A DNA stretch of 64,000 nt from IMG/VR virus record IMGVR_UViG_3300020048_000012; one strand, 5' to 3'. Below the pieces are notes generated by a model. The model was not told the DNA's origin. It saw only the letters and a program-made list of their open reading frames with translations, and did not search any database. Within the stretch, counting starts at the first letter, position 1, and each line of letters begins with the position of its first letter. Positions 1 through 64,000 of this stretch are shown here, one piece after another. The stretch is from a virus. A program made the translations under genes and the position numbers.

Positions 1-567
1 GTCTGCGCCTTCCCACAAATCAAACACATTGACTGGCGTTTCATCTTCAAACGTTGGGCGTGCTTTATCCATGATTTTGTCAAAGATCTTCTTGCCGAAT
101 TTGAACAAACGAACTTGGCCTTCATTCTCTGGATGTTTTGGATCAGCGACGATCAAGACATTTGCAATGTACTGAAGACGACGTTTTTGTTTACGTGCAA
201 CTTCTTTATCTGCATCAGACCCGGTGTTCCAAAGACGAGAATTCAATTCGCCTACTGGATCATTTTCGCCGAGAGTCGTAAGAGAGTTTTCGATGTACCA
301 TTTTCCAGTAGGACCTTGGAATCCATGATTGAACATGCGAATCCATGGAAGTTCATCGGTGACTTCTTTGCCGTCGACTGTTTTTACTGTGCGTGGGAGG
401 AATCGAATTGTAGCGCTGGCGTTACCAGCTTTATCGACTTCAAGTTTCCAGAAACGATCGTCTGAGAAAGACTTAGAATCTGATTTTGGATTAGCGACTT
501 TTTCAAACTCAGAAGAGATTTTACCAAAGTCTGCATTGCGCATTTTACGAAGTGTATTGATGTCCAT
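1..567 (-). CDS. 32: T4 gp32-like ssDNA-binding protein (5' part, runs off window start)
   Basis: Manual translation from ATG at 567: MDINTLRKMRNADFGKISSEF...DDRFWKLEVDKAGNASATIRFLP...HGFQGPTGKWYIENSLTTLGENDPV, typical gp32 motifs; not in ORF track because truncated. Confidence 0.95.
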   Translation of the reverse strand, partial: MDINTLRKMRNADFGKISSEFEKVANPKSDSKSFSDDRFWKLEVDKAGNASATIRFLPRTVKTVDGKEVTDELPWIRMFNHGFQGPTGKWYIENSLTTLGENDPVGELNSRLWNTGSDADKEVARKQKRRLQYIANVLIVADPKHPENEGQVRLFKFGKKIFDKIMDKARPTFEDETPVNVFDLWEGAD

Positions 568-594
568 TTTATGTTTCCTTATATAAACGTAGTA

Positions 595-792
595 TTAACG
601 AGGTTTTGTATGTACAATTTCAATGCTGTCTTTTAATTCAATGTTGTCATCGAATTCATCGTCACCATATTCATCGTACAATTTATTTATATCACGAATA
701 TCGTATTCGGATAGGTTTTTGGGCTTAACGGCCCTAATTTTTTTGAGGCCACGATCGTCGTCGTAGTAACGTGAGTGTGTGGTGCGACCCAT
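595..792 (-). CDS. small hypothetical protein between gp59 and gp32
   Basis: ORF track 65 aa, co-oriented with neighbours. Confidence 0.6.
   Translation of the reverse strand: MGRTTHSRYYDDDRGLKKIRAVKPKNLSEYDIRDINKLYDEYGDDEFDDNIELKDSIEIVHTKPR
684..691 (-). promoter_or_regulatory. T4-type late promoter TATAAATA upstream of gene 32
   Basis: tatttata on plus strand = TATAAATA on minus. Confidence 0.5.
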
Positions 793-796
793 GATA

Positions 797-1387
797 TTAA
801 TTTGAAAGAGTTTCTAAAAGATTGTTATAAGCCGGTGTAAGTTTTATTTTATCATATTTAACGAATTTAGTACACTTTCTAATTGTCAAAAAGTGGTCGT
901 GCCATAACATAATAAGTGGTTCCCATTTTGAAAGATAGTCTGTAAAGTCTTGTAGAATGACCATTGATTCTAAAGTAATATGACCACCGAGATATAGTTT
1001 CAATAGAAGAGGATAGCCATCAGCGATGTCATAGATGTCTTTTTGATTATTGTCTTCAGCAAATTCTTCAATTGTCTTACAGTCTATTTCGAATAGTCGA
1101 GTAATAGATTCTTTTCGAAGTTTCCAAGTCTGATAGTATTGATCAGATTCATTCGAATAGACGACATTCATATGTCCATATGCAACATTCGCAACAAGAA
1201 ATTGGATCAACTCTGCATCAGTTGGAAACTTGCGCGCCAACTTTTCATACAATAACTTATCTCGACGTTTTTCAAATGTTTCACGAGAACAATTGATTCG
1301 TCCTCGTGTTTCGAATACATCATACTTCTCAGTCGTAAAGTGCAACTTAATTGACTGAAAATATTTAAACGCTTTCAATCCATCCAT
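797..1387 (-). CDS. 59: T4 gp59-like helicase loader
   Basis: AFKYFQSIKLHFTTEKYDVF...FEKRRDKLLYEKLARKF motif, synteny with gp32/gp33. Confidence 0.9.
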   Translation of the reverse strand: MDGLKAFKYFQSIKLHFTTEKYDVFETRGRINCSRETFEKRRDKLLYEKLARKFPTDAELIQFLVANVAYGHMNVVYSNESDQYYQTWKLRKESITRLFEIDCKTIEEFAEDNNQKDIYDIADGYPLLLKLYLGGHITLESMVILQDFTDYLSKWEPLIMLWHDHFLTIRKCTKFVKYDKIKLTPAYNNLLETLSN

Positions 1388-1606
1388 TTATTTCTCTATA
1401 TAGGTTGTAGTGCCATTCTGAGATACATAGTTCCAAGATTTGCCGCATGTATTACATGTTACGTCACCGGAAGTCATATTCATATCAGGATTTACATTGA
1501 CTCCTGCCTTATTATAGACAGGAGGATAGTATGCAGCAGTTGTCATAGATACACCGTAACTAAACATGCATTCTTTTTCACATTCAGCATTAATATTGAT
1601 CATCAA
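1388..1606 (-). CDS. hypothetical Cys-containing protein
   Basis: ORF track, CxxC motif, tight packing. Confidence 0.55.
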   Translation of the reverse strand: MMININAECEKECMFSYGVSMTTAAYYPPVYNKAGVNVNPDMNMTSGDVTCNTCGKSWNYVSQNGTTTYIEK

Positions 1607-1853
1607 ACCATCTTTCAGTCTGAATAAATTTCTTTTCTTGTACTGTCAATTCACTAAAGAACTTACGTGGATTTCCACACATATGACAATTGGAATCTCC
1701 GCATGTAGTGCCCGATAATTTGTGCATGCGGTGTTTCTCATCTTCCTTTACTGGAAACCCATGAGACTTCGCAATCTTATATTGTCTTTCCATATAAGCA
1801 TCGTCTTTATGCAAACGCTTACTACGCTTTTCTTTATCTTCTTGAGTACTCAT
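1590..1853 (-). CDS. hypothetical protein (CGDSNCHMCGNPRK motif)
   Basis: ORF track, overlaps neighbours by few nt. Confidence 0.65.
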   Translation of the reverse strand: MSTQEDKEKRSKRLHKDDAYMERQYKIAKSHGFPVKEDEKHRMHKLSGTTCGDSNCHMCGNPRKFFSELTVQEKKFIQTERWFDDQY

Positions 1854-2119
1854 TCATTACACCTCACCATAGAACTTTTGATTAGATGATACCATTTGCT
1901 ACGATCAGATGGAAATACGTATGCATCATCCCATAGTTTTGAAAATCTAGTCAGATCTTTAATTTCAAATGTTGCATTAACTTCCATAAAACCATTAAAG
2001 CCTTCTCCATTCATGTCAGGCGGAGTTGCTGTATACGAACTAATTGCGCTTGAGAATTGCTCTGGTTGCAATAACATTGACATTAAATGTGAGTGACACA
2101 TCGTGACTGATAGTTTCAT
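1850..2119 (-). CDS. hypothetical protein
   Basis: ATGA overlaps with flanking ORFs. Confidence 0.55.
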   Translation of the reverse strand: MKLSVTMCHSHLMSMLLQPEQFSSAISSYTATPPDMNGEGFNGFMEVNATFEIKDLTRFSKLWDDAYVFPSDRSKWYHLIKSSMVRCNE

Positions 2120-2331
2120 ACGTCCAACGTTGCAATTTTCGGAAGAAGATTTGCTTCACGCATGTTAATTTCAATCTTATCACGAAGAGGTTTATTAATC
2201 AGACTTTTGATTTCGTCTGGTTCAATGAAATTATCGGCACAATATTTTAACACTGCGTCCATATGATTCATTCTTTTTTCTACTGCTAATTGTTCGATGT
2301 ATATCGAGAATTGAGCTGCTGTTTTTAACAT
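2116..2331 (-). CDS. 33: T4 gp33-like late transcription coactivator
   Basis: FSIYIEQLAVEKRMNHMDAVLKYCADNFIEPDEIKSLINKPLRDKIE motif; position near gp59. Confidence 0.85.
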   Translation of the reverse strand: MLKTAAQFSIYIEQLAVEKRMNHMDAVLKYCADNFIEPDEIKSLINKPLRDKIEINMREANLLPKIATLDV

Positions 2332-2333
2332 TA

Positions 2334-2597
2334 CTAGGCCTTACTTAAATAAAATTCGACTACTCGCATGAGTCTATTGACTTTTTCATATTCATCGGAT
2401 TTGCGCTTAAACAAAACTTTTACCGGATCTGCATTATCGCATGTTTGCAATTTTTCTTCAAACATATTTAAATATCGATCAAACCATTTATCTAACTTAC
2501 ACCGTTCTTTAAAAATATCATCTTTGATTTTTGCAATTTTGTCCCACTCATTAAATAATGCTGCAACAATGATATCTCTTTCAATTTCCTGATTCAT
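2334..2597 (-). CDS. hypothetical protein
   Basis: ORF track, co-oriented. Confidence 0.6.
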   Translation of the reverse strand: MNQEIERDIIVAALFNEWDKIAKIKDDIFKERCKLDKWFDRYLNMFEEKLQTCDNADPVKVLFKRKSDEYEKVNRLMRVVEFYLSKA

Positions 2598-2818
2598 AGA
2601 TTTTCTTGAATGAAAAGTTTTGCATGATGAATGCTAGTAAATTTACGATCATTGACTAAGATCTTTCGTGGAGAAAAGATCTTAGCTACGAATGGTGTAG
2701 TTTTTAATATGACAAAATCGACAGACTTTTCTTTAATTGGGACTTCTCCCGATGCAAAATATAACGTGTCCCACATTTCATCTTGTGCGAATTTTCTTAA
2801 GAAAGCCGAATTTGCCAT
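2594..2818 (-). CDS. hypothetical protein
   Basis: ORF track, co-oriented. Confidence 0.6.
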   Translation of the reverse strand: MANSAFLRKFAQDEMWDTLYFASGEVPIKEKSVDFVILKTTPFVAKIFSPRKILVNDRKFTSIHHAKLFIQENL

Positions 2819-2858
2819 AATATACTCCTACTTAAATATATTATATCACATACATGAA

Positions 2859-3563
2859 TTAAAGTACAGGATTAAATGCAACCTTTTGCTTAGTTGATTT
2901 AGTAGGCGCTTTCTTTGGGACCGGTTTAGCGCGTGTCACCTTATTAGCGGTTGGTTTAGATTCTACTTCATTCTTTATTTGTGTTGCATCAGATGCATCA
3001 ACGATTGCTTTACGCAATTCTGCGCGCTTAGTAATTCGCTTAACGACTTCTTCGCCATCCATCCAAATATCTTTATTATCGAGCATCGAACTAATTTCTT
3101 CGTTTGTCATAAAGTTTAGATAAATTTCTTTCATTAGATTTTCTGACCATTTGCGCTCATGCAAAAGCTGATCGATCATCTCTCCGCCTTTACCAATAGC
3201 GCCACCAGAATAATTGTGAAACATGAACACAGAATGCGGCGTGACTTCATATTGATCTGCACATAAGAAAATCATAGTTGCTGCGGACATGCATGCGCCT
3301 TCTACTGAAATAATCACATGAGCTTGGGTGTCAGCTAATACTCGCATAAACTGAATCGCAGTGAATAAATCGCCACCATAACTATTGATATACACCTTAA
3401 TACAATCATTTTCATTCGCGTGACGAATTAGGTTGAACCATTCTACATAATCTTCAGCGGGTCCAATTTCACCCGTTAAATAGAATTCATGAACGCTAGC
3501 AATTGGATTTACGTATACGCCGCGAGTAGTTTTTTGTTTAAAATCGAACATTTCTAAATCCAT
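2859..3563 (-). CDS. ClpP-like serine protease (S14 family) with basic C-terminal tail
   Basis: VYINSYGG, GACMSAAT (catalytic Ser), FMFHNYS (His), DIWMDGEE motifs. Confidence 0.85.
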   Translation of the reverse strand: MDLEMFDFKQKTTRGVYVNPIASVHEFYLTGEIGPAEDYVEWFNLIRHANENDCIKVYINSYGGDLFTAIQFMRVLADTQAHVIISVEGACMSAATMIFLCADQYEVTPHSVFMFHNYSGGAIGKGGEMIDQLLHERKWSENLMKEIYLNFMTNEEISSMLDNKDIWMDGEEVVKRITKRAELRKAIVDASDATQIKNEVESKPTANKVTRAKPVPKKAPTKSTKQKVAFNPVL

Positions 3564-3577
3564 AATAATCCTTATTG

Positions 3578-4099
3578 TTAATCCCGATAGAAAATATGTC
3601 GACCAATTTTTGTAGTTTTTTCCAGTCTACTCCAATTTGGTTGAACATAATCGGCATGATAGAACGTAGCACCAAATGTGTTATCCATTGTTGAATCATA
3701 ATTGAGATATACTAATGTGGCTATATCCTGTATCTGATTATACACAGATGTGTTAATTTTATTCAATCTATTTGTCATACCAACCCACGAAAATTGATAC
3801 GTACGACCAGTTTTTTGATATACAACTCCGCATAAAGAATTTGGGTATTTTCCAGATAGTGCCCTATTCATCGTAACAGCAGCGACAGCGATCCATCCTG
3901 CCATTGGCTCTCCAGCCGCTTCTCGATAAATGTTGATAGTTAAGCAATCAATTTGTTTTTTGACTGATTTTGACAATTCTGCGTATGCTACTTTATAATT
4001 CGATTCTCTCGATAATGTCGGCGCTATAGCAGAATTTGTAGTTGATATGAATGCTAAAATAAGCATTGCGTATATTGTGTATATGCTTCTTATTTGCAT
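3578..4099 (-). CDS. cell wall hydrolase, SleB/Hydrolase_2 family
   Basis: CLTINIYREAAGE...VAAVTMNR...YQFSW...ATFYHADYVQPNW...IGRHIFY. Confidence 0.9.
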   Translation of the reverse strand: MQIRSIYTIYAMLILAFISTTNSAIAPTLSRESNYKVAYAELSKSVKKQIDCLTINIYREAAGEPMAGWIAVAAVTMNRALSGKYPNSLCGVVYQKTGRTYQFSWVGMTNRLNKINTSVYNQIQDIATLVYLNYDSTMDNTFGATFYHADYVQPNWSRLEKTTKIGRHIFYRD

Positions 4100-4107
4100 A
4101 ATATCCT

Positions 4108-4194
4108 TTTAATTGAAGGCCAACTGATTTGGTTATAAGGACAGTTGGCGAAACCTCAGGCTAAGTCAGCTTACGCTGCAAGAGCCCAAACGTA
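4108..4194 (-). pseudogene. displaced original 3' end of tmRNA coding piece (tag end YVWALAA* plus pseudoknot)
   Basis: Minus strand TAC GTT TGG GCT CTT GCA GCG TAA (stop at 4171-4173), stop in hairpin CAGC-GTAA-GCTG, then 8-bp stem GCCAACTG/CAGTTGGC with TGAGG:CCTTA pseudoknot pairing. Confidence 0.7.
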
Positions 4195-4200
4195 TAAATA
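4193..4200 (+). promoter_or_regulatory. late promoter TATAAATA for antisense GIY-YIG gene
   Basis: Exact consensus about 40 nt upstream of ORF 4243. Confidence 0.7.
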
Positions 4201-4242
4201 TTTAATATTATCACACTAACATAAATTATTAGGAATGACATT

Positions 4243-4929
4243 ATGAATATCTATATGCCGTATGTATATAAAGTAACTCATACAACAACACAGCAATTCT
4301 ATATAGGAATGAGATCTGCTAATACTGTAGTTGCGGAAAATGATTTAGGCGTGCATTATTTTACTTCATCTAAATTTGTAAAGTCTAATTTTGATTGTTT
4401 TAAAATTAAAATTTTGGCATACTTTGTCGACCAAGAAGCGGCGTTCGAATTTGAAAATAATTTAATACGCGATAACTGGGGAAATTCTTTATTATTAAAT
4501 AAACACTTTCAGACATCTATGAGCACATTCTCTATGACTGGGTTTGCTCGTCCTGATCAATCTATTCGTAATAAACATACAAAAAGTAAACCAAAAGAGT
4601 CTAGAACATATGTATGTCCTAATTGCCAGATTGAACATATAAAGGTAGAGCATTCACATTTGATACGAAAGGACAAATATTGCAGTAAGAGATGCTCAAA
4701 TCAATCAAATGGCAAAAAGTCTATTCAGCACAATAAAGGCAAAAAGCTCAAAAACACTGGAAGAGTCGCGTGGAATAAAGGAATATCAAATCAACATAGC
4801 GCTGAAAATGGAAAAAGAAGTGCTGCGAAGCAATCTCAAACAATCACTGGAAGAAAAAGAAAATATAGAGATGATGGATCTTGGTTCTGGATTAAAGAGT
4901 CAGTTGATCCTGTTACGAAGCTCAACTGA
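4243..4929 (+). CDS. free-standing GIY-YIG (Seg-like) homing endonuclease with Zn-finger and NUMOD-like tail
   Basis: YVYKVTH...FYIGMR...E...N catalytic pattern; CPNC/CSKRC; AWNKG; antisense to neighbours. Confidence 0.8.
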   Translation: MNIYMPYVYKVTHTTTQQFYIGMRSANTVVAENDLGVHYFTSSKFVKSNFDCFKIKILAYFVDQEAAFEFENNLIRDNWGNSLLLNKHFQTSMSTFSMTGFARPDQSIRNKHTKSKPKESRTYVCPNCQIEHIKVEHSHLIRKDKYCSKRCSNQSNGKKSIQHNKGKKLKNTGRVAWNKGISNQHSAENGKRSAAKQSQTITGRKRKYRDDGSWFWIKESVDPVTKLN

Positions 4930-5238
4930 CAAAGCTCTACTCTATTGCTACTTATGCAGCTTGAAGAGAATATGCATACTCATCGTTTGCTTTTACTTGA
5001 TTTGCTTGATTAACGGTCATCGCGTACCGTGTCGCCGTCTCTACTATTTAGCCCAATCGATCGCCATGTCAGCCCCATCAGAAGAATTCTTGGCGTATCT
5101 GTCTTTGTTACCGGAATTGCACCGTACAAGCGGGATCTGGGATGCCAAACCTGAGGGATTAACCTTCAGAATTCTTCTGGTGGAGCTGCCGGCTTCGAAG
5201 CCGGTTCTTGGACTCCTTCATATTGAAGGGATTACGAC
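4895..5238 (-). ncRNA. ssrA: circularly permuted (two-piece) tmRNA
   Basis: Acceptor piece ends CAGCTCC-A-CCA at 5178; coding piece starts GGGGCTG at 5076 (G3:U70, A73 Ala identity); H2a TTGGGCT/AGTCCAA; tag ORF; 101-nt intervening segment closed by 10-bp inverted repeat. Outer ends approximate. Confidence 0.88.
4952..4990 (-). other. tmRNA proteolysis tag reading frame ANDEYAYSLQAA*
   Basis: GCA AAC GAT GAG TAT GCA TAT TCT CTT CAA GCT GCA TAA; canonical AND resume codons and AA C-terminus. Confidence 0.88.
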
Positions 5239-5244
5239 AATATT

Positions 5245-5454
5245 TTAATTATATCCCAAATCGATATTGTCTGAACAATCTAATTTTGGACATAAAAACC
5301 ACTTAGTTTTACGTAAGTATTCTAACATATCGCTCTTATTCATGGCCATTGCTTTTGATGACATCTCAACAAACACATCGTATCCATGTAATATTTCTTG
5401 CTCTGATTGCCCTTGGCACCATGCCTGATACATTGTTTTTGTGTAGATATACAT
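5245..5454 (-). CDS. hypothetical protein
   Basis: ORF track; late promoter TATAAATA at 5481-5488 upstream. Confidence 0.55.
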   Translation of the reverse strand: MYIYTKTMYQAWCQGQSEQEILHGYDVFVEMSSKAMAMNKSDMLEYLRKTKWFLCPKLDCSDNIDLGYN

Positions 5455-5480
5455 TCTGACCTCAAATAATACAGGTCTAT

Positions 5481-5488
5481 TATTTATA
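5481..5488 (-). promoter_or_regulatory. late promoter TATAAATA upstream of tmRNA locus
   Basis: Exact consensus in intergenic gap. Confidence 0.65.
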
Positions 5489-5494
5489 CAAAAA

Positions 5495-6145
5495 TTAATG
5501 TCCTTTTATGCGACGGAATTGTTCTCGTAGTTCAACAAACTTATCGATCCAATTATCGCGCTTTTCTATAAATATGCATGGATTTTCATTGTCAACTCCC
5601 ATGATAATCACAAGTCGTGAAACAGGAATGCCAGTTCTTTCTTCGAATGCAACTGCATACGCAGAGCACTGAATAAAATAACCAGGAATATCTTCTTTTG
5701 TTTTGACACGAGAAGACGTCTTAAAATCGACTACAGATATCTTACCATCGTAATCGCAGATACAGTCGACTGTTCCCGCGACTTGAAGATGATCAGAATA
5801 AAGTTTTGACTCCAATGCATGAATGTTATCCATCATATCAAGATGTGGAATCATTGAGTTAAATACTTGCTGATCGAAAATAGTAGGCGTTGGATTCTTG
5901 TCGTGTAAATAATCCTCGCACAGAGAGTGAATAATAGTTCCACGCCTACTAGCTCTAGCGCCGACTCGATTTGCTTCTTCTTCGCCAACTCGCCGACGCC
6001 ACGCAAACAGCTCATCTCTACCCAATTGCCCTGTGATAGAAGTCACAGATGGATATTTCAGTCCTGTTGGAGTTTGATAAACGCGTCCATTAGGTCCATC
6101 GACGCGTTTAATCGATGGAAATTCATGATGTATAAAATTTTTCAC
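5495..6145 (-). CDS. PD-(D/E)XK exonuclease (Cas4/lambda-exo-like, common in T4-like phages)
   Basis: YPSVTSI, RGTIIH, AGTVDC...VVDFKTS, YFIQCSAY motifs. Confidence 0.85.
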   Translation of the reverse strand: MKNFIHHEFPSIKRVDGPNGRVYQTPTGLKYPSVTSITGQLGRDELFAWRRRVGEEEANRVGARASRRGTIIHSLCEDYLHDKNPTPTIFDQQVFNSMIPHLDMMDNIHALESKLYSDHLQVAGTVDCICDYDGKISVVDFKTSSRVKTKEDIPGYFIQCSAYAVAFEERTGIPVSRLVIIMGVDNENPCIFIEKRDNWIDKFVELREQFRRIKGH

Positions 6146-6573
6146 TAGTCGATAGTCTTTCCTGCTTGTAGATCTTTTAGCGTCAATCCACCGGTATACT
6201 GAAAGTGCGGAAATTCACGAAATGTCTTCCAATCGCCCGCCCATTCTAGGCCAACCGATTTTCCAATATTACCGAGTGCCTCCCAAATGTCGTAATCTGC
6301 GCCCTTTGTTCCCCATACAGGCTTGCCATTTCGTAGTGGTACAACATCAAATGCACATCGATAATTATGCCAAGACTGACCGGCTTTCGCATTAGTTACT
6401 TTATTGCCAGGCTTTGTTCGCCCTTGAGCATATAATGCGTTTTGCGATTCCGCATCGCGATAAGTTGAAGTGACTAGCACATCAATGTCATATTGCGCGC
6501 ATTGAAATAGAAATGACTGAGCCATTACTTTTACTTTTGGATGCAATTCATCCAGTGATCTGCTATTAATCAT
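6145..6573 (-). CDS. endolysin, L-alanyl-D-glutamate peptidase (M15 family)
   Basis: TYRDAESQNALYAQGRT, SWHNYRCAFD, EFPHFQ. Confidence 0.9.
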   Translation of the reverse strand: MINSRSLDELHPKVKVMAQSFLFQCAQYDIDVLVTSTYRDAESQNALYAQGRTKPGNKVTNAKAGQSWHNYRCAFDVVPLRNGKPVWGTKGADYDIWEALGNIGKSVGLEWAGDWKTFREFPHFQYTGGLTLKDLQAGKTID

Positions 6574-6574
6574 A

Positions 6575-7342
6575 TCAATATCCGTTTTCTTCGCAAGCGA
6601 TAATCCACGATTTTACTAAACTACTACGAACAATGTCATCGGGTGTGAAATACACTTCTTGGAATGCTGGCATCGATGTAGCAATCTTTCTAAAGTCGTG
6701 AAATGCACTTTGATCTTTATTACTACGAATCAAATCAGATTGCTTATAATCGCCACAAAAAATAATCTTTGAACGATGACCAACTCGAGTAATAATAGTG
6801 TTAATTTCTTGGAAATTCATATTTTGAATTTCATCGACGATGATAATCGAATCATCGATGGAAATGCCACGAATCGCAGTAGTAGAAATGAAACGAGCAT
6901 GGCCTTGTTCTTTTAATCGTTCCCACGAATCAGAACGACCAAACAATGTAGTGCACACTTCCTTATATGGTAACTCATAAATTTCCTGTTTCTCTTCAAG
7001 AGACCCAGGAAGATGTCCAATTTCGCGCAATTGGACCATACTGCGAACTACTACGATATTTTTAAAGTTATTGTCTTTCGATAATACTTCTTCGATCGCC
7101 TTATACATTGCAAGGAATGTCTTGCCTACACCTGGACTTCCAAATAATCCCATGAAGTATCCACCACCTCGATACATTTCAAAGAATAGTTCCTGATTTG
7201 GTGTTAGCGCGTTAAATGTTTTTAAATGATCTAGCTTAATTTTTAAAGCATTACTTACAGGTTGATGACGATGTGTATGTCCATCATCTTCGACTAATTC
7301 CAACTTGTGTTGAACTGGAGAGCGTTTATTATTGCTAGCCAT
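6575..7342 (-). CDS. phoH: PhoH-like ATPase
   Basis: GSPGVGKT, IGHLPG, IRGISIDDSIIIVDEIQN, IIFCGDYKQSDL. Confidence 0.92.
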   Translation of the reverse strand: MASNNKRSPVQHKLELVEDDGHTHRHQPVSNALKIKLDHLKTFNALTPNQELFFEMYRGGGYFMGLFGSPGVGKTFLAMYKAIEEVLSKDNNFKNIVVVRSMVQLREIGHLPGSLEEKQEIYELPYKEVCTTLFGRSDSWERLKEQGHARFISTTAIRGISIDDSIIIVDEIQNMNFQEINTIITRVGHRSKIIFCGDYKQSDLIRSNKDQSAFHDFRKIATSMPAFQEVYFTPDDIVRSSLVKSWIIACEENGY

Positions 7343-7362
7343 GCATTTCCTATTATGTTAAA

Positions 7363-7620
7363 CTAAAGATTAGTAGTTCTATTCATATCACTACCGGCGG
7401 TTCTTTTATGAACTTTATTTAAGACTTCTTTAAATCCTCTTTGATGCTGGTTTAACCCTAGAGCAATCGAGTCGCCATGACGTGGCGCAACAAACGTGCG
7501 CTGTTCAGTTTCAATTGAATCGCAGTTTGGACACTCATGAGCATTGGATCTTTCGGCTATTTTGCATGTCACTTCGAACACAGTGTCGCATTTCATACAT
7601 TGATAATCATATAGTGGCAT
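7363..7620 (-). CDS. FmdB-type zinc-ribbon protein
   Basis: MPLYDYQCMKC...CPNC. Confidence 0.85.
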   Translation of the reverse strand: MPLYDYQCMKCDTVFEVTCKIAERSNAHECPNCDSIETEQRTFVAPRHGDSIALGLNQHQRGFKEVLNKVHKRTAGSDMNRTTNL

Positions 7621-7653
7621 GTTTTTCCTATTTAAGTAGTCTCTTTTTATTTA

Positions 7654-8250
7654 TCACGCAGTTAGGATTGCTCGAGCTAACAATTGCATTCTCATCACGT
7701 CCATTACAATATCATGACGTGGGTCGTGTTTGACAAATTTTGCCTCTAGCGCAGATGGCATGAAGTCATTTTTAATGTTCATTCCATATGACATACCTTC
7801 AATCATAGATCGAGTGTCGCGGATGATACGCCAGTGCATTGGATTTTTTGTACCGCAATTTTCTAGAACAGAGTCAAGGAAGATTGGGTCAAACGTGTTA
7901 CCTCTTGTAAAGGCCTTTTTCAATGTCTTAAAATCGATATTTTCCATAAGAAAAGCATGGAGTGTATCGATCGATTCGTCATTTTCAGATGGAGCGAGTT
8001 GTTTTCGCGCTTCATCACCTTGGGCTAACCACCAATCAATAGTTTCTTTTGATACAGATCGACCATATTTGTTAGCTTGTTCATCGACGTTAAATTTGAT
8101 GTATTTGCAATTGCTGAGGAGTTCGTCGTACGAATATTCATTTTCAGTGAAACGCGATTCGTCATACGATAATAGCGCCAATGAAAGAACGGCGCTTTTA
8201 CGCTGATCTTGGCCAAGAGTTTCAAAGTCATAAATTACACAGTTGTTCAT
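7654..8250 (-). CDS. dexA: DexA-like 3'-5' exonuclease
   Basis: IYDFETLG, TIDWW, RGNTFDPIFL, WRIIRDTRS, HDPRHD (DEDDh). Confidence 0.85.
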   Translation of the reverse strand: MNNCVIYDFETLGQDQRKSAVLSLALLSYDESRFTENEYSYDELLSNCKYIKFNVDEQANKYGRSVSKETIDWWLAQGDEARKQLAPSENDESIDTLHAFLMENIDFKTLKKAFTRGNTFDPIFLDSVLENCGTKNPMHWRIIRDTRSMIEGMSYGMNIKNDFMPSALEAKFVKHDPRHDIVMDVMRMQLLARAILTA

Positions 8251-8265
8251 AATAAACTTTCTAAA

Positions 8266-8739
8266 TTACATAAGATATACGATAATGCATATCACAAATA
8301 GCGTTATAAGTGCTATTTTATACTTAGTGAATATGCTTTTCTTGGTGTTAGATTGTGCAATAGCGTTTTCTTTGCGATATAACTCTCGAAGTTGATACCT
8401 AAACATATTTGTTCTACGTTGCACAAGAGTTTTTGGCGGTCGTGGCTCAGTTCTAACTACATGCTTACTACGAGTTTTCAAAGACTGTGTAGTTCTTACG
8501 CTGGATTTAATTATTGGCGTTTTTACTTCTTTTTTCTTAGCAAAAAGCTTTATAGTTTTTACATATCTAGCGCCATTGCCAAGATTATAAGTTGTTGTCA
8601 GGCCTTTTTTGCCAAAATTTAATGTTAGATTGTTGCCTATCTTTTGACTTTGCGATATGCCGATACCGCCAGTTCGAGACGCATGGAAATTAGTCCATGA
8701 TTTGGCACCTTTAGTACGTTTGCGTACTATAAATCCCAT
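8266..8739 (-). CDS. DUF4236-like protein with C-terminal TM helix
   Basis: MGFIVRKR...GIGISQS...GLTTTYNLGNGARYVK; hydrophobic C-terminus. Confidence 0.55.
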   Translation of the reverse strand: MGFIVRKRTKGAKSWTNFHASRTGGIGISQSQKIGNNLTLNFGKKGLTTTYNLGNGARYVKTIKLFAKKKEVKTPIIKSSVRTTQSLKTRSKHVVRTEPRPPKTLVQRRTNMFRYQLRELYRKENAIAQSNTKKSIFTKYKIALITLFVICIIVYLM

Positions 8740-8740
8740 T

Positions 8741-9238
8741 TCATTCTCCGCCGTAATATTCTAGATTCAAGTCCAGCAATTGCTTCACAGTTTCTTCAAT
8801 ATCTTTATGAAGAATTGCAGTGCCTCCGGCGACACGATAGCGCTCAACCACGTGAGGCGTGTCATCAATGAGAATATGCCACGGTTGTGCAAACTTTGCT
8901 TTATGACCACCACCGGGCACAATATTTACGGGAAAGTCAATGTCATGAGACTTTAGCCATGCAGTCTTTTGTTCTACTACTAAGTCATGCGAATACCCGC
9001 CACCAGAAGATGAAAGGATCTCGATTGGAACTCGAAGTTGGCGCACTACGTGCAAAAGAGCATCTGCGTCTTTATGCTTTTCAAGTGTTTCAAAGTCGCG
9101 ATCATCTACAAAGGTTTTCCAGTTATTCCAGAAATGTTTAGTACGACCTTCAATTTCAGTGGGAAATTCGCCGAATTTTTCGACGTATCGTTTATTAAAA
9201 TCGGCAAGAACGCCATCCATATCTAAAAAAATCTTCAT
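8741..9238 (-). CDS. HAD-family 5'(3')-deoxyribonucleotidase
   Basis: IFLDMDGVLADF, KTAWL, ILIDD. Confidence 0.85.
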   Translation of the reverse strand: MKIFLDMDGVLADFNKRYVEKFGEFPTEIEGRTKHFWNNWKTFVDDRDFETLEKHKDADALLHVVRQLRVPIEILSSSGGGYSHDLVVEQKTAWLKSHDIDFPVNIVPGGGHKAKFAQPWHILIDDTPHVVERYRVAGGTAILHKDIEETVKQLLDLNLEYYGGE

Positions 9239-9358
9239 TTACTTGCTCCATTACTGGATTTAATTATATCACATAATCTAATTAATGTACACCGTTATTT
9301 TTTATAGTCACGGGATGTCATGAATGTTTCAATGAGTATATCTATTAACTCATGCCAT

Positions 9359-9376
9359 GAACAATGACGTACGTCA
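9359..9376. repeat. promoter-upstream module copy 1 (truncated)
   Basis: gaacaatgacgtacgtca; palindrome end doubles as stop codon of ORF 9374..10126. Confidence 0.85.
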
Positions 9377-10126
9377 ATCCCAAAGCGTTTGAAAATACGT
9401 TCCAAATAAACGCAGTCCATTACTAATACGAGCTTGATGTTTTGCCATTGCCGCATAATCGCATTTGTATGTGTCTTTTGATCCATGCTCTATAGAGTAA
9501 GTCATTGGGTCGCCATTTTCGTCTAATTTATCAGAAGGAACCCAAACAATGTCATGCTCGCCAGACCGATATTGTCGTTCCCAATCATAGTCTGGTTGAA
9601 GCTGCTTGAACGCCCAAATCATTTCATTGAGCACCCATTCGTATTGAGTATGCACATCGACTTTCAGTTTGTCTTCATCGGCAGTCTCATGGTAGAATTC
9701 AAAACATTTCTGACTATCATGATCTTCAGTCTCTGTGAATTGTAGATGAGGAGGAAGATCTTTATGATCAATAAAACCAGAACCATGCTTAGTATCTCTC
9801 AATTGTCTTAGCAATGGGAGAATAATTGGCGACAATGTAGAATCTAAATTCCAAGAATCCCAAGGATCGAGTTTTACAACAATCTTTTGCTTATTCTTTG
9901 AAGAGATCCATTCGCACACTTTGTATAACGTAGTCTTTGGGCGATCGTCATGCGAAAACAATCCATTTGCTTTCTCTCCCTTTGCAAATCCATGCGCTAG
10001 AAACTCGCCAAATTTATGAACTCGACGATCCTCATATTTGTCTAGCCAAAACAAAAGCTTTTCAGCTATTTGATACGGTCCGATCCATGTTGGATATTTA
10101 CCTATTCTTACATACATTTTTGACAA
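9374..10126 (-). CDS. hypothetical protein
   Basis: ORF track 250 aa. Confidence 0.75.
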   Translation of the reverse strand: MSKMYVRIGKYPTWIGPYQIAEKLLFWLDKYEDRRVHKFGEFLAHGFAKGEKANGLFSHDDRPKTTLYKVCEWISSKNKQKIVVKLDPWDSWNLDSTLSPIILPLLRQLRDTKHGSGFIDHKDLPPHLQFTETEDHDSQKCFEFYHETADEDKLKVDVHTQYEWVLNEMIWAFKQLQPDYDWERQYRSGEHDIVWVPSDKLDENGDPMTYSIEHGSKDTYKCDYAAMAKHQARISNGLRLFGTYFQTLWD

Positions 10127-10277
10127 CCTCTGTAATTTCTTTTAGCCATGCTGTCGCCTCGTCTGCGCTATCAAACATAGGACTAGAGTGAACGTTCATG
10201 CCATCGATGACTTCTGTCCAAAAGTATAGATAATCATCATTTTGGACGTCGCGATATCTAACTAATTCGAGCTTCAT
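10098..10277 (-). CDS. hypothetical protein (start MKLELVRY)
   Basis: ORF track frame; start reassigned to ATG at 10277. Confidence 0.55.
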   Translation of the reverse strand: MKLELVRYRDVQNDDYLYFWTEVIDGMNVHSSPMFDSADEATAWLKEITEVVKNVCKNR

Positions 10278-10911
10278 ATTGACTAAGTGGCATTGACACA
10301 ATGCGGTTTTGTTTTGGTTTATGTTCCATATAACACGTATCACCATACAATTTGTTTATGCCTAAAGCAAACCAATCTGGCATAGCACGATTTGTCCAAC
10401 GAGACATTTTGACTTTTTCGCCAAGGTAATATGCGCGATACGAATTCATCGTATAATTTGGTTCATTTCTAAGAGCTTTATATTGATCGGGCATAGCACG
10501 CCATGGACTAGAAAATTGATATTCTGTCGAAATATTGTTTGGAGTACGAGCAAGATGCGCCAATAATCTTTCGCATGCATGACGTTTGCCATATCGATGA
10601 GAATATTCATCTAGTAGATTAGTCCACATCGTAAACAACCAATGATAATTAGATGAACAGTGACGAGCCCACTTGGCAGAAGGATGATTCACGTGAGTAG
10701 CCTTATATAGGATTGGTTCACGATCATCGGGAAGCACATATAACTTTTGCTTACGCCCTGACTTAGAAAGCCCAATTGATTCAACGCCATCGATAATGCG
10801 ATGAGCAGAGGAAAGCAATTGGGCATATTCAACAATCATTTTGACAACATGCTTGTCATTATGCATTTTGGCGCATAGCGCTGGATCAGAATCGATATAA
10901 AAGATATTCAT
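10258..10911 (-). CDS. pyrimidine-dimer DNA glycosylase / DenV-like family protein
   Basis: MNIFYID..P..CAKMHNDKHVVKMIVEYAQLLS, HVNHPSAKW, EYSHRYGKRHAC. Confidence 0.75.
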   Translation of the reverse strand: MNIFYIDSDPALCAKMHNDKHVVKMIVEYAQLLSSAHRIIDGVESIGLSKSGRKQKLYVLPDDREPILYKATHVNHPSAKWARHCSSNYHWLFTMWTNLLDEYSHRYGKRHACERLLAHLARTPNNISTEYQFSSPWRAMPDQYKALRNEPNYTMNSYRAYYLGEKVKMSRWTNRAMPDWFALGINKLYGDTCYMEHKPKQNRIVSMPLSQYEARIS

Positions 10912-10973
10912 AATTTATTATATCAAATTGACGAATTAAAGTACACAAAATGATGCATATGGCCATCCTAACG

Positions 10974-10981
10974 TATAAATA
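10974..10981 (+). promoter_or_regulatory. late promoter TATAAATA for antisense GIY-YIG gene
   Basis: Exact consensus about 25 nt upstream of ORF 11005. Confidence 0.7.
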
Positions 10982-11004
10982 TTTATTTTAAATAGCATGT
11001 TAAA

Positions 11005-11685
11005 ATGTCACCAATATACTTATACATAAAAACTCACAATATCACTGGATTGAAATATTTTGGCAAAACAATTGCAAAAGATCCATATGCATACAAAGGA
11101 TCTGGAACTCATTGGGTTGCACATATTAGAAAACATGGATATGATGTCACGACGACAATTTATGGAACTTATTACGATAAATTGGAATGTCAAATTGCTG
11201 CTATGGCTTTCAGCGAAGAAAATAACATAGTAGAATCTAACGAATGGGCTAATCTTAGAATTGAAAATCTAGATGGTGGCGACACTAGTCATACAGATGG
11301 TTATAAAAAATCTTTACACAAAATAGGCGAGGCCGCTAGAAAACACAAATGGTGGAATGATGGGGTGACACAGGCGTTTTCAGAAATGCCTCCAAGCGAA
11401 AATCATGTACGTGGTAGATTACATTTCAATAATTCTGGAGCAAAGTTGGGAGGTGCTGCACAAAAAGGGAAAATATGGGTTAATAATTCTATCGAGGAAT
11501 GCATGGTTTATACAGACGCAATCCCAAATGGATTTACTAAGGGTCGGTTAAAATCTAAATTAAAATCATTAACGCCAAGGCATTTTAATAAAGGAACTAA
11601 ATGGTGGAATAACGGAGAAATAGAATTAATGACTAATTCTCCATTAGAGTCGTTTGTTCCCGGTCGTTTAAAACGAATCAAATGA
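11005..11685 (+). CDS. free-standing GIY-YIG (Seg-like) homing endonuclease
   Basis: IYLYIKTHNITGLKYFGKT...YKGSG...WANL..E; repeated W(W/V)N(D/N)G DNA-binding modules; antisense. Confidence 0.82.
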   Translation: MSPIYLYIKTHNITGLKYFGKTIAKDPYAYKGSGTHWVAHIRKHGYDVTTTIYGTYYDKLECQIAAMAFSEENNIVESNEWANLRIENLDGGDTSHTDGYKKSLHKIGEAARKHKWWNDGVTQAFSEMPPSENHVRGRLHFNNSGAKLGGAAQKGKIWVNNSIEECMVYTDAIPNGFTKGRLKSKLKSLTPRHFNKGTKWWNNGEIELMTNSPLESFVPGRLKRIK

Positions 11686-12577
11686 TGCTATGATTATAAT
11701 TATTTGAAACCAATTCATTAGTTGGCATATCATCTAAGTCTATCACCAGACATTTGAAATTCGCATAATCTGGTCGCTCATTTGGATATCCGCGTGGATT
11801 GCACGCGACTAATGTATCACCCATATAATACCAATGTTGATGATGCACGTGCCCGCATGTCCATAATTTGATCTGAGGTCGATCAAGGATGAATTCGCTT
11901 AAATCAGAATAGTACGCCCCATTCATTAAATACTCGTTTTTGTAATCTTCACTGATACTCAATACGCTTGGTGCATGGTGCCCAACGATCACAAACTTTT
12001 CATCATGTTTTTCAGACACAACTTGTTTGATATAGCCCAGACTCTTACGATGACGATGAACTGCGTGAGCTGCGCGAAGTTTAGTATAACCATGCTCGTC
12101 ATTGCGAATAATACGAAAGTCATTCATCATGTCGCCGACTGCATGCAGCGTCAACGGGTCGACCTTATTCATATCAGTCCAGAGCGTAGCTCCAACAAAC
12201 GTAACGTCATCTAACTTAAAGATTTCATCTTCAAGAAAATGAATGTTGTCATGACGAGCATATAATTCGCGTAGAATAGACAATGACTTAACCCACTTAC
12301 CATTATAGAATTCATGGTTGCCCGCGATAACGATCACGTGTGGAAATTCTGAACTAATTTGTTTCAAAAAGTCCATGTACTTAATCGCATTACGAGTGCG
12401 ATGCGACATCTTCTCCACTGCGCCTGATGCATACGGATTGAAGTCGGGAATCTCACGATCAAAATCATCGGCAATAAGAATATCGCCCGACAAAACCAGA
12501 ACGTCAGCCTCTTCAGTATTTTTAAGTTCTATCATCCCAAATTCAAGATGTAGGTCACTGCACACTGCGATTTTCAT
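11678..12577 (-). CDS. calcineurin-like metallophosphoesterase
   Basis: SDLHLE, SGDI, AGNHEFY, GHHAPS, CGHVH, NPRGY. Confidence 0.9.
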   Translation of the reverse strand: MKIAVCSDLHLEFGMIELKNTEEADVLVLSGDILIADDFDREIPDFNPYASGAVEKMSHRTRNAIKYMDFLKQISSEFPHVIVIAGNHEFYNGKWVKSLSILRELYARHDNIHFLEDEIFKLDDVTFVGATLWTDMNKVDPLTLHAVGDMMNDFRIIRNDEHGYTKLRAAHAVHRHRKSLGYIKQVVSEKHDEKFVIVGHHAPSVLSISEDYKNEYLMNGAYYSDLSEFILDRPQIKLWTCGHVHHQHWYYMGDTLVACNPRGYPNERPDYANFKCLVIDLDDMPTNELVSNNYNHSII

Positions 12578-13538
12578 TTATAATAGCCTGTAAAATTTTC
12601 TTCTATTTCAACGACGATTGCGTCGTGTGTCTTTACGATATTGGAATATCCTGCAGGTTCGCGCGACATATATTCATCTGTGTACTCTCTCAGATATGGC
12701 ACGATATGTCCAACATGATTTCTATACCACATCAGACAATCTCGACAATCTATAATCTTAAGCGCTTTCATTAAATGCTTTTCATAGTCAAATAAAACTT
12801 GCCAACATTGCCAGTGAGAGTAAGAAACTTTGCAAACGCTATACTTATTGATTCATCAAATCTGTACTTTTCTGGTAGATCTACAAACCCAAAATCTGGT
12901 GTTGCAAATAAGCCAATACCTACGACACAATTTTCGTTTTTAGTATTCTGATTAGGCCAAAAAATTTCTAGACCAGTTTCTTCAATTTCTTCTGGCGACA
13001 TGCCTAACTCAGTAAATGGCATGCCGATAACCAGCCAAGCTGAATAATTTGTACTCATTTTCCAAGACCCATCATAATTTTTAATCTCCAAGCAGTAAAT
13101 GAAATAATCTTCAAACCATCTACTCTTTCCGTTGTATGAATTGCAAACAACAGAGTCTGCAATTTATCATCCACGATTTGAGACCAACAATCTTCGGCCC
13201 AAATCCATTCACCCATAAATCTACCAAATTCAAATGTGTGACGTGGATTTGCACATGACTTTAAGTTAAAGTGTACTCTAAGTTCATCTTTTGTCATTTT
13301 TCGCCTTCAAGAGACTGGCGCGCCAATGACCATCCGTGCTGCATAATTAATCCTTTGCAATGTATTCCATGCGAACATCATACTTTTTATCTTCTTTTTC
13401 GACAACATCATACGCCACAATTAGAAAGCCATACTTTTTCATTTTGTAAGACTTTACCAATTGTAGCATTTGTGAATGATTCAAATCACTATAATCTCTT
13501 ACAGTGATATGTGGCTTAAGAAGAATTGGAATCTTCAT
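12574..13538 (-). other. run of four small hypothetical ORFs (12574-12771, 12771-13058, 13055-13297, 13347-13538)
   Basis: ORF track, start/stop overlaps, co-oriented. Confidence 0.55.
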
Positions 13539-14596
13539 TTTTCACCTTCAAGATAAAGATTAGAAACACACTTGAAAGAAATTCTTTTACCAGAATTGGC
13601 TTTGTATACAATACCTTCGCGTAGGCAGCCCACTTGTCCAAGAACAGATTGTCCATCTGCGTGGGCAAGAAGTTTATTAGCAGAGATGCCAGCCAAAACT
13701 CTTTCTTTATTGTACACAGGAGCATCGGTTAACTCAAGAAGTGCTGTCAATTCTCTACGATCAACTGGGGCATAATATTCAAACTTATCGATGTTAAACA
13801 CATCAAATACAAAGAACATGTGCTTTGTCAAATTGTAAATGTTGCCTTGGATGCCTGGGCCACACAGTTCACCTTGAATAGCGACATTTTTTCCAAGATA
13901 TGTCAACTTGGTTTTCAGATCAAGTTCAAGCGCCATCTTCCAGAATGTATTATCTTCAGATTCCTTCAGATCAAGATTCCGAGAACAAACGCCAAAGTCT
14001 CCATCACGGAAGTACACCGTCATAGAAGAACCTTCGCACTTTTCAGTTTCTTCCCAAGTTTCAGTATCGAAGTACTTTGCAACATCATCGTAGCAATTCT
14101 GTACACGTTCCTGATCAGTCTTGATGATGAAAGACGGAAAAGATCCGCGGGCATCAGCAGAAGTAAACTCCGGTGGTGCTTCCCACTTTACAATACCAAG
14201 AACTTCTGAAACATCATCTCCAACTTTATAATCTGGCATCAAATCTGCTGGTTCATCATACCCAGAGCCACAACCAAAAATAGACATCGGCAGAATCAAT
14301 CCTTGAGACAGAGCCTTACGAAGACGAATGGTACGAAGCTTTTCACCTTCGACACCGTTATACACCTTTGGAAAATGTCCAGCCTTAGTCAGGAATGGAG
14401 CAATCGTAGACGGGATGAAGGAATCAACTTCACAGAAGATGACTCGGTCACCGACTTGGTACTTACCGACTTGATCAACTACTCTCCACCCATTGATGCC
14501 ATACTGACAAATTTTGTCGGCACCTTCAATTGGGTGAACGCCATTTACTTCTTGAATAGAAGCCATTTTTCTCACATAAACATCATTCATTTTCAT
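13535..14596 (-). CDS. RNA ligase, DRB0094 family (start may be 14590)
   Basis: RKMASIQEV..VHPIEGADKI, FCEVDS, KTDQERVQN, TEKCEGSS nucleotidyl-transferase motif I, QGELCGPGIQGN, EGIVYK, FKCVSNLYL. Confidence 0.88.
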   Translation of the reverse strand: MKMNDVYVRKMASIQEVNGVHPIEGADKICQYGINGWRVVDQVGKYQVGDRVIFCEVDSFIPSTIAPFLTKAGHFPKVYNGVEGEKLRTIRLRKALSQGLILPMSIFGCGSGYDEPADLMPDYKVGDDVSEVLGIVKWEAPPEFTSADARGSFPSFIIKTDQERVQNCYDDVAKYFDTETWEETEKCEGSSMTVYFRDGDFGVCSRNLDLKESEDNTFWKMALELDLKTKLTYLGKNVAIQGELCGPGIQGNIYNLTKHMFFVFDVFNIDKFEYYAPVDRRELTALLELTDAPVYNKERVLAGISANKLLAHADGQSVLGQVGCLREGIVYKANSGKRISFKCVSNLYLEGEK

Positions 14597-14798
14597 CTCC
14601 TGCCATTTTATCTAATTTTAAAGACAATTCATAATCATATTCTGATCCATACCGACACTCTTGTTCGCGTGTCCAATTTCTTCGATCAGTGCAACTATGT
14701 TCTGTAAATCGTTCATATTGATTCATACACGATTCGCGAAGAGCTTCGGCGGCTTTTCTTAATATATCTATTTGATCTTCAGTCATTCTATCATCCAA
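14583..14798 (-). CDS. hypothetical protein, paralog of 15897..16115
   Basis: MTEDQ.D..RKAA.ALRESCM...EQECRYGSE.DYELSLKLDKMA shared. Confidence 0.7.
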   Translation of the reverse strand: MDDRMTEDQIDILRKAAEALRESCMNQYERFTEHSCTDRRNWTREQECRYGSEYDYELSLKLDKMAGDENE

Positions 14799-14952
14799 TA
14801 TTTTGCAAATTTCTTTGTTGGAAAATATTCACAATCGCCGACTTGGTGCCCTTTATGATCCAAGATCAAACCGACCCATACTCTGAATTGGCGATCATAA
14901 TAAATTTCTTTTGACATAATTGTATTATATCACAAAAAAGAATATTTGTACA

Positions 14953-15504
14953 CTATTTTGCGACGATCAAGTTCTTGTTAGCTTTCCAGACACACGGGTT
15001 CTTAATTACACCATTTTCAATTGTTCCGTGCTGAATAATTTCAAACAGTGAAGCCACAGTCACTTCAAATTGAATTCCACGAGGATCGAGCACTTTGAAC
15101 AGCTTGTTACCGCGGTAACGATTGACTGTATCTACAATCATAAATCCAGTCAGTGGTTCATTTTCCCAGATTCGTGGTGCATACTCTAGCTCAATCAGTT
15201 CATCAAAATCAATTCTTACTGCCGGAGTGCCCAACCTATATGCATACTGATAACCTTTGCGCCGCCATTCGCCAGTATCCGTTTGATAAGCGCAATTATG
15301 GTAACCATATCCATTGGCATACGCCCAACCATGCTGAGTTTCTTTCCTCTTGGTGTTGGCTTTTAATTGTGGTTCGTGGGGATGGAGAAACCCAAAATTA
15401 CTTACCGTTTCAGTAAAAGTATCAAAATCTGGTGTCAGATATTCGCGTTCTACAACTTTTTTCGAAACCACATACAACTGCTTGGGGATTTTTTGGTTAC
15501 TCAT
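14953..15504 (-). CDS. hypothetical protein
   Basis: ORF track 183 aa. Confidence 0.7.
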   Translation of the reverse strand: MSNQKIPKQLYVVSKKVVEREYLTPDFDTFTETVSNFGFLHPHEPQLKANTKRKETQHGWAYANGYGYHNCAYQTDTGEWRRKGYQYAYRLGTPAVRIDFDELIELEYAPRIWENEPLTGFMIVDTVNRYRGNKLFKVLDPRGIQFEVTVASLFEIIQHGTIENGVIKNPCVWKANKNLIVAK

Positions 15505-15919
15505 TATTCAATATCATTCATAGTTGTTAAGCACAATCCGTTCTGTTTTACCCATTCCCGTAGAAAAGATTCATCTGGAAATGTTAATTCAGTAACCTGT
15601 AATCCATCACCTGAGGCGTAACATTCATCACCATCATCGGCCATTTCTTCCATTTTATCCAATACTGCTTGATCAAGTACCCAATGTACACCATTTGAAC
15701 CATCACCGGAATTAGTGATGATCATATAAATTTTACTCATTTTGTTTCCGTTTCCTTCAGTTGTTTTTCAATTTCAAATTTTTCTAACTCTCTTTCGGGA
15801 GTAGTAGTTCGTTCATAAGTATCAAGCCTACGAAGATATTCTAAACGATCCTTCAACGATATCATTGATTGCAGTATGGGCGAAATCGTTGAAGGATTAG
15901 CTGGTAGAATCGGAATCAT
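15504..15919 (-). other. two small hypothetical ORFs (15504-15740, 15737-15919)
   Basis: ORF track, overlapping start/stop. Confidence 0.55.
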
Positions 15920-16115
15920 TATAATCCTCTGCCATTTTATCTAATTTTAAAGACAATTCATAATCTTCTTCTGACCCATAGCGACACTCCTGTTCATGTG
16001 TCCAATCCCTTCGGTCAATACAACTATTTCGTGTGTATATATCGAACCGGAACATACAAGACTCGCGCAAAGCAGAGGCTGCTTTTCGTATCAAATCTTT
16101 TTGATCTTCAGTCAT
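15897..16115 (-). CDS. hypothetical protein, paralog of 14583..14798
   Basis: High protein and DNA similarity to 14583..14798. Confidence 0.7.
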   Translation of the reverse strand: MTEDQKDLIRKAASALRESCMFRFDIYTRNSCIDRRDWTHEQECRYGSEEDYELSLKLDKMAEDYNDSDSTS

Positions 16116-16124
16116 TTTGATTCC

Positions 16125-16508
16125 TTACATAAACAAATTCTGTGGCACTGGACCAAACATCTTATGCAATACTCTACTTGGCGTAGAAGCAACGGCAAGT
16201 TTTATGCCTTTTTTAGTTGCTTGAACTTTGTAATAATTACGAGCAATGCAATTACGAGCATTGCCTCTACTATTATTGCATTCAAAACATGCAGCAACTA
16301 AATTATCTGGCGATTCTATCTTAATATGCTTTGGACTAGACCACTTATCAAGTAAATGCTCAAGCGTCGCCTGGTGCGGCGACTTCTTAGTCACGTTCAT
16401 TTCGCAATTACAGTAATAACATTTATTACACTGGCTGTTCACCAATGTAGAAAGAGTTATATGCTGATTGCTCATGATAAAGTCAAAAAACTTCTTTGAT
16501 GATGTCAA
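16125..16508 (-). CDS. HNH endonuclease
   Basis: CYYC...ATLEHL...NLVAACFECNNSRG. Confidence 0.8.
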   Translation of the reverse strand: MTSSKKFFDFIMSNQHITLSTLVNSQCNKCYYCNCEMNVTKKSPHQATLEHLLDKWSSPKHIKIESPDNLVAACFECNNSRGNARNCIARNYYKVQATKKGIKLAVASTPSRVLHKMFGPVPQNLFM

Positions 16509-16656
16509 ATGATTCGGCTGGAAATTTCGTCTTGAATTCTTCGGCCTTCACGTACTCATTGAATGCCTTTGCTTCAAAGAACACTTTCTTAAAGACGCTC
16601 AAATGAGAACGCTTTGGGCACACGGTGAGATAAATTGATTTTGCTTTACCGGCCAT
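16483..16656 (-). CDS. small early protein (MAGKAKSIYL)
   Basis: First ATG with SD downstream of early promoter 16687. Confidence 0.6.
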   Translation of the reverse strand: MAGKAKSIYLTVCPKRSHLSVFKKVFFEAKAFNEYVKAEEFKTKFPAESFDIIKEVF

Positions 16657-16778
16657 TTTGATTCCTTGTTTGGTTTTGATAAATCTATTATACCACAAAA
16701 TCTAATTGTTGTACACCGTTATTTGCAGTGCTTTCTGGTGTCAAAAATCTCATGATGCTGGTAGATACTAACAAAGAG

Positions 16779-16832
16779 CATGAACAATGACGTACGTCAC
16801 TTTCGGTGCTCTAAGTTGTTGATTTATATAGG
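16779..16832. repeat. promoter-upstream module copy 2
   Basis: gaacaatgacgtacgtcactttcggtgctctaagttgttgatttatatagg. Confidence 0.9.
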
Positions 16833-18152
16833 TCAGATTTTAGCCAAATTGGCCTTATACACGCTCATAGGTGTTTGTTTCTTTAGCATTTCAAGAGTCT
16901 TATTCTTGTCTGCAATCTTGGCCTCAAGCTTGGCGACCTCGTCTGTTGTACATTCATACAGAGGGATATTGACAAACTTCTTGCCAAAGTCTTTTGGCGT
17001 AATCTTCTTTGCAATGAAGTCGAGCAATTGTACTTTCGTATTAGTCCTGAAGTCGACCTTACGTTCAATCACTGCAGTAATAAACTTTGCACGGTGAATC
17101 ATTTCATCCAATGCTTCATTAGTTTCATCGATGTCATATGCAATTTTATCACCAAACTTGGTAATACGATATTGGACAAAATAGTGAATCAATTGAGCGA
17201 CTGATTCGAAGATCTTGAGTTTGCCATCATACCCAAGAGTCGTAAGAATCTCGGTATGAAGACGAACAAGTTTAAAGTACTTGAACATATCTTTATCGAT
17301 AGCATTGCGTTGCTGAGCCGTAACTTTAATCTCAAACCCAAAGCCATCTTTAGAGCATGCATCATCATAGTCACGAATCATGTCTTTGTCGATAAGACCA
17401 TTCAAGAATTCTACATAACTTTCGCGATCAAATCCGATTGGCAGTTCTGTGATGGCGTACGTAAATTTGCCTAGGTATTCGATGCATCCAATTGTGCGAT
17501 ACTGATTGCCAGCCACGTATTCGACTTTTCCTTTAAAGGAAGGGAACTTTGGCATGATGACATCATTTGCTTTCAGGAACTTCTCAGGAGATTTCAGACA
17601 TTGATTAGTAGCTTCAATCAAAGAAGGAATTGATCGAGGAAGAATGTCAGTCTTGAATCCAACTGCGATACCACTGATGCCATTAACAAGCACCCAAGGA
17701 ATGATAGGCAAATAGAATGCCGGCTCTGGATTTTCTGGATCGAAAGCTTTTGGGGCAACTTCAGTGTCAACAAAGAATTTCTTGAATGTATCAGACAAAG
17801 ATGCAAAGATATATCGAGGAGCAGCCGCTTCTTGAACAAGACGAGAACCAAAATTACCATGTCCTGTAAAGATTGGAGCATTATTATTCCAATCAGACGC
17901 CATGCCCACAGCCGCACCTTGAGCTGAGCCCTCACCGTGGTGATAGTTCATCTTAGCAAGACCACCGCCTAGTTCAGCGACTTTGACCTTATTACCCTTA
18001 TACTCAGTGATCATTGCATATAGCAACTTACGCTGAGTTGGCTTCATCCCATCGATGACGGAAGGAATTGCACGACTCTCGATCGTGTACATACTAAACT
18101 CACGTAGGTCAGTATCAATAATATCAGTTAGATTACGAACTTCAACTTTCAT
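16833..18152 (-). CDS. 52: DNA topoisomerase II medium subunit (gp52, GyrA-like)
   Basis: RAIPSVIDGMKPTQRK, YHHGEGS, GNFGSR..QEAAAPRYI (catalytic Tyr); start set at ATG overlapping gp39 stop. Confidence 0.95.
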   Translation of the reverse strand: MKVEVRNLTDIIDTDLREFSMYTIESRAIPSVIDGMKPTQRKLLYAMITEYKGNKVKVAELGGGLAKMNYHHGEGSAQGAAVGMASDWNNNAPIFTGHGNFGSRLVQEAAAPRYIFASLSDTFKKFFVDTEVAPKAFDPENPEPAFYLPIIPWVLVNGISGIAVGFKTDILPRSIPSLIEATNQCLKSPEKFLKANDVIMPKFPSFKGKVEYVAGNQYRTIGCIEYLGKFTYAITELPIGFDRESYVEFLNGLIDKDMIRDYDDACSKDGFGFEIKVTAQQRNAIDKDMFKYFKLVRLHTEILTTLGYDGKLKIFESVAQLIHYFVQYRITKFGDKIAYDIDETNEALDEMIHRAKFITAVIERKVDFRTNTKVQLLDFIAKKITPKDFGKKFVNIPLYECTTDEVAKLEAKIADKNKTLEMLKKQTPMSVYKANLAKI

Positions 18153-19957
18153 GCCAACAACCAATCTTTACGTAGTTCTGCGGAATCGCCAAATGCCATT
18201 TCCAATTTGTTCATATCATCACCATTGACTTGGATAAGTCGAGGGTTATTCACACATTCATAATACACATTCTCAGGCATAGAACCCAATCCTTTAAAGT
18301 AATCAACTGCGTAGCCTTTAAGATTTGCAGAGTCAAATTCTTCCTTTGTATAGAAGATCTTAGTATCCTTTCCTTTAACGCAATAGTATAAAGGTGACAT
18401 CAAACGATAAATTCGTTTTTGCTCAAACAACTCAGGCCACAAACTAAAGAAGTTAAGCAGCAATCCAAAGATGTGCAAACCATCAACGTCGGCATCACTG
18501 AACGCAACAATCTTGCCATAATTCAAATTGACTGCAGGCTTACCGAGTTCCAATCCAATGATCGCCATCAACTCAAAGATTTCTTTGTTCTTGATGATAT
18601 CGATGGGCTTCATACCCCGTACGTTAAGAGGCTTACCACGCAGAGGGTAACCACCAACAGTCTTTGGATTACGCACACAGATGAGTGAACCAATAGCGGA
18701 CAAACCTTCGCAAAGCAAAAGCATCTTATGCTCAGGATTTGGATCAGTTGCAGCGATATGATTAACTACTCGCACTTTTGCAATGCTCTTCTGCTTCTTA
18801 GCCAGAGCCAACTTATCATTCATTTCCTTCTTGTAAAGGATAGCCTCGATCATTGGATCAATGATCTCCGGTGTGCCTAGAATGTGCTTAGCAATCTTTT
18901 CATAATCAATAGTTCCAAGTACATTTGAGACTTCGCCATACGCATTAGTGATACGTTCTTTAGTCTGTGAATCAAATTTCAAGTTAGGAAAATTGTTCAC
19001 CCAAGACGCAAAAAGCAAATGTTGTTTAATTTGATTAGGCGGTACTTCGATTTTGTATTTCTTCTTTACGAATTCACGAAGACTTGTGATGATGTTGTTC
19101 AAAACGTAATCGACGTGAGTTCCGCCGTTTTTGACATAAATGCCATTTACATAACTCAAGCACCGAAATTCTTCATCTTTACCTGAAGGAGCAAATACAA
19201 ATGCGAAGTTCGTGCCTTCAATTGAAATGGCATTTTCATTAAATTGCTTAGCGACTTGCTTGATGTTCTTGAATTTGATCTTCTCACCATTAAATGAAAA
19301 GACAATGTTATGATACATGACTGCGAGATTTGCAATACGATCTTTTAACACATCGACATGATCTTGCGTGAATTCAGTCAATGCAAATTTGGACAAATCG
19401 GGCATAAACTTCACCGTCACGCCGCGAACAGGATTAGTAGGAGTACTAACTTTATGCCTGACAGACTTCATATTGTTATCGCAAGTGACAACAATTTTTT
19501 GCTTACCGTCACATGAAGCACCAACGAACGATGTAGAGAAAATGTTAGTCAGTGAAACGCCGACGCCATTCATACCCGCACCAATGCGAGTAGAATCATC
19601 AAAGTTAGATCCTGCTCGTAGTTTCGTCCAAGCGAGCAAAGGACGATATTCACCACCATGAAGTTCAACTGGAATTCCTCGACCATTATCGGATAGAGTT
19701 ACCTCACATCCTTCAAGAGTAGTTTCAATTTTAACATCAATCTTTGTTGCAAACTTACCTTCGGTTCGAATGTGCTCGTCGACACTATTTTGAATAACTT
19801 CTTCGACGATTTTAATCAAGCCAGGCACAACAGTCTTGACTTGGTATTCATAATTGATAATGCCTGAATGAGGTTCAGGCGTAACCGAACCAATGTACAT
19901 TGCAGGTCGTGCAAGCACATGTTCTCGATCATCTAGTACTTTAAATTCTTCTGTCAT
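18149..19957 (-). CDS. 39: DNA topoisomerase II large subunit (unsplit gp39+gp60, GyrB-like)
   Basis: HVLARPAMYIGS, DNGRGIP, GMNGVG, CEGLSA, PLRGKPLNV, SDADVDG, YFKGLGS. Confidence 0.96.
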   Translation of the reverse strand: MTEEFKVLDDREHVLARPAMYIGSVTPEPHSGIINYEYQVKTVVPGLIKIVEEVIQNSVDEHIRTEGKFATKIDVKIETTLEGCEVTLSDNGRGIPVELHGGEYRPLLAWTKLRAGSNFDDSTRIGAGMNGVGVSLTNIFSTSFVGASCDGKQKIVVTCDNNMKSVRHKVSTPTNPVRGVTVKFMPDLSKFALTEFTQDHVDVLKDRIANLAVMYHNIVFSFNGEKIKFKNIKQVAKQFNENAISIEGTNFAFVFAPSGKDEEFRCLSYVNGIYVKNGGTHVDYVLNNIITSLREFVKKKYKIEVPPNQIKQHLLFASWVNNFPNLKFDSQTKERITNAYGEVSNVLGTIDYEKIAKHILGTPEIIDPMIEAILYKKEMNDKLALAKKQKSIAKVRVVNHIAATDPNPEHKMLLLCEGLSAIGSLICVRNPKTVGGYPLRGKPLNVRGMKPIDIIKNKEIFELMAIIGLELGKPAVNLNYGKIVAFSDADVDGLHIFGLLLNFFSLWPELFEQKRIYRLMSPLYYCVKGKDTKIFYTKEEFDSANLKGYAVDYFKGLGSMPENVYYECVNNPRLIQVNGDDMNKLEMAFGDSAELRKDWLLA

Positions 19958-20012
19958 TTATGATGTTTCGTTGTTTAAATGTTATTATACCACATACACG
20001 ATTTATTGTACA

Positions 20013-20411
20013 TTAAACGTTTATTTTTGGCGAAGTTGGTCGAGTGACATCGCGCGCCACTGCGCATAGAGTTTCAGCGATATTGGATGCAACTGTTCCG
20101 AGTCCATTGACGAAATCGTTTTCATACTTAAACTCTCCCGCTGTGTCAAGCGTGACCAATTTTCCAAGACCAAGAGCGCAATGTTTTGCAGTGACATACC
20201 AAAGTTCACCAATGTGCGTGTTTTTAACCAAGTTCGATGTCTTGCCAACACCTATTACCATAAATTCACCATTACGCGTCTTTTCGATTTTAACTGATTT
20301 TGACAAAATCGAATATGTGACATTATTATCATTTTGAGCCACTTTAATCCATTCTTGAGAATGGGCCGAGATCGATGCGCACGTAATTAGAGCTGCAATA
20401 AAGATTTTCAT
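20013..20411 (-). CDS. hypothetical exported protein
   Basis: Signal-peptide-like N-terminus MKIFIAALITCASISAHS. Confidence 0.65.
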   Translation of the reverse strand: MKIFIAALITCASISAHSQEWIKVAQNDNNVTYSILSKSVKIEKTRNGEFMVIGVGKTSNLVKNTHIGELWYVTAKHCALGLGKLVTLDTAGEFKYENDFVNGLGTVASNIAETLCAVARDVTRPTSPKINV

Positions 20412-20472
20412 TTAAATTTCCTTCGTTAATTTCGTTCGTCGCCTAGATAGTGGGGTGTTACTTATCGACCAT

Positions 20473-21566
20473 TCAATGAATGACTGTAAAACTATTGCCC
20501 CAAGTTGATGGCTTATACCATTTTTGTTCACTAAATCCAAATTCTTTTGCGATCGTAAGAGCTTCATTAAGAGTCTTATCATGCAATTTGCATTCGCTTT
20601 TCCACATCCCATCGTCCCATCGAAAACAAATTGTCGATAGAACGCAATTGTCATTAAATTGTTCGAGGTTTTTGCTATTCATTTCGATTCCTTATTTGAT
20701 TTGTGCAATCATTTCTTTCAAACGAACGATCTGATCTTGTTCAGCTTGCATGCAGCTATCAAAGATAGTCTGAGGAGCATCATACGTACCGGCATCCATA
20801 GATGCTTGACGAGAAGCAATGCTTTTTACATAACCATTGATTAAGCGAGTAAGACGCTTGAATTCTTTTGATGTTTGGATAGAGGTTTTGCCTTCTTCCA
20901 CACGTTCCCACTGAAGAACTAAACCCTTAGCATGCGTAGACTTTTCAACTTTAGTGACGCCCGCATCATCGCATGTATAGAACAATTGATATGAATTGCC
21001 ATGCAAATGACCGCTCGTACTGTACTCGCCATCTCGACATTGGCTAAGCAAAAAGCTAGCCTGTTTATCACTCTTGAAAAAACCATTGTTAGTTTTTACT
21101 AAAGAAGCGAAAGAGATAGAGAGGTCCATTTGTAATCCAGTCTGATTAATTAAATCTATTATACCATCAAATCTAATTAATGTACACCGTTTTTACGGCC
21201 AATGCGTTCAGCAATCTTCAACTTGATGAATTCAAGATGTTCATTGAACTTCATTTGAGGGTAGTCGACCACAGCCAATTCGAATTGTGTTCGAAGAGCG
21301 TAAAGTTGTGTCAAAGACTTGCTAGCATACTCTGCCTCAACATCATATGTGCGCGTGTTGTTCCCCATGATAAAGCCTTTTCAATGAACGTTAACTTGAA
21401 TGACAACACATGGAACAACGTCAGGGTACGAAGGATCCATATCTTCGGGAGTGAAACAATCAATGTTATCAATTGCAAATATTTTGCCGCCGCGATTGTC
21501 ATTAACTTTGACAACGTAGTCCTGTGGCATGCTTTTGAGAATATCGATAAGGTCTGAGACTAGCAT
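20473..21566 (-). other. four small early hypothetical ORFs (20473-20682, 20692-21129, 21177-21368, 21381-21566)
   Basis: ORF track; downstream of early promoters 21158 and 21595. Confidence 0.55.
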
Positions 21567-21961
21567 TTCAATTCCTTGTTTGTTTGTTAGATCAATTATA
21601 CCACAAAATCTAATTGTTGTACACTACTTTATGCAGTGCTCGTACGTCCTTGTATGACTCGATGTATATGCCTACTCACTCAAGCAGTCTCGAGTCACAT
21701 ACGTCCTCTTACCTTGATACGGTATTAGAAAGAATAGGTTTGTTTACAAACAGAGCTCCGGATTTGTATCTTAAGTATTAAACAGAATTGAAAAGAAGAT
21801 AGATTATCTGTTCCGACCTTTGGTCGGCCGCTGGAAGAACTATTATTTAATATAGTTGTTTTCCAGATTGTAATACTGTTATTATACCATTCTTCATGAT
21901 TTAATAAAATCTATTTGTGATACTGTATCATTTAGTATACAATTACATTGACCTAGAAACG

Positions 21962-21990
21962 ACAAAAGCCCGAATAAATTCGAGCTTTGT
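21962..21990. terminator. putative intrinsic terminator
   Basis: aaaagc-ccgaa-taaa-ttcg-agcttt hairpin with A/T tracts after ORF 22004..22174. Confidence 0.55.
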
Positions 21991-22003
21991 ATTAAATATT
22001 TAA

Positions 22004-22174
22004 TTACTTTTTATCGTAAAGACTTAATCGTTCATTTTCATCGGATAATTGTTTCTGTAAATTATCTGATTCTTTTTGTTTATCTTTTCCGAATATAGCA
22101 TCCCATCGATTATCATATTCTTCTTGTGTCACACTATATGGTCTTGGTTTAGACCCTTTTCCACCATCACTCAT
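22004..22174 (-). CDS. small hypothetical protein MSDGGKGSKPRPYSV (56 aa)
   Basis: Manual translation; below ORF-track cutoff; N-terminal motif familiar from T4-like phages. Confidence 0.65.
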   Translation of the reverse strand: MSDGGKGSKPRPYSVTQEEYDNRWDAIFGKDKQKESDNLQKQLSDENERLSLYDKK

Positions 22175-22325
22175 TTTGATTCAACCTTAATAGTCTCGGC
22201 CAATGACTTTTGGAAACTATCTTCAGATAGTACGTGACTGCCATTACAATATCCAGACGCGCTGCGACCACAACTGCATAATTTTTTGACCTCGGTTAGC
22301 ATAATTTTTTCGCTCATATAGTTCC

Positions 22326-22955
22326 TTATAAGTAATGACAGAATGTCGTCATGATATATTTAGGGTCGCTGATTGGTTTAAATCCACAATGTAGATATTG
22401 CCAAGTGCTCGGAAATATTAGCATACTTCCTTTCTTGGGTTGACAACTAAATCCCAATTTAGGAAATGCTGCGTCACCACCTTCAGGGATATCATTCAAA
22501 TAATATAATGCAGTGATGAATCGACGGGCCGATGCGTAATCACCGACATCAGTATGTAACCCAAATCCATCTTTGCCATTATTCATTGTCCGATTAATTC
22601 TAAAATGCTCAAATCCGTATTTTTCTGGAATTCTAGTTGGAGCATCCTGTGCATCAATATCAATCATATATTCGCCAATAGCTCGAACAGTGTAGTTTAC
22701 TACATGCGTGTGTAGATGTTTGAATAAAGGAATGTGTTGATTATCTGTGACATTCAATTGATCAAATCTAAAGTGGCCTTCGCCTTGCGCGTGAGTAACA
22801 TGTAATTGAGAATTTTTATCATACAATTGCAATAACTCATTGCATAAAGACGAAGGCAAAACATTTGGTTTATACGTGATATAGAACGCCAAATGCGTCT
22901 TATCAGGACGCCAAGTCATATAATCTTCTGGTGCAAGACGAATAATATCATTCAT
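22326..22955 (-). CDS. 2OG-Fe(II) oxygenase (prolyl-4-hydroxylase-like)
   Basis: FGLHTD (HxD), LYYLNDIPEGG, PKKGSMLIFPS...YLHCG...KY. Confidence 0.88.
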   Translation of the reverse strand: MNDIIRLAPEDYMTWRPDKTHLAFYITYKPNVLPSSLCNELLQLYDKNSQLHVTHAQGEGHFRFDQLNVTDNQHIPLFKHLHTHVVNYTVRAIGEYMIDIDAQDAPTRIPEKYGFEHFRINRTMNNGKDGFGLHTDVGDYASARRFITALYYLNDIPEGGDAAFPKLGFSCQPKKGSMLIFPSTWQYLHCGFKPISDPKYIMTTFCHYL

Positions 22956-23680
22956 AATTTTAAATTCCTAGAATACGCTTCAATTTCGACTAATAAATCA
23001 TCTCTACAAATGTCTACATTTATAATTTTACCACTAATATTGTATTTTTGTAAAATATGTTTTACAACTTGATTTGATTCTTTATTCTTTACGTAGATAG
23101 TATACACTAAGTCTGAATTAGTTACACCCGATGTTGTCATCAATCTTCCGATATTATTAAGCGTTAAATCTATTTGACCAAACAAATCATCTTTATACCA
23201 TGTTTCACTGCCACGAATACTGGCTGTGCCAGATATCAATAAGTTATTGTCGTGTATTGCTGCTCGCGAAAATAATGGAACGCCATACACAGATGGATAA
23301 TTGAATGGATCTATTTGATTTGTATTGCTAAAGAAACGAGCTGGCGTTCGTGCTCGCGTATAGATGAGAGTGTATGTATCATCGAATGATCCTAAAGCAC
23401 ATGCAGTAGGATATTCCGTTACATTAAATTTAGTGAATATCTTTTTGCGAACTACATTGAATTTTGAGTATCGCTGAACGCCATCTTCATAACGAAGAAT
23501 ATCGGGTATAAAGTTTCTTATGTTGATAATGTATGGATATTCAGAATTGGGCGTAAACATTGCATTATACGCCCGTTCAATTTGTGATTCTATATCATAT
23601 CCACTTATTTTGATTTTAGTAGTTTGATAATTTTTCATAATATTAAAATGGTGGTCGGAAGAACACTCGAAGTTCCACAT
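22952..23680 (-). CDS. FkbO/Hyg5 chorismatase-like (YjgF-fold) protein, N-terminally short
   Basis: FSRA...LLISGTASIRG...Q...TL.N...IYVK...VDICRDDLLVEIEA matches the C-terminal domain pattern of the family. Confidence 0.72.
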   Translation of the reverse strand: MWNFECSSDHHFNIMKNYQTTKIKISGYDIESQIERAYNAMFTPNSEYPYIINIRNFIPDILRYEDGVQRYSKFNVVRKKIFTKFNVTEYPTACALGSFDDTYTLIYTRARTPARFFSNTNQIDPFNYPSVYGVPLFSRAAIHDNNLLISGTASIRGSETWYKDDLFGQIDLTLNNIGRLMTTSGVTNSDLVYTIYVKNKESNQVVKHILQKYNISGKIINVDICRDDLLVEIEAYSRNLKL

Positions 23681-23727
23681 TTATCCGTATGAAGGATACT
23701 CTCTGCCTCTTAAGATACCCGACCAAT

Positions 23728-23802
23728 TGGTAAGTCGAATAGGATTCGAACCTATATTAAAGCCTTATAATGGACTCTACTCTACCGTTGAGTTATCGAC
23801 TT
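23728..23802 (-). tRNA. tRNA-Ile(TAT)-like with 8-nt anticodon loop
   Basis: Cloverleaf AAGTCGA/TCGACTT, CCA encoded; loop CATTATAA. Confidence 0.6.
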
Positions 23803-23951
23803 ATTTATTATAGTTTAGCACACTGTTCATACACTTTACCTTCACCTACACAAGGTATGAAGGCCCTCGAGGTAAATTCCGACTTTTCACATTTTCAGGT
23901 AATTACTCCTTACTTAGTGTTTCTCAGTTCGTGCAGTGCGCTAAACTATAA

Positions 23952-24048
23952 CATATTAAACCATACTAACTGCCTAAGCCACAAGAGCTTAACCCTGCCC
24001 GTGATGTGAGCTACCTCATCTATCACGCACCCAGTGTGGTTTAATATG
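23952..24048 (-). ncRNA. inverted-repeat-bounded RNA cassette A
   Basis: catattaaaccatac / gtgtggtttaatatg (14/15) enclosing two hairpins. Confidence 0.45.
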
Positions 24049-24049
24049 C

Positions 24050-24145
24050 GAACTCATTGTAGGCAGGGGTCGAACCTGCACGAGGCGTCTATTTCCTCCG
24101 ACCCTATGAGAGGTCTATGACTACCAATTCCATCACTACGAGTTC
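24050..24145 (-). ncRNA. atypical class-II tRNA-like RNA, CAT anticodon
   Basis: Leu/Ser-type D loop, long variable arm, T loop TTCGACC, extended bulged acceptor, no intact CCA. Confidence 0.5.
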
Positions 24146-24194
24146 CTCAGGTGATCAGTCCCGAGAATGGTGAAGGGTAATTAATCCTTCGTTT

Positions 24195-24319
24195 ACCATA
24201 TTTAAGCGTCTTAATATCTCTCATAGTTGACGCTATAAGTTTTCGCAGGCCGTCAAACCCACCGAAATACTCTACGCGTTTCTTGCATAGAGTACCCCGT
24301 CAAGACACTTAAATATGGT
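24195..24319 (-). ncRNA. inverted-repeat-bounded RNA cassette B
   Basis: 17/18-bp arms accatatttaagcgtctt / aagacacttaaatatggt; internal hairpins. Confidence 0.5.
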
Positions 24320-24390
24320 GATTGAGATAAGAATTGAACTTATGACCTCAACGATGTCAACGTTGCGTTCTACCACTGAACTACTCAACC
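24316..24390 (-). tRNA. tRNA-Val(GAC)
   Basis: Cloverleaf, CAACG-TTGACAT-CGTTG, CCA. Confidence 0.92.
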
Positions 24391-24464
24391 AAGTTATGAT
24401 ACACGTATCACTTCAATACGTATCCATCGACTTCCGTCGTGCTTTCTACAATATCTTAAGCTAG

Positions 24465-24540
24465 TACCATATTAAAACACACACCTTGAACCTATGTTTC
24501 TCATCGTGTCCGCACAGGCGGGATGTGTTTTAATATGGTA
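24465..24540 (-). ncRNA. inverted-repeat-bounded RNA cassette C
   Basis: Perfect 17-bp arms taccatattaaaacaca / tgtgttttaatatggta. Confidence 0.5.
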
Positions 24541-24609
24541 GGGCTGCTCGGTAACGATCCGAGTTTTACGAGTTAAAAGCTCGTTACTTCACCTTAAAGT
24601 TTCAACCCC
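24536..24609 (-). tRNA. tRNA-Lys(TTT)
   Basis: ACGAG-CTTTTAA-CTCGT, CCA. Confidence 0.88.
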
Positions 24610-24614
24610 ATGTA

Positions 24615-24689
24615 TGGTCCCGTGGCTCAGATTCAAACTGAGTTCTCTCGGCTTAAGAGGCCGGACTTCATCGTCAAAGTTTCCTCGGG
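24615..24689 (-). tRNA. tRNA-Lys(CTT)
   Basis: CCGGC-CTCTTAA-GCCGA, CCA. Confidence 0.85.
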
Positions 24690-24837
24690 TGTTACGTATT
24701 GAATTATCTTTTACGTGCACACTTTAGACCATACATGGGATCTAAAGGGCACTATCGTTTAGCAGATGCTTTCATATAGTTTCCTTTTGTTTTAAAAATT
24801 AATTATACTCTAATTACGTATTATTGTACACTAATTT

Positions 24838-24914
24838 TGGAAAGCCATGAGAGATTTGAACTCCCGACCTCTTCGTTCGAAGCGAAGTACTCTAGTCCAC
24901 TGAGTTAATGGCTC
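24838..24914 (-). tRNA. tRNA-Arg(TCG)
   Basis: CTTCG-CTTCGAA-CGAAG, CCA. Confidence 0.92.
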
Positions 24915-24920
24915 ATTGAT

Positions 24921-25124
24921 TTACGCGTAAGAATAAAACGTCTTAGACTTACCTTTAGAATTAGTTACAACGCTTGTGTTAATCGCGTATCCATGTTCAC
25001 GGATATCGCTAATGCGTGCGCGGACAGCATTTGGCGTAGTCTTAAGGCGTGATGCAAGTTGTGCGACGGTTTGTGTTTTGCCTTCAAGCACGAGAGTTTC
25101 AAAGATTTTGCGTTTAATCGACAT
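24921..25124 (-). CDS. small winged-HTH DNA-binding protein
   Basis: TVAQLASRLKTTPNAVRARISDIREHGYAI HTH pattern. Confidence 0.7.
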   Translation of the reverse strand: MSIKRKIFETLVLEGKTQTVAQLASRLKTTPNAVRARISDIREHGYAINTSVVTNSKGKSKTFYSYA

Positions 25125-25146
25125 AATATATCCTCTTATAATAAAA

Positions 25147-25220
25147 TGGAGTACTCATAGGGAATCGAACCCTATTACCCGGTTTTGCAGACCGTTGCCT
25201 ATCCAACTGGCTCTGAGTAC
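25147..25220 (-). tRNA. tRNA-Cys(GCA)
   Basis: ACGGT-CTGCAAA-ACCGG, U73, CCA. Confidence 0.92.
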
Positions 25221-25224
25221 AAAA

Positions 25225-25299
25225 TGGTGCCGCTCCTAGGTTTCGATCCTAGTACCAAGGAATTATGAGTTCCCTGCTCTCCCATTGAGCTAGAGCGGC
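25225..25299 (-). tRNA. tRNA-Met/Ile2(CAT)
   Basis: GGGAA-CTCATAA-TTCCT, CCA; Met versus lysidine-Ile not resolvable by eye. Confidence 0.88.
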
Positions 25300-25307
25300 A
25301 AATAAAA

Positions 25308-25625
25308 TTAACACTTCCACTGGACCAGCCTGGCGTACAGACTGCGGTGGCTCCACCGACAGAAACGTTTATCAGGATTTGAAGAACTTTGATTGCCTCG
25401 AGTCTTTCGACTTGTCAATGGCTAATCGTTGTGCTTTCATGATTTAAACGTTTATCTTTGACACTTAAACTTTGAACTTTAATATTTAAACGTTGAGGTT
25501 CCATATTGGTAGGCATTTCTGCCCGATAGTTCGTTGATTTAAAATATCAATGATTTGTCCATATTTTGATACTGAGGACAATAAGTAAGGCCGTTCTAAT
25601 CTGTTCGGTCCAGCAAAGTGTTAAC
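25308..25625 (-). ncRNA. unknown ~320-nt structured RNA with tandem 7-nt repeats
   Basis: Terminal pairing TTAACACTT-TGCTGGACC / GGTCCAGTG-G-AAGTGTTAA; GNRA hairpins GGCA-GAAA-TGCC and AGTC-GAAA-GACT; heptad tract 25420-25497. Confidence 0.65.
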
Positions 25626-26264
25626 TTAAAAACTGATAGTTGTCTTGGCGTTAACCTCAGACAAAGTGAAATCCAATTCAGTATCGACAAGAGAAATTTC
25701 TTCCTCAAGTGCAGCAATCTTCTCAACAATGTTGACTGGGTCAATCAATGCAGCTTCCTTCATAGCCTTCTGAGGCTTAGCAATTAGGTCATATGAACCT
25801 GCGTCCACCTTGGATTTATCGCTACCATAAATGGTCTTCAAGTTAGAGTCAATGTCTTGCTCCAACTTGGCGTTCAATTGAGACACAAGGCCTTGAGCAC
25901 GAGTTTGTTGAAGACGCATAACATTCAACAGATTACGCTTGCTGTCGATCGAACGCTTCATTTCGATAGCTTCTGCGACAGTCACTTCAATCGAACCAAT
26001 CTTCACTGTCGTGACAGCATTGGACTTAACGATCGCAGCTTTGATTGCGGCACGTTCCTTAAACAGCGAATTCACAGTATCAAAAGAACTCTGGATCTTA
26101 GCCTTAGCCTGATCGACGGACAGTCCTGCCGTATCATTGACCTTCATCTGAGCGTCTTTACCAACACTGACAGTCACAAACATACCGGCACTCGTCGCAC
26201 GAGCAATACGGTCATCGAGACGCTTCAATTCAGCCAAAGCACGAGTTACAGACATTGTGTTCAT
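25626..26264 (-). CDS. coiled-coil hypothetical protein with internal two-fold repeat (212 aa)
   Basis: Start reassigned to MNTMSVTRAL (SD AAGGA 7 nt upstream; longer ORF-track start overlaps a tRNA). Confidence 0.85.
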   Translation of the reverse strand: MNTMSVTRALAELKRLDDRIARATSAGMFVTVSVGKDAQMKVNDTAGLSVDQAKAKIQSSFDTVNSLFKERAAIKAAIVKSNAVTTVKIGSIEVTVAEAIEMKRSIDSKRNLLNVMRLQQTRAQGLVSQLNAKLEQDIDSNLKTIYGSDKSKVDAGSYDLIAKPQKAMKEAALIDPVNIVEKIAALEEEISLVDTELDFTLSEVNAKTTISF

Positions 26265-26296
26265 TTTCATTTCCTTCATAGTTAAACGTTGATTAT

Positions 26297-26375
26297 TGGT
26301 ACCCAAGAGGAGACTCGAACTCCTAACTTTTCTTCGTTCTTAGCGAAGCGCCTTTTCCAATTTGGCAACAAGGGC
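26297..26375 (-). tRNA. tRNA-Leu(AAG), short variable region, two acceptor mismatches
   Basis: CTTCG-CTAAGAA-CGAAG, A73, CCA. Confidence 0.7.
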
Positions 26376-26381
26376 ATTATA

Positions 26382-26456
26382 TGGTACCTCTGCCAGGAAT
26401 TAAACCTGGATCTGAACCTTCGCAGGGTTCTGTGATATTCATTTCACTACAGAGAT
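26382..26456 (-). tRNA. tRNA-Arg(GCG)
   Basis: GAACC-CTGCGAA-GGTTC, CCA; atypical T loop. Confidence 0.82.
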
Positions 26457-26462
26457 AAATTC

Positions 26463-26610
26463 ATTATTGTTAAGAGTTATCATGCAAATTTAGGAGTGAG
26501 GTGCTTCCTCTCCAAAGCCGATGCAGTTATATTAGGATCAGTCGCCGGCCGCTTTGACCCGAATAGATTACACGTCTGTAATCGATACCTTGATAACGCT
26601 TAACAATAAT
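26463..26610 (-). ncRNA. inverted-repeat-bounded RNA cassette D
   Basis: 12+7-bp arms attattgttaag-a-gttatca / tgataac-g-cttaacaataat; internal hairpins. Confidence 0.5.
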
Positions 26611-26822
26611 AAAACACATTAGGAGTCCTATGGAGGGGAGATTATGACCTTCGGAACAACCCTAAGAACTAACGTGTTTTAATAAATCAGAGGCTGGTCT
26701 AAGATGTCACAGAATCGAACTGTAAAACCATCATCTTAAAGAGCGCGGAGTTTCTAGCTACTCATTGCTCCACTCGGCCGAGTTAACCCGTTACATGCGC
26801 TAACACATAACACCTCTAAACT

Positions 26823-26900
26823 TGGTGTGAGCATCCGGATTCGAACCGGAGTATCTGAGTTGGCAACCCAGGACATTAGACCAAACTATGCTATGCCCAC
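26823..26900 (-). tRNA. tRNA-Gly(GCC)
   Basis: CTGGG-TTGCCAA-CTCAG, CCA. Confidence 0.88.
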
Positions 26901-26907
26901 GAAAATA

Positions 26908-26982
26908 TGGTGCTCCCATAAGGACTTGCGCCCTACTCTGAGGCTTACAAAACCCCTGCATCGCTATCTATGCTTTGAGAGC
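26908..26982 (-). tRNA. tRNA-Thr(TGT)
   Basis: GGGGT-TTTGTAA-GCCTC, CCA. Confidence 0.85.
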
Positions 26983-27109
26983 AGATCCAACTGTGAACTT
27001 ATGCTAAGCCGTTGGCGCTTTCGCAGCCAGATCAAGGTTCTGGAAGACCTAAATTGGTGGGATCAGTTTCACAGTCGTCCCGGCGTGTAGGATATACTAC
27101 AACTATATC

Positions 27110-27180
27110 TGGATGCGGGTGAAGGGCACGATCCTTCTGGGCCGAGCTTATGAGACTGGCCGATCACCTGAATACCCGCA
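27110..27180 (-). tRNA. tRNA-Met(CAT)-like with reduced D arm (71 nt)
   Basis: TGCGGGT/ACCCGCA, loop CTCATAA, CCA. Confidence 0.65.
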
Positions 27181-27236
27181 ATATTTTGTTTATTGATTAA
27201 TTATACAACAATTTCTATTTAATAGAAAATCTAATT

Positions 27237-27311
27237 TGGCTCCCCAGGAAAGGTTCGAACTTCCGACCAAGTGATTAACAGTCACCTACTCTACCACTGA
27301 GCTACTAGGGA
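27237..27311 (-). tRNA. tRNA-Asn(GTT)
   Basis: GGTGA-CTGTTAA-TCACT, G73, CCA. Confidence 0.93.
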
Positions 27312-27413
27312 ATAATAAAAATGTAGTGTAACTGGAGTCTTAATTACCAGTATAGCGCAGGCGCACGCGGGAGACTAATCATCTCAGGCAAGTGATAACG
27401 CCTACTACAAAAT

Positions 27414-27499
27414 TGGCTCCACGGGTAGGGATCGAACCTACGATTGTCAAAAGACGACTGGTTAACAGCCAGCTGCATTACCTCTCTGCGCACCGTGGA
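27414..27499 (-). tRNA. tRNA-Asn(GTT) with long variable arm (86 nt)
   Basis: GCTGG-CTGTTAA-CCAGT, extra arm GTC-TTTT-GAC, G73, CCA. Confidence 0.85.
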
Positions 27500-27587
27500 A
27501 TAAAATTCATTGAATCGATTCGGAATTTAACCGCTCTGTTTCCTCTTTCGAGTGAAGGCTCGTTCGACACCTCCCAGATCACTTATT

Positions 27588-27661
27588 TGGTTGGTCTGTT
27601 ACGAATTGAACGTAAATCGGTCGCTTATAAGGCAACTGCTCTCCCATTGAGCTACAGTCCA
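27588..27661 (-). tRNA. tRNA-Ile(TAT)
   Basis: GTTGC-CTTATAA-GCGAC, CCA. Confidence 0.85.
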
Positions 27662-27669
27662 ATAAATTT

Positions 27670-27744
27670 TGGTACCTGGTGTTGGTTACGCTCCAACTAC
27701 AAACGCCTTATCAAGACGCTACCTCGCTATTCGGTCTACCAGGC
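27670..27744 (-). tRNA. tRNA-Ile(GAT)
   Basis: GCGTC-TTGATAA-GGCGT, CCA. Confidence 0.85.
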
Positions 27745-28013
27745 ATGCGGACCCAGATTTATGTCATTAGGCCCATTAGACAGAGGTCTCTTGAGTTTAG
27801 ATAGTCAAGCTATCAAAGCGAGTTGGAGACACTGCTTATACATTTGAGTTCCCGTTTGTCATTGTGGCACGGGTCGCCTTGACGTCCTCAAAAAGGTTCT
27901 CAGAAACTGTGTTAACAGTCTTGTCTCGTAAGAAGGAGATCTTGCGTGTTCGTGTGAAAAAGCCCAATCAGTTGGCACTACTTGCGACTCGACTTCTACG
28001 TCTATCTGAAATT

Positions 28014-28090
28014 TGGAGCGTCCACCCGGATTCGAACCGGGACCATCAGCTTGGAAGGCTGTCATGCTAGCCGTTAAACACCATGAACGC
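28014..28090 (-). tRNA. tRNA-Gly(TCC)
   Basis: ACAGC-CTTCCAA-GCTGA, U73, CCA. Confidence 0.92.
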
Positions 28091-28096
28091 AAAACT

Positions 28097-28222
28097 TGGT
28101 GTGTAGAGTAGGTCTCGAAGCCTACAAATAGTACCATACTCTGAGTCGTTAAACTCATATCAGAATCGAACTGAATGACCAGGCTCATCACCCGGCGCGT
28201 TTACCAATTACGCCATCTACAC
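28097..28222 (-). ncRNA. 126-nt tRNA-like RNA with 53-nt variable region
   Basis: Acceptor GTGTAGA/TCTACAC-A-CCA, Leu-type D arm, loop TGATGAG, second T-loop hairpin in variable region. Confidence 0.65.
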
Positions 28223-28230
28223 ATAAAAAC

Positions 28231-28305
28231 TGGTATCCCGTATCGGTTATGCTCCGATCTCAGTAGGGTGAAGGCCTACTTGCCACACTAGCTGCATCAC
28301 GGGAT
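28231..28305 (-). tRNA. tRNA-Glu(TTC)
   Basis: GTAGG-CCTTCAC-CCTAC, CCA; atypical T loop. Confidence 0.8.
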
Positions 28306-28314
28306 ATAAAAACT

Positions 28315-28389
28315 TGGCGATCTTAGCCGGTAACGATCCGGCTCTTCCTCTTAGACAGAGAGGTGTGCGTCCATGAACACTTTAAGACC
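28315..28389 (-). tRNA. tRNA-Asp(GTC)
   Basis: CCTCT-CTGTCTA-AGAGG, G73, CCA. Confidence 0.9.
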
Positions 28390-28747
28390 TAAAATTCAAG
28401 TCACAACCATTGGGACTCATACCCATTCTATAAAGTGTACCAGTGTGACCAGCGTACACGAAGTTTACTCATGGGCATTTACTTTCCCATTAATTCTTAA
28501 ATTAGGTCGGGAATACACGGCGTTAGAAATAAAGTGGCTCTCGGTTTCGAATCAAAAGCGTATGAATATAACTTCTGTCCCTAGGCAGTCTTTCCGCCGA
28601 CAATGTGTTTCAAACCCCTACTGGACCGACTTACTCTCGCATCGTCAATGATCTGTGGCTTAGTACGTCCAGCATTATTGAAGACCTCCCAGTCTCGGAA
28701 GGCTCGGCACCCATCTACTCATCCTACTAAACATTGTCTTAGTAACT

Positions 28748-28824
28748 TGGCTCCCGTGGCACTCATCGCATAGTGCGTTATCTAACCATTGGCTAAGGTC
28801 CGCGCAGACCCGCTAAACACGGAA
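28748..28824 (-). pseudogene. degenerate tRNA-like sequence
   Basis: Acceptor TTCCGTG/CACGGGA-G-CCA and T-like arm present; D and anticodon arms irregular. Confidence 0.45.
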
Positions 28825-28831
28825 ATAAAAT

Positions 28832-28917
28832 TGGTGGAGTTTGTCACAGGCTTTCACTGTGATTTGCTCAGCTAAGTTATAGCTGCTTTCGTCCTATATG
28901 TTACGTATTCAAACCCC
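28832..28917 (-). ncRNA. D-armless tRNA-like RNA with Ala acceptor identity
   Basis: GGGGTTTG/CAAACTCC-A-CCA (G3:U70), arm CAGCT-ATAACTT-AGCTG, arm TCACAG-TGAAAGC-CTGTGA. Confidence 0.55.
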
Positions 28918-28983
28918 ATAAATTGGTGGACCCCTGTTTCTATGCCTGGGCCCATTGATAGAGTATCTACTATCAGCATGTTT

Positions 28984-29059
28984 TGGTGGAGGTGAGGAGG
29001 ATCGAACTCCTATCTAAGCATTGCAAGTGCTCCGTGTAACCCATTATCACTACACCCCC
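28984..29059 (-). tRNA. tRNA-Ala(TGC)
   Basis: G3:U70, GAGCA-CTTGCAA-TGCTT, CCA. Confidence 0.92.
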
Positions 29060-29065
29060 AAAAAC

Positions 29066-29137
29066 TGGTGGACCTATGGGGAATCGAACCCCAAGCATGG
29101 CATTGCAAGTGCCTTTCCCGTCCCATACGGTAAGCCC
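29066..29137 (-). tRNA. tRNA-Ala(TGC), short D arm
   Basis: G3:U70, AGGCA-CTTGCAA-TGCCA, CCA. Confidence 0.82.
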
Positions 29138-29253
29138 AAAATAAAAGTAACGGTATATGGATTCTTTCCCGTCAGTTGCAGAATTGAACTTTCGAACAAT
29201 CGCCACATTCCAAGTACTCCGTGAAAGGGAGGATGTATCTGCATCTTATAAAC

Positions 29254-29329
29254 TGGTCAGTGATGTTGGTCCCGCCCCAACGGCCTCTCGCTTCCAAAAC
29301 GAGTACTCTACTAGCTGAGCTAATCACTG
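29254..29329 (-). tRNA. tRNA-Pro(TGG)
   Basis: CTCGT-TTTGGAA-GCGAG, C1-G72, CCA. Confidence 0.87.
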
Positions 29330-29434
29330 TAAATTCTTGCTGTGGTAGCTAATACCTCAAGCACAAGCAGTGCATCCCAGTTACGCTGGTTCGTTTATGC
29401 AAGGGCGAGTTTGCTTACGCCTTAGAGTGCTCAT

Positions 29435-29510
29435 TGGTCTCCATACGAGGATTTGAACCTCGGCTTCTTGGTCCCAAACCAAGTGCGCTACCAGGCTACG
29501 CAATACGGAG
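29435..29510 (-). tRNA. tRNA-Pro(TGG)
   Basis: CTTGG-TTTGGGA-CCAAG, CCA. Confidence 0.93.
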
Positions 29511-29516
29511 AAAATC

Positions 29517-29602
29517 TGGTGGATGCGGTAGGATTCGAACCTACAAGTCCGTGAGGAGCCGGATTTACAGTCCGGGGAGCCAACCAATTGCTCAACACAT
29601 CC
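29517..29602 (-). tRNA. tRNA-Tyr(GTA)
   Basis: CCGGA-CTGTAAA-TCCGG, long variable arm, CCA. Confidence 0.92.
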
Positions 29603-29610
29603 AAAATTAA

Positions 29611-29720
29611 TTATACATAAACATACTCGCATCTGCCTTTGGAGCCGCGTGTTCCTCCCCTTGTTTTACCACAGGATCCTGTGGAGGAGTGTGCACATTT
29701 ACACCAATGTTTATGTATAA
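29611..29720 (-). ncRNA. inverted-repeat-bounded RNA cassette I
   Basis: Perfect 14-bp arms ttatacataaacat / atgtttatgtataa. Confidence 0.45.
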
Positions 29721-29831
29721 TCATATTGAAACATATTCCAGGGGGATTCGCACTTGCCTTTTCTTCAGTAAACACTGACCCTGCATCTTAAATCAATAAG
29801 AGGAACCTAACAAAATATGTTTCAATATGAT
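29720..29831 (-). ncRNA. inverted-repeat-bounded RNA cassette J
   Basis: Perfect 18-bp arms atcatattgaaacatatt / aatatgtttcaatatgat. Confidence 0.5.
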
Positions 29832-29914
29832 CCCGAGGGTATCTCGGTAAATTGAGTAGCATTCCAGCGACAGTCCGATTACCAGTCGGATGCCTGCATC
29901 TCTACACAATCATT

Positions 29915-30036
29915 ATCATATTCAAATGCTCCGGGAATACTGAAGGGCATTCTTAGCATCTCTCTTTCCACAGTATAAGACGAATGGAAGATTGCTTAAC
30001 TCACCCCATGTTCAAACCAAAACACTTGAATATGAT
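29915..30036 (-). ncRNA. inverted-repeat-bounded RNA cassette K
   Basis: Perfect 11-bp arms atcatattcaa / ttgaatatgat. Confidence 0.4.
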
Positions 30037-30598
30037 TCCTGAAGCAGTGAACCAGCACACGTGTCCGGCGCTTACTTCAGGATATCATGAAAAATCATCA
30101 AATTTTGAAAGAACAAATCGGGATATCTTACGATACATTACATGCAACAAGGATCGACCAAGCCGCAAACTTTCGTTCACCTCATCAAACATCATTTCTG
30201 TGTTCAACTACCTTAGTGCGCCACTTAGTGGACTACACTCAGAACCCGATTAAAATTTTAAAGAATCTTTCTTGAAGTCCCGATCAACTTCTAAGATTTT
30301 ATTATACCACATTTACTAATTAAAGTAAACAAGTATTTTAAAAATTGTGATACGCTTGGTGTGAAACAAGTCGTCTTTATGTGCGTTCTTTTTTGGCTAT
30401 ACCTGCGAGTTTCACGCAGCGTCAATAAACACATAAATTTCACAATTTTTAAAGAACTTCCAAGCAAACTCGATGGTTTGTTTGTTTATGGATTTATTAT
30501 ACCACGAAGTCTATTTAATGTACACCGTTTTATGCATTATTTTTAGTGCTTCAGGTGACTTCAAGAGACTTACGTTGGTATACTTACACTTGCCCGAT

Positions 30599-30649
30599 GA
30601 ACAATGACGTACGTACACTTGATGCACATAAGTTGTTGATTTATATAGG
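30599..30649. repeat. promoter-upstream module copy 3
   Basis: gaacaatgacgtacgtac...taagttgttgatttatatagg. Confidence 0.88.
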
Positions 30650-30655
30650 CCTAAA

Positions 30656-30730
30656 TGGCATCCCGACTAGGACTCGAACCTAGACATGCAGTTTTGGAGA
30701 CTGCAGTGCTGCCAATTACACTATCGAGAT
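30656..30730 (-). tRNA. tRNA-Trp(CCA)
   Basis: GCAGT-CTCCAAA-ACTGC, G73, CCA. Confidence 0.93.
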
Positions 30731-30743
30731 ATGAAAATACAAA

Positions 30744-30818
30744 GGGGTGACCTATGGGGAATGCTCCCATTCTATCGCTTTCACAGAGCGAGGTGCGAAA
30801 CTTTTACACTAAGGTCAC
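30744..30818 (-). tRNA. tRNA-His(GTG), CCA not encoded
   Basis: TCGCT-CTGTGAA-AGCGA, C73. Confidence 0.85.
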
Positions 30819-30836
30819 ACCTTTGTATTCTAAACT

Positions 30837-30913
30837 TGGTGCGTCTGGAGGGATTTGAACCCCCAACAGTTCGGGTAGAAGCCGAGTACTCTATCCAGTT
30901 GAGTTACAGACGC
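30837..30913 (-). tRNA. tRNA-Arg(TCT)
   Basis: CTCGG-CTTCTAC-CCGAA, CCA. Confidence 0.92.
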
Positions 30914-30920
30914 AAATTCT

Positions 30921-30997
30921 TGGTGCCCGAGGTCAGATTCGAACCGACACGATTTTGATTTTGAATCAAACGCCTCTACCAATTGGGCTACACGGGC
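30921..30997 (-). tRNA. tRNA-Leu(CAA), short variable loop
   Basis: TTTGA-TTCAAAA-TCAAA, CCA. Confidence 0.88.
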
Positions 30998-31006
30998 AAA
31001 TATTCT

Positions 31007-31083
31007 TGGTGCGAATGGCGGGACTCGAACCCGCAGATTATGGGTTTTAAGCCCACTGCCTATACCAATTCGGCTACATTCGC
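31007..31083 (-). tRNA. tRNA-Leu(TAA), short variable loop
   Basis: GTGGG-CTTAAAA-CCCAT, CCA. Confidence 0.9.
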
Positions 31084-31097
31084 ATACTAACTAATTC

Positions 31098-31185
31098 TGG
31101 CGGAGCATGTAGGAATCGAACCTACTCACCACTTACGCAGTGACAGATTAGCAATCTGTTGCCTTAACCGGTCGGCCAATGCTCC
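31098..31185 (-). tRNA. tRNA-Ser(GCT)
   Basis: ACAGA-TTGCTAA-TCTGT, long arm, G73. Confidence 0.93.
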
Positions 31186-31193
31186 TTAAAATT

Positions 31194-31268
31194 TGGTGCT
31201 TCGTGACAGATTCGAACTGCCGACCCTCGCCGTGTAAAAGCGTAGCTCTACCACTGAGCTAACGAAGC
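31194..31268 (-). tRNA. tRNA-Val(TAC)
   Basis: Loop TTTACAC, CCA. Confidence 0.9.
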
Positions 31269-31269
31269 A

Positions 31270-31503
31270 TTAACCATTTCGTCTACACTTATAGACATAT
31301 TCTAATCCATCTGGCAATACGCCATCATTGATACTATCAACACCAGATTTTCCAACTTGATTTGGATCTTCGCATACTGTTGTAACAAATGACATACCCA
31401 ATTTACGCATTCCTTCTGACACTTCTAACGCTCTAAGTAGAGTCGCTGTGTCTACAGCGTGTGACCAGTTTGTGACTGGATCAGTATAATACACTTTAAA
31501 CAT
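31270..31503 (-). CDS. hypothetical protein
   Basis: ORF track 77 aa between tRNAs. Confidence 0.7.
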   Translation of the reverse strand: MFKVYYTDPVTNWSHAVDTATLLRALEVSEGMRKLGMSFVTTVCEDPNQVGKSGVDSINDGVLPDGLEYVYKCRRNG

Positions 31504-31518
31504 AATTCACTTTATTTA

Positions 31519-31595
31519 TGGTGGGGATGGAGAGACTCGAACTCTCAGCTTACGGCTTCTAAGACCGCTGCGTCTACCAATTGCGCCACATCCCC
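31519..31595 (-). tRNA. tRNA-Leu(TAG), short variable loop
   Basis: GCGGT-CTTAGAA-GCCGT, CCA. Confidence 0.9.
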
Positions 31596-31604
31596 GAAAT
31601 ATAT

Positions 31605-31678
31605 TGGTCAGTGATGGAGGTACCGCCCCTCCGCTTCAAGTTTCCAAAACTCGTAGACTACTTTTATCTCAATCACTG
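31605..31678 (-). tRNA. tRNA-Pro(TGG)
   Basis: CGAGT-TTTGGAA-ACTTG, CCA; acceptor identical to copy at 29254. Confidence 0.8.
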
Positions 31679-31685
31679 ATTAATC

Positions 31686-31759
31686 TGGTGCCCCTTCAAG
31701 GAATTGAACCTCATTCTGATGCTTACAAGGCAACTGTAATACCAATATACTAAAAGGGC
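31686..31759 (-). tRNA. tRNA-Thr(TGT)
   Basis: GTTGC-CTTGTAA-GCATC, CCA. Confidence 0.88.
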
Positions 31760-31763
31760 TTCT

Positions 31764-31834
31764 AATATTTGAGCATACTAACTGGATCCATCTCGCACTA
31801 GGTGCATCTCGGGCGATCAATATGCTCAAATATT
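31764..31834 (-). ncRNA. inverted-repeat-bounded RNA cassette M
   Basis: Perfect 14-bp arms aatatttgagcata / tatgctcaaatatt. Confidence 0.45.
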
Positions 31835-31874
31835 GGAGCTGCTACGGAGAATCGAACTCCGCTTGTCGGGATGA
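31834..31874 (-). pseudogene. 3' half of split tRNA-Glu
   Basis: TCAT-CCCGA-CAAG-CGGAG-TTCGATT-CTCCG-TAGCAGC-T-CCA; no 5' half adjacent. Confidence 0.85.
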
Positions 31875-31876
31875 TC

Positions 31877-31951
31877 TGGAGTCGCATACGGGAATCGAAC
31901 CCGTCTCTACAGCATGAAAGGCTGTTGATCTAACCGATAATCTAATGCGAC
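31877..31951 (-). tRNA. tRNA-Glu(TTC), intact, overlapping endonuclease stop
   Basis: ACAGC-CTTTCAT-GCTGT, GTCGCAT/ATGCGAC, CCA. Confidence 0.92.
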
Positions 31952-32616
31952 ATTGTTCTACCTTGTTTAAATCCTTCTGGTATTATATCACTATCTTTTA
32001 TTCTGGTGTTCACTTTACCATCAGTTATCCAAACTTGCTTATATTTTCTTTTATATTCTTTAACTTTTTTACCAAGTAATGAATCAGAAATTTTCTTCTT
32101 CATCTCATCTGTCATTGTGTTCTTAGATTTTTGATGTCTGCCGGCACAAATTCTACTACAAAATTTTGTTTCGGTTTTTATCTTTCTCTCTGTTTCAAAC
32201 TCAATTTTACAACAATCACAGAGATGTTTATATTTTGGTTTATATCCATCGTATAGTTCAAAGTATTTCTTTGTTCCATATTTTCGAGTAACATATTCAA
32301 ATGCGTATTGTAAATCATCTTTACGTAACACATTTACAATATAACCAAAAGATTCAGCAACCTTTGTTTTCTTATCAACAAATTCTTGTTTCTCGTATCC
32401 CTTTGTTTCTATTATCGTTTTTCCATCAGATAATAGAAAATCAGGATAATAAGTTATTCCATCTTTTTCTAACTTTCCAGGAAATCTTTCGAACTCAATG
32501 TGGTGATCTAAACTATAGATCACCCAACACAATTCATAAGTGCTACCGCAATATATTCCATTATAGTATCCACTTTTTGATCTTCCAGAACCTTCTCTAT
32601 ATCCACCTATTGTCAT
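31942..32616 (-). CDS. PD-(D/E)XK-type free-standing homing endonuclease with Zn-finger and NUMOD-like tail
   Basis: YYPDFLL...IIETKG catalytic motif; CDCC/CSRIC; VWITDG; late promoter 32635-32642. Confidence 0.8.
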   Translation of the reverse strand: MTIGGYREGSGRSKSGYYNGIYCGSTYELCWVIYSLDHHIEFERFPGKLEKDGITYYPDFLLSDGKTIIETKGYEKQEFVDKKTKVAESFGYIVNVLRKDDLQYAFEYVTRKYGTKKYFELYDGYKPKYKHLCDCCKIEFETERKIKTETKFCSRICAGRHQKSKNTMTDEMKKKISDSLLGKKVKEYKRKYKQVWITDGKVNTRIKDSDIIPEGFKQGRTMSH

Positions 32617-32634
32617 ATAACACCTCCATTTTAT

Positions 32635-32642
32635 TATTTATA
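32635..32642 (-). promoter_or_regulatory. late promoter TATAAATA for endonuclease gene
   Basis: Exact consensus followed by SD GGAGG. Confidence 0.72.
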
Positions 32643-32651
32643 TAAAATGAG

Positions 32652-32677
32652 TGTCCTAACCGATAGACGATAGCAGC
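32652..32677 (-). pseudogene. 5' half of split tRNA-Glu
   Basis: GCTGCTA-TC-GTCT-ATCGGTTA-GGAC-A; GCTGCTA pairs perfectly with TAGCAGC at 31838-31844. Confidence 0.85.
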
Positions 32678-32762
32678 AAAAATTTGCGAGCATCTCACGA
32701 TGTGTCGACTTCGTATCTTATGCACCGTATTCGACCGATGACTCAGAAAAATACGCTATAAC

Positions 32763-33044
32763 TCAGCGACGTTGTACGTATACGTCGATCGTGCGTGCAT
32801 CTTCAAGCTTGAAGCTTTTGACACACTGATTCTTGTATTTCGCGTAAGCAGGATTTCCTTTGCCTAAACGAGCTTTTAAACAAACTCTAAACAATACCGG
32901 AGTTTGCTTGTGCCACTTTGCGGTCAAGACTGCACTTTTGTTGACAGAACGAATTGACTTGCGAACCGCTTCAATTTTGTCCATGTCAGACGTACTCATC
33001 GGGTCAGCGGTGAATACGTAAGCGTCTGTTCTTGCCTTTTTCAT
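32763..33044 (-). CDS. early hypothetical protein
   Basis: ORF track; directly downstream of early promoter 33070. Confidence 0.7.
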   Translation of the reverse strand: MKKARTDAYVFTADPMSTSDMDKIEAVRKSIRSVNKSAVLTAKWHKQTPVLFRVCLKARLGKGNPAYAKYKNQCVKSFKLEDARTIDVYVQRR

Positions 33045-33088
33045 AATCTATCCTTGTTTCGATAGATCAATTATACCACAAAGTCTAA

Positions 33089-33250
33089 TTATTGTACACC
33101 GTTTTCTTCTTTTTTCTTGCCGTATGTCTTAACGATGCTTTCGCCGCTAATCATCATATTCTTAAAATGATTGCGCTGTTCATCGCTTGTCAAAGTCGCC
33201 ATCAAGCGCTTTGTCTGTTTCGAAAGTTTAAAATGTCCATTTGTCTTCAT
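33089..33250 (-). CDS. small hypothetical protein (start MKTNGHF)
   Basis: ORF track frame; SD GGAG before ATG at 33250. Confidence 0.55.
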   Translation of the reverse strand: MKTNGHFKLSKQTKRLMATLTSDEQRNHFKNMMISGESIVKTYGKKKEENGVQ

Positions 33251-33276
33251 AATATCTCCATTAAAAAATATATACA

Positions 33277-33355
33277 TGGTGGGAGGTCTAGGAATCGAAC
33301 CTAGTTCTTCTGCTCTTCAGGCAGACGCTGGAATCACCAGACTAGCTCACCTCCC
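33277..33355 (-). tRNA. tRNA-Phe(GAA)
   Basis: TCTGC-CTGAAGA-GCAGA, CCA. Confidence 0.92.
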
Positions 33356-33363
33356 GAAATTCA

Positions 33364-33579
33364 CTAAATCTTCATCAATCCATCAAAATACGCTTTCCAC
33401 GATTTAGCATATTGGTCTACACTAAACTGCAGTGTCGTATACATCTGCGTATAAAACCATCCGTAATGTTTTACAGCATCTTCAAGCGTTTCACTTTTCA
33501 ATGCGCGTTTGAGATGATATGACGCTGGAATTTTATACATTCTTTCTTTCCTCTGCAATCTTCTGGATAACATGTTCAA
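33364..33579 (-). CDS. hypothetical protein
   Basis: ORF track. Confidence 0.5.
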   Translation of the reverse strand: MNMLSRRLQRKERMYKIPASYHLKRALKSETLEDAVKHYGWFYTQMYTTLQFSVDQYAKSWKAYFDGLMKI

Positions 33580-34081
33580 GAAGAATTGGTTTAAAATCGG
33601 TATGCTCTACTGAAACACAGTGGTATCTAGTATCTATACGAGATACGCCATGCTTATCGATGAGCATCACTCGATCACTATGAAGATGTCCATGTACATT
33701 TGCAGTAAATTTTCTGAAACTAGCTTCATGGATTGGAATGTGAGTCAAAAGCAAATTGCTCAACGAATAAGATCCATGAACATCTTCAAAAAATGGAGCG
33801 TATTCGTCCATTCTAAGATTATCATGATTGCCCTTAATGAGAACTTTCTTACCATTGAGTCTATTCATAATACCAATAGACCTACGATTCATGACAACAT
33901 CGCCAAGATGATAAACTTTATCTCCTGGTTTGACTGTTTCATTCCAAGCCTTTACCAATGCTTCATCCATTTCATCTGGATTAGTCCATGGACGCAATTT
34001 AGTGACACCATCAGATTGTGTAAATCTGCAAACGCCCATATGACCAAAATGTGTATCCGATACGATGTAAACTGCAGGCAT
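33533..34081 (-). CDS. calcineurin-like metallophosphoesterase
   Basis: SDTHFGH, YHLGD, IKGNHD, LTHIP, HGHLH. Confidence 0.9.
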   Translation of the reverse strand: MPAVYIVSDTHFGHMGVCRFTQSDGVTKLRPWTNPDEMDEALVKAWNETVKPGDKVYHLGDVVMNRRSIGIMNRLNGKKVLIKGNHDNLRMDEYAPFFEDVHGSYSLSNLLLTHIPIHEASFRKFTANVHGHLHSDRVMLIDKHGVSRIDTRYHCVSVEHTDFKPILLEHVIQKIAEERKNV

Positions 34082-34209
34082 TTTAAAATTTCCTTATAAT
34101 TCGTTTTATTTAATAAAATTATTATACCACGAAGTCTATTTAATGTACACCGTTTTGTGCAGTATTATTTCAAAGTGATAGTGTGTATATATCACTCAAG
34201 TGTTATAAG

Positions 34210-34301
34210 TGGCGGAGAGCAGAGGAGTCGAACCCCATCCCATTTCTGAGAACCTGGTTTTCAAGGCCAGTCGCAGGACCATCCCCGCTGCATTACTCTC
34301 C
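34210..34301 (-). tRNA. tRNA-Ser(TGA)
   Basis: CTGGC-CTTGAAA-ACCAG, long arm, G73. Confidence 0.9.
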
Positions 34302-34308
34302 GAATTTT

Positions 34309-34386
34309 TGGCAGGGGTAATTGGATTCGAACCAATGATGACGATTTCAAAGACCGTTGCCTTAGACCAAACTAGGCGATACCCCA
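34309..34386 (-). tRNA. tRNA-Gln(TTG)
   Basis: ACGGT-CTTTGAA-ATCGT, G73, CCA. Confidence 0.92.
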
Positions 34387-34592
34387 ACAATAGTAAAACA
34401 TTCATTAAACATTTTACTATAGCCCCTGAGAAGCAGTGGACCGGCACAAAGGCCGGCGCTTACTTCTCAGGTGACCATTAATCAGACTTTCGTCTGATTT
34501 TTAGAATTCACTAAATTTTTAAAGAGCGTTGGAAGTTTCCTTCCTTAGAGTGTATTATAACACCCTGACGATTTATTGTACACCGTTAAACA

Positions 34593-34622
34593 CAAAAGCC
34601 CCAATCTTTCGAGAGGGGCTTT
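34593..34622 (-). terminator. intrinsic terminator
   Basis: AAAGCCCC-TCTCGAAAGATT-GGGGCTTTTG on minus strand. Confidence 0.7.
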
Positions 34623-34765
34623 GGCGTGATCCTACTGATCTTACACTTAGCCCCTAATTATCCCAACCCTCGATCGAATGCTGAGGACGCGCATTAAATT
34701 TACTGGTCGTATAGACCGGCAAAGTTGTGCAGTTGGATAAGAGTGTATGTATTAACATTGTATTT

Positions 34766-34773
34766 TATTTATA
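34766..34773 (-). promoter_or_regulatory. late promoter TATAAATA
   Basis: Exact consensus overlapping stop of ORF 34769..34978. Confidence 0.55.
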
Positions 34774-34978
34774 CGTCGAGAACGGCTCCTGCGCCACTCC
34801 AGACAACTTTATTTTCGTCTTCGTACAATCTAAATTCATAGTCTGCAATGTCAAATCCAAACGCTTCACATGTCGCTTCAACTGCATTGACGCCGGGTAC
34901 GATGTCTTTGTACCAACCGACTTCAACACCTTTTTTGAAAACTTTTACTTTTGTCTTTTCCATTACTTGATCTTTCAT
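34769..34978 (-). CDS. hypothetical protein
   Basis: ORF track. Confidence 0.6.
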   Translation of the reverse strand: MKDQVMEKTKVKVFKKGVEVGWYKDIVPGVNAVEATCEAFGFDIADYEFRLYEDENKVVWSGAGAVLDV

Positions 34979-34987
34979 ATCGCGGTG

Positions 34988-34995
34988 TATAAATA
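34988..34995 (+). promoter_or_regulatory. late promoter TATAAATA for antisense endonuclease gene
   Basis: Exact consensus about 60 nt upstream of ORF 35055. Confidence 0.7.
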
Positions 34996-35054
34996 TAGTG
35001 TCTATCGCGATATCTCACTATCCATAGACTCTAACACTAACAAGGAGTGCCAGC

Positions 35055-35873
35055 ATGAATATTTATACAACCGTTCCATTTACATATTGCATACGATGGA
35101 CAGCCCATAACAAATGGTACTATGGCGTAAAGTATTCAGATGGATGCTCTCCAAAAGATTTATGGACTACATATTTCACGAGTTCTAAATACGTAAAAGA
35201 ATTTAGAACCGCGTACGGAGAACCAGATTTAATAGAAATTAGAAAAATCTTTGACTCAAAAACTGCTGCGCGCAAATGGGAAAATAAATTTTTATTAAAG
35301 ACAAAAGCCGGCAAGAATCCAAATTCCTTAAACATGGCAAACGCAGGATCGTTCGGTATCAAGATATTTAAACCAAAAAATCTTCCAGGGAATTCTGGAC
35401 CCACTGCAAAAATAAATCAATTAGAAGCGCGCACCATCGAATTGCTCAATATCAAAAAATCTTATATTAAGCAATCTAACAAAGGTCGACGGTGGGTTAA
35501 TTTCAAATTCGTGTTTTTCATTTTCTTCTTAGATGAACTAGAAAGATCTGAGTTTTTGGCACACAATCCAGATTGGTCGTTCGGAAGAAATAGTCAGGAA
35601 ATGAAATCTTCTATATCTAAAAAACTGACAAATGTAAGTAAACCAGTTAGATCTAAAGAACACTGTGAAAAAATTAGTAAAGCTACTAGAGGTAGTAAAA
35701 AGCCAAACTCTGGGCCAAAAAATTACATTCACTATAATAATGGCATCGATGAAATTTTGATTCATCGGACTGACGAAATTCCGAATGGGTTTACTATTGG
35801 AAGAATTCCAGGCAAATATGGAAATGCAAAATTTGGCAGAGATATGAATATATTACGCGATATGATCAAATGA
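35055..35873 (+). CDS. free-standing GIY-YIG-like homing endonuclease
   Basis: FTYCIRW...WYYGVK...YFTSSK...WE...LN; NUMOD3-like RSKEHCEKIS; converges on ligase 3' end. Confidence 0.78.
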   Translation: MNIYTTVPFTYCIRWTAHNKWYYGVKYSDGCSPKDLWTTYFTSSKYVKEFRTAYGEPDLIEIRKIFDSKTAARKWENKFLLKTKAGKNPNSLNMANAGSFGIKIFKPKNLPGNSGPTAKINQLEARTIELLNIKKSYIKQSNKGRRWVNFKFVFFIFFLDELERSEFLAHNPDWSFGRNSQEMKSSISKKLTNVSKPVRSKEHCEKISKATRGSKKPNSGPKNYIHYNNGIDEILIHRTDEIPNGFTIGRIPGKYGNAKFGRDMNILRDMIK

Positions 35874-37154
35874 ATCGGCTACATCCTGATCATATCTAAA
35901 TCCAGTGAAGACTGGGAGAAACAATGACCATTCACCTTGTTTATTCTGTATTTTTGCATTATACTTAATATTAGCAATCTTACCAATTGGAGTTGAATTC
36001 ATCATGTCTTGCCGAGTTGCGTCACTTAACCCAGTTCCAACATTGACATTTACGATGCCATCAGCTGATTGACATATTAGAGCCCCGAGCATACCTTTAT
36101 ATTTACCAGTACCCATTTGTATAGCAGTCACTAATAGTGACGCTTCTTCTTCACCTTTGAACTTCACTTGCTTCTTAGAGCGTTTATTCTCCCAGATCGC
36201 ACTAAGATCTTTAAGAATGATACCCTCAAAACCTGCGCTCAAATATCGATTGAACAATTCTTTGGCTTCTTCAATAGTATTGACATACGCCGTTTCAACG
36301 AAATTAATCTTTGGATTAGTCGGTAAGTCGACACTAGATAATTCATCCCAACGATCGCTATAGCGCGCGTTAAATTTTCCAGCTAAGAATGCATCATACG
36401 GAATGATATCCCAGATTTGAGCTCGCACCATCTTCGCCAATTCTGGCGTGATGGTTCCTTTATTAGCCTTATTGAGAATGCCATTACCGGTCTGACGATC
36501 AGCGATAGTGCCATCTTCATTTGCCACGAGTAATTCACCGTCATACACGACATTACGACCAAGCGACAGCCTAATAAATTCATCTTCAAGATTTCCGAGC
36601 AATTGGATCTCTTTGCCATTACGAGATCTAAAAGTTACAGCACCATTCAAGACGATAGCATTAAAGCGCATGCCATCTTCTTTTTTCTGTACGATCGCAG
36701 GAAACTTAATCTTATCAACGAGTTTCTGATCAAACGCAGAACACAGCATACATGGATAATCATGGATTAGTTCTGGCCAAACTTTGTTGAACGTTGACTC
36801 AGATGCGCCGCATTTAAGATCTTTGCCGATAATGCGTTCAATCACTTGAGCATTTTCGACTGAACAATTTTGCAAGATCCAACCAAGATGATTGATTGCT
36901 CGATTTCCAGTGATTTCTCGACTCGACAATTTTGAAAGTTCATCCATTGCTTCTGACAACGAAATGTCGGGAAAACATTTGCCTGCAGTGTAATCAGGAA
37001 TCTTTCGCACATAAAATTGCGTGAATGGATCGTACGCAAGAAATGCAACACGTTTCAAGAGTTCATTGCTCTTGTGTTTATTGAGCAAATCGATCTTAAA
37101 ATTGCGTGAGTTATTCTCACTGAGTTCATTCAAAATTTTATATACGCTAGTCAT
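35853..37154 (-). CDS. 30: ATP-dependent DNA ligase (gp30)
   Basis: QKKEDGMRF (KxDG), YDGEL, EGIILK, WENKRSK, LFLPVF. Confidence 0.95.
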   Translation of the reverse strand: MTSVYKILNELSENNSRNFKIDLLNKHKSNELLKRVAFLAYDPFTQFYVRKIPDYTAGKCFPDISLSEAMDELSKLSSREITGNRAINHLGWILQNCSVENAQVIERIIGKDLKCGASESTFNKVWPELIHDYPCMLCSAFDQKLVDKIKFPAIVQKKEDGMRFNAIVLNGAVTFRSRNGKEIQLLGNLEDEFIRLSLGRNVVYDGELLVANEDGTIADRQTGNGILNKANKGTITPELAKMVRAQIWDIIPYDAFLAGKFNARYSDRWDELSSVDLPTNPKINFVETAYVNTIEEAKELFNRYLSAGFEGIILKDLSAIWENKRSKKQVKFKGEEEASLLVTAIQMGTGKYKGMLGALICQSADGIVNVNVGTGLSDATRQDMMNSTPIGKIANIKYNAKIQNKQGEWSLFLPVFTGFRYDQDVADSFDHIA

Positions 37155-37394
37155 AATATTCCTTGTTCAATAAGAGTATTATACCACAAAGTCTAATTGT
37201 TGTACACCGTTTATTGAATTTTCATTATCTTTTCTAAAACGTCATGAGACTCTTTTAGATTAGATTGTTCCATTAATAATCTGTCTAAAGAATTTTCTGC
37301 TCGATTGAGAAGCCATTCGACATAGGTCATTTCTTCGTCAGTGAGGTGTCCCACCCACTGTGAGAACTCCTCATTAGTCTTGCAAAGAATGACC

Positions 37395-37862
37395 TTAAGA
37401 TTTTTTTCGTGATGTTGAGCCTGCATCCTTTTTTCCTTTCACTTCTCTGAGTGCTTCGGGTAAAATGCCATTATCGACTAGTAAATCGAGCGTAATGTTT
37501 TTATATAGTTTCGTCAATTCTTGATCTTTTACAGCAAGCAATACTTTTGCTTCATCGGGGTGAATGTTTTCAAGCAATTGGACGAAAAGTGCTTCACGGC
37601 GTGGTTGAGCCAATTCTTTTTGTGGAGTGAAGATATAAAATCTTCGAAACTCTTGTACAAAATTGCCAGGAGACATTCCTAATGGAGCTGCATCTTTCTT
37701 AAATGGTGGTTCACCTTCGGGCAATGCAAATTTGATAGACGGATCGAATGCATATTGCATCAAAATACGAAGAGCGCTATGCCCTTTATATTGAACAATA
37801 AGGTTAGGATCTTCGTTGATCTCATTCAAGATTTCAGTGATAAATTTTCTATTCGCGACCAT
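37395..37862 (-). CDS. conserved T4-like hypothetical protein
   Basis: FALPEGEPPFK...REALFVQLLENIHPDEAKVLLAVKD. Confidence 0.8.
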   Translation of the reverse strand: MVANRKFITEILNEINEDPNLIVQYKGHSALRILMQYAFDPSIKFALPEGEPPFKKDAAPLGMSPGNFVQEFRRFYIFTPQKELAQPRREALFVQLLENIHPDEAKVLLAVKDQELTKLYKNITLDLLVDNGILPEALREVKGKKDAGSTSRKKS

Positions 37863-37900
37863 AATGTTTCTTTCTTTAAACTATTTAATATGTATATGAT

Positions 37901-38794
37901 TTAAAAGTCTTCCAGAGAATTCAACAACTCGCGGCATCGATGTTTAATCAAATAGTTCATAATCGCAGTCTTATCTTTCTTCACAGTCATATTTTGATAT
38001 GTCGTAATGATTTCTTGTTTTAGATCGACTGGAATATGTTTGAAGTCGATAAGCTTTTCGTTACGATGCCAGTTACGGCGTTCTTCATCAGTCCTACATG
38101 CAGCAAAGCCAAGCTCAACAAATTCGGCAAGGCGCTTAGCAGACACCGGTTTTTGACGAACACCTTCTTGAAGGAAGATATTGTCCGGGCTTAAGATAGA
38201 AGGAATGCCATCGTCACCAGCTTTAACAATATGTTGAATGTGACCATTTGTCATATAGTCTCTTTCGCGAGGGATAAGTTTCTTAGTCTTTGTTGACCAT
38301 TGTTTGACATTATCAAAGCGATGCAGTTGCTTAAAGTCGTGGTCAGATGAAATGATAAGAACATCTTGTGGTTCTTCGATTAATCCAATTGATCTAAACT
38401 CGTTGTCTTGAGTATATTCAGCGAGCACAGCAATGATGTCATCGGCTTCAGCTTTATCAACACCAATGACTTTGTATGGAAAGTGCTCGGCTAAATCAAG
38501 TTTCAATTGATTGATAGTTTCAAAGATTAGATGAAATGGAAGACCAGATTCTTCGCGAGCTTTCTTACGACCTGCTTTGTAATATTGAAAATAGTCACGA
38601 CGCCAGTAATTGCGAGCGTCACATGTAATCACAATATTGCCATATTGCTTGCCATATTTTTTCTTATAAGATTGAAGCATGCTAAGAACGATGTGACGAA
38701 TCAGATCGACAATCTTTTCATCGCCACCTCGTAGTTCACGCTGGAATGAAAGAATCGCATTTAGCGATGTTTGGGAATAGTCAACGAGTATAAT
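37901..38794 (-). CDS. rnh: T4-type RNase H (5'-3' exonuclease), probable ATT start
   Basis: ILVDYSQ, YWRRDYFQYYKAGRK, AEADDIIA, IISSDHDFKQL, GDDGIPSI; SD GGAG 7 nt before ATT. Confidence 0.92.
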   Translation of the reverse strand: MILVDYSQTSLNAILSFQRELRGGDEKIVDLIRHIVLSMLQSYKKKYGKQYGNIVITCDARNYWRRDYFQYYKAGRKKAREESGLPFHLIFETINQLKLDLAEHFPYKVIGVDKAEADDIIAVLAEYTQDNEFRSIGLIEEPQDVLIISSDHDFKQLHRFDNVKQWSTKTKKLIPRERDYMTNGHIQHIVKAGDDGIPSILSPDNIFLQEGVRQKPVSAKRLAEFVELGFAACRTDEERRNWHRNEKLIDFKHIPVDLKQEIITTYQNMTVKKDKTAIMNYLIKHRCRELLNSLEDF

Positions 38795-38795
38795 T

Positions 38796-39197
38796 TTATT
38801 TCTCCTGTGTGAACAAACGGGCGATATCATAATCAAAGCGATCATGCATTCGCTGCAGGACTTCTTCAGGAACGCTATGAACATTCCCAAAAGAGTTTTG
38901 ACAAACAATGACAGTTGGAACAATGTCGAAGTTTTTAGCGATATCGAAATATGGTTTCAATTCTTTTTTAGTCGTAAATGTATTTGATACAACGACATTC
39001 ATACCCATCGATAGATATTTTTTGGTTTCTTCGCGACACCATGTATGAGCTTCGTTTAATTTACTAAGATTGAAGTTGTAATCTTGTCCCCAAAACATAT
39101 CAGTTTCAAGATGAACTGTGATTTGAGGTTTAGCAAGACTTTTTGCCAGAGTTGATTTGCCTGAACCTGGAAGGCCACGAATAATAATTAATTTCAT
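38796..39197 (-). CDS. P-loop kinase (AAA_33 / Pnk-kinase-like)
   Basis: IIRGLPGSGKST, VVSNTF, HSVPEEVLQRM. Confidence 0.85.
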   Translation of the reverse strand: MKLIIIRGLPGSGKSTLAKSLAKPQITVHLETDMFWGQDYNFNLSKLNEAHTWCREETKKYLSMGMNVVVSNTFTTKKELKPYFDIAKNFDIVPTVIVCQNSFGNVHSVPEEVLQRMHDRFDYDIARLFTQEK

Positions 39198-39242
39198 ATG
39201 TTTATTATACCATAAGTGCGAATTAATGTACACCTAAAACGC

Positions 39243-39273
39243 AAAAAGACTTGAACGAAGTCAAGTCTTTTTT
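39243..39273. terminator. intrinsic terminator (bidirectional)
   Basis: aaaaagacttga-acgaag-tcaagtcttttt perfect stem. Confidence 0.85.
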
Positions 39274-39287
39274 CAATTGGATATTTG

Positions 39288-39548
39288 TCAATCTTTGTTA
39301 TCGATGATAGTGATGTATAGAGACTCGAGTTCAGCCATCTCGGCTTGCTCTGTCTGGAAGTTCTGCTTGTAGTAGATACGAGCCATCTTCTTTAGATCTT
39401 TCTTCGACAATTCAAATTCATCGGCAATCGATTTGACGGCCTCATTGATAAAGTCTCGTTCACCTGCAATGCGAGTCATAGAATCGCTAATTTCGATAAT
39501 TGCATCTTTAATCTTTTTACGATCTGCTGGGCTGCTAATTTGTGCCAT
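39288..39548 (-). CDS. dsbA: T4 DsbA-like dsDNA-binding protein
   Basis: KIKDAIIEISDSMTRIAGERDFI...KKMARIYYKQNF pattern. Confidence 0.75.
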   Translation of the reverse strand: MAQISSPADRKKIKDAIIEISDSMTRIAGERDFINEAVKSIADEFELSKKDLKKMARIYYKQNFQTEQAEMAELESLYITIIDNKD

Positions 39549-39549
39549 A

Positions 39550-39786
39550 TTACGCTTTCAAAGTTGTATAATTAAAAGAACGCCATTCATTTTTATCAAG
39601 GTCGAATGCCTTAATATTATCACTTTCATCTTGTGGCGTATCACTTGTTTTAGGATGAAAGTCGATTGGAATAAGATTTCCATTTCGAGTGCAGCGCATC
39701 GTGCGATCAGTTCCATCTTTCTTTGCGAAAGTCACTGTCACTTCACCTGCACGCATTGCTTCTACTAATTCAATTTTAGTCATCAT
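39550..39786 (-). CDS. WYL_2 / SH3-like domain protein
   Basis: VTVTFAKKDGTDRTMRCT...AFDLDKNEWRSF. Confidence 0.8.
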   Translation of the reverse strand: MMTKIELVEAMRAGEVTVTFAKKDGTDRTMRCTRNGNLIPIDFHPKTSDTPQDESDNIKAFDLDKNEWRSFNYTTLKA

Positions 39787-39792
39787 ATATCC

Positions 39793-40424
39793 TTATTCAA
39801 ATTTACGAATTACATCGACTTTGATAATTTCCTGACCGCGAGCATATGATTTTGCAGTCGATTCAGATGGAAATACTTTACTAGTCGCATAACCCAATTC
39901 ACGATTAAATTCATCTAACACCATGAATCCAACTTTAAGTCCAATAGTTTTGCTAATGCTCATTGCATCTTCTGTTGTGACTTTAGCTCTAAGTAGTGCT
40001 GGCAATTGACGATCTCCTTGCATTGTATTTCCAGTTAAAAATTAATTATATCAAAGATACGATTATTTTGCAATCAAATTTTGTAAGACGAAGTGATTGA
40101 ATTGAATTGATGCTTCCATGACCAAACATCTTGCACATAGCACTTAAAGTCATGCATGCTAAGATCGACTTCACTATCTATAGTCCATTCCATCATTGCA
40201 ATTGCTTCATTGTAAGAATCGACAAAACTGACTGGTCGCAATACGTTGACTACATGATTAATATCAGCGCCCTTTTTAGCGCTTTTCAAGAGTTTTGACA
40301 ACTCTTTTACCATTGTTTCTCGATATGCGACCATAGCCTCGTCGTATTCGATAACATGTTTTTCGCGATTTGTTTTCAATTGCGTAAGAAGATCCGATAC
40401 TGCTACTTTAATATTTTCCATCAT
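39793..40424 (-). other. two hypothetical ORFs (39793-40023, 40074-40424)
   Basis: ORF track. Confidence 0.6.
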
Positions 40425-40541
40425 TTATCCTTTAGGTTCATACAATCGCACGTGCGACCTTGATTACATTTTTGATTGCACGCACTCTTTGGTGGAGGCG
40501 TGAACAATCGAATAAGAAACAGTCTTAGTCGATTAAGCATT

Positions 40542-41345
40542 TTATTTGCCAATCATAAGACCTGTCATTGTGCTTGGAATGATAATAGTTTGCACTTTAC
40601 CATTCTTAACACCTTCAGAGATATTCAAGGCTGCTTGGGCATTCATGTAAGCAATCGACTGAGTTGAATTAGAACTCAAAGCTGCCATGCGTTCAGATTC
40701 TTTCTTAGCAATTGCAACTTCTGTTTCTTTAATTCGTAGATCATTTTGTGATTTGACATATGCAGTCGCTGAAGCCATGATTTCTGCATTTGGAAGAATA
40801 TTACGAATTTGCACAACCGTCAACGTAATAGCAGTGTCGAGTTTTTCTACCTTCAATTGTTCATTGACAGCATTTCGAATGCTGACCTCAATGTTGGCGC
40901 GATTATCAGAAACTTCTAGTGACTTATATTCACGAATTGTTTTATATGCAGCGTTATTTACTAATGTAGTAACGTAATGATACATCAGGTAAGTATCACC
41001 TTCCTTTTCGTCATATGCGTGGAAACTCTTAGACTTTGTCGTATACAGTTCGGACACACTTGTTGGATTAATGCCATACACAACCGTAATGTCAAAGTCT
41101 GCAAGAGCGGAGTTGTCAGATGTCATTGGAGTTTTATTCTCCAGCGTCAAGGAAATATCCTTTGTTGGGAATGTCAACACATCACCGAGCATCGTTTGAT
41201 TCCAAGAGCCGGGCATCAGTTCCGCTCCCTGGACTTCTTTGGAAGTATTGACTCGAACACCGACTTCGCCGGTGGTAATACGAGTACACCCAGTAGAGAT
41301 TGCGATAGCTGCGACAAGGAGAGAAAGTTTAAAAATAGATTTCAT
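40542..41345 (-). CDS. SPFH / band-7 (prohibitin-like) lipoprotein
   Basis: Lipobox-like ISTGC, RITTGEVGVRV, coiled-coil C-terminus, KVQTIIIP. Confidence 0.85.
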   Translation of the reverse strand: MKSIFKLSLLVAAIAISTGCTRITTGEVGVRVNTSKEVQGAELMPGSWNQTMLGDVLTFPTKDISLTLENKTPMTSDNSALADFDITVVYGINPTSVSELYTTKSKSFHAYDEKEGDTYLMYHYVTTLVNNAAYKTIREYKSLEVSDNRANIEVSIRNAVNEQLKVEKLDTAITLTVVQIRNILPNAEIMASATAYVKSQNDLRIKETEVAIAKKESERMAALSSNSTQSIAYMNAQAALNISEGVKNGKVQTIIIPSTMTGLMIGK

Positions 41346-41348
41346 GAT

Positions 41349-41525
41349 TTAAAATAAAGTTACAAAAACAAACAAAATAACGACAGTAATAATAGCAACG
41401 GCTCCAGCATTAAGAATCATCTTAATTGCATGCCATTTTTCACCCGAACTCAAGTACTGCCATGACGCAATACCAACAATAAGAATTGACCAAAGAATAA
41501 AGAATACAAAAATCATTTTCGCCAT
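41349..41525 (-). CDS. small two-TM membrane protein preceding SPFH gene (58 aa)
   Basis: Manual translation MAKMIFVFFILWSIL...VILFVFVTLF. Confidence 0.6.
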   Translation of the reverse strand: MAKMIFVFFILWSILIVGIASWQYLSSGEKWHAIKMILNAGAVAIITVVILFVFVTLF

Positions 41526-44500
41526 TAGTTATCCTCCGTCTCCCATTCAGTTGCACAAAATGCGAGACGTAATTGCAATTGATTGTCTTCACCGAAATAA
41601 GCAGTGGCGTCAAATCCACCAGATCTATTGTAATAGCTACCTTCACCACCAATTGACACGCCTTCACATGCACCATTTAATAGATCACGTGTCATTTCTT
41701 TCATTTGATCAATGTTAGGAAAATAGGATTCTCCAAATGGAGTCGACCAATGCCAACCGAGCGCCAACATGACTTTTTCGACTTTTTTGAAGTCAAAATT
41801 GTCAATAGTCGTTTCAATCTTTTCTTTGTATTTCATATATTACCAAGTCCTGTGTTTTTCTGCAATTATTTCATATCCATTGTGTTCAACTATACCCCAT
41901 TTGACATCGTCTGGTATTTCAATGACTTGAAGTTTTGAGAAGTCGCCATTCGCTTTAGCTCCAAGCTCTTCAACAGCTTGAACTAAGGCGCTATCATCTC
42001 GCGAAAACAAGTATTCATTCAATTCTATATTAATACGATCGGCTTGATTCAGATGATCGTATGGCGCCGTGTAATAATAGTAAAACCCATTTTCTTTATG
42101 AAAGAAGATTGACATCTGTTTGAGTTCACATATACGAAGAACCGCCTCATGTGATAACCCATAACCACCATAGCGTCGATTCACAACGACTTTTGTCATC
42201 AGTATTTCCTCAGGCCAAGAAGAAGGTCAACGCTGGTGCCGTAAAATGGCAACTTAACTGGTTTACATTCACGATCAATTGCGCATACTTGCACGTAAAG
42301 ATCTCGATCGTCTTGCACTGTGTACACATCAACTTTACTCCCCTTAGGAATCATATTACCATTTGACGAAACGTACATGCTCAGAGTACCAGAGCAAAAA
42401 TCTAAAGTAGTGATCATATAATTCCTTGTTTTGATAAAATCATTATACCATAAAGTCTAATTATTGTACACCATTTTTTGAACTAATGATAGAATAAATG
42501 AACCAAATAATCAAAACAGTGATCACTGGAGCAAAGAACATGAATGCGATGAGTGCGCTTACCGTCTTGCTTCTAACCATAATAGCGTATATGTATGATT
42601 GAACGCATGCGTATAAGAGATATAATGTAATAGTCATTTGTTATTATGTTTTCTAATTAGAACGCCAATTTCTTTAGCTGCGATCTTTGCCTCCATGTGC
42701 AATACTCGCTTATTGACATTGAATATATCAATGCCATTTTCGTCCATTCGTAAGATAACTTGCTTTGCTTTATCTAAAGGAAGCGCAAGAAGTTCTGCGA
42801 TTTGTTCAATCATATTTGATATTAAATTCTTCTTTGAGAAATGCCACCATTTCATCACGATCATACCAATCTCCCATATATTCGACTTCTCCATCGAAGC
42901 GATATACTGTGACAGTGATAAGACCATCATTGTTTTTAACTGACAATGCAGTGTAAGGTCCAAACATATTAATGCACTTCAGTTTTCGTGGTAAAGGTGT
43001 GTAAAACATATGTCAATGAACCTTAGTATCCATGTTAACGACAAATTCATCAGTCGCTTTTTCAATAAAAGCAACTAGTTCTTCTATCAATTCTGGCGAC
43101 GCAGAACTATATTGCATGGAATTTAGCGCCGCGCGAAGTTGAGTAATTACAACCAAATCAATATACATCGAGTACGCCTAAAGAATTGGCATTGACTTCT
43201 TACCAAGTTCGACGATCTTCTCCAGATCATTTGGATCTAGATCAGTTTCATCGAACCAAACGAACGTGCCTGGGAGAACACCAACTGGACCTTTCCACAT
43301 CGTCATGCTTCCATCGGCATAGACTTTAAAAAGTCCGATCGACGTATCGACAATGACGCTGCGCATAGGTTTAACTGAATAGAGTTTCATGGTTTCATCA
43401 CATACATAAAGTAGTAGGCAAATGGAGCTCCAATGAGAACAGCCATAACGAGAGCTTGCGAGAGATCTTTAGAAAAACTTTTCATATTACTTAGCCAACT
43501 TGGTGTAAACACGGCCACCTTTGAAAGGAGCCAACTTCACAGGAGTAACAAAAGCAGAGAAGTCAAACTTTGCACCAGACTCAGACACGTTCTTTGCAGG
43601 ACGACCACGGCCGCGCTTGACAGTAGTAGGAACCACGCCTGTTTCAGCAACTTCACCGGAATAAAATCCTTTAGTTGCGTTATGACGAAGACCGGTAGAA
43701 GTAGTAGTGATCATTTAATGGTTCCTTTTGATTTGATAGATCTATTATACCATAGGATCTAATTAATGTACACAACTTTATGCACTTTTTTGAACTATTT
43801 TCGGTGATGTATGAGCATCAAGATCATTTAAGTGTGTAACTACCGGCGAAGAGCAGGAACAATGACGTACGTCACTATTGATGCTCTAAGTTGTTGATTT
43901 ATATGGGTCATCTTTACTAAAAACGACACCAGGTTCGCGTCCGACATAATACTTATCATCGGGTATTGCAATAACCATTACTTCTTCTTCACCATTAATT
44001 GACATGCAATATGGATCAAATGGATTTGCACATTTAATAATTGCACATCTAGTATCTTCGCCAGCTTCAAATCTATCTAATTTAGATAATAAAGTCAATA
44101 GATTGCGCCGTGAAAGATATAATCTATTTTCGGCATGCATTAGAGGTATCCTAACACCGATCCAAGTGGTGCTAGAAACACACCGATAATACGCAAGACA
44201 ATCATACCCGTGATATTACTAAAATCGAAATTACTATGAGCAATAGCAACAATATTAAGCACCCAGCCCAATATGCATGCAATAATAATTGCAAAACCAA
44301 GTAAAACCGCAATAAGACTAGAATTTGTTTTCATGATTTAATATATTTTGAAGAATCGATATTTTTAATATCGACTATTGTCATTTTGTATTCAGGGAGA
44401 TCTTTAATTTGTTCTAGAAAGTTATCTAGAATCCGGTGCATATACGACGATAGCCCTTCTTCCGCATTCAGACATACGTATGTACTACCTGAAAAATTCT

Positions 44501-46783
44501 CGAATTCATAACGATTTTCATATTTCTTTACATTTGTTACGCCCGATGATAACTTCCAAGAGTCAGCGCCTGCAAATCCACCAAACCAACCTGCAAATAC
44601 TTTATATGTCGTCTCAATGCCATTACTAGTTTCTAGTAAGATCCATTTGTCTGGGTAATACGTCGACATTCAATTTCCTTAAAATTTATGCCATCGGAGA
44701 ATTGATGGTATTTTCTTTTTGTAACTTCCATTGATGATTCGATATGCGCGTCTTCATTGTCATCGCCTGTCGACTTATCATTGTCCCCATTTCTGGGATC
44801 CATCCACGTCTACGGCATGTCATGATCTCTGACTTTATCGTTAGAATCTTTTTGGACTTACGAATTTTCATCGTTAATTGAATTTTCATCATTCGATGAT
44901 ATTGTCGAAGAGCCATCTGATAACTGAATTTTCGAAAAGACCGCAATGTTTTAGACTTGCTTGTCTGACGCGACCAGATACGAAGACGTTTAATTGGCAG
45001 TCGTTTCAGCCAATGTCCCAAGCGAGTTCTCAATCGTCTTGCGTGAATTTGCGAAAAATCCATAATTGTTCTATATCAAAGCTTTTGTTCTTCTAGCGAA
45101 GTGAAAAAATTCTTTTTCTTCAATTCAATAGGCCAACTAGAGCTATATTCATTTTCTTTGTCTAGCATTGAAATTGCTTCTACTTCACTTACAACTCGGT
45201 GACCCACAATTTGTTCTCCAAGATATTCCTGGCTGAATTCTTTAGCGGCTTCCATAGTCACAGTGTCAAGAGCCCATTCAGTTTTACCCTTGGGGACTTC
45301 TACAGCGTATCGCACGCGGTACGTCATGATCGTATCTACCATGACAAGTTCGGTTTCTGTCTCATCTTTGACTACAGTCGGCCAAGATTCCAAAGACTTT
45401 ACCATTTGATCAATTGCATTAGGTTGGATTTTATCCAATTGTTCTTGCTTCATGAGTTCAACGAATTTTTCAAACTCCTGCGAATAGTTGCACGACCAAT
45501 CAATATTTCCTTCACCAGGACCCCACGGTTCATCGCCCCAAAAACAAAACCCAGCTTGCTCAGCAAGTTCTTTAACGCGCTTTTCCATAATTTTTCCTTA
45601 AAATTTACTCATTTGAATACTGCCATGCATGCCTTAAAATCTTCGTTGGCACCTTTACCAAGTTCCATGTTTTCGTCTATCCATGTAGTCTTAAGACTTC
45701 CATCTTTGAGGGTTTCATATTGCACTTCGTTAATCACCGTCCATGGACCACCCATACGATTACCTGGATTCTGGTCGTGGTGAACATCTTGAGATCCGCC
45801 AAGGTCAAGTTTACTAACGTGCGAACCTGAACAACCAGCAATGAAGTGAATCTGATCATTTGGTTTCCGGCAAATTACAACGGTTCCAGATTTCCACTCA
45901 TTCGCAATTTCTTTGATAGTGACTTTACTTTTACCCATCAGACATTGCGATGCAGGAAGAATAGCCCAAGAATTAGAGAATTTCATGTAAGTCCTTTTGA
46001 TTTGATGATTTATTATACCATAAAATCTAATTATTGTACATAGTTAAATCGCGCTGCGAACTTTTCAGCGTCAGAGCGAAGACGGTATTCGCGCACTTTT
46101 GTAGTAACCCAATATGATTCTTGACGTATGCTGTCAAACTTAAATTCTCTAACTAGCACAACATGCATTGGATGAGCGGCTGTAGCTGGCCTGATATGTG
46201 CTTCAATTTTATTAGTCATCATAATTCCTTACTTTGAGCTTTTATCTTTGATTATTTTCAATTGTTCTGGCGTTAGTTTAAATAAGGCGACCCATTTCCC
46301 ATCAATATTTTTGCACAAAAACCCAACGCTAGATATTTTGTACATTTTAATATACTCGTTTGATAAAGTCAACTGGAGCATTTGAGTACGTGACCTTACG
46401 AAATTGGCACCACGCGTATTCTTCACTTGGAGCAATCAACGAGATTATAACGTCATTGCCCTTAAAGTCGTACGTGTAAAAATCGTACCGATGTTCAGTA
46501 ACTTTATTCATAGTCAAATTGCTTTAAGAAGAGTTGCGCCAACATTCCATTTGCCATTCGAACCGGCATCAACCTCAATCATTTTCACTTTAATCTTTGT
46601 AATCACGCCAACGATAGGATGACCACGTTTAGAATCCCATTTCACAGATTGGCCAATCTGAAACTGACGAGTTGCCATTTTGACACGAGCACCGACGCGG
46701 CTCTTAATCAGTGCAACGATGGTCGCATTAAGAGCTCGGAGTTCGCTTTCAGAAAGCTTAGAGAGGAGTGCAATGTCAGTCAT
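41525..46783 (-). other. cluster of small early hypothetical ORFs (e.g. 41525-41836, 41840-42199, 42199-42417, 42806-43009, 43178-43390, 43487-43714, 43886-44140, 44140-44334, 44331-44669, 45076-45588, 45609-45986, 46031-46222, 46229-46435, 46514-46783)
   Basis: ORF track, co-oriented, interleaved with early promoters. Confidence 0.6.
43857..43907. repeat. promoter-upstream module copy 4
   Basis: gaacaatgacgtacgtcactattgatgctctaagttgttgatttatatggg. Confidence 0.9.
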
Positions 46784-46903
46784 TTCGATTCCTTTTGATT
46801 TGATGGTTTATTATACCACTAAATCTAATTAATGTACACCGTTATTTACAGCCTTCAGGATGACTCAAGAGGCTTTACGCGGGTGGATACTCACTTATGG
46901 CAT

Positions 46904-46954
46904 GAACAATGACGTACGCCACTATTGGCGCTCTAAGTTGTTGATTTATATAGG
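46904..46954. repeat. promoter-upstream module copy 5
   Basis: gaacaatgacgtacgccactattggcgctctaagttgttgatttatatagg. Confidence 0.9.
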
Positions 46955-47452
46955 TCATTTATAGAAAAAATCTATATGGTCTTCAAGATCTTTATCTCTA
47001 TGCCCAAGAATACTTAATGCTGCACATAATTCATGGACTCTAAATCCGTACAAGTTCATACAATGAACAAAATGATCACTTTGGGACTCTAGCATGTCGC
47101 TATCATCGTCCAGAATCACATAATTATGAACATTAGTCTGCGAATCAAGCCATTCTTGGATTTCATCGCCACGGCATGAGCCATATCCACCACGACCTGT
47201 CAATCCAATGATTGGCGCATCCCATCCATAACCCTTGAAGATTTCAATCATATCTTCAACGGTGCGACCAATTCTCCACGTTGAGGAGATGACAATCTTT
47301 GCTTCAGTTTTATCACATAATCTTTTAAGCAATCCAATAGCGCTTAGATCTAAACGCTGAGGATGTTCATTAGAACGCCCTAAAGCGTGATAGGCGACAG
47401 TACTACTGACAGAGTTCAGCACTCCGTCGATGTCAAGCATAATTACATTCAT
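46955..47452 (-). CDS. HAD domain protein of Swiss-Army-Knife RNA repair type
   Basis: MLDIDGVLNS, IVISSTWR, RGDEIQEWL, YVILDDDSDML. Confidence 0.82.
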   Translation of the reverse strand: MNVIMLDIDGVLNSVSSTVAYHALGRSNEHPQRLDLSAIGLLKRLCDKTEAKIVISSTWRIGRTVEDMIEIFKGYGWDAPIIGLTGRGGYGSCRGDEIQEWLDSQTNVHNYVILDDDSDMLESQSDHFVHCMNLYGFRVHELCAALSILGHRDKDLEDHIDFFYK

Positions 47453-47985
47453 AGTCGAAACTTCTCTAGTACTTGATTTGCTTCAAAAAGACAACTATCT
47501 TCAACTTCTTCGTCAATAGATGCAAGAATAATTAATCTAGAAAGCAATTCACATTCATGTTGCAAGTCTTTTGGTAACGAGGCAATGAATACGAGGTAAT
47601 CTTCATATGTTTCGCAGGCCCACATAATGTCAAGAAAATCGCGTTGACGCTGAGTGATTCCAGTGATACTAATAGCCATTGTCATTCCTTACATTGTGTG
47701 ATAGAGTTCCATACTTGGATCATTGCATGTTCCAAGATCTCGTCGAGGAATTTCACATTCGATTCCACTCAAAACATTCTTGACTTTGACAGTCGTATCG
47801 CCATTTAAACGTGCAATTCGTGCTACAAATTCTTTTTGTTTGCGCTTAGGAAGAAGTGCAAGCATCTCGATACAAGTGCTTTCTAGATATCCCGTGCAGT
47901 ACGAATAAGTGCTATATTTCTCGACTTGATCTTTTATCATTTGATCGAGTTCTTGACGAAATTCAATTTGATTATTGCTATTAAA
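47449..47985 (-). other. two hypothetical ORFs (47449-47685, 47689-47985)
   Basis: ORF track. Confidence 0.55.
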
Positions 47986-47996
47986 CATTTTAATCC

Positions 47997-48905
47997 TTAG
48001 TTGCAGAGGATATATTCTGCCATTGATTTCCAATCTTGTCCTGCGCTAGCACGAATTTTAGTCACTTGGATAAGTGTGCGCAAATTGATTTCTTTTGCTG
48101 CATTTTTCAATTCACGAATAAGAGCAAGAGCATCGAGTTTTTCAGTCATTGCAAATTCAGACATAAATTCTTCAGATTTTACAATGTGAGACATACGATC
48201 GATCTTCTGATCTTCAGTCATTGTCAGATCAATCATCATTGAGCGACTACGAATTGCTTGATCGATAGCAGATTGGTCGAGATTCGAAATAAAGATTACA
48301 CGACCAGTGAAGTTGAAGCTACGTGGCAGGTCTTCGTCACGCATGTCTGCGTTCCAGGAGATGATGCGCTTGCCGTATGAATCCAAAGCACCTTTAAGCA
48401 AATTCAAAGCAACAGGATCTTTCAGTACTGCGTCACAGTCATCAAACACGATGACAGAATCGTTATTCTCAAAGAGAGTCCTATACAAACCCTTTGCAGT
48501 AGAGTAACCTTTGACTTGCACGAACACTTTTGCACGATTGATACGAGTACCAACTTCAACATCAGACAAGTCAGACATATCTTTGTAACCAGCTTTTGCA
48601 AGCGTATTCAAAACTGTGAAAGTTTTTCCAAGACCACCTTGACCTGTGATTACAGCAGATGCTTGAACATTCGAAGCAACCATGTTCACCAGTTTTTCGA
48701 CAAAATCAAATCGCGTATTGATCTCAAACTTTGTAGAAACGCTTGGTTCGATTGCGCCGGCAATTTCGTCATAAGATTTCTTTACACCAGTGATCTTTTT
48801 GTACATGTATTCGATGTAGTCTTTCTTAGAAGTCTTGAATGCATTGCCGTCGATTTCGCAAGAATACTTACCAGAAGATTTTTCGAAGGAGATACGAGTA
48901 GACAT
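47997..48905 (-). CDS. P-loop ATPase (AAA-like)
   Basis: Walker A GQGGLGKT, Walker B VIVFDDCD, IRSRS arginine finger. Confidence 0.85.
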   Translation of the reverse strand: MSTRISFEKSSGKYSCEIDGNAFKTSKKDYIEYMYKKITGVKKSYDEIAGAIEPSVSTKFEINTRFDFVEKLVNMVASNVQASAVITGQGGLGKTFTVLNTLAKAGYKDMSDLSDVEVGTRINRAKVFVQVKGYSTAKGLYRTLFENNDSVIVFDDCDAVLKDPVALNLLKGALDSYGKRIISWNADMRDEDLPRSFNFTGRVIFISNLDQSAIDQAIRSRSMMIDLTMTEDQKIDRMSHIVKSEEFMSEFAMTEKLDALALIRELKNAAKEINLRTLIQVTKIRASAGQDWKSMAEYILCN

Positions 48906-49031
48906 TTTACTTTGCTTGTTTGGTTTTGATGGATTTATTATACCACGAAATCTAATTTCTGTACACCGTTATTTTAAGCGTTCAGGATCACTCGAGTCTC
49001 TTTATGCTGGTAGATTACTAACAAATAGCAG

Positions 49032-49082
49032 GAACAATGACGTACGTCTCTTTTAGTGCTCTAAGTTGTTGATTAATATAGG
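49032..49082. repeat. promoter-upstream module copy 6
   Basis: gaacaatgacgtacgtctcttttagtgctctaagttgttgattaatatagg. Confidence 0.88.
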
Positions 49083-52000
49083 TTACGATTGATCAAAGAT
49101 CCGACAAATTGCACGGTGTCATGGTAATCACAGTCTTCTTCAGTGACTTTATAATCCTCTACGATCATTTCTTCTTTTACGTCTAGAACCATCTCGACGG
49201 GAACTTCCAAGACTTCAGCAATACGAAAGACATTGTCGCCTTGCTCGAGCAGTTCTGTGATGGCGAGATGGAGTTCACTCATTTTACTCATGATATGTCC
49301 TTTTGATTTGATGGATCTATTATACCACGAAATCTAATTAATGTACACCGTTATTTTAGCCTGTTTGGCGGCGTAAGCCAGAACTTTTTGGCTGCTTCGA
49401 ATGTAAAATTTTTAGACGTCGAGATCTTAGTCAAAAAGTCTTCTTCTTCGTAAGTCAACGTCGGGACTTCTCGATCATGAATTTTAAAATGACTTTGAAT
49501 ACGGTTGCCGATCAAATACGCGACATTCGCTCCATGCATATCATCATTATCGAACAAATTGTCGCCAATTGCATATGCTTCTTCTAGGCATACATCAATA
49601 ATCGCTGATGCAAAGATGTCTTGAAACATTGCGTCAGAATACACCTCTGGAACAATCGACTGGCCCATTTCACGTTTTACAGCAGCTTTAGCTTTATCGA
49701 CTAAATCTTGGATGACATTATTCATGATACAACACGCCCATTTGCAATTGATTCCTTGGTCCAATTGAATGGATTGTCAAGCCACTTTTTGAATGCGGTC
49801 GTCATTGAAGGCTCACCTTTGAGAACTAATGTAAGACCTGATGTCATGACATTAAAACTTACTAAAGATAAGCCAAGAAAGCGAGCATCTTCCATGTATT
49901 GATCAAATAATTTGTAATCTAGGTTTGTGTATGTAACGGTATTCATAGTGTAAGTTCTTTCGGAGAATAATCGATTCGACCTTGATAGTCAAGTTGATCT
50001 TTTTCAAATGAAGTGAGATAATCGTCGTCAACTATCTTCCAATCGATGACGTATTCATACAAATATTCGTTATTACGTTCTATCTTAGAGATAATCGCAT
50101 CCACTACGCCAGCGCAGGCATCGAGCGTCTTAAAATTCTTGACTACATAGTCACAACTGCCTTTGGCTTTCCAGTATTGAGGGCATTCGCCTTCACCATC
50201 CCACTCGTGGCCGCCATAATTTTCGTACACCTGAGTTATGAAAAGAAGCTTCATTAAACACCCAATTCTATAAGTTGAATTGCACGATCGTACGCTTTGT
50301 CTTCGGTGACAGTCCAAGTATAAACCTCACCATCAATGATGATCGCATATCCTTCGTCTTGAAGTTCAATCTTTACGCGATTAGCAAGAGTTGCAACCAA
50401 TGACTCGAAAGTCTTACCGGCATCGTACAGCATAATTAAATCCTTTGTTTGAAGTGTCTATTATACCACAAAATCTAATTAATGTACACTGTTTTTCATA
50501 GTTCGCCTTCCTGTACGATCTTAGATGTTACAGGAGCATAACATCTCTTTACATGTCGCAATGCTTGTTTGGCGTCGCCGAATTGTTTTCTCGCCTTATA
50601 ATGCACGAAAATATCATGCACATAAACCCATTTTGGATTTTTAAAGAAGAATGACAATTCTTCATATTGTGCATAGAACACAGAATGGCCAATCCCATCA
50701 ATCTCTTCAATAATTCGATACTTCATCGTTATACCCAAATCGCTCTTCAATATACTGAATCTGTTCGTCTAATAATTCATTTTTATAACACCCAATGACT
50801 TCGCCATTGTATGGGTCTTTAGTCTTAGACTCATGTATTACTGTGATGCATTCTTCCATAAGTAATTTTGCGAATGCGTCAAGATATTCAGTTAGATCAA
50901 CGTGACTCATCCATCCGGTTATCAATTCGCCATTACATTTGTATACTAATTGTGATGCAATCACCAATTCTGTAATTCGTTCGTTCATAGCAATTGGAAT
51001 TTAATTATCAAGCGTTCTAGCACTAAGTACCAAGACCAAAATGGAATAAAAAGAGCGAAGAGTGTTGACCAAAATCCATTAGCAATCACGATTCCAGACA
51101 CCCACATAATAATGAAAATAAGTTGTACAAAATTTTTCATTATCATTCCTTATTAATTTTATCCACGAGATCAGTCAAAGCCGTAAAAATGCTTCCGCGG
51201 TATTCAACTTCATAGCTATGTTTCTGACCATCTATCATTGTAACAACAATTGCACTATTGTACGAATTTAATTCGACACTAGCAATCTGGCCTGATGCGA
51301 CGTATAACCTATCAGATAATCTAATCATCATAATTTTTCCTATATCAATAAATTTTAGTGAATTGAAAATTCATTGGCACTTTTCTAGAACGTCTGCGAT
51401 AAAAATGTCTTCAAATGATTCGTGATCAGATTCAACTACTTTATTGCGGATAGTATTAAATGCACGAACCATTTCTACATAGTCACCCAGATGTTTTTCT
51501 AAATGTTTCTCGACCATAGCAATGGTATCTTCAAGACACCAATTATCTAAACATGAAATCATCGTACGTACAATACATTCAAGTTGATCTGCTGTTTGAG
51601 CATCATATACCTTGATATCACCATAACTTTTCCATACAACTACCTTCATTATTTCTCCACAGGCCAGTATTTATCGGAGAATCGTCGGCACCAAGTGCCA
51701 CATGCTGCACATCCGATTAGCGTAAATACAATTTTAAAAAAATCTAAACTGATCAACTGAATTCCAACGATGATTGCAATCATCAGCACGAACATAAAAA
51801 TTCGCATTTGTTTATTAGTAAATTTCATTATTCAACTCCAAAGTGTTTCTTGATCAGTTCTGCACACCGCATATCAGCGGTAGTGATTCCAAACCCACCA
51901 CCATCAGTATAATATTGGTCAGTGCATAGGTCAGCACACTTTAACACAATCAACTCTGCGAATTTTTTCTCCCATTCCCAAGCATAGTTTTTGTCAATGC

Positions 52001-54102
52001 CAGCACATTCTTTTTCTGCTTGTTCAGCTAATTCTTTAATGCGTTCGTTCATTTCAGCTCCAAAAGTTCTTTTTCTTCTTCAGTCAATTTATCTAATGCA
52101 ACTTGCCTAGCCAAAAACTTGCGAATTGCCTCTGCTTCACGTTCTTCTTTCCATTCGACTTCTCGGTTGATACGGTGCAATTCTTCGTCTGTATCTGATC
52201 CATATTTTAAATCCAATGTGGCTTTATTATAACTATCGTCACGATCATGCAATAAGAAAGTCATATCTTTCACCTTCACTTCAAAATTTGCAGCTTGGGC
52301 TCGTTGCAACAACGCCATAAGACGTTGTGGATAAGTCACTCGCTGTTCTTCGTAATACATTGTGAGCTCAACTGCCACACGAGCTGTACGTTCAGATTTT
52401 GTTTCTTTTGTCATAATATATTCTCGATTTAAAGGAATTGTACGTTCTTACGAATTTTAATGCTACGGATGATTCGCATCTGGTCATCAAGCAAAATACT
52501 GAGAAGTACTTTACGCATTGGATCAGTTTCGGCTCTCCATTTGTTTTGAAGCTCCAAAGCAGTTGATACTGCAGCATTTTTGCGAATATGTTTCTTAACT
52601 TGATCTGGATCAACAAGAGCTTGACGCCCACCGATTGTCATTTGAACTTTTTGCATATTAGGTCCTTTTGATTTGATAGATGAATTATATCACAAAATCA
52701 AACTAAATCAAAAACTATTGCAAATATAACTTTTATTCATTAAACGAAATAGTCAGCCACAAAGAATAACTATCCCATTTCATATCAGGAAATGATTCTT
52801 CCACTACTTCATCAATAATGTTATAATTTTTTATGTCATGTGTGATAATTGTAGGAAGAAAATGAGATTGATGTATGCGATAACCAATCTTAGGAATCGA
52901 ATACATCCCACTAAACTTATTCTCTGCAAGTGTTGCTTTATTAACAATCAAGTATTCTAATATAGATTTGATTGCAAGTTTCATTGAATTGGAGTTCATG
53001 ATGTTATCATTTTTTGTTAGTTAACAAGCGATTGATTGGCTTGGTTCCATCGAAACCCCAAGCACTGGAAGTAGAATTCACTCATGAGTTCTGCTGGTGC
53101 CAGTTTGATCGTTGCGATTATCATTTCAATTGTTCCTGTAAAAGAGCCATGCATTAAATGATTTGAAGTTTACTTGACCAGTCTTAACCCATTCGTACAT
53201 CAGCTTTTCAGTCACTTCTTCAATGGTGTAAACTTTACAGTTTGAAGAGAAAGTGTGTTTGTCTGCATTATAAGTAATCATTCTATTTCCTTGATTTGAT
53301 AGATTTATTATACCATAAAATCTAATTAATGTACACCGTTTAATAAGGTTGACTCATGCGCCAATCCAAGCAAGCGTACTTGTTTTGAGGAAACATTTTA
53401 TTCCACTTCTTGACATGAATGTAATGCGTGCCTGGGGAACAGTCGCCAATTTTTACTTTGTTGGCATAATACTCCATTGTGCGAGGGTTTGTATCAAAGT
53501 GCCAACATAGTGCCAAAAACTCTGCCGGTGTGCAATAAGCGTGTACTGCGTCTTGATAAAACTGTGTGCACTTGCGCAAAGCACGCTTAGTGATCTTTGG
53601 AATGCTTTTGCGATCTGGCGTCATAACATTACTTAAAATTAATTGGGACACAAAATTTATCTTTCCATGCTCGATATGCATTACTTAAAAATGTATCGCT
53701 CTTAGGAGATTTGTGTTTATTTAAATTCTTTTCATTGTAATGATCAAACGCTTTGAACGCCATATAAACACCAGTGAATATCACGCCAGCACCAGATAAA
53801 ATCATACCAACATTACCGACCTCGGTGAAAAACCACTGACCAACCAACACGCTAAAATAGATACCAAGTAATGTATGAATCACGATATTTGAAACCGTAG
53901 CGAAAAAAACAATGCCAACAATTACTAAAAATAGAGCAAAAAGTACTCGCTTACTATATGTGCAGATATCACCGGAATCACCACTTACTGTATACAATTC
54001 GCCATCGCCCCAAATGTCTTGTTGATGCGGTGCTTCGTATAATTTGAGCTTCGACACCAGACGATAGTGCCAAGAGTTCTTGTTAAAATTCAATGCTTTC
54101 AT
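49073..54102 (-). other. cluster of small early hypothetical ORFs (e.g. 49073-49291, 49351-49722, 49722-49946, 49943-50254, 50496-50726, 50707-50988, 51143-51331, 51371-51649, 51828-52052, 52049-52414, 52429-52656, 52733-52999, 53340-53681, 53629-54102)
   Basis: ORF track, co-oriented. Confidence 0.6.
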
Positions 54103-54260
54103 ATTATTCCATGATTTTGATTAATTACATTCTAGCTGAGCCACAGCTATATGGAACAGAATGCTCAAGCCCTTTGTGTCCGCATGTTCCAATTATTGGA
54201 GAAGGGCACAAGTCTTTATAAGGACACTCAGTATTAGGAGGTATTTTCCCGTCGATTAAT

Positions 54261-54713
54261 TTATTCATGAGATGCCAACACTTTTCGAAGTTCTAAATAA
54301 AACATCTGATACTTTGTCATACGTGCAAGATCTTTTTCAGTGACACCTTTCAACCGACGAATATCAGAGTTGTGACGCAAGTCAGCCATCTTCACTCGCA
54401 TTGCATCGATGCTAGACATCACAACCAATTTGTATTCATCGAGCGTCTGGCCAGGTTGCTTCGTCAAAGCTCGAATAGCATCAATAACTCGCTCGGAGAT
54501 TCCTGCTACTCGAAGATCTGCGTATGTGACTGAGGTATCTTCGATCACATCATGACCAAGGGCGATACACATCAGTTCTTCGTCATCGCTTTTCAAATAA
54601 TGCATGACTTTCAGAGGATGCAAGATGTAAGGCATGCCGCCTTTATCGAATTGACCATGATGAGCCGAAGTCGCAATATGCAACATTTGAGCAATCATTT
54701 CACCTTTTTTCAT
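54261..54713 (-). CDS. HD-domain (p)ppGpp hydrolase-like protein (small alarmone hydrolase / Mesh1-like)
   Basis: AHHGQFDKGGMPYILHP, ALGHDVIEDT, VKMADLRHNSD. Confidence 0.82.
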   Translation of the reverse strand: MKKGEMIAQMLHIATSAHHGQFDKGGMPYILHPLKVMHYLKSDDEELMCIALGHDVIEDTSVTYADLRVAGISERVIDAIRALTKQPGQTLDEYKLVVMSSIDAMRVKMADLRHNSDIRRLKGVTEKDLARMTKYQMFYLELRKVLASHE

Positions 54714-55339
54714 TCTATACTCCTTGGAATCATTCTTTCAAGTTTACGGCGGTTAATTTGTTTAACTTTGCCAAGCCGACCAGGCTTCCGATACAAATAT
54801 CCCCACTTGAGCGTCGTGATTAAGTCGTACCCTTGCACATAGACTTTAGCGTATTTGTTTTGATCATATGACAATACAATCACGTGACGAATTGGTGCAG
54901 GCATTTCAGCAGCGTCACCAAGATCAACGAACGGGTAGTCCGTCCAAGCAGAAACGCGGTTGCATTTTTTCATATCCTACTCCTTCGTTAATGCCTGGGC
55001 ATAAGTTTCACCGCCTTGATCACGTGCAACACTCACACCACCTGCCAGCTTCCATCCAAAAGCAAGAAACTCTTCGACCTTCACGGCCAATTTCCAAGTA
55101 GAACTCTCAGTCAGTACAGTATATCTCATAATAAATCCTTAACGATCTTTGAGACGTTTCATCACAGCGACGACTTCTGGATCTTCCATCAGTTCATTGA
55201 ACTTTTCAGTGGCGAACTCAACGATGAAAGCTTCTTCTTCAGGCGTAAGTGGAATGTATTTTGGCGCATTAGGAGTTCCGATTTCTCGCTTGATCATGCA
55301 AAGCATTTCATAACGTTGTTTGCGGGTGAGAAAGTTCAT
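54710..55339 (-). other. hypothetical ORFs (54710-54973, 55139-55339)
   Basis: ORF track. Confidence 0.55.
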
Positions 55340-55462
55340 TTTGATTCATTCCTTGATTTGATAGATTAATTATACCACAAGATCTAATTAATGTACACCG
55401 TTATTTTGAGTCACAAGATGTCACAAATGCCATGAACGAGTATGTCTACCCACTCATGGCAT

Positions 55463-55513
55463 GAACAATGACGTACGTCACTATTGGTGCTCTAAGTTGT
55501 TGATTTATATAGG
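55463..55513. repeat. promoter-upstream module copy 7
   Basis: gaacaatgacgtacgtcactattggtgctctaagttgttgatttatatagg. Confidence 0.9.
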
Positions 55514-56928
55514 GCTCTTTTATCACCAAGAGCCTTGAATAGTTCCTCAATCTCATTTGCGGCTTCTTCGAGAAGGTCTGCGATACGGTCTGGTTGACCC
55601 TCTTGAACACTTTTACGTGTCAAAATCTGCCTACGTATCTCGGCTCGTTTGCGCAAGCGGTAAATCAGTGTGTGTTCAGTCAAATCACCTATCACTTTAG
55701 CAAGACGTTCATCGAAAGTGCCCGTCAGAATTTCGTAATCGGCGCCGGAATTATCGAGGTGATCGATGTAAAATTCATGACCTTTTTGACGAAATGTTTC
55801 ATCTTGTCGAGTTCCATCTTGCACCATCGGAAAATCTGGAGCGCATACGTAGACTTTATGGTATCGATAATCACTATCATAGACCATATTCAACAATGAA
55901 GTCGAAACTCGATCAAATAATTCCCGACTATAAAACAGTGTAGTCAAAGGAGATGTGTCGCAAAACAAATATTGATCAAATGATAAACGATTTACATGAC
56001 TATCTTCAAGTTCCAATTGAGTCTTAGCGATGTATTCCATATCCTCATACATCAATTTTTGATTACGGTTATCATAATGAGTACGACCAAACTCGAATGC
56101 TGCCGCAGAGTTAAAGTGTTTGAACAAGGCTGCGACTAATGTCGATTTACCGGTAGACTCACCGCCAAGAAATAAAATTTTACGAACAAATGACGCAATA
56201 ACAATTGGCGACATATATTTTTCAACAAGTGAACGATCACCAGATGATAAAGCTTTACGCAATTGTGTTCCAGATATCGAGAATTTTTCTCTGGCACTAT
56301 CAACCATTACATGATCAACCACAATTTGTTGTTTTGGAAAAGCATTAGAAAAATAATTTGTCAGATACTCAGCGAATCCTTCGCCATATGGTTCAGAAGT
56401 AAACACAGCTTGTACTGTAGTTTCCAATGAATCTAATAGAAAGTTAGCGCAATACTGACGGTGAATTTTATCACTAGCATTGTCTTGCAAATATACATCT
56501 GCATCATCGATTACGTGAATGCTTAGACGATCCTGATCACACTCAATGTGTTTTAACCACTTTCTACGGTTTTCTGCATCACACCCTTCAAAAGATTCGG
56601 ATGTATATGACAGGACAATAACCTTTTCACATTGTTCTAGTGCTGTCTTGATGAGATATTCGTGTCCTTTATGCAATGGGCAAAACTTACCAACTACAAA
56701 TCCTGTGACATATTTCTTAGCGCTTTCATGCGCATTAAACCATTCTTGCATAGCTTGAAAAGCTTTTTCTCGATTGCCATACTGACTACGTTCTGTAGTG
56801 CTCGCAAAGATTTTTCCTGTAGGAATGTGGGTGATCCTAATACCACTACTATTAATTGGTGCAAAACCACCCATTTGCACACAAATCACGTCTACTCTAA
56901 TATCTTTTGGGCTTAGTGTGTTTTTCAT
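55492..56928 (-). CDS. nadR: NadR-like NMN adenylyltransferase / ribosylnicotinamide kinase with extra N- and C-terminal domains
   Basis: VGKFCPLHKGH (HxGH), GGESTGKST, FCDTSPLTT, VQDGTR; start at ATG overlapping pnuC stop. Confidence 0.9.
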   Translation of the reverse strand: MKNTLSPKDIRVDVICVQMGGFAPINSSGIRITHIPTGKIFASTTERSQYGNREKAFQAMQEWFNAHESAKKYVTGFVVGKFCPLHKGHEYLIKTALEQCEKVIVLSYTSESFEGCDAENRRKWLKHIECDQDRLSIHVIDDADVYLQDNASDKIHRQYCANFLLDSLETTVQAVFTSEPYGEGFAEYLTNYFSNAFPKQQIVVDHVMVDSAREKFSISGTQLRKALSSGDRSLVEKYMSPIVIASFVRKILFLGGESTGKSTLVAALFKHFNSAAAFEFGRTHYDNRNQKLMYEDMEYIAKTQLELEDSHVNRLSFDQYLFCDTSPLTTLFYSRELFDRVSTSLLNMVYDSDYRYHKVYVCAPDFPMVQDGTRQDETFRQKGHEFYIDHLDNSGADYEILTGTFDERLAKVIGDLTEHTLIYRLRKRAEIRRQILTRKSVQEGQPDRIADLLEEAANEIEELFKALGDKRALYKSTT

Positions 56929-57506
56929 TTTTGTTCCTTTATCAATTTCTTCCAATGGAAATATGAATACACCGCATTAACCCAGAATGCTCCATACATA
57001 ATGCTAGTAAGATACAGTTCGCGAGACCAAAACAATGGAACTGACATCGTATTTACAAATACCCACACTTTCCACGTTTGAATAGATCGGCCCATTAGCA
57101 ATAGTTGTGCTACCACAGAGAATGCAAGTACAGCAGAATCTATCCATGGAGCATATGCATCAGTAAACGTGCGAAGGATCATGCCATACATCACGGTCAC
57201 TGCCACTGCTGCAATCATTGCAAAAGCCATCCAAAAAGGTGTTGCTTTATTGATTAGGGTTTCTTTTGCATCGGGCGTTTTGAAAAAATCCACGCCTTTC
57301 CATTTCATCCAACCAATAACACCAGTGACAAAGAAGAAGATTTGCAGTGTAGCGTCAGCATAAAGCTGAACTTTGTAAAACATGACACCGTAGAGCGCGC
57401 AACCAACAAGACCTGTCCACCAAGTGTGAATAGAATTTCTGCCTGCAAGGAAAATACAAACAACGGTGAAGAAGTTTGCAGCAAGTTCAAGAGGTGTCCA
57501 AGTCAT
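56925..57506 (-). CDS. pnuC: nicotinamide riboside transporter PnuC
   Basis: AGRNSIHTWWTG, LYADATLQ, PWIDSAV, AQLLL...W..W..VN. Confidence 0.92.
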   Translation of the reverse strand: MTWTPLELAANFFTVVCIFLAGRNSIHTWWTGLVGCALYGVMFYKVQLYADATLQIFFFVTGVIGWMKWKGVDFFKTPDAKETLINKATPFWMAFAMIAAVAVTVMYGMILRTFTDAYAPWIDSAVLAFSVVAQLLLMGRSIQTWKVWVFVNTMSVPLFWSRELYLTSIMYGAFWVNAVYSYFHWKKLIKEQK

Positions 57507-57534
57507 AATATATTCCTTTGATGTGATAGATTAA

Positions 57535-60500
57535 TTATACCATAAAATCTAATTGATGTACACCACTTTTAAACGGCTTAATGAGCGCATCGTATACTTT
57601 TTTAGCATCTTCGGCGGTATCAAAATTGGCATTCATACATTCACGTCGTTCATCGTGTCCGTGTTTGAGAATAATTTGCACAAAACTAAATGATAAATCA
57701 CTTCCGGCAAATCCACCAGCACCAGAATTATTCACTGGCTGCGCACATTTTACATCATTAATGGTGATTGTTTTCGGTGCAATACGATATTCATATTGAT
57801 ATCGGCCTGCGTTCATATTAGCAAAGAATAAATTGGGTTGACATGTATACCACGCACGATAACACTCTTGTTCTGTCGTGTCACGAAGTTCAATAGTCTC
57901 ACCTTCTGCGATTGCGATCAAAATTGTTGCATATGGATGTTTATTCATTTTGTTTCTCCAAGTTGTGCAGCGCATAACACAATAGCGCGGCGAGTGGCTG
58001 CATCACAGTCTCCACTATATAATTGCTGTGATTTTGTAGTCGATCCATCTTTACTCACTGTCCATACTTCACAACCATAGTTGTATGTACCACTAAAATC
58101 TTTGTCGTAATCGATTTCAATTAGAGCGTCTGATTCGATTGATAATTTAAGTTTAATGGCTAGTCTCAGCGCGGCACCGTCATCGTCTGCTGGTTGCCAG
58201 TAAAACCGAACACCTAGTAGGTCATCATAGACATACGCGCAAGTGTCCGATTCAAAATGACAGATGCGGTAACCAACCGCCTTCGCTGCTAGTTCCAATA
58301 GTTCACGATCTGTTTTCATACTTTCCTGTTCCAAGACACATTTCACAATCCCACGTTCCACCCGTAAATTGACCACCTAGTTCGCCCGCGCCCTCGCAAA
58401 CAGGACATATTCCTTGATCATACCAGACTATATCACGTTTTTCTTTTGCTTCTTTATCTGCCAACAATTGCTTTGCCATTTTATCGACAGACTCTTGAAA
58501 TGTCAATGGCTTCTTAGGTCGAAGTTGCTCAAGCTCTCTTAGTTGTGTTTCAATGATATTCTGATAATCATTAATATCATTACTAAGAGATTGTGTATCA
58601 GTCTCATATTTTATAATGAGTTGATCAATAATATCTGCAGCCTCAATTCTATCGCCTGACGTATAATCTCTTAGGTTTCTAGAAGCATATCTAGCGCGTT
58701 GAATAATGTTCATGATTGCTTTCTTGCTGCCAACATTGCTAGAAAGACAGCTTTCCACGTATTCGGCGTCCCTCTTTTATACAAATCCTCAATTGATTCT
58801 GCGGCCTCGATCATCTCTGGTGTAACATCCTTATATCCTATGCGCATGCACTGTGTGCATGCTTGCACTGGTGCTTCATCTGGATCGTCAAGTGCACTAG
58901 CAAGTTTGTGCATCTTTTCAATATCAGCGTCTGTCCATGGTGGCACTGAATGTGAGTCTGTAGTGTCAAAATTCATCAGCGATAGTTGATGGCGCACAGA
59001 TGAATCCTCGGAGTAACCAGCTTGCTCCAAAAGTGAATCAACAGAGTCTCGAATTTTTTTATTCCAGTCATTATTTGCTGGTTGTACACCAGATTCTAAA
59101 TAGAGCCGTTCAGTCTTAAATCCTTCGGCTTCATATTCTAACAATGCTGGCAATGTACTGACAATAATCGATCGCGTTTTGTTGTCGGCCTTACTAAGAA
59201 TAAATCCTGCAACAGGATCTTGGCTTTTCTTGATACTGTCATGTTCTGTATTTTTAAGTGTACTCATGATTATTCCTTAATGTTGTGAGCGGCTTCTACA
59301 AAATCTTTTATTAGTTTTGCACTCCGCAATAACCTCATTATAGCATGTCTTTGAGTTGAACCGCCTACAAAAGTTGTCAGACCTACAAGTTCTTGGGATC
59401 CAGTTCGCAGAAGTAATTCCAAAAACTTATCATCGGTTAGTGGCTTGCGCTCTTGTGCTTGCACTGGTGCTGCGTACACTGGCGTGATTGACTTGCAGTT
59501 GTCTGTGTAGACACTCTTGGTGTCTTTGTGGAACTGAAACTGGAATGGCCCTTGACAGTTGTGCTCTGACACATAACCGAACGGCTCCTGCTTCGGTGCT
59601 GGCTGTGCCTCTGCCTCTTGGATCGCAGTGTCAAGGTTTTCAATAGCCTTGGTGCACGTCTTCACCAAACCTTCTCGGCCTTCACGACCCTCCACACGCG
59701 AAATAGTTTCAAATGTTTTACGGGCCTGCTTCATTGCTGTGATGCTCATGCTATATCGTCCTCGGTGATTTTCATCTCCTGCACGTTGAGTACTTTCCAA
59801 TAGCGGATAGTCACATGCTTCTTTGCCCATGCAGTAATCAACTCGCCAAGCTCCATCTTCTCGGCTTCGGTAACGTCAGTAAAACAGTTGTCGTAAACCT
59901 CACCAATTTCTTCATGGGCGCGTTCATCGCACTGCTCCAAAAACGAGTCAACATCAATGCAGTCAGCATGAGTCATCTCTTTCTTTTCACCGCGCCAATA
60001 GGTCGCCCCAATCGGATTTTCAAGGTCGAGGTAGTCAATCACATCACCAATGGTTTCGTGATTGAACATTTCTTCATCGGTGCTGTAGCAGTATTCAATT
60101 TCTTTGGTTGTCATTTCAACTCCTGTATTGCGGTGATGGCTGCTTTGGCTAGTTGCACTACCGGTATTTCCTTATCGCCTACATGCTCAGGAAAATCCTT
60201 GTGCCATTCGAGATACATAGATATGGTTTCCGTAAAAGCCTCCAGAGCCTGCTCAAGCACCTTGCGCTGCTCGTCTACCTTTGAGTTTGCGCTTTGCCAT
60301 CCTTTGAGGTTTGCTGAGGCCTTTGTTGTCATTAGCCGCAATCCAGCATTCAGCCTTTCAATCTCCGCATCACGCTCTGCGAGTGCTGTGCGGAGCTCGT
60401 TGATCTCTGCTTGCATTGCCGCTTCTTTTGTGCGTGCTGCTCCACGTATGTAACCATCGGGGTCGTAACGATCTTCCCACGTCTTAATCATGATTTTTCT

Positions 60501-61530
60501 CCAGTGCAGCACGGGCTTCACGCACCGGGCATGGTCCATCTTCACAGTCTTCATGCTCTGCGTGCTGGGTGTCTTCCAACAGGTTTTTGAGGGCATCCCG
60601 CAGCTTCGCGTTCTCTGCGATCAGCGATTCAATCGCCTCTGCACACCCACGGTTCAAATAGCTCTCGCATCCCTTTTGATTGTCGTACTTGGGGTTGATG
60701 CGGCTGCGAAGATCGGCGGCTAGTTCTTTGGGGGTCATTCCGTTAATCTCCGTCATAGCAGCCACAATCCATCAACTCCGGGTACTGGTTGCGTTTTTCT
60801 CGTCAGTACTTGCCCGCCACAGTAATCACCACTGGGGTTGAGTGGGCCGTGACTATGAGTACACTCACCTTTGTGCAAATATATGCAAACCCGACAAGCT
60901 GACTCAGGTACTAGCATTGGCTGTGAGCCTGCTTGCACTGGTGCTGCTGAAAGCGCTGCTTTGTAAACACTCTTCATAGTGATACTGCCTTCCAAATATA
61001 TCCATTACCGTTAGGGTTGCGCTTCTTGAAGACATAGCATAGATAATCAAACACGGTCCGGTCGCGGTTGAATTTGTGCTTACGTTGTCGCTGGGTCATA
61101 GTGATGCTCCATTGATGCCGTGGGCGGCTTCGGTGGCACGGGCGGCTTTTCGCATGGACTTGCTATCCACAGGGCAGTACGGATTGTTTGTACTGAACGT
61201 CTTTTCGCGCAACTTTTCAATCTGCTCATCCGTCAGCGGCTTGCGCTCTTGTGCTTGCACTGGTGCTACTCGTAGTGACATAAATGGCCCTTCAATCTCC
61301 CACTTGTTTCCCTCGTGCATATCTTCAAAACCGTAGGCATAACCTTGCTTATCAAGCCTGGAAAGTCGCTCCGCATCAGCCTTGGCCGCATCACGCTCTG
61401 CCGTCATTGCCTGCAGCGACGCGGTGAGGTGTTGTGTCTCATCGGCTGCGTATTGGCGCATTTGGGTGTCGGTGTAGCCCAAAGTGCCAAGCTGTGTCAT
61501 AAACATTGGATTTGGTAGTGGTGTTGTCAT
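57535..61530 (-). other. cluster of hypothetical ORFs resembling temperate-phage early genes (57535-57948, 57945-58319, 58303-58713, 58710-59267, 59270-59749, 59746-60114, 60111-60491, 60484-60765, 60753-60977, 61096-61530)
   Basis: ORF track; visibly more G+C than flanks; shared APVQA repeat. Confidence 0.6.
58861..61267. repeat. four copies of GCTTGCACTGGTGCT (58861, 59457, 60931, 61253); two share 30 nt
   Basis: ggcttgcgctcttgtgcttgcactggtgct at 59442-59471 and 61238-61267. Confidence 0.85.
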
Positions 61531-63977
61531 TTCATTTCCTTTTCATCAAAATCATCGAACACAATTTTAGCTTTAACCACTTGAATCTTGCCACTACGAC
61601 AATACGCTTTCCAAATATCGCCCGATTCTTCACCTTCACCGGTTAACGTAAATAATGTGCCAATATGGTTTTTAGAAAGAGTTCTCATATCTTTTGCCCA
61701 ATCATACCATTTTGCATCATAAATCATAAGATCTTCATCGAAACTGTAACTAGAAATTTCCGATAGTTCCTTTGCAAGTTCTTCGTTATCCAGTGTGTGA
61801 TTATCGTGATCAAGACTATAGTCAGTGCAATATCCCATAATTATTCCTTAGTGTGTTCAGTATCTTCTAGATGTTTAAGCTCATTGTATTCCTTATAGGT
61901 CAATGGCGGGTGGCCCTGTGCTTCTCGTCGTAGGTAGCACTCTGGGCACTCGTGGTGCTGGCAAGTGCATGCTTCTGTATACCACCCCGAGGTTGTTGTG
62001 TCTAAGCTCATGAGCGTCTTGCCTTTTGTTTTGCTTTCTTAGACGCCTTTTGTTTTTCTCGTCGTTTAGTCTTTCCATTCTTTGGACCAGAACTACGAGG
62101 ACTATAATCACTGTAGTCACGCCGAGGGGCCAAACTCATAGATGCAGCAACAGCCGCAGCAATCATTAACGTCGATTTCTCAGTCATTATTTGACTCCTT
62201 TAAACAAGACGAAAAGCGACAGCACTAAGACCGATCGCCAACATCACAGGAATGAATTTAAAAACCAATCCTGAGCTGATGGTGTTAGTGTTGACGATAC
62301 ACGCCATAAGCAATGAATAAACAGCAGGGAGAAGAATAAGAATGGTATGAGTGTCGAATTGCATGCTAGATCCTTTTGATTTGATAAATCTATTATACCA
62401 TAAAATCTAATTAATGTACACCGTTATTTTACATCTAATGTGAATGGCGCGCTCAAGAAAACACCGTACCACCCACCAAGTACTGCTGCATTGAAAGCAA
62501 GATTCAACAATTTATCACCAACTGTGTTTGGTACACCTCCGATATTATATTTCCCTAATGTATTAAAAGAAATAAGTGCTGATGCTGCAGTAAAATACAG
62601 CATAATTACAACATAAACTATCCATCCAAATACCGCCATCATTTGCAACGCTCCATTAAATCTTTATGACGTTTATCGACTTCTTTCATGTGATCATCTA
62701 ACTTCTTCTGAGAGACATTACGATCCATCTTTGCGGATTGCCAGTTATCCCACAGTTCTAGTGCAGTAGATCCTTTTGAAAGAACTAACCCTTTGTATAA
62801 TACTTGTTTCATTCTTTTAACTCCACAGTTTCATTTCGAAATACCAATTCGCATTTAGGATTTCCTTCAACATCAGTTTTCCAGTAAATGTCGCACAACA
62901 TTTTACCAGTTTTCTTTTCTACAACTTCCTTCAACAGGGCAAAAATTTGAGCAGCGTCTAAATTAGCCGATACGTTATAATCAATTTTCATTCGTTAACT
63001 CCAAAATGTTTCTTAATCAATGCTTGTGCAGTGTCAATAGTTTGAGCACTTATTTCTCGACCGGCAATAGCATCAAGGCGACGCATTTCTGTCTGCAACG
63101 TCTTGACGCATTCCAAAACAATCAACTCGGCGAACTTTTCTCTATCAAACATTGGTCCAGTAACAGTCCATTTTGGGTCTATGCATTGACTCTCAAGTTC
63201 TTCAATCCTTTCATTCATTCGTTAACTCCAAAATGTTCTATAATATCCGATTCGATCATTGAGCATGTTTCATCTACATTCCATTCATCATCCATAGCAA
63301 TGTTATTTTTCTCTGCAATGATGACTATACATTCCTTAATAATCAACTCAGTTAACTTTTCCGAATAAACTTCCATAAAAGATGATAGTGCATTGGGAGT
63401 ACCTACTCCTGCATTATTGTACGCTTTAAAAGCAAGTTCTTTAATTCGTGTGTTCATTACATATAATCCTGTGGAGTGTCGAGTGGATCTGGGTATTTTG
63501 GTTGTGTATCTAACCACTGAAAGAATTTTATCAGACAATATACACCAACAATAAACTGAATCATTTCAATAAGCACTGTTTACTCCTTGAAATGTTCTAT
63601 CACTGCTTTGGCAACATCTTGGTAGGTGTTTTGTGGTAGATTATTGGCCACTATCTGCATCGTTTCTTTTACAATCAACTCGGTGAACTTTTTCATCTCA
63701 GGAGTCAAATATTCTACACGTAACGGTCCACAATTTGACGATGGTACATATCGGTGTCCAGCCTGTTTAGCAAGTTCTTCAATTCGTTCGTTCATTATAA
63801 GTCCTTATCTGCTATATGTTTGTATTTACTTGAATTCCAGAAGTTCTTTGCAATGTGCTTGAACTTTATTATAAGGCATATCAGAATACTTTGCCACGCA
63901 TTTAGCTTGATACTCAGTGCTAGAATCTGCGAGTCCACCAGCATAACCGCAAAAGCCACACACAAATATAATAACAA
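61527..63977 (-). other. cluster of small hypothetical ORFs (61527-61838, 62424-62648, 62809-62991, 62988-63218, 63215-63538, 63580-63795)
   Basis: ORF track, co-oriented. Confidence 0.55.
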
Positions 63978-64000
63978 TACTAAGAATAAAGTTAATCATA

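Follow-up and report, generated by a model that had tools for sequence, protein, structure and literature searches.

The stretch of viral DNA analysed here (64,000 nucleotides of IMG/VR virus record IMGVR_UViG_3300020048_000012, called the window below) carries on its minus strand a circularly permuted, beta-type tmRNA gene (5239..4899), delimited by a match to Rfam model RF04321 together with the 3' module in use. In an Rfam covariance scan the RF04321 match spanned 5239..4952 (-) and scored 114.7 bits against a gathering score of 47, while the beta_tmRNA model RF01850 reached 88 bits (gathering score 84) at the same locus; with both covariance models above their gathering scores, the gene belongs to the two-piece beta type. 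ARAGORN called no tmRNA at this locus, nor in two related loci, L002 and L036, and was therefore left out of the counting; in another related locus, L031, its call was confined to 11 codons (AANADSYELVA) at the end of an apparent 35-codon frame that starts at the canonical resume position, and either may be the frame in use. The window comes from a T4-like phage of about 200 kb with a beta-type two-piece tmRNA of its own. The phage is known from metagenomes only.

Just 5' of the tmRNA acceptor piece lies a putative sigma-70-like promoter (5248..5275, minus strand; TTCAGA-16-TATAAT, 10/12 consensus matches), which aligns with the promoter part of the Rfam beta_tmRNA model and is otherwise a consensus match only. 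The acceptor piece (5178..5239, minus strand; RF04321 model positions 1-62) comprises the P2 3' strand, the T arm and the 3' acceptor strand ending CAGCTCCACCA, and is identical to that of L002 at 61/67 positions. Its terminal sequence, ..CCGGCTTCGAAGCCGG CAGCTCC ACCA, ends at 5178, and the 5' acceptor strand GGGGCTG begins at 5076; the third acceptor pair with GGGGCTG is a G-U and the T arm is present, as befits a beta-type acceptor piece. Between the CCA and GGGGCTG, the Rfam alignment places an intervening segment (5077..5177, minus strand), with a 10-bp inverted repeat (5177-5168 / 5090-5081) closing it off; this segment cannot be aligned with L002 and is expected to be removed in maturation. 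The 5' half of the coding piece is resident (4983..5076, minus strand); delimited by Rfam and by its identity to L002, it contains the 5' acceptor strand, P2, the PK1 region and the resume codon GCA (4990-4988), and it extends through tag codons A and N into codon D, of which it has the first two bases. From this GCA, which follows ..TAAA., the tag frame runs to the stop codon TAA at 4954-4952, reads ANDEYAYSLQAA and is followed by a beta-type pseudoknot. The resulting hybrid tmRNA would be the expressed gene; the proximal module alone is contiguous with the resume codon.

A 789-bp cassette (4194..4982, both strands used) is inserted in this gene and is absent from L002, whose similarity to the window breaks off at 4983 and is picked up again at 4193. 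Its cargo is a replacement tmRNA 3' module and an antisense endonuclease gene with a promoter box; across the whole 789 bp the GIY-YIG ORF was the only ORF found, with no tyrosine integrase gene. The insertion point falls barely within the gene's most conserved block, TAAAY GCA AAY GAY, and the left junction can be placed no more finely than on either side of the T in GCAAACGA-T-G, because donor and recipient have that sequence in common. By contiguity with the resume codon and by fold, the replacement module in use (4899..4982, minus strand) supplies the tag end (D)EYAYSLQAA, which finishes in QAA where the usual end is LAA, a change that may affect its capacity to direct proteolysis. Its stop codon TAA (4954-4952) sits in the small loop of a hairpin (4960-4947; GCUGC-AUAA-GUAGC), followed by a GAGC box (4937-4934), TTT and a 9-bp stem (4930..4899) whose loop starts GCTTCGTAAC. 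The predicted fold pairs the GAGC box with the GCUU loop of this hairpin, forming a pseudoknot.

On the far side of the nuclease gene lies the displaced resident 3' module, (N)VWALAA (4119..4193, minus strand), which is of the same build by fold. Its stop codon TAA (4173-4171) again occupies the small loop of a hairpin (CAGC-GUAA-GCUG), followed by GAGG and TTT and then by a hairpin with an 8-bp stem (4156..4119) whose loop starts TCCTTATAAC; it has no resume codon and no 5' half of its own. The cores of the two stems are the same hexamer with the arms swapped between copies. Over their length, the proximal and distal modules of the window are just 56% identical, so a local duplication was excluded. 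The remnant also lacks the usual GAYRA, a point at which the cassette edge departs from the family consensus, and a small secondary deletion therefore has to be assumed. The initial annotation had described a tag end, stop codon and hairpin on both sides of an antisense GIY-YIG gene, and all of these are present in the sequence; the stop codon in a hairpin loop, the GAG(G/C)TTT and the 8-9-bp swapped-arm stem that it had reported were likewise recovered in both copies. The second tag end, given there as YVWALAA, holds from the V onward, the Y being junctional, with its last two bases resident and the codon reading AAC in L002.

The plus strand of the cassette encodes a free-standing GIY-YIG homing endonuclease of 228 aa (4243..4929), identified by PHROG 314, by fold match and by its catalytic residues. 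As the initial annotation had recognised, the stem of the replacement module is encoded antisense in the end of this gene, the last 10 codons of the ORF running through the proximal pseudoknot hairpin (4930..4899). The protein comprises a catalytic domain, a CxxC..CxxxC zinc finger, an AWNKG/NUMOD3-like motif and a GRKRKY..DGSWxW tail. It matched PHROG 314 'homing endonuclease' with an E-value of 1.2e-11, and its Pfam match to PF01541 (GIY-YIG) was weak (15.8 bits, below the cut-off of 22.6; E 0.018); within the family, 9/32 members matched Pfam GIY-YIG at E<=0.01 (best 2.6e-5) and just 1/32 showed similarity to Pfam SegE_GIY-YIG. PDB sequence searches with the nuclease, as a single sequence and as a profile, returned zinc-finger noise only, so the assignment rests on the fold search and the family-level Pfam matches. 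The 228-aa protein is predicted to adopt the GIY-YIG fold with its catalytic residues in place: the top Foldseek matches of its AlphaFold model (pLDDT 83) were the I-TevI catalytic domain (probability 0.98-0.99, TM 0.51-0.54), VIA-align superposed the model on that domain with Z 6.5 and an rmsd of 3.5 A over 85 residues, and the 11 best structure alignments were all to GIY-YIG domains. The window protein has the expected catalytic set of two Tyr, Arg, Glu and Asn: residues Y7, Y9, Y20, G22, R24, E71 and N86, the middle pair within a Y-I-G motif, are at least 90% conserved in 32 homologs, the nearest homolog being 58% identical. At the cassette edge, 43 nt 5' of the endonuclease ATG, stands a TATAAATA box (4193..4200, plus strand) that fits the phage T4 late-promoter consensus and presumably acts as a promoter; it occurs only 4 times on the plus strand in 64 kb, and an (A/T/G)ATAAATA box is found 20-38 nt 5' of the start codon in 18/21 related loci. 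A perfect sigma-70 consensus at 3970-3999 (+) is also directed at the nuclease gene.

The origin of the two modules became clear from comparison with relatives. L002 has the gene order of the window, with two upstream flanking proteins 91% identical, and no nuclease gene; its tag, ANDNVWALAA, is uninterrupted up to the stop codon. The nuclease is therefore polymorphic for presence and absence at one fixed target gene, being present in the window and missing in the syntenic L002. In the 5' half, the window is 92.6% (88/95) identical to L002 and 61% to another relative, L125. The distal module of the window agrees with the module that L002 uses at 73/75 positions (97.3%), the two mismatches forming one compensatory G-C to A-T stem change, whereas the active module is 54% identical to that of L002 and 78% to that of L125. 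The L002 end being 97.3% identical to the distal copy, the distal copy is the displaced resident end, and the proximal one arrived with the nuclease. The initial annotation had proposed that a nuclease module invaded the tag of ssrA at codon 5 and rescued the gene with a diverged 3' half; these identities support both the invasion and the diverged replacement, and they shift the break to codons 3/4. It had also predicted that a nuclease-free relative would read ANDEYVWALAA contiguously. The tag of L002 is indeed contiguous, its sequence differs from that prediction, and its end is the VWALAA module rather than the YAYSLQAA version.

The foreign module has counterparts elsewhere. L125 has nearly this module, with the tag ANDEYAYSLKAA and a pseudoknot loop identical to that of the active window module; downstream of it lie what is left of the nuclease gene, a decayed C-terminal fragment, and an orphan pseudoknot of the resident type. 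An ordinary tmRNA, that of the Alcaligenes phage QDWS595, contains a pseudoknot of the active module's type and is 85% identical to this module over 58 nt; no nuclease gene is annotated in the 5-kb locus around that tmRNA. Blastn of the window locus returned only this 58-nt pseudoknot match, a megablast search of isolate phages with 25 kb of window sequence returned no match, and IMG/VR contained no exact match to a 26-mer from the proximal pseudoknot. An 18-mer of the same pseudoknot was found at 8 metagenomic loci, with a tmRNA in L125 alone. No intact donor with the exact active module was found, the nuclease gene of L125 being degenerate.

The association with tmRNA extends across the nuclease family, for which a metagenome protein search detected 75 homologs and an IMG/VR search 219 matching stretches. 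A tmRNA signal lay beside the nuclease gene at 17/17 IMG/VR loci with a full-length homolog, and a recognisable tmRNA coding piece at 16 of these 17; at L052, whose contig ends early, there was only an acceptor-like match, on the far side of the nuclease gene. Among distant GIY-YIG homologs, a tmRNA signal was present in 1/62 loci. Homologs from three protein clusters are convergent with a permuted tmRNA in differing gene neighbourhoods, and a displaced tag-end remnant occupies the same spot in nearly all 17 full-length loci. On the tmRNA strand just upstream of the nuclease start, the family loci read TATTTATCAAATTAT, then GAT GAR and a short tag end (for example DEIFALAA, DEVFALAA or DKIFALAA, each closed by a stop codon), often with a pseudoknot. 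The in-use tags of these loci, half of them read by eye, are longer or atypical. Among 20 modules (17 loci and the window) there were 19 different 5'-arm sequences, with covarying stems. This stem table was anchored at hairpin ends, a MAFFT alignment of the 3' modules being out of register in several rows and not used for pair counting; four of its rows are uninformative, namely L031 and L036 (end coordinates off) and L039 and L045 (short or mis-anchored stem). The paired tag-end modules are not a product of chance, since the remnant matches the working end of a relative at 73 of 75 positions and the module recurs with varied stems.

Several other readings of the locus were weighed. Phage group I introns often contain GIY-YIG genes, and on that ground the 789-bp insert might be an intron, group I or other, with splicing that joins ANDE/ANDN to the distal VWALAA and leaves the proximal module intronic. 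Group I introns are indeed known in tmRNA genes, some with homing endonuclease genes, but the known tmRNA introns all lie in the T loop and have genes of the LAGLIDADG type (PMC11915505). Over positions 3900-5500, both strands, an Rfam scan at E<=1 found no group I or II model match, only the two tmRNA models, and so the intron that the initial annotation had raised against its own reading did not appear. The proximal sequence is moreover a complete in-frame tag end with stop hairpin and pseudoknot, of the type that the ordinary tmRNA of QDWS595 uses; the nuclease gene is antisense and takes up almost the whole insert; and L125 retains the proximal module though its nuclease gene has decayed. 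We consider an intron very improbable on these grounds. Equally hard to credit is an import in the opposite direction, in which the proximal tmRNA is resident and complete and what moved was the nuclease gene with a distal fragment, dropped downstream of the intact gene. Free-standing Seg-type nucleases are normally intergenic and drag flanking donor sequence along, as SegB does (PMC2330249); however, here it is the distal fragment that resembles the working module of the nuclease-free sister, at 97.3% identity, while the proximal module, at 54%, matches instead a tmRNA with an unrelated 5' half.

The architecture common to both copies, including the stem-core hexamer with its swapped arms, could also suggest that the 3' end of the tmRNA was first duplicated in tandem, that the nuclease gene came between the copies later, and that they diverged in place. 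This order of events would have to confine divergence to one copy, given that the distal one stays 97% identical to L002 while the two are 56% identical to each other, and it would require convergence on the module type of L125 and QDWS595. The same arrangement also occurs with different module pairs in more than 15 other loci, and L125 suggests that the proximal module type and the nuclease family have been together in an unrelated tmRNA gene, all of which leaves duplication in place with very little probability. Least probable of all is a regulated two-tag system in which the phage could put one or the other tag end on its tmRNAs, for example according to the time of infection. The distal module is structurally intact by fold and adjoins the late-promoter-like box, but on the tmRNA strand it lacks a promoter, and it has no resume codon, 5' acceptor strand or PK1; distal copies also decay in relatives, where, for example, the tag end reads DNCCCLAA before its stop, the pseudoknot is lost, or a pseudoknot fragment alone is left (L125, L005).

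We therefore strongly favour the reading that a GIY-YIG cassette was inserted in the tag region of a phage tmRNA gene, replacing the last ~85 bases of the gene and leaving the gene's own end stranded and unused. According to this model, a mobile cassette of ~0.8 kb would have entered the tag-coding region at codons 3/4, bringing a foreign, self-contained 3' module (the rest of the tag, a stop-codon hairpin and a pseudoknot) together with a GIY-YIG gene, free-standing and encoded on the opposite strand, that follows a T4-late-type promoter box. Since the permuted coding piece has its free 3' end in the tag and last pseudoknot, which form no long-range pairs, the new module would simply take the place of the old one. 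The tmRNA would now end at the new pseudoknot and work as a hybrid, adding the tag ANDEYAYSLQAA instead of ANDNVWALAA with no need of splicing, and the phage's own 3' module would be left behind the nuclease gene. In a mixed infection, the nuclease may cut nuclease-free tmRNA genes near the tag start, and repair would then copy the donor cassette by homology to the tmRNA 5' half on the left and to the stranded tag-end/pseudoknot remnant on the right. Remnants without a pseudoknot in L039, L054 and L055 weaken the idea of the remnant as a homology arm. The interrupted, diverged allele would no longer be a target of the nuclease and thereby immune.

The closest known systems are the mORFs of fungal mitochondria, which carry replacement gene ends in atp6 of Allomyces macrogynus and in atp6, atp9 (GIY-YIG), cox2 and nad3 of Glomus sp. 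(PMC3630166). As in the window, a conserved gene harbours an endonuclease gene accompanied by a foreign copy of the host gene's 3' end, the native end remains downstream, and it is this native end that is closest to an endonuclease-free sister, L002 in our case, while the inserted end is divergent (PMC3630166). However, mORFs reside in protein-coding genes of organelles, nearly keep the protein sequence and are often fused in frame (PMC3630166), whereas the window has a viral structural RNA gene, an antisense nuclease gene and a changed tag, and its replacement depends on the permuted order that puts the tag at the RNA 3' end. T4 SegB, which belongs with the other Seg/Mob enzymes to the free-standing GIY-YIG homing endonucleases found in T4-like phages, likewise lies by small-RNA genes, recognises a conserved RNA-gene motif, has NUMOD-like motifs and spreads with flanking RNA genes in mixed infections (PMC2330249). 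It sits between tRNA genes with homologous flanks on both sides, with no split gene and no displaced copy (PMC2330249); the window cassette, in contrast, is inside its target gene and supplies a substitute for the severed part. Islander genomic islands and prophages that enter tmRNA genes via tyrosine integrases also split ssrA, regenerate its 3' end and leave the displaced fragment at the far end of the element, but they recombine near-identical att sites in bacterial one-piece genes, at the tRNA-like 3' end, and span many kilobases (PMC4383910). The window cassette is 0.8 kb long, sits in the tag reading frame and brings a strongly diverged replacement. An integrase-mobilised ssrA island was accordingly rejected here: the insert has no tyrosine integrase, and the gene ends are 56% identical instead of near-identical att repeats. 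Group I introns in the T loop of tmRNA, some of which contain LAGLIDADG genes, share with the window a homing-endonuclease element within a tmRNA gene that keeps its function, as that of the window presumably does, and differ in site, in nuclease family and in keeping function by splicing (PMC11915505), the window having no intron structure. The initial annotation knew of no self-repairing insertion of this kind. Replacement of gene ends as such is known (PMC3630166, PMC4383910), but neither case concerns a tmRNA tag or a phage, and we found no published description of such a nuclease cassette in a phage tmRNA.

Beyond introns or inteins and parking between genes, the cassette points to a third route for homing endonucleases, which is to bring a substitute for the gene part that is severed, here in a structural RNA gene of a virus, a target of the essential type. 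The permuted tmRNA would be prone to such replacement because the 3' end made up of its tag and last pseudoknot stands free and can be swapped as a unit. Phage tmRNA tags can change through the exchange of modules instead of point mutation, which bears on the proteases that see tagged proteins in infection. The nuclease family would also offer a natural cleave-and-rescue drive for study, and possibly new site-specific nucleases for the conserved tmRNA tag start. For annotation, second 'tag ends' near phage tmRNA genes should be read as relics, and a tmRNA such as that of the window is missed by ARAGORN. More tentatively, and leaning slightly against it ourselves, we raise the possibility that the window is one member of a widespread, undescribed 'home-and-rescue' class specialised on the two-piece tmRNA of phages, with the remnant as downstream homology arm and the nucleases as the main source of unusual tags. 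If so, the cassette would be intron-like, with both 'exons' in one conserved gene and splicing unneeded; tag-plus-pseudoknot modules would be shuttled between unrelated phages, giving rise to unusual, long and atypical tags; and the family would be a natural analogue, on an RNA gene, of engineered cleave-and-rescue gene drives.

The window carries a complete, circularly permuted tmRNA gene on the minus strand (5275..4899), which matched the Rfam permuted-tmRNA model RF04321 over 5239..4952 with 114.7 bits against a gathering score of 47, and the Rfam betaproteobacterial two-piece tmRNA model with 88 bits against 84; ARAGORN called 33 tRNA genes on the window and missed the tmRNA. In gene order on that strand, a promoter-like TTCAGA-16-TATAAT is followed by the acceptor piece, which ends CAGCTCCACCA at 5178. 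Next come an intervening segment of 101 nt, with a 10-bp inverted repeat closing it, and the coding piece, which starts GGGGCTG at 5076. The tag frame, from GCA (4990-4988) to TAA (4954-4952), encodes ANDEYAYSLQAA before the stop codon. This stop codon occupies the loop of a hairpin of 5 bp; a GAGC box comes next, and then a hairpin of 9 bp (4930..4899, loop GCUUCGUAAC). Beyond the start of an antisense nuclease gene, the minus strand reads TAT and then ACGTTTGGGCTCTTGCAGCGTAA, a second tag end, (Y)VWALAA; its stop codon sits in a hairpin of 4 bp, and a GAGG box and a further hairpin, of 8 bp (4156..4119, loop UCCUUAUAAC), follow. The proximal module, presumably the one in use, and this distal module are 56% alike. 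Both tag ends, the hairpins, the boxes and the antisense reading frame enumerated in the initial annotation were all confirmed in the sequence. The neighbouring genes are T4-like (topoisomerase II subunits, RNA and DNA ligases, PhoH) and show that the window, part of a contig of 201,835 bp, comes from a T4-like phage.

An IMG/VR search with the neighbouring cell-wall hydrolase (3578-4099) revealed 29 related loci, six of which have a beta-type two-piece tmRNA upstream of the hydrolase gene, and none has the nuclease gene. The closest locus, L002, shares the gene order of the window, and its two upstream proteins are 91% identical to those of the window. Its tmRNA is unbroken (GCA AAC GAC AAC GTT TGG GCT CTT GCA GCG TAA, encoding ANDNVWALAA), and the 3' module after the tag is nearly identical to the distal copy of the window. 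The window matched L002 at 88/95 positions (92.6%) in the 5' half of the coding piece and at 73/75 (97.3%) in the distal module, where both differences make up one compensatory stem change, whereas the proximal module matched at 54%. The similarity ends at 4983 and restarts at 4193, so that the insert measures 789 bp and separates codon 3 of the tag from the second base of its codon 4. The initial annotation had proposed that a nuclease invaded the tag and brought a replacement 3' end, with the tag of nuclease-free relatives as the test; the contiguous VWALAA-type end of L002 favours this replacement reading. The predicted empty-site tag, ANDEYVWALAA, was borne out in its VWALAA end but not in full, because the sequence is ANDNVWALAA, the 'Y' being an artefact of the junction. 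L002 also has a 153-aa porin-like ORF (5416-5877) between the tmRNA and the hydrolase gene, absent from the window (4100-4118); the region downstream of the tmRNA varies independently of the nuclease cassette.

Over 58 nt, the active pseudoknot shares 85% identity with the tmRNA pseudoknot of Alcaligenes phage vB_Af_QDWS595. This N4-like phage is an isolate; its two-piece tmRNA is ordinary (tag ANDNVYAAAA), and the surrounding 5 kb have no annotated nuclease gene. When metagenomes were scanned with an 18-mer from the active pseudoknot loop, this recovered locus L125, whose tag ANDEYAYSLKAA and pseudoknot matched the active module of the window at 67/86 positions (78%), but whose coding-piece 5' half matched at just 61%. 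L125 has a decayed cassette in a different genetic background (8736-8930): the imported module is followed by a nuclease remnant, which matches residues 168-216 alone (about 50 codons of the C-terminal part), and then by a pseudoknot of resident type, GAGGCGC..GCGCCTC, left as an orphan. This discordance of 5' and 3' identities in both directions shows the tmRNA gene of the window to be a chimera whose 3' module travels. In the nuclease-free relative L005 (4775-4870), an orphan 27-nt fragment (GGTTTCCTCGTAACAGAATAACCTACC) of the pseudoknot type found in locus L004 lies about 60 nt past the working pseudoknot, probably the scar of a cassette that later lost its nuclease gene.

The same identity pattern with L002 and L125 excludes both an imported distal copy next to a native proximal one and a local duplication of the tmRNA 3' end. 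A switch between two usable tag ends is most improbable, since the distal copy has nothing needed for translation start and distal copies decay in relatives. An intron, from which the two tag parts would be rejoined, is unlikely: no intron model matches, the nuclease gene is antisense, the proximal module has all the parts of a tmRNA tail and belongs to a type also used elsewhere, and L125 keeps this module after the nuclease has decayed.

The nuclease ORF (4243..4929, plus strand) encodes 228 residues, with the last 10 codons antisense to the pseudoknot hairpin. PHROGs placed the protein in a homing-endonuclease family (E 1.2e-11), while its Pfam GIY-YIG match was sub-threshold (15.8 bits); 9/32 aligned homologs matched Pfam GIY-YIG and 2/32 matched NUMOD3. 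The best structural match of the AlphaFold model (pLDDT 83) was the I-TevI catalytic domain (Foldseek probability 0.98-0.99), VIA-align gave Z 6.5 and rmsd 3.5 A over 85 residues to this domain with the next ten rows likewise GIY-YIG, and the catalytic Tyr/Tyr/Arg/Glu/Asn positions are almost invariant across the family. The family C-terminus usually lies about five residues past DGSWxW; that of the window protein extends slightly, into the tmRNA hairpin, and L044, L045 and L125 have overlaps of a similar kind. The cassette end that is conserved on the nuclease strand contains (T/G)ATAAATA 20-38 nt ahead of the start codon. In the window, a perfect TATAAATA lies at 4193-4200, and the plus strand has four such sites in 64 kb; the motif is the T4 late-promoter consensus and presumably serves as a promoter here. 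A perfect sigma-70 consensus (TTGACA-18-TATAAT, 12/12; 3970-3999, plus strand) lies antisense within the hydrolase gene, directed at the nuclease gene.

Nuclease homologs 55-58% identical, from three protein clusters and differing neighbourhoods, are each convergent with and immediately 3' of a permuted tmRNA. Among the IMG/VR loci with full-length homologs (L041-L057), Rfam found a tmRNA in 15/17; a home-made nhmmer profile found the coding piece in L043, ahead of the contig end, and in L052, where the contig stops before the expected tmRNA position, just an acceptor-like match on the far side of the gene. Loci with distant N-terminal homologs only had a tmRNA match in 1/62. The sole differing layout is L056 (998-2130; tag ANDSQFRAAA), where the nuclease gene lies downstream of the tmRNA in the same orientation and a displaced remnant cannot be recognised. 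Just past the nuclease start, the tmRNA strand has a conserved TATTTATCAAATTAT; GAT GAR comes straight after it, together with a short tag end and, in many cases, a pseudoknot, which places the usual insertion point between tag codons 2 and 3, within the most conserved stretch of the tmRNA gene. The remnant ends read DEIFALAA (L036), DEVFALAA (L053), DKIFALAA (L055), DENGAIAA (L041), DNCCCLAA (L054), each followed by one stop, and (Y)ALAA with two (L031), whereas the in-use tags of these loci are longer or atypical, such as ANDEAFYQDLKLAA, ANDEHFEVRLAA and ANDSQFLQAVNA. On the minus strand of L041 (2370-2740) and L046 (2335-2545), the intervening segments have grown to about 200-430 nt and seem to contain small ORFs, a different way to lodge extra DNA in a two-piece tmRNA gene.

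Other rescue- and nuclease-related genes were also observed. Two genes downstream of the tmRNA lies a ClpP-like 'ATP-dependent protease' (2859-3563, minus strand; phrog_1827, E 3e-64), so that the phage has a subunit of a Clp-type protease encoded near its tagging RNA. A 487-aa ORF (55492-56955, minus strand) joins an N-terminal RF-1 domain (peptide chain release factor-like), possibly of ArfB type, to a nicotinamide-nucleotide adenylyltransferase and may be a second ribosome-rescue-related gene; in L031, PCRF/RF-1 genes lie close to the tmRNA. A second GIY-YIG-like ORF (35055-35873, plus strand), whose first 75 residues are 32% identical to the tmRNA-associated nuclease, borders the cluster of 33 tRNA genes on the strand opposite to its neighbours and looks like a SegB-like free-standing nuclease. 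A 224-aa ORF (31942-32616, within 31834-32677, minus strand) overlaps the 5' end of tRNA-Glu (31877-31951), and on the same strand ARAGORN reported in the cluster an 88-nt tRNA-like gene whose 'anticodon' has two bases (24055-24142) and an unusually long, 86-nt tRNA-Asn (27414-27499).

Full-text literature searches on tmRNA with homing endonuclease, GIY-YIG or two-piece/phage turned up no nuclease cassette in a tmRNA tag. A 2025 tmRNA database paper distinguishes three gene forms and describes as interruptions only group I introns in the T loop (PMC11915505). Among described mechanisms, the closest is that of fungal mitochondrial mORFs, which bring a foreign gene C-terminus with them (PMC3630166), and integrase islands likewise regenerate the ssrA 3' end (PMC4383910). 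According to the RF04321 structure line, the acceptor piece together with the beginning of the coding piece yields the tRNA-like domain and helix P2. The tag, stop hairpin and last pseudoknot make up a self-contained 3' tail in the permuted gene. Among 20 tail modules there are 19 different 5'-arm sequences, a 6-9-bp stem surrounds a conserved loop in 16/20, and the upstream box and the loop start covary (GAGC/GCUU, GAGG/CCUU, GGGG/CCUU, GAGU/GCUU). Because the tail is self-contained, a cassette starting with one can replace the resident tail without splicing, and the sequence downstream of the imported tail would be irrelevant to the tmRNA. SegB (PMC2330249) and the fungal mORFs (PMC3630166) serve as analogies from which we infer that in mixed infection the nuclease would cleave empty tmRNA genes near the tag start, that the cassette would be copied in by repair with the tmRNA 5' half and the stranded remnant as homology arms, and that the carrier would be protected by site interruption and divergence.

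Follow-up and report, generated by a model that had tools for sequence, protein, structure and literature searches.

A conserved closing stem that begins at the CCA of tRNAs defines a seemingly undescribed family of RNA units in uncultured T4-type phages

The window analysed here, a 64,000-nt stretch of the IMG/VR record IMGVR_UViG_3300020048_000012, comes from an uncultured, T4-like phage and carries 33 tRNAs, all on the minus strand, 31 of which encode their CCA. Its genes include an RNA ligase, a kinase, a HAD 'Swiss army knife' RNA-repair domain and a 3'-5' exoribonuclease, and the DNA sequencing runs listed as containing parts of it are labelled as aquatic, freshwater, lake, wastewater, hydrocarbon or landfill metagenomes. 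Among the tRNAs lies a dense cluster of units closed by AT-rich inverted repeats, as had been predicted from the sequence. With stems of at least 14 bp, we counted 11 such units in 23600–32000 versus one in the remaining 55.6 kb, and 60 dinucleotide shuffles of 23600–32000 gave a mean of 0.13 and a maximum of two. The stem-closed units likewise lie on the minus strand, so that 'upstream' means rightward in window coordinates. All eight main units of the original prediction were recovered with boundaries shifted by 0–3 nt, their stems measuring 14–20 bp with at most one mismatch. Of two weaker candidates, 26610–26681 held up (13 bp, one G-U), whereas 27322–27409 was missed by the scan and folds with only about 6 bp. 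Four features were added to the earlier set: 23808–23951, 24607–24739, 30337–30453 and the leader/trailer stem of tRNA-His (30736–30829). The features are given below with scores under R1, a covariance model derived from 105 units found in other phage contigs.

23808–23951, minus strand: stem-closed module with an 18-bp stem, abutting unit A; not a family member (R1 only 10 bits)
23952–24048, minus strand: unit A, diverged family member with arm CAUAUUAAACCACACU and a 16-bp stem with one mismatch (28.7 bits); immediately adjoins the preceding module
24195–24319, minus strand: unit B, family member with an 18–21 bp stem and an 85-nt interior (36.7 bits)
24316–24390, minus strand: tRNA-Val(GAC), whose ACCA is the start of the unit B stem
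24465–24540, minus strand: unit C, canonical member with a 17–18 bp stem and a 42-nt interior (55.4 bits, versus 45.9 on the plus strand)
24536–24609, minus strand: tRNA-Lys(UUU), whose discriminator and CCA are the start of the unit C stem
24607–24739, minus strand: further stem-closed unit, 13 bp
26463–26610, minus strand: unit D, module closed by a 20-bp stem with arms of another type; not a member, with zero R1 matches
26607–26684, minus strand: unit E, decayed member with the outer 8 bp replaced (weak match, 15.6 bits, E 0.13)
29610–29721, minus strand: unit F1, stem-closed module with different arms and a 15-bp stem; not a member
29720–29831, minus strand: unit F2, member in which AUCA replaces ACCA; its perfect 18-bp stem abuts F1 (46.9 bits)
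29915–30036, minus strand: unit F3, member with arm AUCAUAUUCAAGUGUUUU and a stem of up to 20 bp with G-U pairs (30.7 bits, versus 17.0 on the plus strand)
30337–30453, minus strand: unit G, module closed by an AU-rich 16-bp stem; not a member
30736–30829, minus strand: tRNA-His within an 18-bp leader/trailer stem; a 10-bp leader/trailer duplex prolongs its acceptor stem
31761–31837, minus strand: unit H, family member by R1 and by its arms (28.6 bits, versus 19.5 on the plus strand)

Six of these units (A, B, C, F2, F3 and H) match R1 with 28.6–55.4 bits, and each window unit gets its better score on the minus strand. The arm consensus originally proposed for five units is thus confirmed by an externally built model, the correct number being six. 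The inner arm and interior of the decayed unit E align as homologous to units in three other contigs (L128, L204 and L205). The family stem is 18–19 bp long (5' ACCAUAUUGAARCACAUU ... AGUGUGYUUCAAUAUGGU 3'), with lengths of 18–21 bp across units, or about two helical turns, and it encloses 25–90 nt of unconstrained sequence. Two pattern scans of viral contigs (at least 125 stretches each, with A required as discriminator base) placed the same stem sequence in more than 200 other uncultured phage contigs, the carriers being T4-type phages. A search of Rfam with the family returned zero matches, the family was not found among 50,697 GenBank phages, and 596 Gb of prokaryote genomes held only one canonical copy; the stem family seems to be undescribed. 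Neither copies nor half-sites were found outside tRNA/small-RNA arrays. Between phages, arm positions left free by the pattern are 70–83% identical and adjoining tRNA 3' halves 52–68%, whereas interiors and flanks reach 26–30%, which for the interiors is chance level.

The family proposed earlier is borne out by this stem, which unites its members, and the suggested comparison across other phages revealed covariation. In the stem alignment, 8 of 19 pairs are altered on both sides (121 cells), pairing holds in 98.3% of cells, and none of 500 shuffles matches the covariation result. With the units read in the tRNA sense, the G-U minus A-C score is above zero in 74 of 98 units, below zero in two and zero in 22, with stem pair 17 being U-G in 81 of 105 units. 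The covariation and this strand asymmetry together establish selection on an RNA-level stem on the tRNA strand. The conserved part is a plain helix, with no conserved unpaired nucleotide found outside it. In the related contig L001, unit C is identical at 76 of 76 positions within a block that is 85% identical overall, and F2 is likewise identical; in F1, an A to G substitution leaves a G-U pair in place on the tRNA strand, and the tRNA-His leader/trailer pairing is preserved through two two-sided changes. Leader/trailer duplexes on real tRNAs also occur on tRNA-Asn and tRNA-Pro of the same group of phages (L002).

The position of the stem is equally specific: its first four bases are the discriminator and CCA of the upstream tRNA or of a helix resembling a tRNA's, and the CCA is paired in every family member. 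The predicted inclusion of ACCA in the arms holds for B, which opens with that of tRNA-Val, and for C, where the tRNA-Lys 3' end, UACCA, opens the stem; in the fold of unit C the tRNA-Lys cloverleaf sits flush against the stem with zero unpaired bases between, in agreement with the proposed sequestration of the upstream CCA. A leftover 3' fragment of tRNA-Glu (31836–31876) supplies the CCA in which the unit H stem starts. Next to this unit is a nuclease gene that weakly matches HNH-family profiles. Among 98 oriented units, the ACCA of an ARAGORN tRNA is the unit start in 52; in the other 56 units, a helix of at least 5 bp ends right before ACCA in 68%, compared with 36% at shifted controls. 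The abutted tRNAs are Glu or Lys in 33 of 52 cases, versus 12% of all tRNAs in these loci. On the downstream side, the following tRNA begins at −5 to −3 relative to the unit in 8 of 98 and at +4 to +14 in 19 of 98, about a quarter of units thus ending within 14 nt of a tRNA; at offset −3 (seven units), the last three stem bases are also the first three of the next tRNA.

We tentatively propose, with somewhat less than even confidence, that the units are cis-acting processing and insulating stems in a long tRNA/small-RNA transcript. The stem would clamp the CCA end within the precursor, insulate neighbouring tRNAs from one another, and may provide the recognition site of a double-strand-specific endoribonuclease, either host RNase III or a sequence-reading factor. 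Cleavage of the stem, combined with an RNase P cut at the following tRNA, would separate the tRNAs, and the same cuts would free the CCA end for exonuclease trimming and release the hairpin. The interior would mostly be unconstrained spacer, and in some units it would harbour a small RNA module that resembles T4 RNA C or bears a T-arm. Because a generic RNase III site needs no conserved sequence, another factor presumably reads the stem or something homogenises its sequence; five large carrier contigs (two of them 99–100% complete) contained no RNase III domain, and no candidate phage enzyme was found. Unit length runs from 60 to 130 nt, and a search without a length filter recovered only one of 200 units below 60 nt; since a tetraloop would suffice for processing, this points to a size constraint on the interior, for which the processing reading has an explanation by conjecture alone. 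Two further observations count against it: about half of the units abut no recognisable tRNA, and it offers no explanation for the Glu/Lys enrichment.

The steady length would suit genes for stable trans-acting small RNAs, in which the stem would be a scaffold or a handle for protein binding and the function would reside in the variable interior, possibly as a decoy, sponge, guide or tRNA mimic, by analogy with T4 RNA C and RNA D excised from a tRNA transcript. This is a serious but rather unlikely alternative. In its favour, some interior classes recur across phages and contexts with hairpins kept by compensatory changes, a T-arm lies beside the 3' arm in 16 of 89 long units, and GC content is 0.50 in interiors versus 0.31 in arms. 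The CGUCAA/UUGACG pair noticed earlier is indeed present in unit B. The interior of this unit folds into three hairpins that include UUUGACGG and UAGCGUCAACUA, and these two complementary loop motifs are common to unit B, units of two other contigs (L130 and L150) and T4 rnaC (the 12-nt exact match to rnaC is equalled by 11 of 2000 shuffles). Against it stand the sheer number of interior clusters (84 for 111 short and 62 for 89 long units), chance-level interior identity between phages (26–28%), the lack of conserved unpaired nucleotides beyond the stem, and interior-only folding that barely beats shuffles across 194 units (mean z −0.54; 7% below −2); moreover, PMC3014915 describes what T4 RNA C and D do as unknown. 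The original prediction of structured interiors thus holds only weakly family-wide, and its library of structured small RNAs was overstated: a few conserved or T-arm-bearing classes fit it, whereas most interiors fold like shuffles. Self-cleaving ribozymes of the theta (HDV-like) type, processing tRNA 3' ends, are scarcely credible. Theta ribozymes likewise lie directly behind phage tRNAs, as described in PMC10879173, but Rfam 15 ribozyme families gave no match even at E up to 1, a plain helix offers no unpaired core, and CCA is encoded in 785 of 814 tRNAs across the carrier arrays, versus the 4.5% given in that account for tRNAs beside theta ribozymes.

Close relatives do differ in unit content, as the presence/absence comparison suggested earlier revealed. 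L001 lacks A, D, E and H, has a tRNA-Gly to tRNA-Arg gap of 6 nt in place of D, and carries its own unit at 7621–7769. In the comparison with contigs of runs X2–X5, one related contig (run X5) jumps from 31759 to 31887, past unit H, and contigs of two runs skip from 30341 to 30447 with the arms of unit G retained. Similarity to related contigs begins exactly at unit edges (24194 in three runs, 23808 in one), and different interiors lie between the same flanks in L086 and L116. Along with the nuclease gene beside unit H, these patterns would fit DNA-level elements, either MITE-like or homing cassettes with 18-bp terminal inverted repeats targeting tRNA 3' ends, or arms serving as recombination points that shuffle tRNA/small-RNA modules between co-infecting phages. 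We judge this improbable, since a DNA element would not keep the near-fixed orientation relative to transcription or the G-U mismatches on the tRNA strand (74 units versus two). In addition, target-site duplications were looked for in the flanks and not found, copies are confined to arrays, interiors are unrelated among copies of one genome with no associated transposase found, and assemblers also yield contig breaks at repeated arms; the MITE-like cassettes of the original prediction are accordingly disfavoured. A maturation switch appears quite improbable as well. Here the stem would hide the CCA, and sometimes the first bases of the next tRNA. Certain tRNAs (mainly Glu-UUC, Lys-UUU and Leu) would in this way be held in an inactive or protected state until the clamp was opened or removed by a factor of the phage. 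The universally paired CCA, the seven units at offset −3, the Glu/Lys enrichment and the RNA ligase, kinase, repair-domain and exoribonuclease genes would all agree with it, but it has no known regulator, many units lie behind non-tRNA helices, and the tRNA-type bias, obtained with a pattern that demanded an A discriminator, may stem from inherited gene order. It also overlaps the processing-stem reading and does not exclude processing. The earlier interpretation is thus partly supported, and processing and insulating stems remain our tentative preference.

Among known systems, RNase III processing stems include the leader/trailer helices around 16S and 23S rRNA and the early-RNA sites of phage T7, and T4 species 1 RNA is cleaved by RNase III. 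Like these, the units form a duplex of about two turns from module-flanking sequences in what would be a polycistronic stable-RNA precursor, with pairing maintained through compensatory change. Unlike them, the units have a stem sequence conserved across many diverged phages, start exactly at the tRNA discriminator and CCA, and enclose a dispensable-looking interior rather than a mature RNA, their cleavage being only predicted. MITEs, other palindromic repeats and the promoter/stem-loop shuffling modules of T4-type phages share with the units conserved inverted ends, variable content and presence/absence differences, whereas the units lack target duplications, keep one orientation relative to transcription, show G-U asymmetry and stay within tRNA arrays. 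T4 RNA C and RNA D (species 1 and 2; NC_000866, 70908–71171) are, like the units, non-tRNA RNAs inside a T4-type tRNA cluster, and rnaC carries UUUGACGG and UAGCGUCAACUA in the same order as unit B. Neither has a long closing stem, however; an R1 search of the T4 tRNA region found nothing, and units other than B show no similarity to rnaC or rnaD. Theta (minimal HDV-like) ribozymes, for which 3'-trailer processing has been proposed, are described in PMC10879173 as lying directly behind phage tRNA genes, with hundreds in uncultured phages. They resemble the units as a conserved RNA element at phage tRNA 3' ends with a proposed part in trailer processing and with hundreds of occurrences. Theta ribozymes are built around a catalytic core and occur in gut phages, whereas the units combine a helix without a conserved core with an encoded CCA and T4-type carriers, and the runs listed for this stretch bear the environmental labels given above.

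Stem-closed modules crowd the tRNA array of the window. The original prediction had described them as RNA cassettes bounded by inverted repeats, and a repeat finder together with a separate stem scan recovered all of its main units to within 1–3 nt; its weaker unit at 27322–27409 found support in neither the scan nor the fold. For stems of at least 14 bp with no more than one mismatch and loops of 20–170 nt, 11 units fall between 23600 and 32000, whereas 60 dinucleotide shuffles averaged 0.13 units and never exceeded 2; at the same thresholds the remaining 55.6 kb yielded one.

Further stem-closed features of the tRNA array from the stem scan
23808–23951, minus strand: unit overlooked by the original prediction
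24607–24739: unit overlooked by the original prediction
30337–30453, minus strand: unit G, overlooked by the original prediction
30736–30829, minus strand: tRNA-His with an 18-bp leader/trailer extension

Terminal inverted repeats are present on the window units, several of which abut without any spacer at 23951/23952, 26610 and 29720/29721, and the minus-strand fold is more stable than the plus-strand fold in 12 of the 15 units folded. At 30736–30829 (minus strand), a 10-bp leader/trailer duplex lengthens the acceptor stem of tRNA-His, and a close relative, contig L001, retains this duplex despite two changes on both sides. Equivalents of 19 bp occur on tRNA-Asn and tRNA-Pro of a more distant contig, L002 (7810–7907 and 8058–8167).

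The array itself comprises 33 tRNA genes called by ARAGORN from 23649 to 34386, all on the minus strand, so that moving upstream along the RNA leads to higher window coordinates. The large topoisomerase subunit shares at most 45% identity with its homologues in Aeromonas and Vibrio T4-type phages, further ORFs resemble T4-type replication and RNA-repair functions, and megablast against 50,697 GenBank phage records found no near relative of the region, matching single tRNAs only; together, these observations identify the source as a distant, uncultured T4-like phage. Genes at 13535–14596, 38796–39233, 46955–47452 and 7654–8250 (all minus strand) form an RNA-repair and trimming set composed of an RNA ligase, a P-loop kinase, a HAD "Swiss army knife" RNA-repair domain and an Rv2179c-like 3'-5' exoribonuclease. 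At 55492–57506 (minus strand), a 487-aa protein combines an RF-1 (peptidyl-tRNA hydrolase-type) domain with a NadR-like adenylyltransferase/kinase, and the gene after it encodes an NMN transporter.

Several atypical elements lie within the array. These include an additional tRNA uncalled by ARAGORN at 26911–26982 (minus strand; Rfam, 37 bits), a below-threshold tRNA-Sec-like match at 34214–34301 (minus strand; 34.9 versus 47 bits), and an 88-nt "tRNA" at 24055–24142 (minus strand) whose anticodon is called as two bases. A decayed tRNA-Pro-like copy (31603–31684, minus strand) and a remnant tRNA-Glu 3' fragment (31836–31876, minus strand) adjoin a 224-aa ORF (31942–32616) that weakly matches HNH-endonuclease profiles. 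Between tRNA-Gly and unit E (26607–26684) sits a 138-nt module (26685–26822, minus strand) with a T-arm-like hairpin (ACAGUUCGAUUCUGU), in which no tRNA is called; L001 is without it, and its tRNA-Gly to tRNA-Arg distance is 6 nt. A repeat of about 55 nt, possibly a promoter-type module, recurs at 30478–30540, 33042–33118 and 34105–34169, and in at least five places in L001.

We used the 226-aa ORF in the middle of the array (25626–26306, minus strand) as an anchor for relatives. PHROGs labels this ORF "tail fiber protein", it has no Pfam match, and at least 371 metagenome stretches contain a relative, many of these stretches lacking nearby tRNAs. The anchor retrieved the viral contigs L001 (95% amino acid identity) and L002 (67%), together with 80 metagenome loci. 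L001 carries units B, C, F1, F2, F3 and G and the tRNA-His stem, is without A, D, E and H, and has one unit peculiar to itself; L002 and another relative, L012, hold units of the same kind with related arms. Among window units and relatives, no interior similarity was found beyond L001, and the 0–10 differences per unit from L001 are too few for covariation. A broader search used the outer 11 nt of both arms as a pattern, with gaps of 40–70 nt and, in a second scan, 71–101 nt. It matched at least 125 stretches of viral contigs at each gap range, where by a rough estimate some 20 specified bases would give only a handful of chance matches. Arm similarity in these viral matches reaches well past the pattern (consensus ACCAUAUUGAAGCACAUU ... 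AGUGUGUUUCAAUAUGGU), and 89 of 108 distinct longer units have uninterrupted stems of at least 15 bp. The five large carrier contigs tested each have a gene for a T4-type major capsid protein, and their units, one to eight per contig, are grouped in tracts of 1–10 kb. The pattern matched 84 stretches in 185,579 prokaryote genomes (596 Gb), mostly with stems of 8–12 bp; exactly one is a canonical copy, on a 1.5-kb MAG contig. Three copies of a different hairpin in a single Rhodospirillales MAG (L229, L266, L285) share the outer 11 nt and differ in their inner arms (…UUUAAUUCAC / GUGAAUUAAA…), and may belong to an unrelated repeat family. No unit was detected in GenBank phages when a canonical one served as blastn query (E up to 10), and Rfam 15 matched none of the units in 22500–35500 (E up to 1) or in carrier loci. 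The Rfam matches in 22500–35500 were to the tRNA clan, plus weak, sub-threshold Plastid-ycf2 matches on the strand opposite the tRNA genes; carrier loci likewise gave tRNA-clan and plastid matches, with one weak, sub-threshold Plastid-psbl-rps4 match. In open-access full text, we found no published description of such a hairpin in phage tRNA clusters, and a search with the arm sequence brought up nothing but unrelated matches of primer type.

For comparative analysis of the stem, we aligned 105 units of other phage contigs (alignment A2). Of 111 units, 3 could not be oriented and were never included, and 3 of the 108 oriented were dropped, their arms not extending past the pattern. Of the cells in the 19-pair stem, 98.3% are paired, although ten of the 19 pairs are fixed by the search pattern and hence uninformative. 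At eight pairs, both partners change (121 cells); the covariation measures were reached by none of 500 shuffles, and slid partners pair in only 30–48%. Pair 17 is U-G in 81 of the 105 units. Among 98 units oriented by neighbouring tRNAs, G-U outnumbers A-C in 74, the reverse holds in 2 and the two balance in 22, a strand asymmetry that a DNA palindrome would not show. The arms are also better conserved than the neighbouring tRNAs: pattern-free arm positions are 70–83% identical versus 52–68% for the last 30 nt of the same isoacceptor, while identity of interiors and 3' flanks is 26–30%.

The covariance model R1, built from this alignment, defines a family stem of 18–19 bp, ACCAUAUUGAARCACAUU / AGUGUGYUUCAAUAUGGU, that six window units match at 28.6–55.4 bits (E 7e-5 to 1e-11).

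Window units scored by model R1
24465–24540, minus strand: unit C, 55.4 bits, partly by construction, as one training row (L149) is identical to it
29720–29831, minus strand: unit F2, 46.9 bits
24195–24319, minus strand: unit B, 36.7 bits
29915–30036, minus strand: unit F3, 30.7 bits
23952–24048, minus strand: unit A, 28.7 bits
31761–31837, minus strand: unit H, 28.6 bits
26607–26684, minus strand: unit E, 15.6 bits (E 0.13), weak

Minus-strand scores exceed plus-strand scores for every scored unit, and R1 found no further match with E below 0.1 across the 64 kb. Judged by its sequence, unit E is a decayed family member, whose inner arm and interior can be aligned to units in L128, L204 and L205. 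Units D (26463–26610), F1 (29610–29721) and G, together with those at 23808–23951 and 24607–24739, resemble the family in architecture but not in sequence and have no R1 match. Over 24 stems of the window and its relatives, the mismatches comprise 11 G-U, 4 A-C and 5 others.

Encoded CCA ends are the rule in these arrays (785 of 814 tRNAs in carrier arrays; 31 of 33 in the window), and the stem starts at the discriminator and CCA of tRNA-Val in unit B, of tRNA-Lys in C and of the tRNA-Glu 3' fragment in H; A, F2 and F3 are preceded by other modules, and CAU or AUCA replaces ACCA. Among 98 oriented units, 52 have their 5' end inside the ACCA of an ARAGORN tRNA (Glu-UUC 16, Lys-UUU 14, Lys-CUU 3, Leu 10, others 9). 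In the remaining 56, some oriented by wobble pairs only, a helix of at least 5 bp directly precedes ACCA in 68%, versus 36% at shifted controls. At pair 1, whose first base was left unfixed, A-U occurs 146 times, G-U 22 times and no pair 15 times (n = 183), with the 3'-terminal U constant. The next tRNA starts 3–5 nt inside the 3' end of the unit in 8 of 98 cases and 4–14 nt beyond it in 19. Folding tRNA-Lys together with unit C predicts a 17-bp stem directly against the cloverleaf. Units are 60–130 nt long, with 1 of 200 shorter when no length filter was applied; the few apparent units above 200 nt are probably the joined arms of two adjacent ones. Collectively, these observations establish a conserved-sequence RNA stem clamping the CCA end in stable-RNA precursors.

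What the stem encloses is far more variable, with 84 interior clusters for 111 short units and 62 for 89 long ones. A T-arm adjoins the 3' arm in 16 of the 89 long units, with a best Rfam match of 21 bits (tRNA-Sec-like, E 0.67). A tRNA-like reading of all units was rejected, since no window unit matches RF00005 and long units reach 21 bits at most. Some interior classes recur in differing contexts with their hairpins kept through compensatory changes; folded alone, interiors hardly beat shuffles (mean z −0.54 sense, −0.45 antisense). That the interiors are trans-acting small RNAs on a shared scaffold is, in our assessment, unlikely but worth retaining. Shuffling or mobility at the DNA level, which we consider improbable, draws on the mosaicism of related-strain contigs: in four DNA runs, matching begins exactly at unit boundaries (24194 in three, 23808 in one), the tRNA at 24840–24914 is replaced and 30341 jumps to 30447; in one run 31759 continues at 31887, so that unit H is missing; and two loci, L086 and L116, have identical flanks around different interiors. 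This mosaicism fits recombination at the repeated arms, and also assembler breaks at repeats. A MITE-like reading is not supported, given the lack of any direct repeat (target-site duplication) flanking the 98 oriented units, their confinement to arrays in fixed orientation, and the spread of 111 units over 84 interior clusters.

The most economical function, which we favour tentatively and at somewhat less than even confidence, is a processing and insulating stem that would be cut by a double-strand-specific nuclease. A generic RNase III site accounts neither for the conserved sequence and minimum size nor for the constant U-G at pair 17, and none of the five carrier contigs encodes an RNase III domain. 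The 18-bp stem might be a sequence "address" for a dedicated, putative factor of a large uncultured T4-type clade, excising changeable small RNAs and tRNAs from one transcript; we regard this as quite unlikely. A switch that hides the CCA end strikes us as distinctly improbable. A ribozyme is barely credible: theta ribozymes occupy the same position as the units, but they possess a catalytic core, and a CCA tail is encoded by only 4.5% of the tRNAs associated with them (PMC10879173). No ribozyme family in Rfam matched 22500–35500 at E up to 1 or the carrier loci.

Little is understood about tRNA 3'-end maturation in phages, and after fifty years no function is assigned to the small RNAs encoded in the T4 tRNA cluster. 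A fixed-sequence, CCA-gripping hairpin in more than 200 uncultured T4-type phage contigs, absent from Rfam and GenBank phages, thus provides a testable handle on both. R1 can be used to annotate such arrays, and synthetic tRNA arrays could borrow the hairpin as a compact, natural way of separating their tRNAs. If the "address" reading were true, bacterial viruses would have their own version of repeat-guided RNA processing, comparable to that at CRISPR repeats or pri-miRNA stems, and the cargo would consist of the interiors that are T4 RNA C-like or bear a T-arm.

The 3' arm resembles a T4 MotA box, but a promoter role was rejected: in most cases the sense-strand sequence is UGUUUCA, and some units are followed by separate sigma-70-type promoters. 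R1 found no match over the T4 tRNA region, and T4 rnaC and rnaD are without the long closing stem and differ in overall architecture. Unit B and units of L130 (3127–3231) and L150 contain two loop motifs, UUUGACGG and (U)AGCGUCAACU(A), that complement each other and may form a kissing pair. T4 rnaC (NC_000866, 70908–71046; species 1 RNA) carries both UUUGACGG and AGCGUCAACU, arranged as they are in unit B, which is the only window unit to share two short motifs with it; 11 of 2000 shuffles equal this match score, and the match of unit B to rnaD is at chance level (1334 of 2000). In their dimensions, the stems are like RNase III processing stems, at 16–21 bp or about two helical turns, on the strand of the tRNA transcript.

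Follow-up and report, generated by a model that had tools for sequence, protein, structure and literature searches.

Does the non-coding stretch behind a small gene in a phage tRNA array hold an RNA of its own and, if so, do that RNA and the protein encoded before it belong together? The question goes back to the first-pass annotation of a 64,000-nucleotide viral sequence (IMG/VR record IMGVR_UViG_3300020048_000012; the whole stretch is called the window below), which proposed a new ribonucleoprotein system made of a coiled-coil protein and a downstream stem-closed RNA. The source of the window is a T4-like phage, as judged from its split topoisomerase II, RNA ligase 1, DNA ligase and exonuclease genes, and we found no close relative among the 50,697 phage records searched. 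The window encodes 33 tRNA genes, all of them (33/33) on the minus strand.

Layout of the locus and fold of its RNA

Between the tRNA-Leu and tRNA-Met genes that flank the locus (Table 1) there was one ORF only, which codes for 212 aa. Its ATG, at position 26264, lies 33 nt from tRNA-Leu and its stop codon occupies positions 25626-25628. The 318 nt after the stop (25625-25308) contained no credible ORF, and the 317-nt RNA starts 2 nt past the stop codon. Across the gene-RNA unit we found no terminator-like sites on the minus strand and one promoter-like site, which was weak (9 of 12) and located within the coding sequence. The earlier suggestion that the unit may be co-transcribed with the tRNAs is consistent with this absence of terminator-like sites.

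The segment reached a folding energy of -90.7 kcal/mol, compared with -64.9 +/- 4.7 in dinucleotide shuffles (z -5.53; 0 of 100 shuffles were as good). Its ends, which had been reported to pair over about 18 bp, pair over 17 bp: 9 bp (RNA nt 1-9 with 309-317) and 8 bp (RNA nt 11-18 with 299-306) flank a small internal loop, and this closing stem covaries in relatives. The TTGTCC/GGACAA hairpin and the two hairpins with GNRA (GAAA) tetraloops that had been described were all present. The first description of a stem-closed RNA with hairpins therefore stands as far as it went, but the real fold is more elaborate: helix P2 crosses P3, which makes the window RNA a long-range pseudoknot. The CAGGCTGG motif consists of the P3a 3' strand, followed by CU and the start of the closing stem. 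In the window clade, P2, P3b and P3a have their 3' strands directly one after another and P1 begins two nucleotides on, which suggests a coaxially stacked core.

The A-rich tract at RNA nt 128-197 (70 nt) showed an adenine period of 7 with a power of 3.67, a value that none of the 2000 shuffles reached at any period. The 7-nt repeats described in the first pass were thus confirmed, and the array is conserved: it could be aligned among relatives and formed in-phase runs across clades. The exact 7-nt phasing was looser in the T5-like, Bacillus and Lactococcus versions, an observation that counts against a protein-RNA particle.

Table 1. Positions of the gene, the RNA and its parts, and the flanking tRNA genes in the window, in the direction of transcription.
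Feature	Position	Strand	Remarks
tRNA-Leu(AAG)	26297-26375	-	Directly upstream of the 212-aa gene; co-oriented tRNA array
Partner-protein gene (PHROG 1491), 212 aa, stop included	25626-26264	-	Predicted four-helix bundle with small sheet; SNAxT motif twice
Full-length structured RNA, 317 nt	25308-25624	-	Window-clade variant of the RAGATH-27-linked RNA family
P1 closing stem, 5' strand (RNA nt 1-9, 11-18)	25607-25624	-	17 pairs, 16 changed on both sides, 91% paired
P2 pseudoknot, 5' strand ACAGAUU	25598-25604	-	Immediately 3' of the conserved GA junction
P5 hairpin UUGUCC/GGACAA, conserved loop AGUAUCAAAAUAU	25555-25581	-	Fold and covariation
GAAA-capped hairpin 1, variable region	25512-25524	-	GNRA hairpin here in most window-clade relatives
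Heptad array, ~10 in-phase 7-nt units NUYAAAG	25428-25497	-	Periodicity analysis
GAAA-capped hairpin 2	25395-25422	-	Fold and alignment
Invariant CAAAGnUCUUCAAAU lead-in, then P3a (CCUG) and P3b (CGU) 5' strands	25365-25391	-	Alignment and covariation
P4 hairpin, conserved apex UGGAGYC	25345-25358	-	Alignment
Contiguous 3' strands of P2 (AGUCUGU), P3b (ACG) and P3a (CAGG)	25329-25343	-	Alignment and covariation
P1 closing stem, 3' strand	25308-25326	-	Covariation alignment
tRNA-Met	25225-25299	-	8 nt downstream of the RNA 3' end

A conserved RNA family tied to one gene family

Every homologous gene that we inspected was followed by an unannotated gap of 0.36-0.65 kb (367 nt in T5). Common to these gaps are a module at the 5' end, a YAAAG heptad array that can be aligned, and a 3' module that closes with AAAUCC ... 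GGCUG and the strand that pairs with the 5' end. In all clades the RNA begins 2-26 nt past the stop codon. We distinguished a main clade, in which the first 86 nt of the RNAs are exactly RAGATH-27 (Rfam RF03100, an 86-nt orphan candidate sRNA), and the clade of the window. The real length of the RNAs in this RAGATH-27-linked family is 260-480 nt, and they are closed by P1 and pseudoknotted.

The main-clade alignment comprised 24 non-redundant sequences. Its closing stem P1 (13 bp) was paired in 99% of the cells, with 11 of the 13 pairs changed on both sides, and the long-range pseudoknot P2 (7 bp), in which a 5' single strand pairs with the loop of the P4 hairpin, within P3, was paired in 97%, with 6 of 7 pairs changed on both sides. 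Double-sided changes were also found in all pairs of the local 5' helix (8/8 pairs, 8 bp; 91% of cells paired), P3b (3/3 pairs, 3 bp; 99%) and P4 (4/4 pairs, 4 bp; 94%), and in 3 of the 5 pairs of P3a (5 bp; 100%). The covariation score was 0.62, against 0.25 in shuffled alignments (0 of 500 as high) and 0.09-0.16 with slid partners.

For the window clade we built a 12-sequence alignment, with eight added loci collected through proteins of 55-69% identity. Here 88.5% of the cells were paired, compared with 67.5% in shuffles, and the covariation score was 0.65, against 0.22 when shuffled (0 of 500 as high) and 0.08-0.17 in the slid controls. The alignment supports P1, P2 (ACANNNN/NNNNUGU), P3a, P3b, P4 and P5. 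Unlike in the main clade, the P2 partner follows P4 and does not lie in the P4 loop, and the hairpin P5 takes the place of the RAGATH-27 pseudoknot module. P1, P2 and P3 were also kept, with different sequences, in the T5-like, Pseudomonas-phage, cyanobacterial and Deinococcus-MAG versions. The G-U pairs in the covarying helices fit the gene's strand only; since such pairs function solely on the transcribed strand, we rejected a DNA-level element (iterons or a replication origin). The covariation establishes the non-coding stretch as a genuine structured RNA that is conserved and closed by a stem.

The linkage of this RNA to the gene was followed from both sides. R1, a covariance model of the RNA 3' module, gave exactly one match per locus, on the gene's strand and 0.2-0.7 kb downstream. 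It scored 59.8 bits in the window, which is part of its seed, and 23.8-40.1 bits in eight window-clade loci outside the seed. The RNA was found behind the gene in 80 of 80 IMG/VR viral contigs, in all 8 window-clade loci outside the model (8/8), in 12 of 13 named phages including T5 (some with weak E-values, all at the expected place; Erwinia phage Ea35-70 by eye) and in 55 of 56 bacterial-genome loci, with the 56th recognised by eye. Phages carrying the RNA behind the homologous gene include T5 and phages of Bacillus, Lactococcus, Vibrio, Klebsiella and Pseudomonas.

The reverse search, which started from the RNA pattern, recovered 66 loci, 49 of them with sufficient upstream sequence. In 45 of the 49 the protein was present; the remaining loci were 2 chance matches inside genes and 2 copies of one truncated RNA, which sit behind an inserted ORF. 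The protein was therefore upstream in 45 of the 47 true matches. An RNA-only search of 151 genomes of one host's order gave a single match, in a genome that also had the protein, and has little bearing on independent occurrence. Because the R1 and the RNA-first searches agree, we conclude that gene and RNA are practically never apart. The linkage taken alone is equally compatible with a cis-acting 3' UTR. Similar protein-plus-RNA pairs, which the first-pass annotation had mentioned for unrelated phages and Firmicutes, do occur across phages, Firmicutes MAGs and cyanobacteria, and the stem-closed periodic RNA that it expected downstream of homologues is there, with covarying helices.

Partner protein and tRNA-array context

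The window protein matched the PHROG 1491 profile from end to end (E 4.6e-58), with residues 1-211 aligned to profile positions 2-208 of 211. The database label of PHROG 1491 is "tail fiber protein". This label is contradicted by the location of the genes in tRNA arrays, in the early region of T5 (the homologue ORF080, which follows an early promoter in the annotation) and in the chromosomes of cyanobacteria, not in a structural module; in addition, the model is a helical bundle and not a fibrous or beta-rich fold, and we rejected the tail fiber identity. Homologues were present in 743 phage records, which include T5-like phages, jumbo phages of Pseudomonas, Vibrio, Klebsiella, Aeromonas and Erwinia, Bacillus Bcp1-like phages and Lactococcus 949-like phages. 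A large protein collection yielded 926 matching proteins, none of them (0) with a Pfam domain.

No match to the window protein was found in Pfam, NCBIfam, PADLOC or the PDB sequences, and the family profile had no match among PDB sequences either. AlphaFold modelled the protein as a bundle of helices plus a small sheet (pLDDT 78.6, pTM 0.71). Foldseek against PDB returned generic helical bundles (best E 0.04), VIA-align returned syntaxin-like bundles with a best Z of 9.9, which is below the meaningful level for helical bundles, and BFVD returned uncharacterised phage homologues only. No known RNA-binding domain or fold was found by the Pfam and structure searches. The family is mildly acidic (median pI 5.8, net charge -2), with a pI of 7.8 for the window copy, and has conserved basic residues at K14, R19, K36, R70, R71, K75 and K103. 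That the protein is not basic and has no known RNA-binding domain or fold speaks against a particle.

A symmetric homodimer was predicted with an ipSAE of 0.56, whereas the best of three controls scored 0.00; the 0.56 mark is reached by 20 of 30 solved same-chain pairs and by 1 of 23 solved single chains. The runs shared at least 87% of contacts, with a partner pLDDT of at least 82, and the modelling thus supports self-association of the protein. The internal two-fold repeat that had been claimed for it held in part: a 14-residue motif, xAxxxSNAxTxxxI, whose end is made up of SNAxT and a strand, occurs twice (residues 76-89 and 199-212; profile versus profile P 0.008), but the rest of the protein does not repeat, as BLASTP of its two halves gave no match. 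We accordingly rejected a duplication of the protein as a whole. Upstream of the gene, the small ORFs do not form a conserved family, and a ProQ/FinO protein was found there only in Aeromonas phage LAh_9.

The window unit is embedded in a dense tRNA array and co-oriented with it. Of the flanking tRNA genes at 177 related loci, 1111 shared the strand of the pair and a single one did not, and same-strand tRNAs were found at 130 of these 177 loci. In filamentous cyanobacteria (Phormidium, Moorena, Lyngbya, Calothrix and others) the pair lies within arrays of up to 29 tRNAs per 5.6 kb, and some cyanobacterial RNAs have a complete tRNA in place of a variable hairpin.

Possible working of the pair and its relation to known systems

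We read the unit as a dedicated protein-RNA pair that belongs to large phages with tRNA genes and to mobile long tRNA arrays. The explanation that we favour, with chances judged to be about even, is a candidate particle in which the protein binds the heptads. Gene and RNA would be transcribed with the tRNA array, and excision of the flanking tRNAs would release a molecule of about 1 kb, or the 317-nt RNA after further processing; RNase P cleavage at tRNA-Met would trim the 3' side of the RNA. In the fold shown by covariation, P1 locks the RNA ends and the P2/P3 pseudoknot ties the core, and this scaffold may present a largely unpaired array of about 10 YAAAG heptads. The heptads would be bound in register by several protein copies, probably paired as symmetric dimers that make use of the repeated SNAxT motif. 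A defined particle could result, by analogy with TRAP or HutP on spaced triplets. Going by its context only, we guess that the probable task of such a particle is to assist the tRNA array, or translation during stress or defence.

A wider form of the proposal, which we put forward as doubtful, is an undescribed class of ribonucleoprotein particles that moves together with mobile tRNA arrays and ranges from T4-like and T5-like phages to the L-arrays of cyanobacteria. It would combine a double-knotted scaffold RNA, about a dozen heptad sites and an oligomerising helical protein. While a phage takes over the cell, or under defence attack or translational stress, it might act on translation or tRNAs, e.g. 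by shielding or chaperoning the tRNAs of the array or by modulating ribosomes.

Other readings of the pair have to be weighed against a protein-RNA particle. The RNA could be a free-standing decoy or sponge, whose A-rich heptads titrate a host factor such as the Hfq distal face, ribosomal protein S1, RNase E or an A-specific defence ribonuclease, with the protein acting in the same pathway and not binding the heptads. About 10 exposed YAAAG units on a nuclease-resistant closed scaffold, a mildly acidic protein with no RNA-binding fold and a context of phage and stress-induced tRNA arrays would all suit such a role. We nevertheless regard it as unlikely: the RNA is strictly linked, one to one, to a single protein family in E. 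coli, Bacillus, Lactococcus and cyanobacteria, and because this linkage holds across such different hosts, a self-contained pair is favoured over a host-specific target. We also consider it quite unlikely that the RNA has no role of its own and is a cis-acting 3' UTR, which would protect or regulate its own mRNA after tRNA excision, for instance by blocking 3' exonucleases or by coupling termination to folding. In favour of such an element, the RNA begins close behind the stop codon in all clades, neither a terminator nor a promoter lies between it and the gene, and it was not found away from the gene except for one truncated relic. Protection, however, needs a simple hairpin, whereas two pseudoknots, invariant junctions and a periodic array have been kept over great distances, and some cyanobacterial copies contain a whole tRNA.

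A catalytic RNA, with a pseudoknotted core that cleaves itself or acts on the precursors of the array tRNAs and with the protein as a cofactor, loosely as in RNase P, would account for the invariant junction nucleotides around P1, P2 and P3 and for the tRNA-array context, and the RAGATH motif series was derived from ribozyme neighbourhoods. It is nonetheless very improbable, given that there was no match to the Rfam ribozyme or RNase P models and that a low-complexity heptad array is atypical of catalytic cores. The analogy to type III toxin-antitoxin systems (ToxIN, AbiQ, CptIN) drawn in the first pass, by which the repeat RNA would neutralise a toxic protein, extends to a protein gene that adjoins a repetitive non-coding RNA on mobile elements. 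It fails on layout, repeat size and protein type: the type III repeats are ~36 nt long and lie upstream of the gene, whereas those of the window are 7 nt long, lie downstream and form part of a large, otherwise non-repetitive fold. The protein is modelled as a bundle of helices and matched neither a ToxN/AbiQ-type endoribonuclease nor any PADLOC model. The pair is also carried by lytic phages such as T5, and we find a toxin-antitoxin role hardly credible.

The system is real, widespread and only fragmentarily catalogued. In T5, in hundreds of other large phages and in the stress-induced tRNA operons of cyanobacteria, a dedicated protein gene is accompanied by a conserved, pseudoknotted RNA of 0.3-0.5 kb, which genome annotation renders as an empty gap beside a mislabelled "tail fiber" gene. 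The particle, if it forms, would add a new RNA-protein machine with ties to tRNA arrays, and carriage by T5 and E. coli opens the pair to direct testing by standard genetics and biochemistry.

Among protein families, a loose likeness to DUF6847/DIP1984 (Pfam PF20935; 3KDQ) had been suggested. Both are small helical proteins with a similar-looking local motif (TNAxT ... V-T-x-A-x-A-I), and DUF6847 genes also have a conserved non-coding element of ~230 nt behind them; that element is, however, unrelated to the window RNA and has no heptads. The likeness could not be detected by Pfam or profile-profile comparison: PF20935 had no match to the window protein at E <= 10, hhalign gave probabilities of 1% and 0.65%, with a value below 1% against 22 DUF6847 sequences, and 3KDQ was absent from the top structural matches of the partner-protein model. 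We therefore rejected a kinship at the profile level. Two faint leads were a weak Pfam match to PF20935 in 1 of 23 family members (E 0.011) and a DUF6847-containing cluster at 0.86 in language-model features.

TRAP is an oligomer that reads 11 spaced G/UAG triplets in single-stranded RNA, and HutP an oligomer that reads UAG triplets with 4-nt spacers, i.e. with a period of 7. The window RNA resembles their targets in its periodic array of short purine-rich units, the number of which (~8-12) is about what a defined oligomer would require, and the heptads share the 7-nt period with the HutP sites. On the other hand, neither protein is related to the partner protein in sequence or fold, and the array lies in a dedicated scaffold RNA and not in an mRNA leader, with no attenuation context. 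The first pass had proposed an oligomeric ring or filament, and a repeat reader of the TRAP/HutP type would be a ring with as many subunits as there are repeats; for the partner protein, a homodimer alone is predicted (ipSAE 0.56 versus 0.00).

GOLLD and ROOL are large ornate RNAs near phage tRNA genes (PMC12286853). They resemble the window RNA as large, intricately folded non-coding RNAs in phage tRNA neighbourhoods, and differ from it in that the window RNA is smaller, has a periodic array and an obligate protein-gene partner, and matches no Rfam model. Translational stress induces the long tRNA arrays (L-arrays) of cyanobacteria, and the L-operons have uncharacterised protein genes embedded in them (Santamaria-Gomez et al. 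2021, PMC8421152); that paper describes neither the partner protein nor the RNA behind its gene. The pair lies inside such cyanobacterial arrays, co-oriented with the tRNAs, whereas the window holds a phage tRNA cluster and not a bacterial L-array.

The closest known element is RAGATH-27, for which RF03100 records neither a partner protein nor a function. None of the papers in the library searched mentions RAGATH-27, and no description was found in a search for the partner protein, DUF6847/DIP1984 or T5 non-coding RNAs. As the first-pass annotation had expected, the pair of the window matches no existing Rfam or Pfam system, and the 5' RAGATH-27 fragment of its relatives is all that is catalogued. 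Rfam covariance models gave no match to the window RNA; RF03100, of which that RNA is not a member, had none in window positions 22000-36000 at E <= 1. At the RF03100 gathering score of 76.1 bits, RAGATH-27 was recovered in some relatives (L023, with 97 bits, and L011 and L057, also above this score) and stayed below threshold in others (L007, L074, L016 and L055). The Rfam model is a fragment with one 7-bp hairpin, in which 46 nt are taken as unpaired. Corrections are due to the PHROG 1491 label, to the extent of the Rfam RAGATH-27 model and to current models, which miss the window-type variant. The window RNA has the features of the full-length RAGATH-27-linked family (P1, P2 crossing P3, AAAUCC...GGCUG, heptads and the PHROG 1491 gene); it has P1, P2, P3, the heptad array and the junction motifs in common with those RNAs and differs from them by hairpin P5 instead of the RAGATH-27 pseudoknot module. 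It is a distant, module-swapped relative of the RNAs with RAGATH-27 5' ends.

tRNA genes and tRNA-like or tmRNA-like sequences in and around the RNA

We found that several cyanobacterial copies of the RNA carry a whole tRNA gene, placed between the 5′ strand of the long-range pseudoknot helix P2 and the array of 7-nt heptads, whereas their relatives have a plain hairpin where the tRNA stands. Some of these embedded tRNAs have unusual anticodons, e.g. Asp-AUC and Thr-AGU. In the jumbo Erwinia phage Ea35-70 (L086), tRNA-like T-arm and D-arm sequences were observed in permuted order in the variable region of the RNA.

In L098, a 189-kb phage contig, a tmRNA-like 3′ end (GGTTCGAATCCGCCCAGCTCCACCA) was located immediately downstream of the RNA, and a tmRNA-like 5′ end (GGGGCTG...GGTTTCGACG) about 110 nt beyond it. 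Because the 3′ end precedes the 5′ end, this arrangement suggests a permuted (two-piece) tmRNA gene. The tRNA region of the window also contained three irregular tRNA-like genes, together with a small ORF whose putative product, judged by eye only, resembles small DNA-binding proteins of a winged-helix-like kind.

Positions of tRNA-related and neighbouring features
Locus	Positions	Feature	Detail
Window	24055-24142	tRNA with two-base anticodon call	ARAGORN
Window	24921-25124	67-aa ORF between tRNA-Arg and tRNA-Cys	minus strand
Window	26911-26982	extra tRNA, missed by ARAGORN	Rfam
Window	34214-34301	tRNA-Sec-like match, below threshold	Rfam, 34.9 bits vs 47
L118	3174-3248	tRNA inside RNA	cyanobacterial copy
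L154	3191-3261	tRNA inside RNA	cyanobacterial copy
L161	3168-3253	tRNA inside RNA	cyanobacterial copy
L174	3229-3302	tRNA inside RNA	cyanobacterial copy
L178	3229-3303	tRNA inside RNA	cyanobacterial copy
L086	~2240-2330	T-arm and D-arm sequences	
L098	~2540-2700	tmRNA-like 3′ and 5′ ends	
L089	1103-1399	ProQ/FinO-family gene	Pfam E 3.2e-19

Neighbouring genes and RNAs

Directly upstream of the partner-protein gene, Aeromonas phage LAh_9 (L089) encodes a ProQ/FinO-family RNA chaperone; the small ORFs found at this place in other phages had no match in Pfam. The phage tRNA region L055, which holds a copy of the RNA, also contained a RAGATH-36 RNA (103 bits) and a below-threshold twister-P1-like match (at 1285-1339 and 1928-2055). 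Such tRNA neighbourhoods are therefore places where several orphan RNAs of the RAGATH series group together. Finally, around the pattern match in two IMG/VR contigs (L184 and L218), a truncated copy comprising only the heptads and the 3′ module was detected behind an inserted ORF, with the partner-protein gene absent within 4 kb; this copy looks like an insertion-derived relic.

Comparison with DUF6847/DIP1984 genes

The DUF6847/DIP1984 family, for which a solved structure exists (3KDQ), comprises small helical proteins whose genes, in Firmicutes genomes (L248-L271), lie upstream of their own non-coding element, which is conserved and roughly 230 nt long (~1-260 nt past the stop codon). Three motifs mark this element: GGTAGC close to its start, TACC..GYGCTGA midway and TGAGGGTGGGnnnGGGG at its end. 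It had no match in Rfam. The DUF6847 gene and its downstream element may represent a second protein-plus-RNA pair, unrelated to the first.

Follow-up and report, generated by a model that had tools for sequence, protein, structure and literature searches.

Homing endonuclease genes spare their hosts in three known ways: they reside in self-splicing introns or inteins, they occupy intergenic sites, or they split genes whose products reassemble. I-Ssp6803I is a PD-(D/E)XK homing endonuclease from a group I intron of a cyanobacterial tRNA-fMet gene, and the Aeh1 nrdA/mobE locus represents a gene that was split by the insertion of a free-standing endonuclease. Integrase-borne islands and prophages also insert into tRNA genes and restore their 3' end. 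Here we report on a 64,000-nt stretch of viral DNA (IMG/VR record IMGVR_UViG_3300020048_000012; the window), in which a resident tRNA-Glu gene is interrupted by what is, judging from comparative sequence data, most probably a free-standing homing-endonuclease cassette that resides in the very gene it targets and brings along a spare copy of this gene. Our literature search found no published description of such a cassette.

The cassette resembles the integrase-borne islands in its insertion into a tRNA gene and in the replacement that it provides for the displaced tRNA sequence, but it has neither an integrase nor an att-type repeat, it contributes a complete tRNA instead of a 3' end, and the break is located near the anticodon arm. 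It has in common with I-Ssp6803I a homing enzyme of the restriction-endonuclease fold that is encoded within the anticodon region of a tRNA. The self-splicing intron of I-Ssp6803I restores the tRNA as RNA, whereas the cassette does without an intron and a second gene copy would keep the function. I-Ssp6803I, which is mentioned in PMC3239194 and PMC3943268, is not among the PDB sequence and fold matches listed for the nuclease described here, and kinship is compatible with this absence.

SegB of phage T4 recognises a conserved tRNA motif and drives the inheritance of its tRNA region, and its stop codon coincides with a site of tRNA processing (PMC2330249); it also drives the segmental amplification of tRNA genes (PMC13096335). 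The likeness to SegB (PMC2330249, PMC13096335) comprises a free-standing nuclease gene within a T4-type tRNA cluster, a conserved motif of tRNA genes, DNA-binding modules of the NUMOD3 type, an ORF that ends at a tRNA processing site, and the co-inheritance of neighbouring tRNA genes. However, SegB has a GIY-YIG domain, is directed at a T-loop motif of many tRNAs without isotype preference and is located between genes, whereas the cassette encodes a PD-(D/E)XK domain, is isotype-specific, resides inside its broken target and travels with a complete variant of this target.

Intronless homing by free-standing phage endonucleases has been described for SegF, SegG and MobE (PMC2790892). The shared principle is that a relative lacking the nuclease is cut and repaired from the nuclease-bearing genome, with a resistant allele linked to the nuclease. 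Endonucleases of this type are either located beside their target with long flanking homology or split a gene whose products reassemble, whereas the cassette is self-contained, disrupting its target and supplying a whole replacement. "Fractured genes" harbor homing endonuclease genes between split-intein halves (PMC2677866) and likewise have a free-standing nuclease gene in a broken host gene whose function is rescued; this rescue occurs by protein trans-splicing, whereas in the cassette the halves would be dead and the spare gene would work. A functional parallel is found among the synthetic gene drives HomeR and cleave-and-rescue (PMC7968924), which also direct a nuclease against a useful gene, place the drive in or replacing the target and add a recoded, cleavage-resistant rescue copy. 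They are engineered, Cas9-based and used in insects, whereas the cassette is natural, protein-only and phage-borne, and the likeness is functional, not evolutionary. The putative cassette is a natural counterpart of these engineered home-and-rescue drives, and its design recurs in many uncultured phages.

The original prediction described a tRNA-Glu gene split into halves with complementary acceptor strands, and both the coordinates and the pairing bear this out. The 5' remnant (32651..32677, minus strand) comprises positions 1-27 of the resident gene, i.e. the acceptor strand GCTGCTA, the D-arm, A26 and C27 (G1 at 32677, end of the D-arm at 32653, A26 at 32652, C27 at 32651), and exhibits the canonical D-stem GTCT/GGAC. 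Twenty-five nucleotides of it are identical in 12 viral contigs, 11 of which carry this stretch within an intact tRNA-Glu. The 3' remnant (31834..31874, minus strand) ranges from position 35 to the CCA end and contains the end of the anticodon loop (TCAT), the 3' strand of the anticodon stem, a 4-nt variable loop, the T-arm, TAGCAGC, T and CCA. The acceptor strands GCTGCTA and TAGCAGC still form seven of seven pairs. The insert of about 777 nt between the remnants comprises a late promoter, one nuclease ORF and one tRNA, and all three elements that had been expected between the halves (late-promoter motif, nuclease ORF, intact tRNA-Glu(TTC)) were located. The end of the cassette is joined to the 3' remnant by a GA junction of 2 nt (31875..31876, minus strand), delimited by sequence and alignment.

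The first reading depended on the existence of an empty allele, and two related viral contigs (L002, L001) have one: an uninterrupted tRNA-Glu of the GCTGCTA type with the same flanks. The window and L002 exhibit 80-98% identity across about 9 kb. A presence/absence polymorphism is thus documented, since the window is filled and both contigs are empty within shared flanks. Moreover, the alignment of the remnants with the intact tRNA-Glu at this syntenic site argues against a chance resemblance of the split tRNA. The left match stops at position 27 and the right one restarts at position 35, which places the cassette between the D-arm and the anticodon arm. The anticodon stem and loop thus lack 7-8 nt, and the missing positions 28-34 comprise the stem's 5' strand together with the first base of the anticodon, in agreement with the proposed break in the anticodon arm with loss of part of the stem. 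The 3' remnant is 83.7% identical over 49 nt to the corresponding part of the intact L002 gene. Repeats at the insertion junctions are limited to 4 nt (TCAT), and an integrase-mediated tRNA-targeting island was rejected on account of this short repeat and of the 777-nt insert, whose content is limited to the nuclease ORF and the tRNA.

The same cassette is present in an unrelated contig (L016), with 89.5% identity over 825 nt, inside a different tRNA-Glu gene. The match is restricted to positions 32670..31847 of the window, which extend from the D-arm in the 5' remnant as far as the T-arm in the 3' one; the flanks are unrelated, and the acceptor strands of the L016 remnants (GCACGAT/ATCGTGT) are unlike those of the window. 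As only the cassette and the tRNA-core parts of the remnants are shared in unrelated surroundings, the cassette is mobile, and dozens of loci have differing local acceptor stems. With the locus as query, megablast gave no match among 50,697 deposited phage genomes, and tblastn retrieved the nuclease domain only, in Lak megaphages and one uncultured phage. The cassette appears to be absent from cultured phages, as judged from the deposited genomes searched.

The intact linked tRNA-Glu(TTC) (31877..31951, minus strand) includes an encoded CCA and was detected with ARAGORN and Rfam (RF00005, 63.1 bits versus a cut-off of 29); its minimum free energy fold is a cloverleaf. It harbors the conserved features U8, A14, the D-loop GG, U33, the T-loop TTCGATT and a 4-nt variable loop, and it looks functional from its sequence. 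As had been noticed at the outset, its stems differ from those of the split copy: the acceptor stem is GTCGCAT and the D-stem GATT/GATC. ARAGORN, Rfam and the ORF coordinates agree with the predicted overlap between the nuclease gene and the tRNA, which is exactly 10 nt long. The first 10 nt of the tRNA encode the last codons of the nuclease and its TAG stop, which coincides with tRNA positions 8-10. The linked tRNAs of the window and L016 differ by a single nucleotide, while dS of the nuclease amounts to 0.38.

The phage carrying the cassette is T4-like, and the 5' end of the insert exhibits an exact match to the T4-type late-promoter motif TATAAATA (32635..32642, minus strand). With nine matches versus 5.5 expected, TATAAATA is not enriched across the window; hence its assignment as a promoter is based on the conserved position in related cassettes, where it is found within 60 nt after the 5' remnant in 14 of 36 loci as an exact match and in 26 of 36 with at most one mismatch. 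A Shine-Dalgarno sequence GGAGG (32623..32627, minus strand) precedes the ATG by 6 nt in the sequence. A hairpin is predicted across the promoter (MFE -23.7 kcal/mol, z = -2.0), which suggests that GGAGG may pair with the 5' remnant's tail when transcripts read through from upstream.

The free-standing nuclease gene is an ORF of 224 codons for amino acids (31942..32616, minus strand), whose product consists of an N-terminal PD-(D/E)XK-fold domain, followed by a zinc ribbon with four cysteines, a NUMOD3-like helix and a C-terminal module with the motif W-x-T-D-G...P-E-G-F-x-x-G-R. Residues E28, D59, E70 and K72 are invariant among 13 homologues, with P-D at residues 58-59 and E-x-K at 70-72. 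Structural comparison of the AlphaFold2 model (pLDDT 81.6) with VIA-align retrieved mostly PD-(D/E)XK nucleases, namely TnsA (Z 7.3, 116 residues aligned), Vsr (6.6), I-Bth0305I (6.3) as well as VRR-NUC and Hjc (4-6). Foldseek against the PDB gave nothing at E <= 0.001 (Bax1 reached a probability of 0.99, but E was about 0.03), a profile search of PDB sequences yielded no meaningful match, Pfam assigned no significant family, and PHROGs returned only weak "HNH endonuclease/endonuclease" matches to the accessory regions. Because Pfam, the PDB profile search and Foldseek gave no significant match, the fold assignment is based on the VIA-align Z scores together with the motif; by predicted fold and motif the protein is a putative member of the PD-(D/E)XK superfamily, with Z values that are moderate. 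The initial assignment to this superfamily thus holds for fold and motif, but it is not reproduced at the level of Pfam. One homologue (P0093) contains NUMOD3 above the Pfam threshold and DUF559 below it. Membership in the GIY-YIG Seg type was rejected, since the fold is PD-(D/E)XK, Pfam gave no GIY-YIG match and only accessory DNA-binding modules are common; the C-terminal motif also occurs in a GIY-YIG-like ORF of the same phage. At the tmRNA, where the original prediction had assumed the same strategy, a GIY-YIG ORF abuts the RNA gene, and a search for duplicated tmRNA pieces around it revealed only short, weak repeats and no tmRNA remnant. A dN/dS of 0.11-0.14 is indicative of purifying selection on the nuclease, which is a site-specific DNA endonuclease of putative activity with intact catalytic residues.

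We found 801 homologues of the nuclease and surveyed 90 unique ones for recurrence of the arrangement. Of the 83 unique homologues whose downstream sequence was long enough, 54 have a full tRNA-Glu at the end of the ORF, and the exact 10-nt overlap is present in 28 of all 58 linked tRNAs found. Upstream, the 5' remnant is retained in 32 of 80 homologues, and the 3' remnant in addition in 10 of 48 (about a fifth); five loci have both remnants with seven of seven complementary acceptor pairs. The promoter and the nuclease are always located at the 5' junction, and the isotype of the remnant always equals that of the linked tRNA. Two loci (L039, L044) have a nuclease that is directly bounded by both remnants without a tRNA inside. 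The pattern of half-tRNA, nuclease, tRNA and half-tRNA proposed for a survey thus recurs, and the idea of a general class of modules gains further ground from a sister subfamily of the nuclease, which is 40% identical in the nuclease domain and exhibits the same layout at tRNA-Ser(UGA) in six of six sampled contexts obtained from a wider protein search. These loci are arranged as a 5' remnant ending exactly after the anticodon (A36), TATAAATA, the nuclease and a replacement tRNA-Ser, with a 3' remnant in some of them. The intact tRNA-Ser of the window is the gene that is split in L002 and L140; the Ser cassette thereby provides a reciprocal polymorphism, with L002 filled and the window empty. 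A close-relative scan of viral contigs with the Ser-type nuclease retrieved only itself and one identical copy.

The linked tRNAs show systematic differences in the D-stem, and frequently in the T-loop as well. The canonical D-stem GTCT/GGAC is present in 22 of 36 remnants versus one of 58 linked tRNAs (Fisher p = 4.5e-11, uncorrected for relatedness, the counts not being phylogenetically independent). From the sequences compared, this contrast fits an immunity of the linked tRNA to the nuclease. Exceptions are L049, with a canonical tRNA beside the nuclease, and L110, in which remnant and linked tRNA share the D-stem type. Since the 5' remnant retains the whole D-arm, the D-arm alone should be insufficient as a cleavage site, unless some self-cutting is tolerated. 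The remnant type of two loci (L055, L144) is the replacement type at others.

Taken together, empty alleles, mobility (L016), recurrence and the Ser subfamily support the invade-and-replace strategy that had been envisaged for this locus. During mixed infection, the nuclease would cut canonical tRNA-Glu DNA near positions 26-36, reading at least the D-stem base pairs (GTCT/GGAC), and the break would be repaired off the cassette-bearing genome with the D-arm as left and the T-arm/acceptor region as right homology arm. These conserved and short arms would explain why the local acceptor stems persist as remnants. The linked tRNA would remain uncut because at least one of the D-stem pairs 10:25, 11:24 and 12:23 is changed, with compensation on the other strand, and it would maintain the tRNA-Glu supply of the phage. 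The 10-nt overlap would couple nuclease and tRNA; maturation of the tRNA by RNase P would deprive the mRNA of its stop codon and thereby probably limit nuclease expression, as proposed for T4 SegB. A former replacement allele may turn into a later target, as in L055 and L144, in the course of an arms race, which would have shaped the unusual D-stems and T-loops of many phage tRNAs. For the broader reading of an isotype-specific PD-(D/E)XK home-and-rescue drive in phage tRNA clusters (Glu, Ser and possibly others), with an arms race and a convergent strategy, we regard the chances as evenly balanced.

Among the alternatives, the one that survives best, though unlikely, is that the nuclease is a resident of the tRNA cluster which, like SegB, serves recombination or anti-defence, with the split as a by-product of illegitimate recombination instead of targeted homing. 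SegB-type nucleases do associate with tRNA clusters and amplify tRNA genes (PMC13096335), and the nuclease and its linked tRNA are often reshuffled: the linked tRNA type changes 32 times over 58 rows on the weakly supported nuclease tree, so that the idea of their inheritance as a fixed pair was dropped in favour of the pairwise comparison between the window and L016. A mere recombination factor is, however, difficult to reconcile with the isotype-specific association (Glu in one subfamily, Ser(UGA) in the other), given that SegB has no isotype preference, with remnants that are always of the isotype of the linked tRNA, and with the fixed break point, which lies within positions 26-30 in the Glu loci and exactly after A36 in Ser. 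Less probable still is an RNA-targeting enzyme that cuts the tRNA-Glu of the host or a competitor, with the variant phage tRNA as a resistant substitute and the gene insertion as incidental. The systematic D-stem and frequent T-loop differences of the linked tRNAs are in line with such a role, and VIA-align also lists tRNA-splicing endonucleases (Z 4-5), but DNA nucleases head the structural matches, the accessory parts (zinc ribbon, NUMOD3 and C-terminal modules) are those of DNA-binding phage homing endonucleases, and RNA cleavage leaves the filled and empty alleles and the site-specific insertion unexplained. We consider it just as improbable that the tRNA itself is what moves, with the nuclease gene as a passenger that settled beside it later, in view of the nuclease between both remnants without a tRNA (L039, L044), the invariable position of promoter and nuclease at the 5' junction, and the purifying selection on the nuclease. 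The least credible scenario is an intron or split tRNA whose halves are joined or trans-paired at the RNA level into a tRNA-Glu of the GCTGCTA type: despite the perfectly complementary acceptor strands and the precedent of I-Ssp6803I as a PD-(D/E)XK homing endonuclease encoded in a tRNA group I intron, splicing is implausible because a search at the permissive threshold of E <= 1 retrieved no intron family, be it group I, group II or another, and because the region lacks positions 28-34 and with them one strand (5') of the anticodon stem as well as the base that begins the anticodon, and the 3' boundary moreover varies between loci, some of which have no 3' remnant at all. A group I intron in the tRNA gene was rejected on the same grounds, i.e. 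no family at E <= 1 and the 7-8 nt missing between the halves.

The homing-endonuclease cassette with its complete, cleavage-resistant spare of the destroyed gene would represent a further solution by which such elements spare their host. Engineers reached the same logic independently with HomeR and cleave-and-rescue, in their search for resistance-proof drives. If true, our reading would provide a natural model, compact and apparently widespread, in which such drives and the arms races around them can be studied, and a new family of PD-(D/E)XK nucleases would emerge that are sequence-specific and bind DNA through modular parts. The occurrence of orphan tRNA halves would also be explained, as would the odd shapes of D-stems and T-loops among phage tRNAs, and annotators would be cautioned to take the tRNA fragments of phage tRNA arrays for scars of such events, not for novel RNAs.

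The Glu cassette splits a resident tRNA-Glu gene on the minus strand of the window. The 5' remnant of this gene (32677..32651; 27 nt, tRNA positions 1-27) comprises the acceptor strand GCTGCTA, a canonical D-arm with the stem GTCT/GGAC, A26 and C27. It is followed by an AT-rich stretch with an exact match to TATAAATA (32642..32635), by GGAGG and by the ATG of a nuclease ORF of 224 codons (32616..31942). A complete tRNA-Glu(TTC) with encoded CCA (31951..31877; ARAGORN, Rfam 63.1 bits, cloverleaf fold) overlaps the ORF by 10 nt, and the TAG stop codon forms its positions 8-10. Only the two bases GA separate this linked tRNA from the 3' remnant (31874..31834; 41 nt), which contains the end of the anticodon loop, the 3' strand of the anticodon stem, a variable loop of 4 nt, the T-arm, the acceptor strand TAGCAGC, T and CCA. 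The acceptor strands of the two remnants form 7/7 pairs. Sequence inspection, ORF calling, ARAGORN and Rfam thus placed every element of the original prediction, i.e. the two tRNA halves, the promoter, the nuclease gene and the intact tRNA, where it had been located. The phage is T4-like, with genes for an RNA ligase, a split topoisomerase II and a DNA ligase, and this affiliation makes TATAAATA plausible as a late promoter. A pairing of the ribosome-binding site with the tail of the 5' remnant, bridging the promoter, is predicted for read-through transcripts (z = -2) and is suggestive only; such an arrangement is also found in homing endonuclease genes of T4 (PMC2330249).

An exact search of viral contigs with 25 nt of the 5' remnant retrieved 12 loci, 11 of which have this sequence at the beginning of an intact tRNA-Glu(TTC). 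Two of the 11 intact loci, L002 and L001, also share the upstream flank of the window, and the synteny with L002 extends over about 9 kb (80-98% identity). The left part of the L002 alignment ends at window position 32652 and picks up again at 31874. In a four-way alignment the left window piece matches the empty alleles through tRNA position 27 and the right piece from position 35, hence an insert of about 777 nt stands in place of 7-8 nt, which would comprise the anticodon-stem 5' strand together with the first bases of the loop. This corroborates the proposed break in the anticodon arm with partial loss of the stem, and the empty allele on which the proposal hinged is present in L002 and L001.

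The mobility of the cassette is illustrated by the contig locus L016, whose nuclease is 90% identical to that of the window and whose linked tRNA differs by a single base. The DNA similarity is limited to window 32670..31847 (825 nt, 89.5%), ranging from the D-arm of the 5' remnant via promoter, nuclease and linked tRNA to the T-arm of the 3' remnant. L016 and the window are unrelated in their flanks, and the remnants of L016 exhibit a different, mutually complementary acceptor stem (GCACGAT/ATCGTGT), thus indicating that the same cassette resides in two different resident tRNA-Glu genes. Both limits of similarity fall within the conserved tRNA core, and the D-arm and T-arm may accordingly have served as short homology arms for recombination.

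Our search revealed 801 homologues of the nuclease (E <= 1e-3). The 121 loci gathered from viral and metagenome contigs yielded, together with the window copy, 90 unique ORFs, around which tRNAs were counted with a tRNA-Glu profile and ARAGORN. A full tRNA-Glu on the same strand starts at the ORF end in 54 of the 83 cases with sufficient sequence, and the overlap is exactly 10 nt for 28/58 linked tRNAs. An orphan 5' tRNA-Glu fragment is located immediately upstream in 32/80 cases and a 3' fragment beyond the linked tRNA in 10/48; five loci harbor two remnants with 7/7 complementary acceptor strands. The 5' break of the Glu-type loci is constantly found at positions 26-30 and the 3' boundary is variable. 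Within 60 nt after the 5' remnant, TATAAATA is present as an exact match in 14 of 36 loci and with at most one mismatch in 26. In L039 and L044 both remnants directly flank a nuclease gene and no tRNA is found within, which shows that the constant part of the insert is the nuclease gene and not the tRNA. Splicing or trans-assembly of the halves into a working tRNA is unlikely, given that no intron match was found in the region, that stem and anticodon nucleotides are missing between the halves and that 3' remnants are variable or absent among the loci.

The association of nuclease and tRNA-Glu extends to gut megaphages: in Prevotella phage Lak-B5 (L137, record 125908-129270), a tRNA-Glu(TTC) with the likewise non-canonical D-stem GTAT/GTAC is followed after 12 nt by the gene of a 331-aa homologue (ORF 994-1989, TAG read as Gln). 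A subset of the homologues (L035, L038, L041, L045, L046, L054, L061) has a tRNA-Glu encoded by the opposite strand, and the nuclease ORF terminates within the 3' part of this tRNA gene; a 3' remnant in reverse complement is found upstream of the ORF. In these loci the cassette is inverted and replaces the tRNA at its 3' part.

The canonical bacterial-type D-stem GTCT/GGAC is present in 22 of 36 orphan 5' fragments (GTCT on the 5' side in 30/36) and in only one of 58 linked tRNAs (Fisher p = 4.5e-11, with loci counted regardless of relatedness). The latter exhibit GATT/GATC (24), GTTT/GAAC (8), GACT/GGTC (7), GATA/TATC (4), TTCT/GGAA and others; exceptions to the rule are L049 and L110, the latter with remnant and linked tRNA of one type. 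They deviate from the canonical stem by compensated swaps of the base pairs 10:25, 11:24 or 12:23, as expected if the nuclease reads these DNA base pairs while the tRNA must fold. Judged from this pattern, the linked tRNA is probably a cleavage-immune substitute. The whole D-arm is kept in the 5' remnant, hence the recognition site must reach into the anticodon arm, unless a degree of self-cutting is tolerated.

Many linked tRNA-Glu genes (L017, L020, L022, L030, L033, L034, L037 and others) have odd T-loops, such as ATCGTCA or ATCGTTA and not TTCGAWT, which also occur in some other tRNAs of this phage, e.g. the tRNA-Asp of the window (28315-28389). By analogy to SegB, it might be speculated that they provide resistance to T-loop-reading nucleases. 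The window also contains a divergent tRNA-Glu(TTC)-like gene (28236-28309, minus strand), called by neither ARAGORN nor Rfam, with the D-stem TGCA/GGCA, the anticodon loop CCTTCAC (C and not U at position 33) and the T-loop AGCATAA. Its type recurs in the nuclease-linked tRNA of L055 and in one tRNA of L003, and its counterpart at the syntenic place of L002 is a tRNA-Glu of the GACT/GGTC type.

In L002, whose Glu site is empty, a 683-nt insert (locus 1868-2587, remnant included) occupies the site of an intact tRNA-Ser of the window (34301..34214, minus strand; anticodon UGA, long variable arm) that was missed by ARAGORN and scored as tRNA-Sec by Rfam (34.9 bits). The L002 remnant comprises the first 41 nt of the tRNA, through the anticodon, followed by TATAAATA, a ribosome-binding site, a 184-aa ORF and a different tRNA-Ser(UGA)-like gene. 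The C-terminal half of the ORF shows 40% identity to the nuclease domain of the window (E 5e-25). For this Ser-specific sister cassette, the window thus represents the empty allele. This nuclease subfamily has at least 502 members, and in 6/6 sampled genomic contexts the stop codon is overlapped by a tRNA-Ser(UGA) or lies no more than 3 nt from its start; the anticodon forms the very end of the 5' remnants in 5/6 contexts, and 3' remnants are present in 3/6. The remnants of L140 correspond to the tRNA-Ser type of the window. The 5' remnant of L144 (around 600-1560) is of the type used as replacement in L002, and the remnant of L055 from the Glu family (remnant and linked tRNA around 359-976) equals the replacement type of L059, L080 and L088; the nuclease of either locus is now accompanied by yet another variant tRNA. 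From their sequences L055 and L144 look like serial invasions and suggest that nuclease specificity and tRNA alleles are engaged in an arms race.

A Pfam search assigned the 224-aa nuclease to no family. Across 13 aligned homologues, E28, D59 (in Y-P-D-F), E70 and K72 (E-T-K) are invariant, as are the four cysteines of a zinc ribbon; the alignment also reveals a NUMOD3-like helix and, at the C-terminus, one or the other of two modules. NUMOD3 exceeds the Pfam threshold in the homologue P0093. The structural matches of the AlphaFold2 model (pLDDT 81.6) are almost all PD-(D/E)XK proteins with moderate scores (TnsA, Z 7.3; Vsr, 6.6; the homing endonuclease I-Bth0305I, 6.3; furthermore VRR-NUC, Hjc and Bax1), and scores and motif together support the PD-(D/E)XK fold originally assigned. 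A dN/dS of 0.11-0.14 against five relatives documents that the gene is maintained and not decaying. The window also contains a GIY-YIG-like ORF (4243-4929, plus strand; Pfam GIY-YIG 15.8 bits, below threshold) that is preceded by TATAAATA at 4193-4200 and converges with a 3-nt overlap on the 3' end of the tmRNA gene (4927-5287, minus strand); no clear tmRNA remnant was found around it that would bear out the originally proposed use of the same strategy at the tmRNA. A second GIY-YIG-like ORF (35055-35873, plus strand) lies at the margin of the tRNA cluster and carries the C-terminal motif G...I...IPxGFxxGR, which is similar to the C-terminus of the PD-(D/E)XK nuclease. Recurrence of this kind is typical of the modular homing endonucleases of phages and points to a putative exchange of DNA-binding modules among the nuclease families of a single phage.

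Among characterised systems T4 SegB comes nearest, whose type of nuclease amplifies tRNA genes in tRNA clusters (PMC13096335), but a SegB-like role as a general tRNA-cluster nuclease does not explain the isotype specificity and the fixed break points. Targeting of RNA by the nuclease does not explain the filled and empty alleles. By fold and target class I-Ssp6803I is nearest to the nuclease, and engineered home-and-rescue drives are nearest in logic (PMC7968924). A full-text literature search of incomplete coverage returned no account of a tRNA gene being split by a nuclease cassette with a replacement on board, which is not proof of novelty. We class the Glu cassette among the free-standing homing endonucleases. 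The comparative evidence supports the original prediction of an invade-and-replace cassette, with cleavage specificity and immunity as its predicted traits. The present record of this design, for a PD-(D/E)XK family of T4-like phages, includes empty alleles as well as a second isotype and what looks like serial replacement.
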